The notes under the pieces: model-generated
Database searches by the model: none
What the model saw: the letters and a program-made list of their open reading frames with translations, nothing else
Told to the model about the DNA's origin: nothing
Source of the DNA: Eledone cirrhosa
Lineage: Eukaryota
NCBI GenBank assembly: GCA_964016885.1
Contig: OZ024740.1
Location: 180,172,001-180,236,000, forward strand
DNA: 64,000 bases
Direction of reading: 5' to 3'
Shown here: one piece after another, positions 1 through 64,000 of the stretch
How the letters are laid out: each line of letters opens with the position of its first letter
Numbering within the stretch: position 1 is the first letter of the stretch
Made by a program: the position numbers and the translations under genes

Positions 1-519
1 ATAATAAAAATAAAAAAATATATATGTAAAAAAATATATAGAGAATATATAAAGAAATATAAGCGAATATTTGGAGGGGAAAACACAATGTAAAAAAACC
101 GATTTTTTCAATTAAAAATTAAAATATTATAATTATGGGGAGAGAAAACGGGATAGAGAAATATCATCAAATGTGATTAGTTGAGAGAATATAAGATGAT
201 GATAGTTATGTCAAGTTTATACATCTTAATAATAAATAATCTGTGTATCAGATATATATATATATATAGCCACAGGGAAATGTATTTCTTAAATAATATC
301 AAGTAACAAGCATTGTTATTTGCAATATATACATCTTAAATATCATAAATAGAGCTTTCCACAAAGTCAGCGCACTATTTAAATAGAAAAGAAATAATTA
401 TGTTCGAGATAGGGAGTTACTATAGTTTGATACATTGTAATTACTATAATCCATAACCTTTAAGTATCTATCAGAAAGCAGTGTCCTAGAGCGATGTCTT
501 GTTATAATTGGGGAGTGTC

Positions 520-2290
520 ATATTTTAATAATATTTCCATAGTTAATTTATTTGGCAATCAATATTTATCACTGGCTGACCAACGGTTAGAAATACAGAT
601 TTAAATATATATATATGTAGTCTATCAAAGTTCTTTCGTTGCACATCTGCAACATCATCAGTGGTAGTATTATCATGTTCCCTCCTATTTTATTGTAATA
701 TTTATGCCATTTTTATTTTATTTATTTATTTATTCATTTATTTATTAATTTATTCTTGACCCCGTCTCTGCGCATGCATGTGTGTGTGTGTGTAATGTTT
801 CGTGTGTGTATTTTGGTTTTTCGTGTGTGTATGTATTTTGGTGTTGTATTAGTGTGTATTTATATGTGTTTGTTGTTATTGTACTTGTGTATATATTTAT
901 TATTTATTTATATTTCCCTTAAGTCGGTATTGTTCGTTTGGTTATGGTTGTTGTTGTTATTCCATTCATCTTTTTCTGTTTAATTTTGGTCTTCTAAGCT
1001 CTATTTCAGTTGCTGCCCTCTTTTGCCTACCTGTTGAGTCATTTCAATGTTTAGATATAATTTTAATTTCTATGTTGTCTATATTACCATCATGTCTTTT
1101 TCTGGCGTGCTTGTATAGTACTGAACCGTTTTTTATCCTTTTATTTCCCCCCAATGTTGGTCTATTCTTTCTCCTATGCTTCGGGCTGTCTCACCTATGT
1201 ATGACGTTGTCAAGTTTCTGCAGGTACCCTCTGTATATCTTATGCTATAGACACCATTTCTAGATTTACAGTTTATTTGGGGGTTCATTTTACATATAAC
1301 ACCTTTCGTATTTGTACAGTGGGTTTCCTTATAGGGGTATGTTGTGCTGATCAGGGATTTTATGTTAGTTCCTGGATTTTCTACCAGTTTAATCCTTATG
1401 TGGGTCTTTTTTAGGGCCTTTCTACACTGGTTAGCTAATTTCCCCCCAGGGTAGCATCCACGAACATGACACTCTTGTGTCTCTGGTTGTCGTACCATGA
1501 ATTGGCTTTCCCTAACTCATGTTTAGTCTTATCTAAGCTATTCTATGATCTGCTCCTGAGTAATGGACAAATTCCTTTCATGTCCATTTCTATGAGAATC
1601 TTATACTTCTATGTGGCTTCTTTGTATACTCTGATTCTGTCTCTTTGGTTGTAGCCAGAGAACTGCAGGTGGTTGAGAAAATGTTGGAAGTATCTTTCCA
1701 TTTCACGTTGGTCGCTCATGTGGGACACTTTCTTCATTACGCGTACTAAATCTGCGATCAGAATATTAAACTTAGCACTACTGGACATTGCTGTGTTTTT
1801 GAGTATCAAGTATTTGGAGGACATGGGTTTAGCATAGTATGAGTGGAGAAATTCGGCCCTCTCGTCTGTAGTGTTAATCCAGAGTGCTGTGTCTAATACT
1901 GGTAGTCTATTGTTAGGGCGTTTGGAAGGGTAGTCTACAGTTACAGTTATACTCTGGTGTATGGAGATAGTTATCTGCTGGATGCTTTCCATTGTGTTAT
2001 ATTCTAAATCATGTTCATTAGTACTCTCTTGTGGGGGTGTTCTTATTACTTTATTAATATCGTCTACGTAATGAGAGTACACGACCAAGTCTATGGAGCT
2101 CTCTTCAAGGAGTTCTTTGAGACTCCTTTCCCACCATACCAAAAATACATTGGCAACATTATTAGCTATGCTGACGCCAATAGCTGCTCCCTCATTTTGG
2201 GTGTAGATCTTTGCATTGAATTTAAACATATGGCCATTTAGGGTAGTTTTAATACTAGCTCCTATTGCATGAGCGACCATTTTTCTCACC
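520..2290 (-). mobile_element. Penelope-like retroelement, 5'-truncated and degenerate (RT C-terminal half, GIY-YIG endonuclease, 3' pLTR region)
   Basis: ORF 1609-2289 has RT motifs QNEGAAIG...VAN and YSHYVDD plus a thumb-like RLPVLD...YYAKP. ORF 1133-1498 has GIY-YIG motifs (NGVYSI...SYIGETARSIGERIDQH). The same family occurs at 58333-59465 on the + strand. Confidence 0.9.
622..667 (-). ncRNA. Minimal type I hammerhead ribozyme in PLE pLTR (imperfect stems I and III)
   Basis: Minus strand reads CTACCA-CTGATGA-T-GTTGCA-GATG-TGCAAC-GAAA-GAAC-TT-TGATAG. A paralog lies at about 59328-59373. Confidence 0.55.
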
Positions 2291-2713
2291 CACTACATTC
2301 CATTTCTAAGAACCCTCTTTTCCCGTATTTGTTATTTTATGCATATTTGTATATATTTTAAATTTATACACTGTACTGAAATAAATGATAACATAGAAAG
2401 AGATTATCCTTAGTTAGCTCAGTATATGGTACTACCCTTCACAGACATGACTCATCCATACAGAATGACTGGTAAGTCCAGGAGAGATTGTCCTTCATCA
2501 ACATCACCAATGGCTTGTGCACACATAAACATTTTACCATGAGGAATTTTGTCCCTTCATATGCACTCAAACGTACTGAGCAGTCATTGGATTTGCAAAG
2601 CTTCCAACTTTCTGATATGATTTTGCATATAGTAGAGTGACATTCGTATATTAAGGGTCAAGAAGATTCGGACTGGTAGTCACCTGAATACATAAGTGGC
2701 CAGTTTCGTTCTC

Positions 2714-2890
2714 GGATTGGCAGCATATTTAGAATGTCGGACGCCATGTTTGCAGCATGGAGTTACGGGCCTTTCAGTCTGAGTTCAAAATCCGCCGAGG
2801 TTAACTTTGTCTTTCATCCTTACGGGTTCGATAAAATAAAGTACCAGTAATGTACTGCGATAATTTATGGCCTTGTGCCAAAAAGAGAAA
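2714..2890 (+). mobile_element. tRNA-derived SINE with a central domain of the CTTTCATCCTT..GG.TCGATAAAATAAAGTACCAGT type
   Basis: B-box-like GAGTTCAAAATCC followed by the conserved core; several homologous copies in the window. Confidence 0.8.
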
Positions 2891-2948
2891 TTTTTAAGAT
2901 CCTCTTCCAAAGTTCGGCCACAAGTAATGTTCTTCTAAGAGAAAGAGC

Positions 2949-2949
<1 letters not shown>

Positions 2950-3010
<61 letters not shown>

Positions 3011-3025
3011 GAGAGAGAGAGAGAG
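2950..3025. repeat. (GA)n microsatellite
   Basis: Read directly from the sequence. Confidence 0.95.
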
Positions 3026-3443
3026 TAATAGAAATAGATTGAGAGAGATATTAGAAGTGAGAAATAGATATAATGTAAGAATCTATACCAGAACTTACTG
3101 ATATATTTAATATTGACTAGAAACGAATGAAAGGCGAATTGACCTTGATGAGATTTTAAATCAGAACGCAGTACATCGGAATGAACCGGGATAAATATTC
3201 AATCCAACATTCTAAAACTCAAGAATGACTTTCCGTATTAGAAGTTAGAGAGTTGGATTTGAAATCGTGAGGTTGCATTTTCAATTCTTGGACATAGTGA
3301 TGTGTTGTTTTCTTGAGCAAGTCACTTTATTTCATGTTAATCGTTCTGCCAGATTTGTGACCAGTATATAGATCAGTAATGAAAACACCAATGGAAACAA
3401 CCGATTTAGGTCTCGGATCTCGTTGATTGATCATATATATATA

Positions 3444-5163
3444 TAGAAATTGGAATAAATGCTCTGAAATAGCGATATATATGTGAATATAGACATAGAA
3501 TATTCGAAAATATTCTGTATGTTTATAATAAACATTTTGAAGACCTAATCGCTATAGAATAGAATACGTCACGTATTACAATTAGATTCTCGATAAAAGC
3601 AAGGGAAGTAATCTACGCGTTTCATTCTCGTTAGAAATCATCAGGACTACATATCCAGTGCTTTTATCGAGAATGACACAGCTAGAGACTTATAGAATAC
3701 TTAGCTGTGTACAGGAACTGGTTTGAAAGAGCGGTTGCCGGTCCGGCAGAAATTAGAAATTGGAATAAATGCTCTGAAATAGCGATATATATGTGAATAT
3801 AGACATAGAATATTCGAAAATATTCTGTATGTTTATAATAAACATTTTGAAGACCTAATCGCTATAGAATAGAATACGTCACGTATTACAATTAGATTCT
3901 CGATAAAAGCAAGGGAAGTAATCTACGCGTTTCATTCTCGTTAGAAATCATCAGGACTACATATCCAGTGCTTTTATCGAGAATGACACAGCTAGAGACT
4001 TATAGAATACTTAGCTGTGTACAGGAACTGGTTTGAAAGAGCGGTTGCCGGTCCGGCAGAAATTAGAAATTGGAATAAATGCTCTGAAATAGCGATATAT
4101 ATGTGAATATACACATAGAATATTCGAAAATATTCTGTATGTTTATAATAAACATTTTGAAGACCTAATCGCTATAGAATAGAATACGTCACGTATTACA
4201 ATTAGATTCTCGATAAAAGCAAGGGAAGTAATCTACGCGTTTCATTCTCGTTAGAAATCATCAGGACTACATATCCAGTGCTTTTATCGAGAATGACACA
4301 GCTAGAGACTTATAGAATACTTAGCTGTGTACAGGAACTGGTTTGAAAGAGCGGTTGCCGGTCCGGCAGAAATTAGAAATTGGAATAAATGCTCTGAAAT
4401 AGCGATATATATGTGAATATAGACATAGAATATTCGAAAATATTCTGTATGTTTATAATAAACATTTTGAAGACCTAATCGCTATAGAATAGAATACGTC
4501 ACGTATTACAATTAGATTCTCGATAAAAGCAAGGGAAGTAATCTACGCGTTTCATTCTCGTTAGAAATCATCAGGACTACATATCCAGTGCTTTTATCGA
4601 GAATGACACAGCTAGAGACTTATAGAATACTTAGCTGTGTACAGGAACTGGTTTGAAAGAGCGGTTGCCGGTCCGGCAGAAATTAGAAATTGGAATAAAT
4701 GCTCTGAAATAGCGATATATATGTGAATATAGACATAGAATATTCGAAAATATTCTGTATGTTTATAATAAACATTTTGAAGACCTAATCGCTATAGAAT
4801 AGAATACGTCACGTATTACAATTAGATTCTCGATAAAAGCAAGGGAAGTAATCTACGCGTTTCATTCTCGTTAGAAATCATCAGGACTACATATCCAGTG
4901 CTTTTATCGAGAATGACACAGCTAGAGACTTATAGAATACTTAGCTGTGTACAGGAACTGGTTTGAAAGAGCGGTTGCCGGTCCGGCAGAAATTAGAAAT
5001 TGGAATAAATGCTCTGAAATAGCGATATATATGTGAATATAGACATAGAATATTCGAAAATATTCTGTATGTTTATAATAAACATTTTGAAGACCTAATC
5101 GCTATAGAATAGAATACGTCACGTATTACAATTAGATTCTCGATAAAAGCAAGGGAAGTAATC
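3444..5163 (-). repeat. 310-bp hammerhead-containing tandem array, left arm (about 5.5 units, 5 complete HHRs)
   Basis: Exact 310-bp period (AAGGGAAGTA at 3601, 3911, 4221, 4531, 4841, 5151). The ribozyme sense strand is minus. Confidence 0.97.
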
Positions 5164-8100
5164 TATAGCGATTAGGTCTTCAAAATGTTTATTATAAACA
5201 TACAGAATATTTTCGAATATTCTATGTCTATATTCACATATATATCGCTATTTCAGAGCATTTATTCCAATTTCTAATTTCTGCCGGACCGGCAACCGCT
5301 CTTTCAAACCAGTTCCTGTACACAGCTAAGTATTCTATAAGTCTCTAGCTGTGTCATTCTCGATAAAAGCACTGGATATGTAGTCCTGATGATTTCTAAC
5401 GAGAATGAAACGCGTAGATTACTTCCCTTGCTTTTATCGAGAATCTAATTGTAATACGTGACGTATTCTATTCTATAGCGATTAGGTCTTCAAAATGTTT
5501 ATTATAAACATACAGAATATTTTCGAATATTCTATGTCTATATTCACATATATATCGCTATTTCAGAGCATTTATTCCAATTTCTAATTTCTGCCAGACC
5601 GGCAACCGCTCTTTCAAACCAGTTCCTGTACACAGCTAAGTATTCTATAAGTCTCTAGCTGTGTCATTCTCGATAAAAGCACTGGATATGTAGTCCTGAT
5701 GATTTCTAACGAGAATGAAACGCGTAGATTACTTCCCTTGCTTTTATCGAGAATCTAATTGTAATACGTGACGTATTCTATTCTATAGCGATTAGGTCTT
5801 CAAAATGTTTATTATAAACATACAGAATATTTTCGAATATTCTATGTCTATATTCACATATATATCGCTATTTCAGAGCATTTATTCCAATTTCTAATTT
5901 CTGCCGGACCGGCAACCGCTCTTTCAAACCAGTTCCTGTACACAGCTAAGTATTCTATAAGTCTCTAGCTGTGTCATTCTCGATAAAAGCACTGGATATG
6001 TAGTCCTGATGATTTCTAACGAGAATGAAACGCGTAGATTACTTCCCTTGCTTTTATCGAGAATCTAATTGTAATACGTGACGTATTCTATTCTATAGCG
6101 ATTAGGTCTTCAAAATGTTTATTATAAACATACAGAATATTTTCGAATATTCTATGTCTATATTCACATATATATCGCTATTTCAGAGCATTTATTCCAA
6201 TTTCTAATTTCTGCCGGACCGGCAACCGCTCTTTCAAACCAGTTCCTGTACACAGCTAAGTATTCTATAAGTCTCTAGCTGTGTCATTCTCGATAAAAGC
6301 ACTGGATATGTAGTCCTGATGATTTCTAACGAGAATGAAACGCGTAGATTACTTCCCTTGCTTTTATCGAGAATCTAATTGTAATACGTGACGTATTCTA
6401 TTCTATAGCGATTAGGTCTTCAAAATGTTTATTATAAACATACAGAATATTTTCGAATATTCTATGTCTATATTCACATATATATCGCTATTTCAGAGCA
6501 TTTATTCCAATTTCTAATTTCTGCCGGACCGGCAACCGCTCTTTCAAACCAGTTCCTGTACACAGCTAAGTATTCTATAAGTCTCTAGCTGTGTCATTCT
6601 CGATAAAAGCACTGGATATGTAGTCCTGATGATTTCTAACGAGAATGAAACGCGTAGATTACTTCCCTTGCTTTTATCGAGAATCTAATTGTAATACGTG
6701 ACGTATTCTATTCTATAGCGATTAGGTCTTCAAAATGTTTATTATAAACATACAGAATATTTTCGAATATTCTATGTCTATATTCACATATATATCGCTA
6801 TTTCAGAGCATTTATTCCAATTTCTAATTTCTGCCGGACCGGCAACCGCTCTTTCAAACCAGTTCCTGTACACAGCTAAGTATTCTATAAGTCTCTAGCT
6901 GTGTCATTCTCGATAAAAGCACTGGATATGTAGTCCTGATGATTTCTAACGAGAATGAAACGCGTAGATTACTTCCCTTGCTTTTATCGAGAATCTAATT
7001 GTAATACGTGACGTATTCTATTCTATAGCGATTAGGTCTTCAAAATGTTTATTATAAACATACAGAATATTTTCGAATATTCTATGTCTATATTCACATA
7101 TATATCGCTATTTCAGAGCATTTATTCCAATTTCTAATTTCTGCCGGACCGGCAACCGCTCTTTCAAACCAGTTCCTGTACACAGCTAAGTATTCTATAA
7201 GTCTCTAGCTGTGTCATTCTCGATAAAAGCACTGGATATGTAGTCCTGATGATTTCTAACGAGAATGAAACGCGTAGATTACTTCCCTTGCTTTTATCGA
7301 GAATCTAATTGTAATACGTGACGTATTCTATTCTATAGCGATTAGGTCTTCAAAATGTTTATTATAAACATACAGAATATTTTCGAATATTCTATGTCTA
7401 TATTCACATATATATCGCTATTTCAGAGCATTTATTCCAATTTCTAATTTCTGCCGGACCGGCAACCGCTCTTTCAAACCAGTTCCTGTACACAGCTAAG
7501 TATTCTATAAGTCTCTAGCTGTGTCATTCTCGATAAAAGCACTGGATATGTAGTCCTGATGATTTCTAACGAGAATGAAACGCGTAGATTACTTCCCTTG
7601 CTTTTATCGAGAATCTAATTGTAATACGTGACGTATTCTATTCTATAGCGATTAGGTCTTCAAAATGTTTATTATAAACATACAGAATATTTTCGAATAT
7701 TCTATGTCTATATTCACATATATATCGCTATTTCAGAGCATTTATTCCAATTTCTAATTTCTGCCGGACCGGCAACCGCTCTTTCAAACCAGTTCCTGTA
7801 CACAGCTAAGTATTCTATAAGTCTCTAGCTGTGTCATTCTCGATAAAAGCACTGGATATGTAGTCCTGATGATTTCTAACGAGAATGAAACGCGTAGATT
7901 ACTTCCCTTGCTTTTATCGAGAATCTAATTGTAATACGTGACGTATTCTATTCTATAGCGATTAGGTCTTCAAAATGTTTATTATAAACATACAGAATAT
8001 TTTCGAATATTCTATGTCTATATTCACATATATATCGCTATTTCAGAGCATTTATTCCAATTTCTAATTTCTGCCGGACCGGCAACCGCTCTTTCAAACC

Positions 8101-11100
8101 AGTTCCTGTACACAGCTAAGTATTCTATAAGTCTCTAGCTGTGTCATTCTCGATAAAAGCACTGGATATGTAGTCCTGATGATTTCTAACGAGAATGAAA
8201 CGCGTAGATTACTTCCCTTGCTTTTATCGAGAATCTAATTGTAATACGTGACGTATTCTATTCTATAGCGATTAGGTCTTCAAAATGTTTATTATAAACA
8301 TACAGAATATTTTCGAATATTCTATGTCTATATTCACATATATATCTCTATTTCAGAGCATTTATTCCAATTTCTAATTTCTGCCGGACCTGCAACCGCT
8401 CTTTCAAACCAGTTCCTGTACACAGCTAAGTATTCTATAAGTCTCTAGCTGTGTCATTCTCGATAAAAGCACTGGATATGTAGTCCTGATGATTTCTAAC
8501 GAGAATGAAACGCGTAGATTACTTCCCTTGCTTTTATCGAGAATCTAATTGTAATACGTGACGTATTCTATTCTATAGCGATTAGGTCTTCAAAATGTTT
8601 ATTATAAACATACAGAATATTTTCGAATATTCTATGTCTATATTCACATATATATCGCTATTTCAGAGCATTTATTCCAATTTCTAATTTCTGCCGGACC
8701 GACAACCGCTCTTTCAAACCAGTTCCTGTACACAGCTAAGTATTCTATAAGTCTCTAGCTGTGTCATTCTCGATAAAAGCACTGGATATGTAGTCCTGAT
8801 GATTTCTAACGAGAATGAAACGCGTAGATTACTTCCCTTGCTTTTATCGAGAATCTAATTGTAATACGTGACGTATTCTATTCTATAGCGATTAGGTCTT
8901 CAAAATGTTTATTATAAACATACAGAATATTTTCGAATATTCTATGTCTATATTCACATATATATCGCTATTTCAGAGCATTTATTCCAATTTCTAATTT
9001 CTGCCGGACCGGCAACCGCTCTTTCAAACCAGTTCCTGTACACAGCTAAGTATTCTATAAGTCTCTAGCTGTGTCATTCTCGATAAAAGCACTGGATATG
9101 TAGTCCTGATGATTTCTAACGAGAATGAAACGCGTAGATTACTTCCCTTGCTTTTATCGAGAATCTAATTGTAATACGTGACGTATTCTATTCTATAGCG
9201 ATTAGGTCTTCAAAATGTTTATTATAAACATACAGAATATTTTCGAATATTCTATGTCTATATTCACATATATATCGCTATTTCAGAGCATTTATTCCAA
9301 TTTCTAATTTCTGCCGGACCGGCAACCGCTCTTTCAAACCAGTTCCTGTACACAGCTAAGTATTCTATAAGTCTCTAGCTGTGTCATTCTCGATAAAAGC
9401 ACTGGATATGTAGTCCTGATGATTTCTAACGAGAATGAAACGCGTAGATTACTTCCCTTGCTTTTATCGAGAATCTAATTGTAATACGTGACGTATTCTA
9501 TTCTATAGCGATTAGGTCTTCAAAATGTTTATTATAAACATACAGAATATTTTCGAATATTCTATGTCTATATTCACATATATATCGCTATTTCAGAGCA
9601 TTTATTCCAATTTCTAATTTCTGCCGGACCGGCAACTGCTCTTTCAAACCAGTTCCTGTACACAGCTAAGTATTCTATAAGTCTCTAGCTGTGTCATTCT
9701 CGATAAAAGCACTGGATATGTAGTCCTGATGATTTCTAACGAGAATGAAACGCGTAGATTACTTCCCTTGCTTTTATCGAGAATCTAATTGTAATACGTG
9801 ACGTATTCTATTCTATAGCGATTAGGTCTTCAAAATGTTTATTATAAACATACAGAATATTTTCGAATATTCTATGTCTATATTCACATATATATCGCTA
9901 TTTCAGAGCATTTATTCCAATTTCTAATTTCTGCCGGACCGGCAACCGCTCTTTCAAACCAGTTCCTGTACACAGCTAAGTATTCTATAAGTCTCTAGCT
10001 GTGTCATTCTCGATAAAAGCACTGGATATGTAGTCCTGATGATTTCTAACGAGAATGAAACGCGTAGATTACTTCCCTTGCTTTTATCGAGAATCTAATT
10101 GTAATACGTGACGTATTCTATTCTATAGCGATTAGGTCTTCAAAATGTTTATTATAAACATACAGAATATTTTCGAATATTCTATGTCTATATTCACATA
10201 TATATCGCTATTTCAGAGCATTTATTCCAATTTCTAATTTCTGCCGGACCGGCAACCGCTCTTTCAAACCAGTTCCTGTACACAGCTAAGTATTCTATAA
10301 GTCTCTAGCTGTGTCATTCTCGATAAAAGCACTGGATATGTAGTCCTGATGATTTCTAACGAGAATGAAACGCGTAGATTACTTCCCTTGCTTTTATCGA
10401 GAATCTAATTGTAATACGTGACGTATTCTATTCTATAGCGATTAGGTCTTCAAAATGTTTATTATAAACATACAGAATATTTTCGAATATTCTATGTCTA
10501 TATTCACATATATATCGCTATTTCAGAGCATTTATTCCAATTTCTAATTTCTGCCGGACCGGCAACCGCTCTTTCAAACCAGTTCCTGTACACAGCTAAG
10601 TATTCTATAAGTCTCTAGCTGTGTCATTCTCGATAAAAGCACTGGATATGTAGTCCTGATGATTTCTAACGAGAATGAAACGCGTAGATTACTTCCCTTG
10701 CTTTTATCGAGAATCTAATTGTAATACGTGACGTATTCTATTCTATAGCGATTAGGTCTTCAAAATGTTTATTATAAACATACAGAATATTTTCGAATAT
10801 TCTATGTCTATATTCACATATATATCGCTATTTCAGAGCATTTATTCCAATTTCTAATTTCTGCCGGACCGGCAACCGCTCTTTCAAACCAGTTCCTGTA
10901 CACAGCTAAGTATTCTATAAGTCTCTAGCTGTGTCATTCTCGATAAAAGCACTGGATATGTAGTCCTGATGATTTCTAACGAGAATGAAACGCGTAGATT
11001 ACTTCCCTTGCTTTTATCGAGAATCTAATTGTAATACGTGACGTATTCTATTCTATAGCGATTAGGTCTTCAAAATGTTTATTATAAACATACAGAATAT

Positions 11101-11743
11101 TTTCGAATATTCTATGTCTATATTCACAATAATAATCGCTATTTCAGAGCATTTATTCCAATTTCTAATTTCTGCCGGACCGGCAACCGCTCTTTCAAAC
11201 CAGTTCCTGTACACAGCTAAGTATTCTATAAGTCTCTAGCTGTGTCATTCTCGATAAAAGCACTGGATATGTAGTCCTGATGATTTCTAACGAGAATGAA
11301 ACGCGTAGATTACTTCCCTTGCTTTTATCGAGAATCTAATTGTAATACGTGACGTATTCTATTCTATAGCGATTAGGTCTTCAAAATGTTTATTATAAAC
11401 ATACAGAATATTTTCGAATATTCTATGTCTATATTCACATATATATCGCTATTTCAGAGCATTTATTCCAATTTCTAATTTCTGCCGGACCGGCAACCGC
11501 TCTTTCAAACCAGTTCCTGTAGACAGCTAAGTATTCTATAAGTCTCTAGCTGTGTCATTCTCGATAAAAGCACTGGATATGTAGTCCTGATGATTTCTAA
11601 CGAGAATGAAACGCGTAGATTACTTCCCTTGCTTTTATCGAGAATCTAATTGTAATACGTGACGTATTCTATTCTATAGCGATTCGGTCTTCAAAATGTT
11701 TATTATAAACATACAGAATATTTTCGAATATTCTATGTCTATA

Positions 11744-11747
<4 letters not shown>
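5162..11747 (+). repeat. 310-bp hammerhead-containing tandem array, right arm (about 21.2 units, 21 complete HHRs); retrozyme-like
   Basis: GTAGTCCTGATGA recurs every 310 bp from 5380 to 11581, with one 1-bp gain near 11130 and only a few scattered substitutions. The arm runs into (TA)n at about 11748. Confidence 0.97.
5380..5422 (+). ncRNA. Minimal type I hammerhead ribozyme (representative copy of 26); predicted cleavage after GUA at 5416|5417
   Basis: Stem I GTAGTC/GATTAC, core CTGATGA, stem II TTCT-AACG-AGAA closed by a U.U mismatch, GAAA, palindromic stem III CGCG, then UA. The motif is enclosed by a perfect 16-bp inverted repeat (5356-5371 / 5429-5444). Confidence 0.92.
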
Positions 11748-11800
<53 letters not shown>

Positions 11801-12381
11801 TTAATACATTAACACAGAAAGCCATTAGCGATACTCCGACCAATTTCCAACTCGCCCAACAAACGTTAGGAAACACCTAAGTATATTCCCAATTACACCT
11901 TTGGGATGCTAACTATATTGTATTGTGTGAATAATCGGCTGTATTATTTTATATGAGACATAATAAAATAAATCTCATTACCCATACGATCGTTTCATTA
12001 TAAGATTTCTACAAGTAAAATCAATATTATATATAATGATTCTTTAAACTTGCAATTTTATATATAGCTCTGATTAATAATTATTTGCTTAATTAATTTT
12101 TTTTCATTGAGCCACACCGTGAAAAGTAGCTACACTGCGACTATATCTAAATATATGTCTAAATATATTCATATATCCCTATGAATTTCATATATACTCC
12201 CGTACGGTAGAGTAACACTTTAGGCAGTATCTGGCTGCGCTTTCTAACAGCCAAACTACTCGCCGCCTGGCCACCATTCCCACCCTTCTAATTTGACCAC
12301 TAGCCACGTGATGATTCTTAATCATTTTTAAATTCAGTTCTAGCGGTGATCACTGTAGAAATGTTAGTCCAAACTTGATGA

Positions 12382-12460
12382 GTCTCTTGATGAGTCTCAT
12401 GGATAATTCCAGAATCGGATATATCCACAAAGAACGAGCGAAACTGTCGATAGTCGGGAC
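12382..12460 (+). ncRNA. Degenerate type I hammerhead (U3.G8 core)
   Basis: GTCTC-TTGATGA-GTCTC...GAGC-GAAA-CTGTCGATAG-TC-GGGAC, with near-palindromic stem III and a 12-bp local duplication upstream. Confidence 0.55.
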
Positions 12461-12591
12461 TAGAGGAATTTTGGTAAAGTTTATATGCATATTTTCTTCT
12501 AACTTATATTTTAGACATAGCTCCGTTTAGTTGATTATTTATATAGTTAATTTCTACGGGCTAAAAGGAATGACTAAATGAATTTAATCAA

Positions 12592-12733
12592 TACTCAATA
12601 CTGAGTGTAGTAGAGTGGGTAATAGGAAATTGTTCAAGATCCCGACGGCAGAGCTCAAGCCGTTACGACTGCCATTTCTGGACTCAGAAATAGCTGTCGA
12701 AACGGATTGAGCACTGCCGTCGGGGTCTTGAAC

Positions 12734-12738
<5 letters not shown>
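12592..12738. repeat. Fold-back (head-to-head) fragment of Naiad-type PLE pLTR containing the 3' half of its hammerhead
   Basis: Imperfect hairpin 12626-12738 with arms of about 55 bp. The right arm GTCGAAACGGATTGAGCACTGCCGTCGGGG matches 59983-60010 and 63098-63127. Confidence 0.8.
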
Positions 12739-12810
<72 letters not shown>

Positions 12811-13085
12811 ATGTGTGTGTGTGTGTGTCTGTGTGTGTGTATGTGTGTGTATGTTAACTTACTGGTGTACTACTTACAACACTCCAATCAATAAACAATG
12901 GTGTAGTAATTACGGAGCATTCAATGACGTATGTATCCTCTCTATTTTGATATAGTAGTTCATGATGGAGTATACGCACAATAATGATGCACTTGTAGTA
13001 GCAACATTTCCATTATTCATTCTACTATGTAATTCATTGTAATACGTATTTCCGCAATTCTATAATCACCTAATTACTAACATAA

Positions 13086-13199
<114 letters not shown>

Positions 13200-13430
13200 A
13201 ATCTAGCTGTCGTCTGTTCTACGGCGTAGATGTAATTCACTTCGCGCAGAAGTGTTGTCCAAATTTATTGCGGAAATTTTGTAAGTTCAATTTTAATTTT
13301 GATACTATTGTGTAACTTGACCCCCCGTCTGAACTGTCAGGCGGTGGGTCAGCTCATCTTTGCCCCTCCCAGGGGTGAAAACCTGTTTTTTAAAATTTTG
13401 TGGCATAAAAATTTCAATCTTCTGAGAGAA

Positions 13431-15378
13431 ATGTTAAACGAAGCTAACGAAAATAGTGGTGGGGGGACAGCGGTAAGAGTTGTAAGCTCGCACGCTTTAG
13501 TCCCCGCTTCCTTCACAACTAACGTCATAGAGAAGGAAAGAAAAAATAAAAGAAAAACAGACGAATCTGCGGAGAAAAATGACGAAAACACAAATCTGGA
13601 CAGTGATCCCAACAACGAAAAAAAAAAAATTTGAAAAATTGCATGACAATATTAATACCACAAACAAAGATACGACAAACACAAAAATAACATTTGAAAA
13701 CAACATCATAACAGAAAGCAAAGCAGACGACAAAGTCAACACCAATAATATTTCATTTGCACAAACAAGAAAGAAATCTTTGACATATATACCTGAAAAT
13801 ATTTCAGATGTGGCACAAAGAATTACAGACGCCAAACAATACATAACTGAAGGGGAAAATGGTATTTTATCGCTAAAAATGCATCAAGAACTCACCAAAG
13901 ACATTGAAAGTCGGACAGTCGTTTTCCGCACCATCAACAACATTTCTAAAAAACCTCAACAGCCAACACAAACAGAAATCAAAGCAGTACTTACAGAAGT
14001 ACTTAATGAAACCCCTTTTATAAGAAGAGACAAACTGTATGGAAGCCTGCCTAGCGATTATTATGAAGAACGAATCGGCGGTAAAAAAATGTGCTTTGTC
14101 ACCGATTCGTTCGACAAATTTTACCTTTTATCCATCTTATATGGGTAAAAGAACTCAGCGCATATGGCTGGATGCAATGATGCCAGATGTGGACTACTGA
14201 TGGCTCATAGCTGGCTTCATCGATCCAGCGAATGACAACGTGATTTCCATTGGGAAAACCACAGGCAATGCGTTCAGTGGAACAGGTATAGAAATTGTAG
14301 TGCAAATGAAGCCTGAACGCATCGCCCAAATACCCGACAGAATCCTATTAGAGGGCCACGGGTATATAAACATTAGCGTGGAGGGGAGAAGGCCGTCCTG
14401 TCATATCTGTGCAGGCAGAGGGCACCCGAAGGCGGCTTGTCCCCAACTCAACAAAAAGAAAACCCTGCTACCAACACCAGCTCCACCATCACCACAACAG
14501 ATAAACAAACAACAAAACTCAGTCCCACCCAACCCGTCCCTCAGTAAAACTACACCACCACCACAACACAAACAGTCACAACACGTTACCCAAAAACAAA
14601 ATACAGTCCCACCCAACGCCTCACTCAATAAAACAACACAACCACCGCAGCCACAACACACAACACAGTCTAACATAGTGACATCCATCTCCCTCACAAA
14701 GAAAACCAACACGGAAACATTACCAGCAAACATACCTCTTCCCTCGAACACTGAAGATAACCCAACGAATTCGGAGGAAGAAACGGATTCCTTCAGACAG
14801 ATTAAAAGGTAAAAAAGAAAACATGTGCAAAACACACAAGGCCAAACAACCCCTCCCCAAATATCAACACAATCCAACAAAACACAAAACACCCCTCCAG
14901 CAACAAACAAAACCAAACCTGCCCCTCCCCTCTTCGAAACACTCACACCATCCGAAAAAAGACATTACACTATACTTACATCAACAGAAACAATAATAAA
15001 TTAAATGAACTCATAAACAATAATCCTTCGGTACAAACCGAAGGTGTAAACTTTGTTTCTTCAGAAAACTACCCACATTTAAAATTAATAAAGATCCCAA
15101 TGAACCTCTACCAAAAACTAAAAAAGGATTTTAAGGAGGACGTAGGACCGCCCTCTGTCAAACCCATAAACCACGTCCTACTAAAAGGATTCCCCCTCCA
15201 CTTCCCCTCCACAACACAACTCCAAACACCCCAACCCCACCACACACTGACGACCCCACACCACCACAAGACACCCCTTCACCCAACACCCCCGACCCCA
15301 TGGAAGTCGTGCGACTCGAACCCCGGGAAGCAGAAAGGTAGGTCTCTACACTCTCCTTTGGCTTTGCCGTCCACATGA
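13431..15378 (+). pseudogene. LINE ORF1 (frameshifted), CCHC zinc knuckle followed by a Pro/Thr-rich tail
   Basis: Fragments 13579-14148, 14240-14812 (CHICAGRGHPKAAC) and 15100-15378. The final TGA overlaps the ORF2 ATG (ATGA at 15375-15378). Confidence 0.75.
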
Positions 15379-18331
15379 ATGTGTTAAGAGTAGGATGTTT
15401 GAATGCACGTGGCCTGGGCTCAACTTGGAAGTAAGCAAAGCTTCTAAATGACCTCAGGTCACGTGGTATAAATATAATGGTTATCTGTGAGACTCGGATC
15501 AGCGTCGTGCGGCAGCTGGCCCCTACCTTCGATGACTTTGAGGTGCATGCATCTCTCTGTCAACCTGGAAGTGGGGGTGGGGTTGTCGTACTGCTGGAAA
15601 AAAACACCTGGATCTCGCCGTACAGGTTGTTCACTCGGACCCGGAGGGTCGTTTGTTGGTGCTAGACGTTGGCAGTAGTGAAATGCGGCCTTGAGACTGG
15701 TCGCCGTCTACTCCCCTTTCGGAGCTGAACGGCCCGACTTCTTCCAGCGTTTGGAGACTTTTCTGGGAACGTCGCGTTGCCTGCTTCTAGCGGAGAATTG
15801 GAATGACATCCTAGATGCACGTTGGGACTATGCAGGAGCATGTCCTAATAGAGGGGGTCGTAACAGCCTCAAGGGGTTACTCGACCGTTTTAACTTGGTC
15901 GATAGATATCGACTAGATTTTCCAACTGTGCCAACCTGGACTTGGACGAACCATAGTGTTCAATCTAGATCGTACTTAGATATATTCTTAGTTAGAAGTA
16001 AGGATAGGGACATATTAAGCTGTCCAGAAATGCTCACGGTTGGCTATACGGATCACAAATTAGTGACCTGCGTAGTCAATCTCGAGAAAAAACATAAACA
16101 CGGTCCCGCTTACTGGAAACTTAATTTGTCTTTACCGGCAAAAGAGACTTACAGAAACCGGATTAGCCGATTAGTTAAGGAGAGGTTGACGGGTGCAATC
16201 GTCAACAACCGATGGTGGGCATCTCTCAAAAGAGAGATTAGAACAGAATCAATACGTTATAGCAAGATGTTAGCTGCCGATAGGAATAGAAACGAGAAAG
16301 AATTAACAGGTAAATTAGAAGAGGCAATCAAGAGCGAAGATGTGGCCAGAGTGCTGGCATCGAGAACGGCCTTGAACCAGTTTTTCGATGCAAAGCACGA
16401 AGGCTGCGTCATTCGAAGTAAAATACGTGCTCTAGGTAATGAGGGGGCCAAAGCCGTTGGCTGGGCTTTCCTGACAGAAGCTAAGAGTGGAAATCGATCC
16501 ACCATCCGGTCGTTGCAAGACGAGGATGGACGGGTGATCCGGGAGCCTAAGCAGATGTGCGAGGCCTTTCAAAGGCACTTTGCCCGATTATTCGGGGGAG
16601 ACGAGGGTCCGGGCGGGGACGTGGATTTCGGTCCATACCTCGACGGCCTGCCACGTCTCTCGAGCGAAGAGGCAGAGTCCTGCGAGCGACCAATCTCGGC
16701 TGATGAGATCGGCGATGCGCTGAGCCAATGCAGCAGACGCAAATCCCCAGGTCTCGATGGTATACCTTACGAACTTTATTTAGCAATGCCGGTCTTCTTC
16801 TCCGAACTCCTCGAAGCGGTCTACTGCAATTGACAGCAGAACGGGAGAATTCCTTGTTCTGTAGCCAAGGGCGTAGTCTCCCTGGTGAGGAAGGACGAGA
16901 GCAAGGGGGATAGTATAAATAATTTTCGGCCCATAACCCTGCTAAACACAGAGTTAAAGATTTTGGCCAAGGTGTTAGCAAAGAGGTTGGCGCTTCGTGG
17001 GTGGCCTGGTGGGAGATGCGAAGACATGTGCTATCCCATCCAGGTACATTCACGATAACCTTCACCCCATGCAATACATCATAGAGAGGGTTGGCAACAA
17101 ACCCGGCTTCGGTGGGGCCCTGATCAACTTGGATAAGTCTAAGGCCTTCGATAGGGTCGACCATGGTTACCTGGATGCGGTGCTAGCGGCGGCTGGGTTC
17201 GGTCCTGTTTTCAGAGGCTGGATCACTGCCTTACATAGCAACCACATCTGTTCTAGGATCAAGGTGAACGGCTACCTTTCGAAGCCGTTCGAAATCACAC
17301 GATCCATTCGACAGGGGTGCCCTCTCTCCTCCCTTCTGTACGTATTGACTCTCGAGCCTTTACTGAGGAAGTTGGAGTTGTTGCAGGGTATCCCCCTGGA
17401 ACCAGGATTGAGCAAAGCGGTGTCGTCCTACACCGTGACGTAACAGTAATGGTATCGACCGACTCGTAGGCACGCATTAAGGCTACGGCACCTACAGGTA
17501 TTCCTCACTGGTCAACCGGTGTGGGCTCCGTTCGTGAAACGAGCCTTTCCGAGACTCGTCTCGCTCACCGAGCTGCAGTCCTGGGTCAAGAAAAGATCCG
17601 GAAAACTGGGAGACTGGCACACTGAGTGTGCCCAGGCGCTCAGGGCTCTCTGGCAAGCGGGCCAGACCATCGGTGGAGAATCCACCTCATCATTCTATAG
17701 AGGGCTGGTGGCTAGCAGGGGCGATGACACGCTTGGAGAGTCGCTGGACATGGAAGAGGACGAACTGGCCAGTCTGTTCGGTAGGACTTTCGGCCCGGGA
17801 CCAATGGACAACTTCCAGAAGTCACTAGCCTGGCAGTGCTACCGGGGGGCTCTACCCGTTCGAGAGAGGCTCTTCAGACACGGGCGCCCGGGCAGGGATC
17901 CCTCGAAAAAGATTTGCCCTAGATGCATGCGTCACGAAGAAACCGTTGCGCACGCATTGGTGCAATGTCCGGGAGTGGCTGATCTGTGGGGCTACGCCGA
18001 ACGACTGCTGTCGCGGGTGGCGCAGATTCGATTGACCGCCGAGTCCGTGATGACAATCAAGCCGCCTCCCCTCTTCACAAAGGAAGCAGAGGCGGTTTTT
18101 CTGTGCGTAATAGCCATGTTGAAAGAGGTTGTTTGGTGGACACGATTGAAAGGTCTGAGGTCAGGCAACTTCTTCTCTGGCCATCGTCTGGTCTACTTCT
18201 TCCGATATCACTTCGGAAGAAGGATAACAATGGAGAGAGAGGTGGTTGGCCACAGGCAGTTTTATGAAAGGTGGCTGATAGTGGCGAGAATGGCTCGTGT
18301 AAATGGGCCTTTTCTGTATACCATCCTGTAG
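15375..18331 (+). pseudogene. LINE ORF2 (APE endonuclease plus RT), with stops, frameshifts and an internal deletion near 17480
   Basis: Motifs LNARGL, ICET, SYLD, TDH, WKLN, KSPGLDG, RPITLLN, KAFDRVDH, RQGCPLS and CPRC...HALVQC. Confidence 0.9.
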
Positions 18332-18571
18332 GTAAAGAAGTGAAGGAGAGGGGAGCACCTTCTCCATGTGCTCCCCGGGCAAAGGATTGCACACTTTTTC
18401 GGGGGGGGGGGTGCAACCCCCATCACGTCCCCCCCCCTTTTGGGGTTGTTTTCGATTATTTTCATTTTATACCCTTTTTACTCGATTTTATGTAAACTCC
18501 CCCTTTGTATTTGTCCCTTCTTTTTATGCCTTTATGTAAATAAACAAATATATCTATCTATCTATCTATCT

Positions 18572-19390
18572 CATCGAAGACGATGAGCTCATCAGTATGT
18601 TTGGTAGGACTTTCCGCCCGGAACCTATGGACAACTTCCAGAGGTCCCTGGCCTGGCAGTGCTACCGAGGAGCTCTACCGGTTCGTGACAATATCTACAG
18701 GCACGGACGCCCTGGCAGGGATCCTTCCAATAGGACGTGTCCAAGATGTGCGCAGGACATTGAAACAGTTCTGCACGCAATTGTACACTGCCCGGGTGTA
18801 AGCGACCTGTGGAACTATGCAGAACAACTGCTGTCGCGTATGGGACAAATACAGTTGACTGCCGAGTCCATAGTAAGGATCAAACCGCCAGACTCTTTCA
18901 AAAACGAAAGAGAGGCGGTTTTCCTCTGTACGGTGGCTATGGTGAAAGAAGTTATATGGTGGACGAGGTTGAGAGGACTGAGGACAGATGCCTTTCTCTC
19001 CGGACAACAATTGATTCCCTTCTTTAAGTATCACTTTAGAAGGAGAATCAGGGTGGAGAGAGAGGCACTGCACCCCAGTAAATTTACTGAAAGGTGGGTG
19101 AATGAAGCGAAAATGGCCCGAGTGATTGGGCCTTCTCTGTTTATAAGCCTGTAGGTTGAGGAAGAGAGCAAAAGGAAGAAAGGAGCACTTGCACAACACG
19201 CTCCTCGAGTTGAGGGTTGTTCTATCGACGGGGTATTAAACAACCCATTTGTGGCGCCTCCCCCCTATTGGGGATTTCGATTGTTGAAATTGTTTGTTTT
19301 TATATTTTTTACACGACTGTATGTAAAATCCCCGGCATGTCTTTGTATTGTCCCCTTTCTTGTTGCGCCCTTGTGGATAATAAAGAAATC
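18572..19390 (+). mobile_element. 5'-truncated 3' end of a related L1/Tx1 subfamily, in tandem directly after the first element's tail
   Basis: ORF 18597-19154 is a diverged paralog of 17519-18331. It has a different 3' UTR ending AATAAAGAAATCTATCTATATA. Confidence 0.9.
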
Positions 19391-19394
19391 TATC

Positions 19395-19709
<315 letters not shown>

Positions 19710-21165
19710 CATTGATTAAATTCAAATTTCGAATAGTGTATCTTACACGCTAACAAAAGTTCAATCACCTTTATATCCCTTTGAAATTTCGTGTATAACA
19801 TTGGCCAAATCAACTCATTCCCGTCCGATGCTTAAATGTTAATTCTATTAAAATACATGGAACTCATTAATTAATAATCATTTCTATTGAAAATATTTCA
19901 TTATTATTCAATATATTATCATATGTTTTCGAATACATAAATAACATTAATTTATCATTAATGTTTCGCTCAGCTGTAAATTATTCGCATTTAATCTAAC
20001 TAAAATATGAACTTGAATAGAATTAATTGCAATTAAGTACTGCAAAATATAGAAATTTATATAACATATCGGCAATGTTTCACCTGAATATTATTTATAT
20101 TAGTATTAGTTAATACTTAGCCGCTATTCTTACTATAAGAGTATAATCATGCATATTTTAAAATATTTATTATAATAATTTCTTCACAAATAAGGAATTA
20201 ATTTTATAATGCAGGGATAGTGGTGACATGTGATAACAATTGAATTTCTATTTCGATCATAATACAATTACCTCCCCTTATTCCTGTTTCTCATTTAGCT
20301 GTACTATTATACATGTATAAACTCGGATTAGCGTAGTAATAAAAGGTTGGATGATAGCTCCAACGTTGAAATTGAAATTATACGTATGCCTCTGTGAATA
20401 ATTGCATCACACCATACACACACAAATACACTCACACAAACACACACATACACATACACACACACATGCACACACGCAGATATATATACATATATATGTA
20501 TATATAGATATATGTATACATATATACATATATAAGTATAATAAAGATGCATATAATCTACCAAATCTACTAATGTATAGAGTAGTTATTTTACCTGATT
20601 ACCCCAGACCTGATAACGCCAAACATTTTAATTACTTCTCTAAATAGATTTATTTATTAATATATCTTATACTTTCATTGACACGTCTAAGACCTAGAGA
20701 GAGGTACGCTTATAAATTGATATTAAGTGCTCCGCCCCTGTTAAGCTGATTTATACTGTTTGGGGTATTATTTTCAGCGTCACTATAAGCCCATTGTATT
20801 GTCCTAATATATTGAGTTGGATATATTCATATAGTAATTTACTGTAAACACGTTAGACACTATGCTGTTTGGCAACTGGATACATGTATGCTATATATTA
20901 AACTTCTCTTATTCCCATTAACTTCTCCCCTGATGATGGAATTGTAATACTTCCAATATTGGTCTTTGCAAAGGTTGTGAATCAGTAAAAGTGTTTCTTG
21001 AATTCCAGAAACCAGCATTAGGGAAGCATATGAGGAAATCCGATTTATCTGAATCGGTCTAGCTCCTATCCACCCAAATCTTAATTCTGGTGAAAGTTTA
21101 ATATGTTTAATTACTTCATAACTCATTCTTTTATTGTAATGTATAATGTTTAGATATATCACTTT

Positions 21166-21200
<35 letters not shown>

Positions 21201-22244
21201 TGGGGGGGGGGTAGTGGCATTGCACGTATATGTGTATGATTTCATCAAAACACTCCAATGCATCTATATCTATCTGTTTATATATCTGTGTGCGTGTGTG
21301 TGGTCAAGACACTAAACTGTATCCGGTTCTGAGGCTATAGATCATAGCACTGGAGATGTGAGGAGTATGTAGTTACCCCTTAGTGATTACACCCAGCTTC
21401 ACTATGGCTCAGTGTGGTAGTACTTGTCAGGGTGCCATCTATGGATTAATTATTCTTATTGGCAATGCTCATCGTACCAAGCCCCTGTATCTGTGGAGAT
21501 GTTTTGTAGCATCCAGCCCCTACGCACTATTCTAACTTTCCTTGTGCCTCCAAGGAATGTTATGAGCCATTCGCTATGGCAAGGATACCGATGTAAATTC
21601 TACTACCCGAAGAACTCGCGCTCACCATCATAGTTTGCTATGCTATGACGAATGAACTCCGTGTCTAAAGGTTGAGTTCAGTTCAGCACACACTACCCTT
21701 CATATACAATCTTCACTGTGCTGGCTTGAAGAACATGTCTGCCACAACGAACAATTCCAAGCCCTGTATCGAATGTAGAGGCGAGGAGAGGAGTGAAAAC
21801 GACAGGTGTAAGATGACATAGAAAATGTAGTGGTGTATAGCTTTCCCTTTCCTCACTACCACGTTGATAAAATAGAGTACCGTAACACAGTGGGATTGAT
21901 ACAATCGACTTTCCCTTTCCCTTCAAATTGTTAAGTGTTAGATACATCATAAGATGTTTCTGATTGGAATAATATTCCTCATTCATCCCTTTGTAACGAC
22001 TCAGCTACTTCAAAACCACCATATGTGCATTGTGCCGAATTTAGAAAAATAGTGTTAAAAGAAGTCTAGTAAAAAGGAAGGAAGAATTATTAAAGTGTGA
22101 AAATGTTTTGGGTATTTACTTACAATATTCTACGTTCTGAATTCAAGACACGTCGAAGTCACCTTTGCCTTTCATCCATCCGCTGTCGAGTCAATAAACC
22201 AACAGTTATCTATCAGAATATAATTGGTATTTTCGCTAAATAAA

Positions 22245-22460
22245 GGCTGCTGATTGGCAATATCGGTAGAGAGTCGGATACTACGCTTTGCAGCATAGAG
22301 TTATGGCCCTTTATTGTATGAGTTCAAATCTCGCTGAGGTTAACTTAGCCTTTAATCCTTATGTGGCCGATAAAATAAACACGAGTAACGTACTGGGGTT
22401 GATTTAATCGACATTCCCTTATCTCCAAATTTCTGGCCTTATAACTATACTAGAAATCAT
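22245..22460 (+). mobile_element. tRNA-derived SINE (same family as 2714); a further fragment lies at about 22130-22200
   Basis: GAGTTCAAATC B-box-like motif, core domain and the 3' segment TACTGGGGTTGATTTAATCGAC. Confidence 0.8.
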
Positions 22461-24208
22461 TAGAATACGGCAGGCTACCTTTTCTGAAAATACAGTCATA
22501 CGATATTGCTCATTGGAATAACTTTCTGCATTCATCGCTTTGTAGCGACACAGCTTCTACAAGAACACCAACTGCACACAACATAAGCAACACCAAACAG
22601 AAAAGTAGTACCAAGGACAGACAATAGGTATCATTAGTCATTCATACAGACACGGATTAGGGACAGCAACCAATTCGTCTTGCCACGAATTTGGACATGG
22701 AGTTTCATTTCAATCCCCGTTCTTGTCAAATAACTGGTGTGCAGCTATCAACTTCCTTTATATTTATGATACTCTGATATATATCATTTCACTGAACATG
22801 TCAATTGAATACGCTGCTGGAAAAAAATAAGACAATATATACATGTCTACGTTACTAACTAATGTCTTCTTTCTTATCTCTTACAGAATTGATGTATAAT
22901 TCTAGCCTATGTGGTTTAGATAAAATACAAATCAATACTTCTACATTTTGCATTGTTTAATTTGGAAACACGATAAGAAAGGTTGACTGGTTGAAGTTAA
23001 AATATATTGTTTGCCAATTAGTAAGACAGATATAACATTAAGTGCATGCTTTAAATAATATTCGACACAAAATAAACTTTTCTGAAAAAGAGAAGCAAAG
23101 TCGTGCTGTATATAATAGACGTAATAATGTGTTAGATATATGTGTAGTTGCAAATCTCACCCAATGACTATATGATTCACGGTTCAATCACAGCGAATAG
23201 TTTTTATGGCAAGTATCTTCTACTATCATTGGAAATATTAAAGTTGTTGGAAAGATATTTTGAGACGAAAACCCTACGTCTTCTTTTCCTAAAAGTGACC
23301 TAGAGACAGAGTTCTCAAGCATGCGTTTTAGTGGGTCCTATCAGAAGAAACTCTCTCCAACAGTCTTAACTGTCTCTAATTTATCCGTCAGTATCCCGAA
23401 CCAAGACCAGCTGAGCAAATGTATGCTATCCCACCATCTTGCTCGGGTTCTAGCCTGTATAGCTTCTCGATTGATTTCGCTTTGTAGCAATCGACGTATT
23501 ATATGAAGTAGGCTAAAAACGAAATTGTTTCATATCATACACAAGCACTATTTATCCAATCATTCTGTACAGTAACAAAGGTTCGTCGTTATTCTGAACA
23601 AAACCTATTAAATACTAAGCCGAAGTTTCTTTTTTAATTAATACGTTCTTCTATTCAAATTTTCTTAAACTTAATTAAAGTCTTCCTATCTCTGAATGGG
23701 AAATGGTTGTTACACTAACTACTATAAATCCTGAAAAGTATATTATTTGTTTTATACTACAAAATACTAAAAGCGAACAAATTGTTTGCTCACAGATAAC
23801 ATTTGATTTTATATTTTCACACTTAAATGTCAAAAGTGAACATTGGGCAATACTACTGCTATTACAAAATAGTGATTTTAGTCATTCTGTTTGCATTCAC
23901 TAATGTGTTAGTTCTTTTCAGTATATTATATATCTCATATAATTCTTCCAATATCTAAATATAAATATTGGTTAAAATGAAAATTTATATTGATTTTTCT
24001 TTCACTTATACATCGTAGGTGAATGTTCATATTTTCACGAATGTACACACAAATACAATCAGATGTAAATACACTCACGGATTTACACATGCACACAGAA
24101 ATAGGTTGCTCGCATCATAACAAGAGAAAATTGCTGTAGACACATATACGCACGAGGAGACACAAACAAATTGACTCCATGTATGTATATATTCATATTA
24201 CTTTTTCT

Positions 24209-24250
<42 letters not shown>

Positions 24251-24329
24251 GTAAGTATGTACACGTACACACGTGTGTATGTATATATATACATATAGAC
24301 ACACACACACATATATATATATATATATT

Positions 24330-24445
24330 AAATGCAATCTCAGTTTTTCGAATATTAGTAATAACATTTGATTCGTTTGCAAGTATGCAAACAAGCCTCA
24401 AGTTTATAGCCATGTCAGTAGAATGAACTCTTCATTCTTGCTCTT
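24330..24445 (-). repeat. Dispersed copy of the structured repeat found at 44095-44640
   Basis: TTTCGAATATTAGTAATAAC...GTTTGCAAGTATGCAAACAAGCCTC...AGCCATGTCAGTAGAATGA matches 44450-44545 and abuts (TA)n. Confidence 0.75.
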
Positions 24446-24787
24446 TGAAAGTAGATAGTATTTTATGAAGTAAACATCGGCTGAGTAGCCTCATTTGCAT
24501 AGCGAACGAGTTACGACTTACCATCACGAATATTATAAATAAAATTAGAATTTTATTTCTCGCCCAGGCAAAGCTGATACATAAATGTAAGAATGGACAC
24601 GTACACACAAATATATATATACATACATATAAATATATAAACACACACACACACATACATGCACACATACATATCAAAGCCAGTGTTGAACAAACAAGTG
24701 GCGATCGGTCACTAGCATGGCTCAGCTTAAAATGGGGCCGTTTCTTTACAAACGAATCTAACATTATTAATGTTCAATATTACAGTT

Positions 24788-25000
24788 AGCGGAGGGCAGT
24801 ATCGGTTGAGCGTCGAACACCATGCTTTGTAGCATAGAGTTACATCCCTTTAAGATCTGAGTTCAAATCCCGCCGAGGTTAACTTTGCCTTTCATCCTTA
24901 CGGGGTCAATAAAATAAAGTACCAGTCACGCACTGGGGTCAAGTTAATCGACATTCCCCTCCCCCTAAATTGGTAGCCTTGTGCCTATATAAGAAACCAT
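24788..25000 (+). mobile_element. tRNA-derived SINE (best-preserved copy)
   Basis: GAGTTCAAATCCCGCCGAGGTTAACTTTGCCTTTCATCCTTACGGGGTCAATAAAATAAAGTACCAGT. Confidence 0.85.
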
Positions 25001-25095
25001 TATTCATGTTCAATATAACCTATAAGTACATACGTATATGTATATATGTGTGTGTAATATATATATTTATACACACACACACACACATATATATA

Positions 25096-25184
<89 letters not shown>

Positions 25185-26809
25185 ATATAAATATATATAT
25201 GAATATATAAATATATAAATGGAAAAGAATGAAACGAAATTTCATTTCTCACTCTTATTACTGCTGATACCTAAATATAAGTATGTATACGTACATATAT
25301 ATACTTGTACAGGCGTACAGTGTATATATATATATACATACATGCACACACATATATATATATATATGTAAGTATGGTTTTACCGAACATTTATTATAAT
25401 TTTCGGTTTGTTTGTAAACAAACAGCCCGAATTACGCCGTACATTGCTCGGCGACCATCGTCACCCTTTTGTTCAACATTGACACAGGGACGATGTACTA
25501 GTTTCAATCTTATTAGCTATCGTCAGCATTGTATATACTTTCAAAAGTTCAATCATCTGACAGAAGGTATACTTATATTTAAGTATCAGCCGTACTAAGA
25601 GTGAGAAATGAAATTTCGTTTCATTCTTTTCCATCTATCGTTTTCGGTACGCCCGGCCGACCAACTCACTCGATATGCAAATTAGGCTGCTCAGCCGTTA
25701 ATATGCATAAGACAAGTATATACTTTCAAACATTCAACCATCTGACAGAAAGGTATACGATGCTGACGATAGCTAATAAGCTTAAAACTAGACCATATAT
25801 GGAATAATTCTATTCGGCTAACTTAAATGCAGGTAATCGGATTTAATGTTGATTTGTTTATGAAGTAAGGAATTCCACCTCCCTCTCGAAAGAGGCATTA
25901 CTATGGTCTTCGAGATAATATTCTCAGAATAGCTAAAACGTATTCCTGGTAGATCGCTGAGCTGAAATGTACGGAGTGTAAACTAAATACACAAACTGGC
26001 CTGGAAACATACACGTATGTCATGCTATATACTTATCTAATTTGGTTCGTTTTGATTCAAACGATCAATTAATACAAGAGCATCCCTCGTAGCCATTCTA
26101 TTCGGATTTATATCACATTTGTATGTAACAACAATAACATTCCTCGTCTAATGCATGTGTTTATGTATTAAGGAATAGTGTTGAATTTGAAAGGGTTTAA
26201 GTGTGGCCCTTCTATGTTGCGTCAATTGCGATTGCATACAGATGTTGTCGCTAGATGTAATATAATTTAATTACATAATACTTAGTCTGTTTACAACAAG
26301 ATGAATGGAAGCCTTCACGCTAAAAAGGCAATGAAACTGCTTCAGCGTATTTGGAGAAACGTTTTATTAGCTTGTAGTGTATGTACATATAACTTTGAAT
26401 TTAAGTTATTTTACGTAGTATATCACATAAGCTTTCTACGTCTGTGTTGATAGACACTAATATCTACAAAATGGATTATATACTCTTCTGCGGAACCATT
26501 TCATAGATTTGGGTATCGGAGTTTTGTGATGAATGTTGATAAAACTTATCCTTCTCGAAGCTGAATGTCCAACAGTTGAACTTTCCCCTACACACTAACG
26601 TATTTCTCATTCAAGACGCACTGATACGGCTGCATGCAATGATCTATTTTGAGTTGTGTGATCTCCTACTGAAAATTAAGTTGGTGACATGATGTTGATT
26701 ACCGACCTAACGGCTAGATATCTACCAATTTTCAAGGCATATTTGAATACTTGATTATATCTAAAATAACCCTTAATCGAGTTGTTTTTATTTATATAGT
26801 TGGTTCCAT

Positions 26810-26970
26810 ACGCCCTGGGGGAAATCGTAGGGGCAGAGTAGTAACGTACAGCGTTCTTGAATGAAAGGCAAAGGTCACATCGACTTGCTTTGAACTCAGA
26901 GAAAATAAAGCCGAAAAAACACCGCAAAGCATACTAGCCGACGGTCTATCGAATCTGCCAATTCACCCCT
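26810..26970 (-). mobile_element. Degenerate SINE copy
   Basis: GATGAAAGGCAAAGGTC-like segment and TTTGAACTCAGA are reverse complements of the SINE core and B box. Confidence 0.6.
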
Positions 26971-27045
26971 TAATCCTATCTTGTGTTTGAATATGTATAA
27001 TCCATAGCCCACTTCTGTTTCCGATCCTTCAAACTATATATATAT

Positions 27046-27802
27046 ATATATAAATTTTAGTACAGCATAGACGAAGCTCTAGTATACGGCCAAGCTAGCG
27101 TGTATGCTTATTCGGTTTGTAGCTTTAGCACTCAGATGAGGTAAGACCCCAGAATATAACATTATGTTCAGACAGCTTAGCAAATTAGATATAGCAGTTG
27201 GCAGTCCGACCGCATCACCTGAGCAACGAAAATACAGGACCCAGGTAAAGATTTGGTACTGACCTGGACATAACGTTGAGGCTGGGTGTAAAATATACAA
27301 TCCACATCGTGTTTCCACAATATTGATCGCAAAATCGCACGCAACGACAGCGCTAAGTTTCTGCAAATCCATGATCGACAAATTCCTATTGCAGGAGTCT
27401 GCAATATGATGGTTTTTGACGACAGAACATAGGATTTACTTCTTCAGCAAGTCTTTCGTTCTTAGCCAAAGCGGGTATGCTGTGACTTTAAAGGTCGCCA
27501 CAGACGCATGGTTTTGTCCGAAGGGAGGTAACCCCCGCTTAGGCGGTGTATTCCAATTTGAGATAAAGGAATGAATCCCCTTATTCAAGCCGAATAAAGC
27601 ACTCGACTAGAAGTTATCAAACAAACTTAAACAATTAATTAATCATTAGAATCATCAAATAAAATTAATCACTTAATCGTTAATTCTAGGAGTAAATATA
27701 AATTTTAGTACAGCATAGACGAAGCTCTAGTATACGGCCAAGCTAGCGTGTATGCTTATTCGGTTTGTAGCTTTAGCACTCATATGAGGTAAGACCCCAG
27801 AG
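27046..27802. repeat. Unclassified segment bounded by a ~105-bp direct repeat (period about 650 bp) between (TA)n tracts
   Basis: ATAAATTTTAGTACAGCATAGACGAAGC...GGTAAGACCCCAGA occurs at about 27049-27153 and 27699-27802. Confidence 0.8.
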
Positions 27803-27813
27803 TATATATATAT

Positions 27814-27848
<35 letters not shown>

Positions 27849-27849
<1 letters not shown>

Positions 27850-27982
27850 ACGAAGGAAATGTGGTAAGGAACCAGGTGGACCATAACGCACCAAAGTACT
27901 CAATACTTGAGGTAGTAGAGTGGGTAATAGGAACCAGTAAGACCCCGACAGCTGAGCTCAAGCCGTTTCGACGCTAATTCAA
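27849..27982 (-). mobile_element. Naiad-type PLE pLTR fragment (3' half of the hammerhead plus downstream sequence)
   Basis: Reverse complement of sequence matching about 63095-63215 and 28670-28795. Confidence 0.8.
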
Positions 27983-28069
27983 TATATATATATATAAATA
28001 TATATATAGTATATATATATAGTATTCTTGTATTAGTATTTATGTATTAGTATTCTTAATAAATATTTC

Positions 28070-28795
28070 GTATTAGTTTTGTTTAGTATGTTTGTCCTCA
28101 ACTTATTAACCTGTCATTGTAAGATAGCATTGACTGATTACTACTAACTATAGCAGTGGTGTTAGAGCCCCTGTAAAGATGGCTTTATAAAATTATTTCA
28201 CTACAATCACGTATTTAGCATTTTTATCCACATATTACATTTTTCTATACCTTAGCAATACCAATGAGAGATTTGGTGATTGTGGGGATCAAATTGTTTT
28301 TTATATATTTATTTCCTCATTTTTATAATGGCTTTTTTGTTTACTACCTTTCGATTTAATTATTTGTTCAACTCCCCCACCCTCCCCTTCTCTAGTACAA
28401 TTTTTTCGACCTTCTATACACCATCCTTAGAATCTGCTGTATAGATTTCACTTTCAACGCTTGAGTGGGTTTCCCCGCTCCCTCTTTGTTCTACCGGTAA
28501 GTTCAGCTAACCCTACCTTCCACTAAATGCCATGATAGAATCATCTGTCTTTACAACACATTTTTGACCAATCCTTTTGACAATTACTATCTTCCCATAT
28601 ATGGAATTACCCCCTGAGAAGATCGGCTATTTATTTACCAGGCTAAAATTTCTTATTTATTCCAGAATTAGCCGTCCAAACGGTTTCAGCTCTGCCGTCG
28701 TGGACATACTTGCTCATATTACCCACTCTACTACCCTAAGTATGGAGTAATTTGGTGCATTATGGTCCATCTGGTTCCTTACCACATTCCTTCGG
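28070..28795 (+). mobile_element. Naiad-type PLE 3' UTR/pLTR fragment with a decayed hammerhead (about 28610-28704)
   Basis: Homologous to about 62670-63215. The core reads CTGAGAA...CAAA, with GAAA mutated. Confidence 0.75.
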
Positions 28796-28860
28796 TATAT
28801 ATATGTATATACATATATATATATATATAAATATATGCATATATATATATATATATATAT

Positions 28861-29648
28861 ATTATTATAAATGTAAGCTATCGCCGTATTTTGACTAAAG
28901 AAATTAAAGAAATTATTTAGCCTGGTAGTGGGGTTAAGAACCCTCGGAGAAATGGAAAAAGATGAGTATTGACGTACATAGGGAGTCGAACCTACATCTT
29001 TGGTTATCCAGACCACTGTGCTACCATTTACACCAACACACCACCCGTCTTTTTCCATTCAAATTAGAAGCTATAATACTTAGCTACTGTAATGTCAAGT
29101 AAGAATATTTTTCGAAACAGCTAGCGGGTTTGAAATTATTATAAATGTAAGCTATCGCCGTATGTTGACTAAAGAAATAAAAAAAATTATTTAGCCTGGT
29201 AGTGGGGTTAAGAACCCTCGGAGAAACGGAAAAATATGAGTATTGACGTACATGGTAGTCGAACCCACATCTTTGGTTATCCAGGCCACTGTGCTACCAT
29301 TTACACCAACACATCACCCGTCTTTTTCCATTCAAATTAGAAGCTATAAACTTAGCGACTGTGATGTCAAGTAAGAATATTTTTCGAAACAGCGAGCGGG
29401 TTTGAAATTATTATAAATGTTAGCTATCGCCGTATGGTGTAAATGTTAGTACAGTGGTCTGGATAACCAAAGATCTGGGTTCCACTCCCATGTACGTCAA
29501 TACTCATCTTTTTCCATTTCTCCGAGGGTTCTTAACCCCACTACCAGGCTAAATAATTTCTTTAATTTCTTTAGTCAAAATACGGTGATAGCTTACATTT
29601 ATAATAATTTGAAACCCGCTCGCTGTTTCGAAAAATATTCTTACTTGA
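28861..29648. repeat. ~274-bp tandem repeat carrying a tRNA-like module; about 2.1 units on the minus strand, then an inverted partial unit
   Basis: Units start at 28861, 29135 and 29407, with the inversion near 29435. Both outer ends abut (TA)n. Confidence 0.9.
28971..29044 (-). ncRNA. tRNA-like sequence (pseudo-tRNA; 7-nt loop CTGGATA) inside the 274-bp unit
   Basis: Minus strand reads TGGTGTG-T-TGGTGTAAATGGTAGCAC-AG-TGGT-CTGGATA-ACCA-AAGATG-TAGGTTCGACTCC-CTATG-TACGTCA. It has A- and B-box-like motifs and cloverleaf order, with a G.U-rich acceptor stem. Confidence 0.7.
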
Positions 29649-30159
<511 letters not shown>

Positions 30160-30625
30160 GTCAGGTCACCAGTTGGTGCTACTAGTAACATGTATCCCAG
30201 TACAACCTGCCTCATGGTCGGGTCGTTGGCGACTAAACTGGCAACCCAACCAATACATCTTGGTGAGGAGGGTGACTTTGGACATCCTGCAGGACTAACA
30301 ACAAAACCTGTCAAAGGGCAAAACAACTCCTGGGAGCTCTTAAGTGCTCTTGGAGTCAATGGTCATCCAAAACCAGCACAGCCCGCCGAAAGGAGCTGCA
30401 GTGCCGGACAAGTCAACTTCTTGCTACTAGTATGCTGGTAAGCTAGTACAACGTATATCCAGACGGACAGAGTGGGTCCGTAGCTTTGGTTAGCGACTAC
30501 CCTAGTGCTTGCAACACGAACAATTAGGGCCAGGGTATAAATGCCAGGTTGGTATCTGGCGCCGGGTAACCCACCACATGGAGGAGAAAGCCCCTTCTTC
30601 AAGACTTGGCTGTCAAATTCTTTCA
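30160..30625 (+). repeat. Dispersed repeat, possibly a LINE 5' UTR; second copy at about 36140-36330
   Basis: GTCACCAGTTG...CCAGTACAACCTG...GGCGACTAAACTGGC...GGTGAGGAGGGTGACTTT is shared by both copies, and both start at (TA)n. Confidence 0.65.
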
Positions 30626-30881
30626 CAGATTAAAGTAAGTGAGTTTGTTACTACTCTAAAACAATAGCATACGGACTTCAAAATGCTTTTAATTAAGCAT
30701 GAAGTGTATTGCAAAATACATTATATATACATTCATATATATATTGCTATTTCAGAGCTCCAATTCTAATTTTTAATTTCTGCCTGACCGGCAACCGCTC
30801 TGTATAATCAGTTCCTGATTATTTACTAGAATTCTATAAGAATATAACATCAGTGATCTCAGTAGACAGGAGGGAGTATTT

Positions 30882-30926
30882 AGCCCTGATAAGCATCAAT
30901 AAATGCGAAACAAGGCCTTGTCGGCT
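30882..30926 (+). ncRNA. Type I hammerhead with C3/A8 mismatch core
   Basis: AGCC-CTGATAA-GCAT-CAATAA-ATGC-GAAA-CAAGGCCTTG-TC-GGCT, with palindromic stem III. Confidence 0.75.
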
Positions 30927-31200
30927 TATCTCCCCTTGTTTGCTGAGATTGAAGTAAGTGAGTTTGTCACTACTCTAAAACAATAGCATACGGTCTTCAA
31001 AATGCTTTTAATTAAGCATAAAGTGTATTGCAAAATACATTATATATACATTCATATATATATTGCTATTTTATAGCTCCAATTCTAATTTTTAATTTCT
31101 GCTTGACCGGCAACCGCTCTGTATAATCAGTTCCTGATTATTTACTAGAATTCTATAAGAATATAACATCAGTGATCTCAGTAGAGAGGAGGGAGTAGTT

Positions 31201-31245
31201 AGCCTTGATAAGCATCAATAAATGCGAAACAAGGCCTTGTCGGCT
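31201..31245 (+). ncRNA. Type I hammerhead, U3-A8 compensated variant
   Basis: AGCC-TTGATAA-GCAT-CAATAA-ATGC-GAAA-CAAGGCCTTG-TC-GGCT. Confidence 0.8.
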
Positions 31246-31406
31246 TATCTCCCCTTGTTTGCTGAGATTAGAGTGAGTGAGTTTGTCACTACTCTAAATC
31301 AATAGCATACGGTCTTCAAAATGCTTTTAATTAAGCATAAAGTGTATTGCAAAATACATTATATATACATTCATATATATATTGCTATTTCAGAGCTCCA
31401 ATTCTA

Positions 31407-31500
<94 letters not shown>

Positions 31501-31504
<4 letters not shown>

Positions 31505-32242
31505 TGGTAAACGGAATAGAAAATGCTGACAAATTGTTCACAGTTGAAAAATGGTTTAATTAGGAATAAAAGAGTATTAGTAATTGTATGGGTTAGTATT
31601 CAGTTGTGGTTTTAAGTTTTTAAGTTATTACCGGTTGTGCATTTCTAGATGCTTTTCAAAAATAATTTTGAGATAGAGTGTCCGTGTTGTTTGCTCTGAT
31701 CTGATAAGTTTTGGGAATTCTACCTGTTTTTATGTTAAAAAAGTGGCTCCAGCGCTACTTTGGCGTTGTAAAAGTTCTTGTGGTCAAAACAATTTTGATT
31801 GGTCGGTAGAGGTCATGTGAATGTAAAAAATTGATTTTGCGACAAGACTGTTTTTATGTTAAAAAAGTGGCTCCAGCGCTACTTGGTGTTTGCAAAAATT
31901 CTTGTGGTCAAAACAATATTGATTGGTCGGTAGAGGTCATGTGAATAAAAAATTGGTTTTGCGCCAAGACTGTTTTCATGTTTAAAATGTGGCTCCAGCG
32001 CTACTTGGTGTTTGCAAAAATTATTGTGGTCAAAACAATTGTGATTGGTCGGTAGAGGTCATGTGAATGAAAAAAAATTGATTTTGCGCCAAGACTGTTT
32101 ATATGTTATAAAAGTGGCTCCAGCGCTACTTGGTGTTTGCAAAAATTCTTGTGGTCAAAACAATTTTGATTGGTCGGTAGAGGTCATGTGAATAAAAAAA
32201 TTCATTTTGCGCCAAGATTGAGAAATGACTCTTTCACAACAA

Positions 32243-32300
<58 letters not shown>

Positions 32301-32369
32301 TAGTAGTAGTAAGGTGTTCGATGTTGTGATAATGGTTAGCAGGGATGTGTGTCAAATGGCTATTAAGAT

Positions 32370-32416
<47 letters not shown>

Positions 32417-32783
32417 GCAGAGCAATTCGTGGTAGCAGGGATGGTCAGTAAGAATGTGTCTGTAAGCAATGGGGGGGTATTTTAGCATGTCAAAAGATAT
32501 TTTTCAGCTTTTGTCTTATACGGAGAAGTGCGTGTGTGTGTGTGTGTATAAGTCTCTTTGTATGTTAATGTACGCGTGTGTATGTGTGTGTGTATATATG
32601 TGTGTGTGTGTGTGTGTGAGTGAGAATGTGTGTGTGGGGGGGGGACCAGTATTTTTTTCCCCTGTTAAAATGGTGTACATTATTAGATTTTTTCAGTAAA
32701 ATTGGTTCTCTTAATAGAACATCAAAAATCTTAATAAAAGGTGTGAAATGATATTCACTATATATATATACACATACATATAT

Positions 32784-32823
<40 letters not shown>

Positions 32824-35557
32824 TTTTTTGTGTTGCACCATAGAGCATGTGTGTTTACGTATGTCATTGTGTTTATATGTGGGTAGAGATGTGTGCTGAT
32901 GTAGGTATGTATGTTGACGTGTGCATGTTTTGGGTTCGTCTTAGGGAGAAGTGTTTAGACGTGGTCCGTATTTGTTAATGAAGTAAGATTCCTTGCTGAT
33001 GCACTGGGTGTGGGTGGCATTTTCTTTAAATTTGTAGAGGGGAAAGATTCTGAAGTTGGGACGATTTGGGGCGGCACAGGTATCAATGTGTTCACTCAGT
33101 GGTATTTTCCTGTATTCGCGTATTTTAATTTGGGATCTATGGACAGTCATGCGTTGGCGGAGGCTGATTTTGGTCTGGCCTATGTATTGTTCTCGACAAC
33201 CTGAGCAAGTTAATACATATATTAGATTTTCCGATGGACATGTGAAATTGTGTTTTACTATAAAACGTTGTCCTTCTTTGAAATATTAATTCCGTACCCT
33301 CTATTAGGTTGATGCAAATGCCACAGTTGGGTCTATCGCATTTTTTTTACTGTGGGTTTCGTTGTTGTGGTTGGCATTACTTTGGCATGTGTTAGGATGT
33401 TTTTCATTGACTTGGATTGTCTTTTGCTCTTTATGATATCGTGTGTTCGTAGGATTTGGTTCATTCTATGGTCCTTTTTCAACACAGGGATGTTCTGGAG
33501 GATGGTGTCAAAGGCCTCATTGTTGAGGGGGTTGTGTGTGGAGATGTATGGAAGAGCTTTTAGTTTCGGTTGATTTACTTTAGGGTGTCTAAGGTCCTGG
33601 GTACTGAGTTTTAGGGCACGTTGGATTCCATTGTCAATTAGTGATGCAGGGTAGTCCCTGCCTATGAGTGTGTCCTTTAGTTCTTGTAGCCGTAAGTAGC
33701 AGATGTTTTTAAATTGTAGGGAATATTAATTTTACGTGTCTAGGGTGGCAAGAGTTGAAAGGGAGATATTGTTTGGAGTCTGTGGGCTTGTAGTATATGT
33801 CTGTTTCTATTTTTTTGTTATGAATATTAATGAGGATGTCGAGGAAGGGGAGTTGTTGATGGCTGTGTTCCATCGTGAAGTTAATATTCGTGTTGAGCCC
33901 ATTTAAAAGGGTGTGAAATTCTTTAAGTGTTTCGATGTTTTCGTGCCAAAGGATGAAGCAGTCATCTAGATATCGCGTCCAGTTCCTTTCAATGTGTAAG
34001 TGGAGGGTGTTTCCAAATTTGTTCAGGACTTTAGTGTAGAGGGTGATTTTCAGGTATCCCATGACTAGGTTGGCATAAGTGGGGGCTGTTTTCGTTCCCA
34101 TAGCGGTCCCAGATTTCTGCCTGTAGGGTTTGTTATTGAAAACGAAATAATTGTTCTCCAAGATAAATTTGAGTCCCTCTATCACGAATTCTTTTTTGAT
34201 GCGTTGTGGGAGTTCATTGTGGAAATTATCCAGTCAGAATTGGATAGCTTCTATTCCTAGGTTGTGGGGGATGTTGGAGTATAGGTTGACTACATCTAAC
34301 GTCACTAGTAGGGTTTGTTCAGAAAGTGGCATATTAGGGAGGTGATTGAGCATATCTAGGTCGTCCCTTATATAGCTTTTGATGTGTTTGAGGAAGGGTT
34401 TGAGAAGGGTATCAATGAAGTTGCTAAGGCGGTGGGTTTCGCAAGCGGGGCCTGCTATTATAGGTCTTAATTTGAGATCATTGGGTGAGGGGACATTGAT
34501 GACTGTCTGTGGCTTCCTTGCATGCCTTACTTATTGATTCGCTTTTATGTACTTTAGGGATACCGTAGAAAAGGCTGGATTTACTTGTGAAGTCAGTGAT
34601 GAGGCTGAATTCCTTGTTAGTGAGTCCTTCTTTGTATTGGTTGATTAGAGTTTTTAGGTTTCTCATAATTTTCTGTTGATTGTAGTGTTCAGCCTTTTCG
34701 TAGTATGTTTCGTTTTCCAAAGTGGAGAGCGCTAAGTTGATATAGAATTCTGTCTCCATTAGGACTACTGTACTCCCTTTATCAGCCTCTTTAATTGTAA
34801 TCTTTCTGTCGGTTTTTAATCTATTTAATTCTTCCCATTCTTTCTTGTTGAGGTTTGGCTTGTGTTTTTGTCTGTGCTAGTGTTGGTAAGGGAAGTTTGT
34901 GATGTTTTCACATAATTCGTCCAGGATTTTATTTCTACCTTTTGGAGGGGTGTAATTGCTTCTGTTTCTGGCTAATGATTCATCCTCATTGTACTGGTCG
35001 AATAGTTGTTCACTAAGTCGTAACTTTCTACAGAAGTCTGTGATGTCTTCCTTCATTTATTAGTAGTTAGGACGTAGTGGGGTTGGTGTGAATTTAAGAC
35101 CTTTGGAGAGTAAGTTGATAAGGTTGGGTGTTGGTTCTGCACTAGTAAGATTGATAATTTTTATTACTATCGATTTTTGCTCCCTGTCGTGTGTTATTTT
35201 GTTTGCCTGTATCTGTGTGCTGTGTCTAAAAATGGTTGGGGTAGAGGGGTTGTCTGCTGATGTTAAGTGGTCTCCTGTGTTTGTTATATTCCTTGTTGTT
35301 GTAAAATGTGGTTCGGGTTGGTGGTTGTAGATTGAATGGGGTGTTCCTGTACTGCGAGTATGGGTGTGTGTTTTTATGTGCCATGTTGTATTGTGGTGTT
35401 ATAAGTGGCCTACGTTGTTGGTTGTATCGTGTGGTGTGGGTTTGTTGTGTATTGTGGAAGCGAGAGTTGAGAAAATGGTAATTACCTTGCTAAAATATCC
35501 CCCATTGCTTACAGACACATTCTTACTGACCATCCCTGCTACCACGAATTACTCTGC

Positions 35558-35596
<39 letters not shown>

Positions 35597-35661
35597 ATTT
35601 ACTAGCCATTTGACACACATCCCTGCTAACCATTATCACAACATCGAACACCTTACTACTA

Positions 35662-35697
<36 letters not shown>

Positions 35698-36066
35698 TTG
35701 TTGTGAAAGTCATTTCTCAATCTTGGCGCAAAACCAATTTTTTATTCACACGACCTCTACCGACCAATCAAAATTGTTTTGACCACAAGAATTTTTACAA
35801 CACCAAAGTAGCGCTGGAGCCACTTTTTTAACATAAAAACAGGTAGAATTCCCAAAACTAATCAGATCAGAGCAAACAACACGGAAACTCTATCTCAAAA
35901 TTATTTTTGAAAAGCATTTAGAAATGCGCAACCGGTAAATACTTAAAAACTTAAAACCACAACTGAATACTAACCCATACAATTACTAATACTCTTTTAT
36001 TCCTAATTAAACCATTTTTCAACTGTGAACAATTTGTCAGCATTTTCTATTCCGTTTACCAATATA
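31501..36066 (-). mobile_element. Neptune-like Penelope element with an inverted duplicate of its 3' terminal region
   Basis: RT 33709-34185 (AMGTKTAPTYAN, WTRYLDD, LPFLD, YYKPTD), a Cys-containing linker, and GIY-YIG at about 32941-33230 (NLIYVLTC...YIGQT...RMTVHR). 35488-36066 is an inverted copy of 31501-32488. Confidence 0.9.
31728..32220. repeat. Tandem repeat of about 121-126 bp (4 copies) in the Neptune terminal region
   Basis: GTGGCTCCAGCGCTAC at 31743, 31867, 31988 and 32114. Only one copy is present in the inverted arm. Confidence 0.9.
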
Positions 36067-36097
36067 TAATAACTTGTGTGTTACACCTCTATTCTTT

Positions 36098-36140
<43 letters not shown>

Positions 36141-36759
36141 TCATGTCACCAGTTGCTGCTACCGGTAACATGTATTCCAGTACAACCTGACTCTAGGTCG
36201 TGTCGTTGGCGACTAAACTGGCGACCCCACCAAGGTTTCTTGGTGAGGAGGGTGACTTTCGACATCCTGCAGGAGTAAAAACAAAACCTCTCAAAGGGTA
36301 AAGGAGATCTTAAGAGTCAATGGCCATGCAAAATCACCGGGAGAGATGACCCCTTAGCCTTTGTCACGGCAGAATTCTAGGAGAAGGAAAACTCTGATAT
36401 AACACCTGCAACCCTGATGGTATCCAATGATGTTGACTTGTTCTTCTTTTTGGTAAATATCATCTTGGTTAGTGCAGTGCCTTTGCTCACTATAAAAGCA
36501 TCACATCACAGGCATTGCTTTATATCTGGAGATCTCTCTGCACTTGTCATTACACGGTACCATGGGCCCAGCACTATGTGTCAATAATTGTCACAAGTGT
36601 AGTGTTTGTACCAGAGTTTTCAAGTCGCTGGCTGGACTAAAATGTTACACTTGTTCAGCGCATCGGTAGAGGTTCACCTATAGGATATAAAGTAGTAGCC
36701 CTACTCGAAAACAAGTTGGCAGCCACCATATATATATATATATATATATATACGTGTAC

Positions 36760-36920
<161 letters not shown>

Positions 36921-36975
36921 CATATATATATCTATATAATATAAGATCAAAAGATGGTTAAAAGTGTTCCAAGAT

Positions 36976-37042
36976 TTTTATTATGCGCATTTCAAAAACA
37001 AATATCATCATGGGATGATATCTGCGTTCTCATCAGATAAAA
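36976..37042 (-). ncRNA. Type I hammerhead ribozyme with a long stem II
   Basis: Minus strand reads TTTTAT-CTGATGA-GAACGCAGATATCATC-CCAT-GATGATATTTGTTTTT-GAAA-TGCGCA-TA-ATAAAA. Confidence 0.88.
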
Positions 37043-37218
37043 GAGGGAGACATTATATGAAGCTTAAAAAACACTTCGGACTTGCGCTTGCGCAGACCGG
37101 TGGGGTGAATTGGTACTCACAAGGGAACGGATGAAAAACCCAAAAGCACGAACTTCATCCGTTCCCATATCGATTCAGTTTGGATTGCCTCGGAAACATA
37201 ACCTGATTATGTAACAAT

Positions 37219-37290
37219 CTGTCTGATGATGACACGACACTCGCACACAGAACAGTGTGGCCAGTGTCGTAATTGAAATATATATCACAG
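37219..37290 (+). ncRNA. Type I hammerhead ribozyme
   Basis: CTGT-CTGATGA-(TGAC ACGACACT...AGTGTCGT AATT)-GAAA-TATATA-TC-ACAG, with palindromic stem III and an imperfect base of stem II. Confidence 0.72.
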
Positions 37291-37416
37291 CATTATTATT
37301 AAAGGACGTGAACATCTGAAACTACTTCGGTTTTCCATATTCGATATTTACTCCGTCACTCCTATGTGGAAAAAGTACGTTGAGTGCTTGAATTGAATTG
37401 CATCAATGTTTACCCT

Positions 37417-37552
<136 letters not shown>

Positions 37553-38426
37553 TGTTAAAAGTGGATCCACACAGAAGATGGTAAATCATGGCTCCAACGA
37601 TATTAGGTTGTTTTTATCTGTTAGCAGTCTCAACCATCAAGTCTCCCTGATATTCATCCATCCAATTCTATTTCGTGCCATGTCATGTAAATAGAATTGT
37701 GTGAATTATCAAGATCTTCAACATTATACGACCTAGTTAAACACATTTATATCTGTGGTAGATTAAATATCTGGAAGTTAATATATGTACTATTTATTTT
37801 TCTTACAAAAACTGTTGTGGGAGCATAATCATTTTTTCGGACAACATCCCAACGGAAGAACACTTGCATGTTATGATTTCGAAAGTCAATGCACATTGTA
37901 CGAGCAATACACTCAAAGACTGATAAGCAAAGAGTCTGGTCTTCTGTACGAACAATTCTATATACTTCTCATATCCTATACCAAACACGAAGAAGCAAAG
38001 AATGCAGGATTTAAAAAAAAACACAAATGATATAATAAAATGTATAAAAATATATTTCAATACTGATTGTAACAATTGTAAATATATATAAAAAAACTAT
38101 ACATTTGAAGCTGAATTGAATATTCTACAGAAGAGAGCATTTTTAAGAAGCCGTTTAATCCCCCACCCCTCCTCCACCCCAATAAATCTTCCGCAGCAAA
38201 TTCATTACTGTGTTGAAACGAGAGATTTGAATTCATATAAGTATTAAAGAGAAACGTGTGACAGGTGTGTCATCCAAAACGAGAACATATACAGTTAGAT
38301 ATGCAATTATGTTATTCCCCGATCAGTTGCATTCATAAACTATTCAACAAAGAAAGCGGTATAATTTTGAGACCTGTCAAGATAATGGATATGGTAAAGT
38401 AATAATAAAATATGAACAATTATTGA

Positions 38427-38522
38427 TAGAAGAGGAAGAAGAAGGAGAAGGAGAAGGAGAAGAAGAAGAAGAAGAAGAAGAAGAAGAAGAAGAAGAAGAA
38501 GAAGAAGAAGAAGAAGAAGAAA
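38427..38522. repeat. (GAA)n microsatellite
   Basis: Read directly from the sequence. Confidence 0.95.
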
Positions 38523-39869
38523 CCCCGAATTTGTGGTACAACCTGAAACGACAAAAATGGATAAAAAATAAAAGAAGGTAGACAAAACAAGGCTTTATTT
38601 CACCCACCGAACTGAAACACCTTGAAAAAATCTGGTGTACGATGGTCAGTTTCTCGCTAATTCTCCATCTTATAGCATTATAGAATATTGAATTGCTGCC
38701 ATATTTCAAAGTTGGAAATATATTCTAGAAACAACTTTTATCACTACAATGGTGGAAATATATTCTAGAAACAACTTTTATTACTTTCTTATGTTTGTGA
38801 CCCACTTTGATTTTTCTTTTGTTGTATTTGCTGGTGTATTTCTTTAGTGAATAATATTAAAGCCAGGTGTCTATGTAGAGAAATGTTTGACATAACTCCA
38901 AGAGATTTCTGACTATTCTTAAACTAAACATTTATCATTTTCTGCTTCCTCGCTCACTACTCCTTTCTTCATATCTATATTTCTTTGTGAATATTGAATT
39001 ATATATCTAGGTACGTTTTTTTTCTCGGTAGCCATTTCCATATAGCTTGCATGGTAGTCTAATGTCATGTCAGTTATCTCCATACAATAACTCTTTTTCA
39101 AATGACGCATTAAATGTTGTGCATTTGCAGATTATGTATGCAAATTGTGATGCATTGCTGTCATCTAGCAAGCAGAACTACATTTATAAGCTAAGGCGGT
39201 GTTGATTATGATTTTCCGTGTTTTTTTAAATATATATTTTAAATTGACAACAATTGTTTCGCTAAGGAAATAATTGCTGAGTTTTTTAAAGTTAATTATT
39301 TATTTTATATAATATTACATGTTTAATATATTTTACTTTGCTTCGTTCAATTGAAATTTGATATTGATCAGTTATATGGATGACACTTAAATGGCGTTAT
39401 CAATAAACCACAGCCGATTCTTGTATGCATGTATATTTGTACGTATGAACGTATGTATGTACGTATGTATGTACGTATGTATATACGTATGTATGTATGT
39501 ATGTATGTATGTATGTATGTGTCTGTGTACGCGTAGCTAGTGTGTATATAAAAGTTTAAAAAAACTTTCCTTAATACGATAAAATTAAATCCATCAGTTG
39601 TTCGGGTCATCCATGAAGCTTGATAACAATCTTTTTTTTTTTTCATATCCAAATCACAATTTTATTCCTTTTTTTTCATTTTACCGCTTCAAAATTATAC
39701 ACGTTATTCTATTTTAATAGAATATTTATGAATTGCATTTCTCATTCCTTCTGTCGACCGTTATCTTATGAGTATAATTTCGTAGTCGGAAAAAACAATG
39801 AAGATTTCGATACATAAATACATGTATACACATGCATACCTGCATACATACATACACACACATATACAT

Positions 39870-40505
39870 GTCATAAGAAGCTGTCCAAAAATGCCATCAC
39901 TGTAATGTCTACCAGTGACGCATGATGTATTGCCAAAACACTATACAATTCAATCCGTAGTAAAAATAGTCCCGAAAATAAACAATAATTGTTACAGTAA
40001 TATGGAAGTCATATACATATATATTATGGAAGAATACTGGTGGAATCTTCCACTCAAAACCCCAATGAAATGCAAGCATAGCAAACCAGATATAATGATA
40101 TGGGACAAGAAAAAGAAGGCAAGCAAAATACTGGAAGTCAGCTACCCAACAGATGCCAGTATGTTATTAAATATTAGCGAAAAGAAGAACATCTATGTTA
40201 TACACATACATACAAAGATCATTATACATACACATACCATTAAGCATGCATACGTACACAATTTTTTTAAATTTTTTTTATGCAGAATGAATGAGGAATC
40301 TGCAGATACTCCACACTGACTATACCTTCAGATATATATTTGTGATTATTGGGACACTGCGATATTTTAGTAACTGCTTTAGTAAAAATCTTGAGAAGCA
40401 CGGCGTGACAGAAGGAGAGAGAACACGACTAGTTAAGAAATTCCAAATACATCTGATTAATGGAAGAGTAACATTATGTAAAACATTCCAAAAATTCTAC
40501 ATTCC
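39870..40505 (+). mobile_element. 3' fragment of an R4/Dong-like non-LTR element (restriction-like endonuclease), interrupted
   Basis: WWNLPLKT...KPDIMIWDK...ILEVSYPTD...EKKNIY, then VIIGTL: a PD..E..K RLE pattern. Confidence 0.7.
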
Positions 40506-40967
40506 AAAAATACAAAACATATGCACATGCACACATATAACTCAAAACATATACTTCTACAGATACACTAACATCCATACCTGCACACACACACCCGCGT
40601 ACGTATTCAGACATGCATTCAAATCTACGTAGTTGATGTCTAAATTCCAATGTAAGAGTCTTGTATCTATATTAGAAAGCGACACTCCTTCTCTATTGGT
40701 AAACATTTATAGAATTATAAAACCAGAAAAACATACATATATATATAAATATACATGCATATATACATAAATACATACATGCATATAAAAACATACATGC
40801 ATATATACATAAATACTTACATGAGTGCATGCATACATGTGTGTTGTGTTAGTGTGTGTTTGTGCGTATGTGTGTGTGGGGTGCGTGTGTGTGACCCTGT
40901 ACATGTGTGTGTGTCCTTGCGCGCGCGCGTGTGTGTGTGTGTGTATGTGTGTGTGTGTGTGTGTATG

Positions 40968-40998
<31 letters not shown>

Positions 40999-43869
40999 GT
41001 GTGTGTGTGTGTGTATTTCACTATATTCCAGTAAAGAACAACGAACAAAGACTATTAATTTAGAAAGGTTATTTTATCACTCGCACCTTGATAAATGCAG
41101 TGAATACGCGTTTCTTTATAGAAAAACTCTAACCATTGATGCTGCTGTTTACAAAATGCGAAATACAACCAACGATTTCAAACGTTATCTGTATGTATTT
41201 ATTTTATGTGAAAGTTGAAGCAAATAAGAAAATGTTTCTGTTATCCTTTTTGGACTTCGAAAAGCATTTCTTTTACATGTTTCTCAGCTAATTGCCTGAA
41301 ACTTATAAACTGTAGCCATATCTACAGCATGTATATTTTAAGTAAGGATACAAACACTTTTATAAACCGCCAATTCGCCTATGTTTCAGTGAAAATAATG
41401 GCATTTTCCCCATTCCTTATTATTCTTTTGCGCTTAAATCTTTGCTAATGCCCTGGGAATAGTCACTCTTAATAGCATCTACATATGTTTCCCACAAATA
41501 CATTGTTCACATAATCTATATGTTGTTTCAAAAGCTGCTTCTTATTATGAGACTATTAGTTCAACACTTTGATTGTTGCAGACATTGTACTATCATTAAT
41601 TTCATAATGATATGTGCATGTCCCAAATTATCTTCGTACTAATGATTTAACTTCGATGAATTTGGCCAAAATTTGAATTGAGAACGTAAGTAACAAGACA
41701 CAGTATATCGCAAGAAACCAAGTCCAACATTTTAATGATCCGCTAAACTTGCATATGGTTTTCTAATATCAGGTTTTCCAACATAAACGCAAAAGATGCA
41801 AATTTAGAGGCATTTTATTGTGGATCATGTCATTCTTGTATTTAATCTCTATTTTATTTTGACCACGGTATTTTCTGATTGCTTTAATTCTTCCACATCG
41901 AGAGGTCCTGAAACCAATTTGAATATGCAAATATATGAAAGTTTGAAACATTCTGGCAATTCAGCACCCTTAGCAATAATTACTGGCATGTGTGTCAAGT
42001 TATATATTTCGTAAATTACTTGCGCTTAAATATATCGAAACTCTACCTACATATCATATAGCATTTGGTCAGATGCTCTAAAGAAACTAAGACTTCCGAT
42101 TTTATTCCATCGGTCTACCGTTTTAGGAAATACCATTGAATTCAAAGTAACTTACGCTGTAATTGTTCAATAGACAGTAATAATATTAAAGAAAATGATT
42201 TGGTGTCAGGGGAGGAAAGAAATAGATCATTTACATTTGATATGATGAATTATATCTGAGAAAATAAACTATTGTTGCAAAAATAATATTCATCATGGAA
42301 CGAAGGGGTAATCTTTATTGATTCGCTCATATTTTGTCAGTCACCTTTCTTGTGACCTAGTAATTATTTAAAGTAGATAGAATACAGAAGAAATAAGGAG
42401 ATACTAACCAGAATTAGGTATCTTAAGCGGAGGGATAAATCTTTATTTTCTATTCGTTTCTCAATACTAAACATATTTTAGCTTTAACTTCGGCATCAAT
42501 TTATATGCAGAATGTATATTTTAACATATAATGAATTCTTTTTATGCAAACATTATTCTTCATATTTGCTATGTAAAACAAGAAATGCTGTCTCCTAATT
42601 TCATCTGAATACTAAAACGACTTCTTGGTCCTTCATCGATGTAATGTAGCTTCCAAAGTATCTTTGGCACTGAAATAAAAGGACAAATTTAATTTGATCA
42701 CAGAGTAGAATGATTGAAATATTGCTTTTAGATCGGCTATTCTTAAACGGATATCCGGTACAACAATTTACATATGATTACAAAATCATATTATAAACGT
42801 AAATTAAATTGTTTAGAACTGCAAGTGAAGTCATTCTTTTCTTCTTTTTAAATATATATATATGTATAAGTTTATCCCGGTTTCAATCGGGGGTAACCAC
42901 AGTAAGTAAGGTATTCAATACATAGCAGGAATAGAACTGTTTCATTCGGGACAAATCATCAGGAAGCCGACTGTCCAAGTATTATGGTGGTATTTATACC
43001 TTTTCCGGTGGTAGGAGAGTGTGGTTATTGGGATGGGTGGAGGTCATTGGTTGATGGATTTAAAGAAAAGGGAATTCTTCAAAAGCTATTTTTAGAGAAA
43101 CAAAAGCTATATTTAGAGTCATAATGGGGGCGGGACACTCCTGATTGTAAGGTTCATTTAAGCTAACAATGGCCATTCATTGATGGGTCTGCCGAAATGG
43201 TCAGGTGTCTACAATCACACACAGGTCCCGCAATATACATGGTGACACTTGTCCGTACGAATATCCCAAGAATATTCTACAAGGCCATTGACCAGAGCGT
43301 TTCCCCAACACATGGATACCATGGATCTTCAAGGGTACACGTTCAATTTCTCTTTTTCAACAACAGCGAATCTTGAAAGCGTGATAGTTAGAATGGTGCA
43401 TACACATTATTTTCAGCCACTGATATTTAAACACACATATACATTTACATATACATAAATTTCCCTATTTGTTTTCGTTTGATGACAAACAAAAAAAAAT
43501 CGGGAAATTTTCCTCCCACTGTAGCCCCGACTCTGCACCCAACAACCATCTCCGGACTGCAAGTGAACATGATAATCCCAACCATCAGACGAACAACGAC
43601 CAACCAAACCACGCCATATACCTTCTACAAACTGGCACCAATGAGCAACCAGACACCCGAGACTCCGGAAGTATATGTATGTGTAGATGTGTGTGTGTGT
43701 TTAAATCTCAGTGTCTGAAAATAATGTGTATGCAACATTCTAAGGCCTAACGTACGTAACTAACGCGCAAACCCCCACACACAAACATGCTCATACATAA
43801 AATGTGGCATCGTCGTCATATTATAAAATGTAGTTTACTATAGTTGACTATAGAAAAATAATTTTAGAT

Positions 43870-44023
43870 AAAATGTTATATTGTTTTAATCCAAATGAAA
43901 ATAAAAATAAAACGTTTTAATCCCAGGGTCTAATACTATTACATTGTTTCATTGTAAAATTTGAATTGATTTGGTCGAGCCGGTTGAGAATGCATAAGGA
44001 AACAGACAGACAGAGAGACAAAG

Positions 44024-44030
<7 letters not shown>
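43870..44030 (-). mobile_element. Probable 5' fragment of a non-autonomous Helitron-like element
   Basis: AAATTTGAATTGATTTGGTCGAGCCGGTT...ACAGACAGACAG...TATATA has the same architecture as 52470-52575. Confidence 0.4.
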
Positions 44031-44093
<63 letters not shown>

Positions 44094-44094
44094 G

Positions 44095-44640
44095 TTGCTC
44101 TACATGGCTCAATACAATAAATGTAATCTGAGTCTTTCGAATATTAATAATAATATTCGATTCGTTTGCAATTATGCAAACAAGCCTAAATTTTAAAGCC
44201 ATGTCAGCATTCTTGCTCTTGTGTATTTTCTAAAATATACACTGACTGATCGGCTTGATTTTCATGTAAGCTGAGAAGTCAGATCTGCATATTACTAGAT
44301 CCCCTGATAAGCTAAATTTGCATATCAGCAGACAGGCCAGTCAGTTTTAGTATACAAGCGATCGATGGCCGGCTTTGCACATTCAGAATATAAAAATAAA
44401 AATAAAAATTTCGCGCTACATGGCTGAATACAATAAAAGTTATCTGAGGTTTTCGAATATTAATAATATTCGATTCGATTCGTTTGCAATTATGCAAACA
44501 AGCCTCATTTTTAAAGCCATGTCAGTAGAATGAGCCCTCATTCTTGCTGTTGTGTTGGCATGTAAACAGAACTGCATACACTAATGGTTCTGTGTATCAC
44601 CCTTCATCAGTACAGTTTACTGTTCACCTGCAAACGGTCA
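44095..44640 (-). repeat. ~316-bp structured tandem repeat (about 1.7 units) with one degenerate hammerhead
   Basis: ACATGGCT at 44102 and 44418, with twin hairpins GTTTGCA/TGCAAAC and TCGAATATT/AATATTCGA. The 3' end abuts (TA)n. Confidence 0.75.
44570..44617 (-). ncRNA. Degenerate type I hammerhead (GAAA mutated to GAAC, weak stem II)
   Basis: Minus strand reads AACTGTA-CTGATGA-AGGGTGATACACA-GAAC-CATTAGTG-TA-TGCAGTT, inside an outer stem GCAGGTGAACAG/CTGTTTACATGC. Confidence 0.6.
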
Positions 44641-44899
44641 GAGCTAGTGAACATATGCTTCATTACATAAACACATGTAACATATGCAATTCTCACAACT
44701 TGGATGAAAATGCATACACTACTTGTGCGGATAGAAATTCGTAATATACTACGGCTTCCGAGGGCTGAAATATATATAGAAATATATAATTCCAATAATA
44801 CGATAACAAAACAAGAGGAATAAAAATGCAGCAGCAAGAGTGCAGCTCTATGTAAAAATAAATAGCTACAATAGAACCAATAAATTATCCTCAAAAGTG

Positions 44900-46020
44900 G
44901 GCTGCTACCAATTGAAAATAAATGGTGTCGAAGCAGAAGCCGGGGAACGAAAGCTTGGTTATAAACTGACAAGTTTAACATCTGAAGGTGTGAGTGCAGT
45001 AACACAAATTTTAGGATGGCATTGTTTTATTGTAATAGAACATAAACTATGATAACACACTCATGGATAAAATGAATTCGGAAATGTAAGCTGTAGCAGG
45101 TAACATAAGAAGTCCTGTATTAAAATGATGTAGCACTTAATTGACAGAAAGGGAATCAGGTGTTAGAATTGAAAATTAGAAGAGGAACCTTCCAGTTACT
45201 CACTGCAGCCCCATTGATGTTTGTGCTGAGAACGATTCCATTGAATGAAATCATGCGGAAGACCCTCTTGTGGTCTTGGAATTTGAAAAGAAAATCTCAA
45301 ATCCCTGCTATTACTGTACACACAAGCGTGTGGCAGACTAAGATATTCTGGTCTATACTGAACGGATTTTCTCAAATTTGGACTTTCATAATGATGGTGA
45401 TGAAAAGAGAAACATTTGTAAGAACATAAAAATATGTTAACTAGTGAAATGATGAAGGCAATTGATTTCTCAATCTAGATGTAAATACTTGGAAATAGTT
45501 GAATCAGGTGGAATAAAGAATGATGACATGGAAGGAAGACAAAAAAAAAAAAGTCTGCAACATTGCATTCAAAGTTGAATGCCGGACACATCATTTTGGC
45601 AATAAACCCATTGTTTCGTGTGGAGAGGTAGTTGTACAGCTGAGAAAGGATGAGGGAAATTGGTTGAACAAGAAAGACTCTACATCATCCATATCCCCAC
45701 ATTGTTCATCTCTACATTAGCAGAGCAAATGGATGAAGGGGAGTGATAAATGCATATTGAAATTAAAAAACCTTGTTAGTAGTAGTAAGAGAAGTGAGCA
45801 TATTGAAAACAAGTACGACGGTGACAAAAGAAGTAGAATTATAAGGATATGAAAAAGCATTACTTAAAGGTTTACATAAACATTTTCAAACGTTCACTAA
45901 AGTATATACTTTAAAAAGGGTACTGAGAGCAATAAACTTGCTGCACAAGGCCTTGCTTGGTTCACAAATTGGAAAGTCAGTCTTAGAAATGGGTGTTTCT
46001 CTTGTGCTGAGTATGTAAAA
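44900..46020 (+). mobile_element. Highly decayed non-LTR RT fragment (R4/Dong-like)
   Basis: LKIRRGTFQLLTAAPLMFVLRTIPL resembles the RT motif IKRGIFQGDSLSPLLFVLCMIPL; many stops. Confidence 0.45.
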
Positions 46021-46029
46021 TAGTTTGAC

Positions 46030-48706
46030 GAAACTATTGCTTAACCACCCAGGGTTGACTCAGGTACCCCTCCAATCCGGAACCACCCGACGCTTTGAGA
46101 GCACCCGCGAAGGGCACTCCTCTCCTCCTCCACAAATTCACCATCCTACAGTCGCATGATCACAGTAGTTCCACTCACACGGGTGATTCACGCCACATTC
46201 ACACACATTTCAGCAAGTGTATTGGGGGTTCAGGTCTCTCTCCACCCTCATCTTCCTTTGAAATTTAAATTTGAAAAAGTTTAAAAAGTTGATGAGGGAT
46301 TGGCCGAAGAGAAAAGTGTCTGTCTTCAGTACTTTCAACGTAGTCCACCATACAACCTCTTTCGCTACTGCCACCAGAGCGAGGAAAATAGCCTGCCCTT
46401 CCTGGCCAAAAGAACGCGGCCGGACGATATTCACTATGGACAGGGCCGATAACCGGATCCGTTCTACACGCAACAGCAGCTGCTCGACATAACTGCACAA
46501 GTCAGTAAGGCACGGATGCTGGACGAATGTGTGCAGAACGGTTTCGTCGCTCTGGGCGCATCTCCAGCAGGTCCCTCTGACAACATTTCCGTGCCTGTAG
46601 AGTTTATCTCGAACCGGCAGTGCCCCCTTCGTATCACTGACAAGCGAGCGATTTTTGAAAGTTATACATAGTCCCAGGCTCGAAAATCTTCCGGAACAGA
46701 CTAGTTAGTTCGATTTCACTGACGCCAAGAGCCTCTCCGAGTGTGTCGTCGCACTTGACAACCACTAATCCTCTGACCAAATTGCCAGCCTGGTAGAGGG
46801 AAGTGAGTGCCTAGCAACATTCCAGATGCCATTCACCCAGTCTCTGCCACTTCATAACCAGGACTGAAGGTCAGTCAAAGAGACGAGCTGCGGAAAGCCC
46901 GTTTGACTGACGGCGACCACACCTACTCACCGTTTAAGCAGAATATCTGGAGATGCCGCAGCCTCAGCGCATCTTTGCGCATAATTAGCCACGTAATGCC
47001 CAGCCCTTCACGTAGAAGGTGCTGGTAGCAAATGGTCCGCCTCACTAACGGAACCTGTCCCCTCCACAAGAATTTGAAGAGGAGTCGATCCAAGTTGGTG
47101 AAGTGCGGACGGGGGCAAGGGATGACGTTCAGGCGGTAGAAGATGAAGGACGCGATGTACCCGTTCGCCACCTCCACCCGATCTTTCAGTGACAGCTTCT
47201 TCGCAGCTCATTGGTGGGTCAGACTGGACAACCTGCCCGGTTTCTCGTCCCAAACCATATCCAGCTGGAGGTCTGGCCCGTGCCAATCCCCGAGCAACTT
47301 TACAGGTCCGTCCGTCCTGCGCCCAAAGACGATATTGGACGGCATGGGCTTGCCTCTCCAGGAACCGAGTCGCAAGGCTACTGACTTTTCCGGATTTAGT
47401 TTCACTCCCGTCAACCTTTCATACCCACTATGTTGCAGACCACTTCGATTTCCGAGGTGTCCAACACCATCACGGTGATGTCGTTCGTATAAACCGACAA
47501 AGCTTATCCGCAATAAAAGCTCGAGTGTCAATACGTACAGAAGGGACGAGAGAGGACACCGTTGACGAACCGATCGGGAATCTGAAACGGTTCCGAGAGG
47601 TAGCCATTAAATTTGAACACCGAGCAGATACCGCTGTGCATTGCAGCAATCCAGCTTCTGAAGACGAGACCGAAGCCAGCTGCTTTAAGGATAGCCTCGA
47701 GGTACCGATGGTCGACCCTATCGAATGCCTTCAATTTATATACATTGATTAGAACACTACCGAAGCCAAGTTTACACACTAACCTCTCTATGATGTATCG
47801 CATCAGGTGGAACTTGTGTATGGAACTGTTCGGAATTGTGCAAGTTTGCGCCTCCCCAACCAAATCATCTAGGACAAGCGCCAACTATTTGGCCAAAATC
47901 TTAACTTCTGTGTTGAGTAGCGTTAAGGGCCTACAATTATCTAATGTGTCCCTCTTGTTCTCGTCTTTCCTTATCAGCTCACAGAACTCGGAAAAACCCG
48001 TTCTGCTGCCAGTTGCAGTAGAGCGCTTCGAGGTGAAGCAGACCATCTCAGAGGGCAGACCATCCAAACCGGCTGACTTGTGCCTCGTGCGGCCGACAAG
48101 TGCATCCTGAATTTCTCTCTAACGTTATCGGCCTTTGTAAGCGCTCAACGTTGGCAGTCGAAAGTTGTGGCAAGCGATCAAGGTAGTGACTGAGGTCCGC
48201 CACCGTCTCTGACACTCAACTTCCCCCGAAGAACCGAGCAAAATACTGGTGAAAGGCCTAACACATCCGCCTGCAAACGTTCAGCTCATGTCCTTCTTGG
48301 TCCGTCACAAACCGAATTGTCGTTTTATCACCACGCTGCGCCTCGGCCACGTGGGCCCATCGAAAAGCTTTTGTTTCCTCGTTTCTCAGAGTACGCGCCT
48401 GAGCTCTGACAATGCAACCTTCGTGTTTCACATTGAAGAAATGATCTAATGCCATTCTCGCCGCTAGCACATCAATTGCAATGCCACCACAAATAGCCTC
48501 GTCTAACTTATCTACCAACTCATCCTCCTTTCTATTTTTCTCTAACGCTACTTCTTTGCTAAACCCTATCGACATTACTCTAATCTCTCTTTTGATAGCC
48601 CCCAACCATCTGTTGTTGATGACTCCCCCTAGCAACTTTTGCTTAACTAAATTGTTTACTCGGTCCCTCTTACCAAAAACGACATGTTCGACTGGTACTG
48701 CAAACG
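46030..48706 (-). mobile_element. Degenerate 5'-truncated L1/Tx1 element (same family as 13200-18570)
   Basis: NNRWLGAIKREIR, HEGCIVR, RPLTLLNTEVKILAK, KAFDRVDH, VKLNPEKS and AKEVVWWT. Confidence 0.88.
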
Positions 48707-48934
48707 TATTGAGAAGAGGACTATCTCTGTAATATCTCTCCTTGTATTTACATATACATATGCACATCTGTATATATGTATACTGTTTTTCTTTTCTTTT
48801 ATAATTATAATCAATGTGATGTAGTAACTGGCTTACCAATGCACACTGTGAATGTATTTGTCCTAGGTGTCAGGAAGACAGTCGGTATATATCTCCGAAA
48901 CAATAATGAAAGAAAATAAAAAGAATAATAATAA

Positions 48935-49120
48935 TAATAGTTTCCATTTTTGGCACAAGGCCAGCAATTACTCAGTAAATTACTGGTACTTTATTTTATA
49001 GACACCGTAAGGATGAAAGGCATAGTTAACCTCGGCGGGATTTGAACTCAGTCCGTAAAGAGACGTAACTGTGCTGCAAAGCATGGCGTTCGACCCTCTA
49101 CCGAAACTGCCAATCTACCG
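48935..49120 (-). mobile_element. tRNA-derived SINE
   Basis: ACTGGTACTTTATTTTA...GGATGAAAGGC...CCTCGGCGGGATTTGAACTCAG is the reverse complement of the family core. Confidence 0.85.
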
Positions 49121-50927
49121 TAATACTAATAATAATACTAATTGTTCCTTACTTGCAGCCCCAGAAATTTCATTGAAGGTCTTAGCTCACTTGATTGTCA
49201 GCAGTACATAACTAACAGTTTATTAACAAATGTCAGGAAGCATTTTGTCTGACATAAACAATAATCATAACACCAAAGCCAGCCTGAATAATTAGCTGTG
49301 TTTCTGACGATAGGCCCGGTAAAAGATAAGTTTTATTGCTCTACTTGGTGTTATAGGGAGAATCAGATTGGACTTGCGTGTGTATCGCTTTTATCTCATA
49401 GCTTTTTTACAGCAAGCTGATAAAGGAAAATATAATTATGTAAAAACAGCAGCTGTCACATGCCATTGTATATTACTTGAGTGATAATAAAAATAATGTC
49501 TATGCAAACTTCCCAAAGGGATATTAAAATTATATCAAAGAAGGAACGCATATGAGCTCACATTGTTAATCTGATCTCCTTACTTCTAGCCAGCTCATGC
49601 AAAATTTTAGATGATAATAATTTTTACAACTATAACAATTTTATGTATCTTTACACAATACCACAATGACAATTAAATTCACATTTGCTTAACATACACA
49701 TATATTCTTTCCAACACACATAACGTTGGCTTTTGTTATATTAAAAGTAATCTTAAATCTTATGTTGTTTTTATTGAAGAGAATTTCGAAGATCAAGGGA
49801 TTATATTTTCTAAGCTATTAAATATACATACAGCGTCCCTGTTTAACTGTTTCTATTTAAATTTTAAAGAAACAAATAACAAAATGCTATCGAGAATATG
49901 AGATTATATGATATAAACAACTGCAATAAATTTTTGAAAAAAATATTTACTGTTTAGACATCTGCCGCCATTCTTCTAAACCTTTGAGTAAATATAAATT
50001 GGTGATTATTCGATATTTAGTGTATATTTCTTAACAGTCAACAAAATACACAGACAAGTTAATAATAACAAATATAAGCAACAAGATATGTTTATATGAC
50101 ATCACATGTTATTCTTCGTAAAAACAATGATTTTGTAATTTCAAAATGTTGATATAATTTGTAATATATATTTATTTAAGATTTCTATTTTTCTTTCAAT
50201 TATTGTATCTATATATATATATTGTAACCTCTTTGCAATAGCAATATAGGAGCTATATCAGAAATAATTATTATGATAATCTAGTTGCAAAACTACCGGG
50301 ATATATGTTTTTTCAGTGGTTTACTATGATACGATGCAGCAAACATAGAAATATATGCCTAACTGAGTCTGCAAAACATTTTCGATTCTATGTAGCAGAT
50401 ATTTGATAATATACTTGACAAACAATCGCGAATTATTGAGAGTTTCCTTTTAACTCTACAGCTAGTCATCCACGATATGAAATATGAAAATATGCTTTAT
50501 AGTTGTTTCCCTCCAAATGATGGATCAAATGAATTTTCGGATCAATGCATCAAATGAAATGGGGAATGCACAATGGTGAAGTATTTATTCAGCACTTCAC
50601 ACCGGGATATATATTTGATTGCTACCTCTAGAAAATAGATATATCAGGCTAATAATTTGTAAAGTATGACGAGTATCAGAACATGGATTGCAGTGTTATA
50701 TCCCACCATTTAATGTACAGTTTAACATATTTGTACCCTTATCTTTTCTTTCGATCTCTACATAAAACTATTTTGGAGGTGATTTATACAATTTTCTTTA
50801 TTAAGGCACTCCATATCTGGTTTTGTATTATGTATATATATATATTTTGTTTCAGAAGATCCCGTTAAGGGTGAAAGTAGCGATTCTTTGTTTAAACTTT
50901 AATATGTTATTTTAATATATATATATA

Positions 50928-51835
50928 CGAGGTGGGTCAGAAAAGTGCCAGGACTGATGTCACAAAAAGATTTATTTCAAACCCAAACTTCACATTAAGA
51001 GTTTTCTCCTTGAAAGTAATCCGTCTGGAGTCTGATGCAAGTGTCCATCCTTTTCTACCACGCTTACATGCACTGCTGGAAGGATTCTTCCCGGATCCTC
51101 CGCAGTTCCGTCGTCACGGCCTTTTTGATGTCGTCCGCGTCCTCAAAACGGGTCCCTTCCGGGTCATACTCGAAGAACCATGACTCATCACCGGTGATGA
51201 CTGTCCTTGCAAGTCTGGTTCGGTTTCAAGACGCTCGAGGATGTCCTGGCACACTTGCATGCGTCGACCCTTCTGGCCATCGTTCAGCAGTTTTGGCACC
51301 ATCTTCGCGCAGACTTTCCGCATGTTCAAATCTGCAGTGAGAATCATCCAGACGCTGTCCCTATTCATGCCCAGCTCATTTGACATCAGTCGAACAGTGA
51401 GCCGACGATCGCTACGCACCATCTGCCTGACGCGCTCAACGTTGACCTCAGTCCTGTTTGTTGAGGGCCTTCCGCTCCTTGGGTCATCTTCTACGTCCTC
51501 GCGTCCTTCTTTAAACCACTTGCACGACTCAAAATCATGTGAACGTGTCTCATCACCATACACTTCGTACATCTCCATACACTTGCTGCAGCAATTCCAG
51601 TGCTTCTGACGGAGTTTTCAAGTTTGTTCGTTGCTCTGTGCTCATTGCTTAACGACCTGAAACAGAGGACATGTATATAAATTATGAAGAAAAAGGTTTG
51701 ATCGCTGCAGAAAGCTAAGATTACAGATACATACTCCAGGGGGATTACTTTCAAGGAGAAAACTCTCAGTGTGAAGTTTGGGTTTGAAATAAATCTTTTG
51801 TGACATCAGTCCTGGAACTTTTCTGACACACATCG
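50928..51835 (-). mobile_element. Mariner (Tc1/mariner) transposon, internally deleted, with ~105-bp TIRs and TA target duplication
   Basis: TA|CGAGGTGGGTCAGAAAAG...CTTTTCTGACACACATCG|TA. The transposase fragment reads WFKEGREDVEDDPRSGRPST...RRLTVR...KVCAKMVPKLL...TGDESW. Confidence 0.93.
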
Positions 51836-51839
51836 TATA

Positions 51840-52569
51840 CTAGTAGAATGGCCCGGCGTTGCTCGGGCTTCTAAACATAGTTTGGCATGTTTTTCCCTCC
51901 TTTCTGAAACAGTACAGAGAAGTACAGAATACCTCAGCCGGGAAATCGTGTCTACATTTTGTGCTTATAAAAAAATTCGTCGTTGATTACCAGTGGTTTA
52001 ACTTTATTGGGTGCCTGAGAGTAAAATGTTCCACCCACGAAAGCCAAGATGAAGGGTTAAGTAAAAGAGCATTCGACAAACCGAACATGTATTTGTTGTG
52101 CTATGGTACAATGAAAGTTAGAGAGCAGTAAGTGCAGTGGTGGAGAGAATGAAGGAATTTAGTTGGATACTTTTAAGGTTACACAAATCTACACAATCTG
52201 ATATAGACCGAACTGTTATATCGGATGCCGAACGCCTCGGAATTACTATTGGGGTCACCATCAACAATTTCAAGGGATGTACGTATAAGTAGGGATAATA
52301 TAGTCTATAAAGAGAGGTAACTGTTTCAAAATACTAAAGAGTTGTCTCTCTTGAACATTGTAGACAAAACTGCGGACAAAAAGGGTTAAAGTTTTATTGA
52401 GAAAAACGCCTTTAACAATAGAAAATTGAAAAATAAAAGCTGCAGTTAATATATGCAGTTAATATCTTTATATCAAGGAATATATACATGCAAGTTTGAA
52501 GTCAATCGGAGTAGAAATGTAGATTTGTATAGACTTTGCAAAAATTAGGACACACACAGACAATTTCAG

Positions 52570-52575
<6 letters not shown>
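51840..52575 (-). mobile_element. Non-autonomous Helitron-like element
   Basis: The minus-strand 3' end reads CCCGAGCAACGCCGGG (hairpin)...CTAG|T. The other end lies in a TATATA/TGTCTGTGTG tract. Confidence 0.65.
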
Positions 52576-52622
<47 letters not shown>

Positions 52623-52743
52623 TGCCGCAAGGCACAAATCAAATTATTTCTGACTTGACCACTGCCACAGTGGTCAAGTTCTTAGCCATTTTGTATTCGT
52701 TTCTGGCGGATCATTTAAGAAAAATCTTTGTCTAAGTGAGTTT

Positions 52744-52825
52744 GTTTCCTGATGAGTTCAAAGCACGATCATTTATCCTTGATAGGATATTTCCGAAAGC
52801 GAACGAAACCCTGAAGTGTAGAAAC
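52744..52825 (+). ncRNA. Type I hammerhead ribozyme with an extended stem II
   Basis: GTTTC-CTGATGA-GTTC...GAAC-GAAA-CCCTGAAGTG-TA-GAAAC, with one mismatch in stem III. Confidence 0.75.
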
Positions 52826-53006
52826 TTAATCCTGGTATGTGTATATGCATCTTTTCTTCTAACTTTAATTGTATACTTAATTGTGTATGGTTGACGATAT
52901 ATGTAATCGATTTTCACGTGCTATTGAAATGCTGGGTAAATATGTGTGTGTAGACTTAGCACTTTCATGTAAACAAGTGCTATTATGCCTCATATCAAGT
53001 TACCTT

Positions 53007-53072
53007 TTTTATCTGATGAGAACAACATTTTTGTCCCAGGATGATTTTTTATTCGAAGTGCGCATAATAAAA
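53007..53072 (+). ncRNA. Decayed type I hammerhead of the same family as 36976-37042 (GAAA mutated to GAAG)
   Basis: TTTTAT-CTGATGA-GAAC...ATTC-GAAG-TGCGCA-TA-ATAAAA. The flanks are also homologous (CTTTTAACCATCTTTT). Confidence 0.7.
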
Positions 53073-53120
53073 TATATGGAACTCTTTTAACCATCTTTTA
53101 ATTTCTTCTTTATTATATAT

Positions 53121-53701
53121 ATATCTTTAAGTCGTTTGGAAGCCTCGACAATGCAAATGGGTACATCTCCGGGTAACAAGATCCGGTGGTGGAGAGAGAG
53201 ATGTAAGTAGGTGTACGTTGAGATGCGTGGTGTGTAAAGATGTGTAAATGTGTAGAAGAAAGAAGGGAAGAGTATAAAGGATAAAATAAAAATAACAACA
53301 CAAGAGAGAGTTACCTTGGGAGAGATTTAATAGTCCCTATATTTTTCGGATTCACATCCATCAACTGGGTTTTTTTTTCGGGGTAAAGGTAGTCTGTCGG
53401 ACAGGTGCGAAACGCGTTCTCCGCTGTTTGTTGTTTTGAATATAAAAAAAAACCCTGTTGATGGATATGAATCCGAAATATATAGGGACTATTAAATCTC
53501 TCCCAAGGTAACTCTCTCTTGCGTTGTTATTTTTATTTTATCCTTTATAGTCTTCCCTTCTTTCTTCTACACATTTACACATCTTTACACACCACGCATC
53601 TCAACGTACACCCACTTACATCTCTCTCTCCACCACCGGATCTTGTTACCCGGAGATTTACCCATTTGCATTGTCGAGGCTTCCAAACAACTTAAAGATA
53701 T
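53121..53701. repeat. Inverted repeat with ~257-bp arms and a ~65-bp spacer; the inner end of each arm carries a hammerhead-like motif
   Basis: 53121-53378 versus 53444-53701. The right arm begins CC-CTGTTGA-TGGAT-ATGA-ATCC-GAAA-TATA-TA-GG. Confidence 0.88.
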
Positions 53702-53739
53702 TTATTTATTATTCCACAATGCAAACTTCAATACTCTCT

Positions 53740-53823
<84 letters not shown>

Positions 53824-53826
<3 letters not shown>

Positions 53827-54018
53827 TCTAGGGTTCTTATATATATGATATATATCTATCCTTATGGAGCCTTCTTTGGATTTTAGTCTTTAAATTTAGT
53901 ATTATTACTATATATATATATATAGTAATAATATTAAATTTCAAAGCTAAAATCCCAAAGAGGACGCGATAAGGATAAGTATATATCAAATATATAAGAA
54001 CCCCTGAGCAAATGGATG

Positions 54019-54074
<56 letters not shown>

Positions 54075-54160
54075 GTAATAATAATAAATTTGAAGCCTAA
54101 AATCCAAAGAGGGCTCGATAAGGATAAATATATATCATATATATAAGAACCGTGGAGCAA
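53824..54160. repeat. Three copies of a ~90-bp unit (one inverted, two direct) interleaved with (TA)n
   Basis: 53824-53910 is the reverse complement of about 53923-54010 and 54072-54160. Confidence 0.8.
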
Positions 54161-54175
54161 TTGTATGTGTGTATA

Positions 54176-54559
54176 TCTATTATATAAATGTGAAATGGGC
54201 GAACATTGTCTGAGAAAAGAGACAAAAGGGTAGTACCAATGCTCTGATTGTCATGAAAATTTACACATTAATGTAAATTGTGCCGTGGAAGCAACTGCTC
54301 TACATGGGGTTCTCTACATTGAAAAATGTGCACTCTATGGGAAGAAATACGGTTTGTTTTCTATCGATTTTACCTTCCCATAGTTTCTTACCTTTAATCG
54401 CTCCGTTGCTCTTCCCTCTCTCTATAATAGATAATTCCCCCTCTATATAATTTAACCTATTTACTCTCTCTGTCGCTCTTCACCCTCTATATGTCATTAG
54501 AATAGCAGAGAGAGATAGGCCGTTCGACAGAGAAAGATACAATTAAAGTGTTAGATATT

Positions 54560-54598
<39 letters not shown>

Positions 54599-57500
54599 CA
54601 GAGAGACAGAGATGGATCAGCAAACTTTAGTTAACTTTCAGTAACGTATTATATATCTACGATCTGTCGTCGCTCGCATAGCACACACACACACACACAC
54701 ACACATACGATACTTATATAAAGATGAGCGTCGTGTGTATGTATGTATGTATGTATGTATCCTACACACCTCCCTATACTATTTAACCTAAAATACTTTT
54801 ATATCCATCTCTTAGTGAAGCATTTCCAATTCATTATACGTAAACAATGACATTAATGTTTCACTTTTAGCTTAGCATTTTACATTCAATGTCTCCCTTT
54901 TTTAATGCAACGTTTTATTGAAACGACTACGTGCTCTCAGTGATTCAGTATTTAACCTAAAATACTTTTACACTGCTTCTATAGTATCGTTATACGATAT
55001 GCCTAATCGAAAACGACCAGTATTTTCTTCAAAAAGAAATAAAGTCCTTAAATTGCGAAGAATGGAGGCGCGTGCACAGGTACGTTCTTTATCGATATTC
55101 TTTGTTATTTTGCTTCTTTAATCCTCATAAAGATATTATTTCTCTTTTGAGAAGTTGTAAAACAGTAGAGGCCGAGTTAAAGCATTCAGTTTTTTTTTTA
55201 ACTCCAAGAGACATCGGATGCAAGGGAGGCGTATCTTACTGCCCAGCGCACTCGCGAGCAACGCTCACGTCTCGAAAAGACTCAGGAGGCAAGGAAGACC
55301 GTATTTCTGATCAGCGCACTTGAAACCAACTCTCACTTCACGACGAGACTCCAGAGGCAAGGGAGGACCGTCTTTCTGACCAGCGCACTCGACGTCAACG
55401 CTCACGTCTCAATGAGACTCCGGAGCCAAGGAAGAAAGGCTGGCAGGTAGATGGCGTAAACGTCAAGAAAATGTTGCTACTACAAGGAGCACTTTCTGCT
55501 TAAAAGCTGGCTTTAACTACAATCCTTCTAATGCTTACACCAATCACCCGGATTTGCCTCTTGGAAAAATGGATAAGGTATGTGAGTCCTGCCGGGTTAA
55601 GAAATGGGTCGGTGAGGCTCCAGTACTTTGCTGTTCCGGGGGCAAATTTCGATTTCAGGCGCTGGCTGATCCTCCTGATTTGCTGCAAAATCTTCTGATT
55701 AGTAACTCTGACTACGGAGTGAAGTTTTACAAAAGCATTTGGAGATACAATTCATGCTACTCTATGACATCATTTGGGGTAAGGGATGGCAGAAACAACA
55801 ACAACAACAGCAACAACACCAGTGTCGCCAGCACTTGTGACAACAACGAAGAAAGAAAGAAAGAAAAACTTTACACCTACAAAATTCAAGGTCAGTGTTA
55901 CCACCTAATGGGAAGCCTTCCCCGACAGCTAGGCGAGGAGCCTAAATTCTTCCAGGTATTCTTCATGGGCGAGAATGATGAGGAAGTTTCCCAAAGATGC
56001 AAGATCAATTCATCTGTTGACGGGAACATTGTTGCGGAACTTCAAGCTATGCTCCATGCAACCCATCTGTACGTCCTTGACTTGAAGACTGCTTTGGAGC
56101 TTTTGGACTCTAGACATGAGATGAAATTGGTCATCAGAGCTGACAGACGACCTGCGAGTGGGCATCCTGGATGTTTCAACGCTCCAACTACCAACGTGGT
56201 AGCAGCAATCATGTTTGACGAAAACCATGGTGCACGTGACATTATCATTCAGCATCGCAATAACAGACTGACGTTCGTTGCAGAAACCCATCGGTCGCAC
56301 GATTGCTTGCAGTACCCTCTTCTTTTTCCCTACGGCGAGGACGGCTACAACTTCGAAATTCCCACAATTGATCCGAAAGGGCTTGCTGCCTTAGCATAGA
56401 AAGTTTCCAGCATGGATTTGTATGCATACCGACTCATGATCAGAGACGGTAAATTCAACCAGCTACTTAGGTTCAAAGATCTAACAAACCAGTTCTTGGT
56501 TGATATGTACGCAAAGATTGAAGCGGAACGTCTTCTGTACATACGAACCCATCAAAGAGAACTAAGAGGGATTGATTACGCTCATCTTAAGGATGCTTTG
56601 CAGCGTGACGGTGACGCAACCACTGTTGGGCATCAGGTGATCCTTCCTTCAAGCTTTAGTGGCTCACATGCATAAACGGACACGGGATTTCGCATTATAT
56701 TCCGCATGATATTACAGCCAGTCTTCAAGGGAAATAAACTAATGTGCTTGTTGAAAGATAAGGCCATCTACGAACAATTCAATGCTTGGATGTATACTGT
56801 GGAATGGCAGAAGCAGGCTCTTCCACACGCACATATTCTTATTTGGTGCAAAGAACGAATCAGACCTACGGACATTGATCGCGTTATAAATGCAGAGTTG
56901 CCCGACAACAAATTGATTTTCAGCTTTACAACATTGTCCTGGCTAATATCATACATGGACCCTGTGGTGCCTTTAACAGCCAAAATTCATGCATGGAGAG
57001 GAACAAGTGCACCAAACACTACCCCACAGCCTTCACCAGGGAAACTTGCACTGGGGTTGATGGCTACCCCATCCACCGGCCGCGTGCTCCCGATTGTAGT
57101 GGCCTTTCGGTTAGGATTAAGAAGAAAGCGAAAGAATACGATATTGACAACGGCTGGGTGGTGCCTTACAGCCCTTTGTTTGCTAAATTATTTAATGCTC
57201 ACATTAATGTGGAGTCCTGCACATCTGTTAAAAGCATTAAATATATCTGCAAAAACATCAACAAAGGCGGCGACATAGCGGTGGTTGGCCTCAGTGATGA
57301 CGTAGAATCAAAAGACGAAATTACTCAGTTCATGATGGGAAGATACATTTCGTCCAATATGGAGGCTTGGCGCATTTGTGGGCTTGAAATTCACCGGTGC
57401 TCTCCAGCAGTTGTTAACTTGGATGTTCACTTAGAGAATGGTCAACGCGTTTATTTCCCTGAGGAAGCCGCATCGAGTGCTGCCCAACAGCCACTTGAGA

Positions 57501-58332
57501 CGACGCTTACAGCATTTTTTAAGCTATGTTCTGTCGATATGTTTGCAGTTACCTTTTTTTACGTCGATGTACCTACCTACTTCACTTGGTCGAACAAAAA
57601 ATGGCATCGGCGGCGACAGGAGGAAGAAGGTGAGGATTGGGTAGATGTCTTCAGAACTAATGCCATCGGACGCATGTACAATGTTCATGCGAACCAACAA
57701 GAATGCTTTTTCCTGCGAATGTTGCTGCATCAAATCAAAGGACCCAAGTCATTCGCCGACCTAAGACTTTTAGATGGCCACATTTGTTCCAGTTACAGGG
57801 ACGCGTGCGTGAAGCGCGGGCTACTCGAGGATGATGCCCACCTGAACGTGGCGTTGACAGAGGCTGCTGCGTGTAAGATGCCTCGAGAAATGAGACGTCT
57901 GTTTTGCGCAATGCTATTGTTCTGTGGCATAGGTGAGCCCTTTAAGCTTTGGGAAACGTATAAGGACATCATGTCAGAGGACATCCTCCGTAGACTACGA
58001 GCAGAAGATCCAGCGATTGGCTTTCCTTTCAACGACGCGGTGTACAATGAGGCACTCATCGACATGGACAACAATCTTAAAGATCTTGGAGTTGGCGGTG
58101 TATCTGATTTCGGTTTGCCACAACCTCGAAACATTCAGAGGCCTTTAGATGTGGGGTTCATGCGTGAGTTAAATTACAACATCGACAATATGACACATAA
58201 GGTAGCTCAGGACGAACCCAGACTTTTGCATGACCAGAGACGGGCATATGACAGAATTCTCTCCAGTGCCAATTCAAATGAGGGGCGGCTATTTTTCCTG
58301 GATGCTCCTGGCGGAACAGGAAAACTTTTCTC
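54176..58332 (+). mobile_element. Helitron with degenerate RepHel, 3'-truncated at helicase motif I
   Basis: Candidate 5' TC end at 54176 (uncertain). Motifs include a Zn motif (CESC...CCSGG), YKIQGQCYH, LQYPLLFPYGEDG, HUH motif VEWQKQALPHAHIL, HGPCG, VVPYSP, SIKYICK and Pif1 Walker A FLDAPGGTGK. Confidence 0.92.
55220..55435 (+). repeat. ~69-bp coding tandem repeat (about 3 copies; ETPEAREDRLSDQRTRRQRSRL-like) in the Helitron N-terminus
   Basis: CAGCGCACT at about 55244, 55312 and 55381. Confidence 0.8.
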
Positions 58333-59026
58333 ATCCACCCAGAATGAGGGAGCAGCCATTGGCGGGGGCATATTTGGTGATGTTGCCAATGTATTAATGG
58401 TATGGTGGGAGAGAGGACTCAGAAAACTCCTCGAAGAAAACTCCATAGACCGTGTCATGTTGTACTCTCGTCACGTAGACGATATTAATATAGTAATAAG
58501 AACACATCCACAAGAGAGTACTAATACACATGAAATAGAAAATAGCACAATGGCGAGCATCGAGCAGATAGCTAACTCCATACACCAGAGTATAACTATA
58601 ACTGTTGACTACCCTTCCAAACACCCTAACAATAGACTACCAGTATTATACAGGGACCTATGGATTAACACTATAGAGGAGAGGGCCGAAATGCTCCACT
58701 CACACTATGCCAAAGACATGGTCCCCAAATACATGATACTCAAAATCTCAGCCATGTGCAATAGTGCTAAATTTAATATTCTGATCGCAAACTTGGTAAG
58801 AGTGATGAGGAATGAGTCCCGCAAGTGCAATCCAACAAAAATGGAAAGACACATCCAACACTTCAGCAATCGCATGCAGTCCTCTGGCTATAACAATAGA
58901 GACAGAATCGGAGTATACAAAGGACCCACGGAGAAATATGAGACCCTCATAGACATGAAAGGACATGAAAGGTATCTGCCCATTATACAGGAGCAAATTA
59001 GGGAAATCCACTTCATGATACGATAA
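56993..59026 (+). CDS. 677-aa open chimeric frame: Helitron Rep C-terminal part and Walker A joined in frame to a PLE RT fragment (probably non-functional)
   Basis: ...FLDAPGGTGKLFSS|TQNEGAAIG...YSRHVDD. The junction is near 58333. Confidence 0.55.
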   Translation: MERNKCTKHYPTAFTRETCTGVDGYPIHRPRAPDCSGLSVRIKKKAKEYDIDNGWVVPYSPLFAKLFNAHINVESCTSVKSIKYICKNINKGGDIAVVGLSDDVESKDEITQFMMGRYISSNMEAWRICGLEIHRCSPAVVNLDVHLENGQRVYFPEEAASSAAQQPLETTLTAFFKLCSVDMFAVTFFYVDVPTYFTWSNKKWHRRRQEEEGEDWVDVFRTNAIGRMYNVHANQQECFFLRMLLHQIKGPKSFADLRLLDGHICSSYRDACVKRGLLEDDAHLNVALTEAAACKMPREMRRLFCAMLLFCGIGEPFKLWETYKDIMSEDILRRLRAEDPAIGFPFNDAVYNEALIDMDNNLKDLGVGGVSDFGLPQPRNIQRPLDVGFMRELNYNIDNMTHKVAQDEPRLLHDQRRAYDRILSSANSNEGRLFFLDAPGGTGKLFSSTQNEGAAIGGGIFGDVANVLMVWWERGLRKLLEENSIDRVMLYSRHVDDINIVIRTHPQESTNTHEIENSTMASIEQIANSIHQSITITVDYPSKHPNNRLPVLYRDLWINTIEERAEMLHSHYAKDMVPKYMILKISAMCNSAKFNILIANLVRVMRNESRKCNPTKMERHIQHFSNRMQSSGYNNRDRIGVYKGPTEKYETLIDMKGHERYLPIIQEQIREIHFMIR

Positions 59027-59465
59027 CCAGAGATACCAGAGTGTCATGTTCATGGATGCTACGCCGGGAGGGAAATAGGCTAAGCAATGTAGAATGGCCC
59101 CAAGAAAGACCCATCTGAAGATTAAAGTGGTAGAAAAGCCAGGAACTACCATAAAATCCCTGATTAGCAAAACATACCCCTTTAAGAAAACCCAATGTAC
59201 AAATAAGAAATGTGTTAGATGTAGAATTAATCCGCAGATGAATTGTAAAACTAGAATTGTAGTCTATAGCATAAGGTGTACAGAGAGTACTTGCAGACAT
59301 TACAATACAATAGGAGGGAACATAATAGTACCGCTGATGATCTTGCAGATGTGCAACGAAAGAACTTTGATAGGCTACATATATATATTTATATCTGTAT
59401 TTTTAACCGTTGGTCAATCAATGATAAACATTGATTGCCAAATAACTTAACGGTGGAGATATAAA
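58333..59465 (+). mobile_element. 5'-truncated Penelope-like element (same family as 520-2290) with an internal deletion in GIY-YIG and an HHR remnant at about 59328-59373
   Basis: Colinear protein and DNA similarity to the reverse complement of 530-2210. Confidence 0.9.
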
Positions 59466-59656
59466 AGATACAGAAGCGAAAACCAACCAAACTGAGTGTT
59501 TTCTGTTATAATTTCTGGCAATATTACAACAATATGATCCTTCCCCTAGTAAAACCATATTTGCTTCGACAAACCATTTCATATTAAAAACCTTGCAAAA
59601 CTAATTTATATATATATGTATATATATATATCTATATATATATGTATATATATGTG

Positions 59657-59707
<51 letters not shown>

Positions 59708-59917
59708 GAATTACCTATTCTACAACCTCCCTCCTCCACTTCATACACTATCTTTAGAATCTGCTATATACATATCACTTTCAACGCTTGACCGCTCCAC
59801 TCACTCCTTTATTGTTCTCAGACAAGTTCACCTACCCCTACCTCCCACCAAATGCCATGATAGACTTATTTGTGTTTACAACAAATTTTAACCAACCCGC
59901 TTGACAACTACAATCTT

Positions 59918-60010
59918 CCCCCTTGACAAGTTCGGCTATTTATTCACCAGGCTAAACATTCTAATTTAGTCAAAAAATAGCCGTCGAAACGGCTTGAGCT
60001 CTGCCGTCGG
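59918..60010 (+). ncRNA. pLTR type I hammerhead, U3-A8 variant with a branched stem II
   Basis: CCCCC-TTGACAA-GTTCGGCTATTT...AAATAGCCGTC-GAAA-CGGC-TTGAGCTCT-GCCG-TC-GG. Confidence 0.75.
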
Positions 60011-63000
60011 ATCATACTTTTTCCTCTTGTCACTCTACTAATTACTCTGGTTACTCTGGTGCATTATGGTCCATTTTGGTTCCTTATCACAATTCCTTTG
60101 TTATTTAGCTCGTATCTCTGTAGTAGAGCACTCTCCGACTCTACCATGCCATATCCCGACTTTTCCACCCAGCTCAAGTTTCTTCACCCGCACGTGGAAA
60201 ACACAACATCGACTTCTCCACCAAGAACATTCCCGTTCCACCGAGAAAACTTTACCTTCGGATGCTTACACAAACCATCGACCTTTTTGCGAAAAGACTA
60301 AGATGGAGAACTTTTTTCTACGATAGAGACCGCGACAATCAGGACTTCGACACCAAGGTGAGATTCGGATTCAACACCTACAAATCTTCCCCTCCGAACC
60401 CTATGCTCTCACACTTGGAGAACGACCTTTTCCACCTGATCAAGAGCATTACATTCAAACCCAGACACAACAGATTCCTACAACAACTCCGTAGCAAAAT
60501 AACAAAGTATGAAAACACCAACGACACCATGGTGCACTCGGTCAAAACTGGAAACCTCTACTTCGTCAACCATGACAGATACCACACACTGATCAGGAGC
60601 ATGCCTCAACTCCACCTATAAAAAGGCTACCCATTCAATTATTGAGGACAGAAAACGAGATGGACAACTAACAAAATCCAGCCTCAGGGTCGCCGACCGC
60701 ACTGAACCCCTAGACCCACGGACTCCCTACTTCACACTGAAGGACGACAAATCCGACTTCGACAGCAAACCATCCATTAGGTGTATAAACCCAACGAAGT
60801 CAGACATAGGGAGAATCAGTAAAAAGATCCTAGACCGAGTTATACCAAAAGTTAAGCAAAACGTGAGACTTAGCCTATGGGTCAGCACCCAGGAAGTAAT
60901 CTCATGGTTCAGGAATATGGAGGACAAACGAGACACAAAATTCATCCAGTTTGACATAGAGAGTTACTATTCATCTATTACCATATCGCTCCTTACGGCC
61001 GCCTTGGACTTTGCCGAAACACTCACGCCCATCACTGACCAGGAAAGAAATATCATTCTCTACGCCAGGAAGACAGTCCTACTTTTCGACAACTCCAAGT
61101 GGATAAAGAGTGCTCTCGACTCCTCTTTCGACGTTAGTATGGGCGCGACGGATTCGGCCGAGGTCACAGATCTTATAGGATTATTCCTACTAATTAAACC
61201 AACGAAATGTTTCCTGCATTCGGCGGTGGATTGTACCGGGATGATGGGCTCCTCACCCTCAAAGGGTAAAACCCCAGTAGTACAGACCGAGTCCGTAAAC
61301 AACTTATCATCTTCTTCCGGGACTGGGGATTTAATATCACCCTACAGACCTCCCTAACCCGAGTGAATTTCCTCGACGTTACCCATAACCTCGAAAATGA
61401 TATGTACTACCCATACAGGAAACCATACGACAACCTATACTACATCCACCGCCGGTCTAACCATCCTAGAAACATCACCAATATGCTGGTTAAAAACATC
61501 TTCCTCCGCATATCTCGTTTGTCCGCTAATAAGCAGATATTCGACGAACCCGCGCCTCATTACAACCAGGTCCTCAAACGGAGTGGCTTCCGGTAGGAAA
61601 TCTCCTTTTATACAGCTTCCCTTAGCGGTACCAGCAGGCGAACCCGCCGCTCACGCAACGTAACGTGGTTCAATCCTCCCCACAATGCCGAGGTGGCAAC
61701 ACCTATCGGGAAAATCTTCTTTAGACTCCTCGAAAAACACTTCTCACTACAACACGGCTACCACAATATAATCAACAAAAGCACCATTTAAGTCTACTAC
61801 AGCACCACACCTAACTTCGCACAAAACATCGTCTTCTCATACAACTAAAAACTCAGCCCCTATGGAAGAAATAACCTAGACATCAGTGGAGAGCCGACCA
61901 GGAGGTTTAACTGCCCTGATAGATCTACGTGCTCCCTCAACAACAAATGCCGAGAACCTAACGTGATCTACCAGTGCAACGTGAGGACGGACACCTCCAA
62001 CATAGCTTATATAGGATTAACCGCGTGCGACTTCAAGACCCAGCTCTACCAACACCGACATACTTTCCGAAACCCGGTCCGGCGACATGCCACTATACTT
62101 TCGGGCCACATATTGGACCCCCAAGATAATAACATAACCTACAATCTCACTTGGAGCTTACTGTCCAGAGCTAACTCTTACACGGGAGGTCGCCGTCCGT
62201 GTAACTTATGCTCGGAGGAAACATTACAAATGCTGTTTTCGAAGGTCCAACTCCTAAACAAGAAAGACGAACTGGTAACCGCATGCAAACACAGATAGCG
62301 TAGGACTTACATTGCCCTCAAACCCCATAACGACCCGGGTGGGTAGACAAGGGCTGATACCACCCCACTTGCCGAATATGTTAGGGGAATCCCCAGCTTA
62401 CTTAGGTAGATGTATCTCTTTTTCTTATCCTCGTTGCCTTCTTCTTCCCCCTGTCTCACCCTATCACTTCCTTCCTCCCCTATTGTCTTCCTCGACTACT
62501 TTTCCCCTTTCGCCTACCCCAATGCAGCCCATGCGGCCTCTGTAGCATCAGTTCCCCCACCCCTGTAATTTTAAGATAGAATTTGCCGAATACGTTTTAC
62601 TAACTACTTATAGCAGATGTGTTAAACACCTTCAATTTTGTATCAGTTTTGTTACTACTCAATTTCTACAAGTTTTTTCTCTTCTCAACTTACTAACCTG
62701 TAATTATAAGATAGCATTGTGATTTTTTTCTTCATTTCTCACTATCTAATTTTATATATATTTTTATATATTTCTATTATCTTTTATTGTCTCCTACTCT
62801 CATTCGATTTACCTATTCTATAACATCCATCCTCCACTTCATACACTATCCTTAGAATATGCTGTATACATATCAGTTTCAACGCTTGATCGCTCCACTC
62901 ACTCCCCTATTGTTCTACAGGCAAGTTCAGCCATCCCTACCTCCAACCAAATGCCATGATAGACTTATTTGTGTATACAACAAATTTAAACCAATCCGCT

Positions 63001-63031
63001 TGACAACTACAATCTTCCCATATAAGGAAGT

Positions 63032-63128
63032 ACCCCCTTGAGAAGTTCGGCTATTTATTCAGCAGGCTAAGCATTCTAATTTAGTCCAGAAATAGGCGTC
63101 GAAACAGCTTGAGATCTGCCATCGGGGT
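63032..63128 (+). ncRNA. pLTR type I hammerhead, U3-A8 variant (second copy, stem III partly mutated)
   Basis: ACCCCC-TTGAGAA-GTTCGGCTATTT...AAATAGGCGTC-GAAA-CAGCTTGAGATCTGCCA-TC-GGGGT. Confidence 0.7.
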
Positions 63129-63728
63129 CATACTTTTTACTATTCCCACTCTACTTCCCTAAGTATTGAGTACTCTGGTGCATTATGGTCCATCTGGTTC
63201 CTTACCACAATTCCTTTGTTATTTAGCTCCTATTACTGTAGTAGAGCACTTTCCGACTCTACCACGCCATATCCCGACTTTTCCACCCAGCTCAAGTTTC
63301 TTCACCCGCACAATGCGAAAACACAACATCGACTTCTCCACCAAGAACATCACAGTTCAACCGAAAAAAAATTACCTTTGGATGCTCACGCAAAAAATCG
63401 ACCATTTTGCGTAAAGACTAAGATGGAGAACCTTTTTCTACGATAGATACCGCGACAATCAGGACTTCAACACCAAGGTGAGATTCGGATTCAATACCAA
63501 CAAATCTCCCCCTCCGAACCCTATGCTCTCACCCTTCGAGAACGACCTTTTCCACCTGGTCAAGAGCATTAAATTCAAAACCAGACAAAACAGATTCCTA
63601 CAACAACTCCATAGCAAAATAACAAAGTATGAAAACACCAACGACATCATATATGCTGCCAGGTGCTGCTAATAAGGTAGACATGGCCTGGGCCAATACT
63701 AGCCGAAACCTATCAAAGTTATCAAAGT

Positions 63729-63759
<31 letters not shown>

Positions 63760-64000
63760 GCAAAAGTTCTATTTAAATTGTTGGGATACAACAAACAAAT
63801 ATTTTTATAACTGATATAAAGCACTCGCCAAGTATTTGGAGTAAATATACGATATTAATAAATGGAAACTATATTTAACATGATATCCTTGAAATATGTA
63901 TAATGAAATAAATATGGTTTTATAAATATAGTTTCCATTTATTAATATCGTATATATATATATATATGTATATATAATAAATAATTATTGTTTCTACTTT

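Follow-up and report, generated by a model that had tools for sequence, protein, structure and literature searches.

The 310-bp and 319-bp tandem families in the window, which is the whole stretch of 64,000 nucleotides of Eledone cirrhosa DNA analyzed here, share a structured core outside their hammerhead ribozyme. Two sites in this core, designated END1 and END2, are the fixed 3' ends of genomic copies. Because the predicted pseudoknotted fold surrounds both ends, the core likely tells a reverse transcriptase (RT) where to start; it is probably the binding and start-positioning element for the RT of Penelope-type elements (PLEs), with two stems docked by the predicted pseudoknot.

Retrozyme arrays and their hammerheads

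The 319-bp array (30627..31408, plus strand) contains 2.5 units, is truncated at its 5' side, and ends at END2, where it joins its target, a (TA)n microsatellite (31407..31504). The 310-bp array spans 3444-11756 and consists of two arms placed head to head: an inverted left arm of 5.6 units (3444..5163, minus strand), whose END2 (unit position 170) lies in (TA)n, and a right arm of 21.3 units with a minimal hammerhead (5159..11756, plus strand), whose END1 (unit position 139) lies in (TA)n. The original prediction that the two units have a scaffold in common agrees with BLAST within the window, which aligned 155 nt at 77% identity (E = 6e-27). In the 3.0-Gb genome, the shared motif matches exactly at 17,555 places, and the reversed control at none. 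A third family (designated C) and several 319-type subfamilies were also recovered from the genome.

The 310-bp and 319-bp families are non-LTR retrozymes, based on their size, tandem layout, ribozyme, and the absence of any ORF of at least 120 aa over either array. The units have no ORF that would encode the RT plus GIY-YIG of an autonomous PLE, and tblastn revealed either neighbouring separate insertions or nothing. Traits of PLE-mobilized sequences are present: partial tandems, 5' truncation, an inverted arm, and an AT-rich target. The arrays are likely to be protein-less, non-autonomous passengers of PLEs.

Units within one array are nearly identical, with a mean of 0-0.88 differences, and the mean between arrays is 2.54. 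Eight distinct units were found among 14 arrays, and in all 4 inverted arrays compared, the two arms have their unit in common. The near-identity in each array fits repeated copying of one circle, or of a multimeric transcript. Contigs on the 319 unit show its presence and a 319-base go-back joint only, and tandem DNA gives the same joint. The 310 unit was found in 6 runs of unspecified type from 4 organisms, with no RNA record listed for it. In a search for homologs outside this genome, the exact core pattern was absent from viral and metagenome contigs.

Two observations concern array structure. A long, diverged 319-type array with higher-order repeats (L202 and L203; G000:C28:5.64-5.66 Mb) suggests a later satellite-like expansion. 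A 467-bp piece (30160-30626), which we take to resemble the 5' end of an RTE-type LINE, lies between (TA)n and the 319-bp array and directly abuts the 5' end of the array; a template switch at this joint is possible.

Each unit of both families has a type I hammerhead motif with its stems. The Rfam HH9 scores are 22.6 and 19.5 bits, under the gathering score of 52. The hammerhead of copy 1 in the 319-bp array (30880..30928, plus strand; predicted cut after 30922) has the core CUGAUAA with a private C3-A8 mismatch, and that of copy 2 (31199..31247, plus strand; predicted cut after 31241) has the U3:A8 core UUGAUAA and a palindromic stem III. Position 30886 is T in all covering contigs, in 2 of 4 runs. 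The C3:G8 and U3:A8 alternatives occur in 82 and 63 distinct contexts (1 mismatch), respectively; the U3:A8 variant was described previously (PMC4209133). Neither of the full 319 cores in the window is intact: besides its hammerhead mismatch, copy 1 has GGAC instead of GGTC in the linker (30673-30676, plus strand), and copy 2 has TATAGC instead of CAGAGC. Since eight of nine Xenopus elements did not cleave in vitro (bioRxiv 10.64898/2026.07.22.740005), self-cleavage should not be assumed for the predicted hammerheads of the 310 and 319 units. Another element of ~130 bp with a minimal hammerhead and without the core forms inverted pairs in (TA)n (L126:685, L130, L140, and window 42849-42945), and its stem II is nearly identical to that of the 310 unit.

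Fold of the core and ends of the copies

The core of ~180 nt has a GC content of 0.30-0.36 and is 73-83% identical among the 310, 319, and C families; the identity of the ribozyme arm is 56-60%. In the predicted 319 fold, a multiloop closed by the ribozyme-bearing stem carries the domain P_A, the domain P_D (a 22-nt loop and hairpin D), and hairpins E and F. In copy 1, the closing stem of P_A (30663..30751, plus strand) is formed by 30663-30669/30745-30751 around the linker and hairpins A, B, and C, and END1 is the AT run immediately 5' of 30745. P_D (30753..30802, plus strand) consists of a CAGAGC/GCTCTG stem around the END2 loop and hairpin D (30781-30793, plus strand), whose loop includes GACC, the 3' strand of the predicted pseudoknot. 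The 5' strand is the linker, GGTC(T) in copy 2 (30992..30996, plus strand; partner GACC at 31105-31108). Hairpin E (TAATCAG/CTGATTA, 30805..30821, plus strand) keeps only 3 bp in the 310 unit. In the MFE structure of the intact 319 unit, exactly GGUC and the UGACC loop are left unpaired, and they are complementary.

The stems quoted in the original prediction were all found in place: hairpin A (5495-5511 and 30683-30700), hairpin B (5515-5532 and 30705-30720), and the enclosing stem, ATAGCGAT/ATCGCTAT in the 310 unit and AATAGCA/TGCTATT in the 319 unit. G-U pairs on the ribozyme strand were likewise confirmed. Blocks described as invariant are identical between the 310 and 319 units but not in family C, which has AATCG for AACCG and CAGCTCC for CAGTTCC. 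The proposed exchange of a UUCG loop for a GNRA loop is weak, as a U-A pair closes the UUCG loop and the loop in family C is GCCA. The register of a hairpin around ATTCTATAAG is not conserved in the 310 unit (helix 9 of the pair counts). The core was unfamiliar in the original prediction, and the whole core has no Rfam match at the gathering score, nor at E up to 5. A second ribozyme on either strand was considered and rejected, with no Rfam match and blocks that, by eye, did not fit hairpin, twister, and HDV-like cores. An intron reading (GTAAGT, YAG) was also rejected, the donor not being conserved across families.

The original prediction did not include the pseudoknot, the fixed 3' ends, or the additional families. 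END1 corresponds to unit positions 139/141, within the AT run that directly precedes the 3' strand of P_A, and its position is blurred by TA microhomology. END2 corresponds to unit positions 165-174 in the P_D loop. The two sites account for 162 of 201 distinct genomic 3' ends (81 each). They are joined to (TA)n in 132 of 162 cases, compared with 7 of 39 other ends. Both ends could be seen in 68 inverted insertions, of which 42 combine END1 with END2, 2 and 2 have two ends alike, and 22 have an unclassed end; one END1 and one END2 are thus present in 42 of 46 classed insertions. Ends of the distant families G1, H, J, and K2 also lie just before the P_A 3' strand or within the P_D loop.

A one-sided tail and an inverted arm are hallmarks of PLEs (Craig et al. 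10.1101/2021.04.23.441226). With a purified anole PLE protein, Frangieh et al. reported that two internal RT starts delimit the tail, that the RT needs RNA 3' of the starts, and that the target is AT-rich (PMC11167929). As the fixed ends lie in the core and the PLE tail is the stretch between RT starts, the core would be the region where copying begins.

Covariation and the predicted pseudoknot

Pair counts within the 310/319/C group were based on 13 sequences hand-picked from 67 distinct segments. In this set, 92.9% of cells pair, and 21 cells are double-changed, a count reached in 0 of 500 shuffles. Double-changed pairs number 5, which is not above the shuffles, being reached by 174 of 500; a separate count likewise did not exceed the shuffles (82 of 500). 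P_D and hairpin D hardly vary, and the pseudoknot and P_D never covary. The covariation seen within the group is thus genuine, though shallow. The covariation originally claimed between the 310 and 319 units holds in that compensatory changes exist, but few of them are independent when two units alone are compared. The proposal that RNA-level selection acts on a structured domain outside the ribozyme is sustained by the folding z score (-6.7 for the intact 319 unit; -3.9 for the 310 unit), by compensatory changes above the shuffles on most measures, and by the G-U pairs.

A pseudoknot of 4-7 bp is predicted between the linker and the hairpin-D loop ~110 nt away. Both strands are invariant in the 310, 319, and C families, and they covary across ~10 distant hammerhead families from the same genome, designated as G1-G3, H, I, J, K1, K2, and L. 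The distant families keep the order of parts and the structural positions of the ends, and a change in the linker is matched by one in the loop. The partners are GGUC/GACC, CAGGC/GCCUG, CGGGC/GCCCG, CGGG/CCCG, ACCGGUU/AACCGGU, GGCC/GGCC, GGCUU/AAGCC, and GGCU/AGCC, the pairing being only 4 bp in several families. Of 40,320 permutations with swapped partners, 7 were not beaten by the cognate partners, a figure that is no clean probability because the segments were chosen by eye and the families are related; with one G family only, the corresponding numbers are 4 and 5 of 720. At most 10% of other stretches of the same size in a unit pair equally well with the loop.

An unaided alignment of 10 sequences from families G, I, and H has 8 of 27 pairs double-changed (0 of 500 shuffles), and 2 of these 8 are in the pseudoknot. 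In the pseudoknot of this alignment, H and I are one column off register, and only 79.6% of cells pair. For K2, a prediction written beforehand passed, with the linker GGCTC and the loop GAGCC in 8 of 12 matches. The prediction for L failed as written, the loop being GAGCC and not TGCC, because the linker of the query copy is a 1-in-30 variant; the commonest linker of family L, GGCTT (10 of 30), pairs with GAGCC. The 310 linker GGTCT and loop GGACC are in the same register as these L segments, at equal spacing from linker to hairpin A, and the two families differ at both central letters of the linker and at their two counterparts in the loop. Family I initially appeared to be a counter-example; its other copies have the loop AAGGCCA against the linker CGGGCC. 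The support from family I is thin: its commonest linker accounts for 2 of 13 matches, and GGAC is seen in 2 of the 4 linkers shown.

Neither MAFFT nor a covariance model brought hairpin D of the distant families into register. The covariance model of the 310/319/C core gave 30-37 bits for K2, barely above TA-repeat noise (up to 29.5), and did not convincingly find G, I, J, or PLE ends. Based on the shared hairpin A, the layout, and the weak K2 match, homology is firm for 310, K2, and L, and looser for G, H, I, and J.

Distant families are also present in the window. An inverted insertion of G2 (25377..25796) has the linker CGGGC in its minus arm and the loop ACGCCCG (~25649-25655) in its plus arm. 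In a decayed inverted insertion of family I (24444..24783), the loop no longer matches the linker. More than one unit of family J (44072..44700, minus strand; boundaries approximate) was found with the linker GGCTT, the loop AAAGCC, and tandem ATGCAAAT-like motifs. In family J (L261-L280; window 44250-44350, minus strand), 3-4 tandem ATGCA(A/G)AT motifs lie within a short repeat after P_D and are a candidate internal enhancer.

Possible function and relation to known elements

Among the roles first suggested for the domain, RT binding or initiation is directly supported by position, with both insertion ends inside the core, and a promoter role competes seriously at the 3' flank only. In the proposed cycle, the array would be transcribed on the ribozyme strand, the hammerheads would cut the transcript to unit-length RNAs, and a host ligase would circularize them, as in other retrozymes (PMC7229834). 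A PLE protein would then bind the docked P_A/P_D core and nick (TA)n, the target seen in the junctions. Two RT molecules would start, one at END1 before the P_A 3' strand and the other at END2 in the P_D loop; the ends are observed, and their role as RT starts is suggested by the anole PLE (PMC11167929). Copying would circle the unit several times and stop at random, which would account for the observed head-to-head arrangement, in which 3' ends are fixed and 5' ends ragged.

A broader reading is offered tentatively: animal retrozymes may have distilled a conserved, pseudoknotted recognition module for the PLE RT, with two internal start sites, a dimeric RT, and a circular RNA. The sister clade of telomerase would then follow a telomerase-like template/pseudoknot logic, and the core would be a portable 180-nt tag for insertion by PLEs. 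The template/pseudoknot core of telomerase RNA places a pseudoknot beside an internal start, and the RT belongs to the PLE/TERT lineage. In contrast to telomerase RNA, the pairing here is a short one between loop and linker, and the element's own genome serves as the RNA; no homology is claimed.

It is unlikely that the core is selected for life as a circular RNA, through a compact fold, nuclease resistance, ligation, host factors, or hammerhead folding, with RT starts set by AU-rich sequence only. In keeping with this idea, circRNAs of retrozymes are abundant and extensively self-paired (PMC7229834). Both ends lie in AT-rich stretches able to anneal to nicked (TA)n, and autonomous PLEs in this genome have two (TA)n-joined ends without the core; however, the ends track structure across families of unlike sequence, and other AT-rich stretches of the unit are seldom used as ends.

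A near-perfect ATGCAAAT, presumably the POU/Oct octamer, is located right after P_D in G, H, I, J, K, and L, in tandem in J, and TTCTATAAG is conserved as sequence and not as a helix. PLE promoters sit in the pLTR (Craig et al. 10.1101/2021.04.23.441226; PMC11167929). These features would suit conserved blocks that are DNA promoter elements of a pLTR with incidental stems, which we consider quite improbable: the 310 and 319 units are abundant though they have no octamer, and a DNA site would not be expected to show changes on both sides of a stem or G-U pairs on one strand. That the shared core reflects recent template switching (mosaicism) with a swapped ribozyme arm, and not selection, is hardly credible: a direct same-strand, in-register G2/319-type chimera is joined at the homologous linker position (L099:1114-1756), the 310 hammerhead resembles that of the G families, and the 310 hairpin A matches K2, but mosaicism accounts for identity and not for compensatory pairs between segments 110-300 nt apart.

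Counting against the preferred reading, 50 GIY-YIG loci (of 10,595 candidates) and ~10 PLE families yielded no autonomous PLE carrying the core, and homology between the core and a pLTR was not seen among the same 50 loci. The genome includes many (TA)n-targeting PLE families, and the inspected ones are without the core. A broken Neptune-type PLE with RT and GIY-YIG in the window (32450-35700, minus strand) was rejected as the partner, its own pLTR being in (CA)n, and a pLTR match at L062 proved to be a separate insertion. Negative-letter pattern searches returned mutated copies and subfamilies only. A looser structural descriptor matched 5 of 7 positives, 0 of 7 autonomous stretches, and 3 of 280 shuffles. 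Seven junctions were examined, 5 of them direct, and no single partner was indicated. At L093, a 319 arm is head to head with the tail of a Neptune-type element, L121, and at L200, a core snippet is at the inversion point of a PLE other than L121; these are single cases pointing to different partners.

Long open PLE frames, measuring 938 and 1096 aa from stop to stop, were observed at L121:3809-6622 (minus strand) and L123:1775-5062, respectively. L121 carries a U3:A8 hammerhead, and two ends ~66 nt apart are joined to (TA)n. A divergent PLE group, ~25-30% identical to Neptune-type proteins and with hammerhead-like pLTRs, is represented by fragments at window 1609-2292 (minus strand), L087, L099, L102, and L239.

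Metazoan non-LTR retrozymes are similarly composed of tandem, AT-rich, non-coding units of 170-400 bp with a type I hammerhead; they coexist with PLEs and have been proposed to be PLE derivatives (PMC7229834; bioRxiv 10.64898/2026.07.22.740005; PMC7761336). A review describes metazoan retrozymes as having no conserved motif that points to the transposition machinery (PMC7761336), whereas the roughly dozen families here have a common core, fixed ends, and a covarying predicted pseudoknot. The preprint among these sources ties retrozymes to pLTRs by sequence, a tie not found here. The pLTR tail of PLEs, such as Poseidon PAc of anole (PMC11167929; Craig et al.), is alike in its two starts downstream of the hammerhead, the tail at one end only, the inverted 5'-truncated arm, the AT-rich target, and the requirement for RNA 3' of the start. 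In PAc, initiation takes place in an AC-rich stem loop within the ORF (PMC11167929), whereas the element here is non-coding and its tail is ~26 nt. The word "pseudoknot" is absent from the main text of PMC11167929. Minimal and U3:A8 hammerheads of PLEs (PMC4209133) are comparable in the palindromic stem III, the minimal form seen in the 310 unit, and the C3:G8/U3:A8 swap; that paper deals with the ribozyme only.

The element class, non-LTR retrozymes, and the tail are already known, and thus only the core is new; no published description of it was found in a search of freely accessible literature. The RNA signal of PLE RTs, the reason for two internal starts, and the machinery that moves retrozymes are open questions in the cited papers. 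Natural compensatory variants of this compact core are ready-made mutants for the existing in vitro PLE assay. The core also offers a structure-based route to retrozymes and their partners, and bears on how relatives of telomerase hold their RNA.

Other features of the window are a tRNA-like match of 31.8 bits, possibly a SINE head (29244-29315, minus strand), Helitron-like Rep/helicase fragments (55416-59026), and LINE RT fragments (16979-19154 and 46210-46704).
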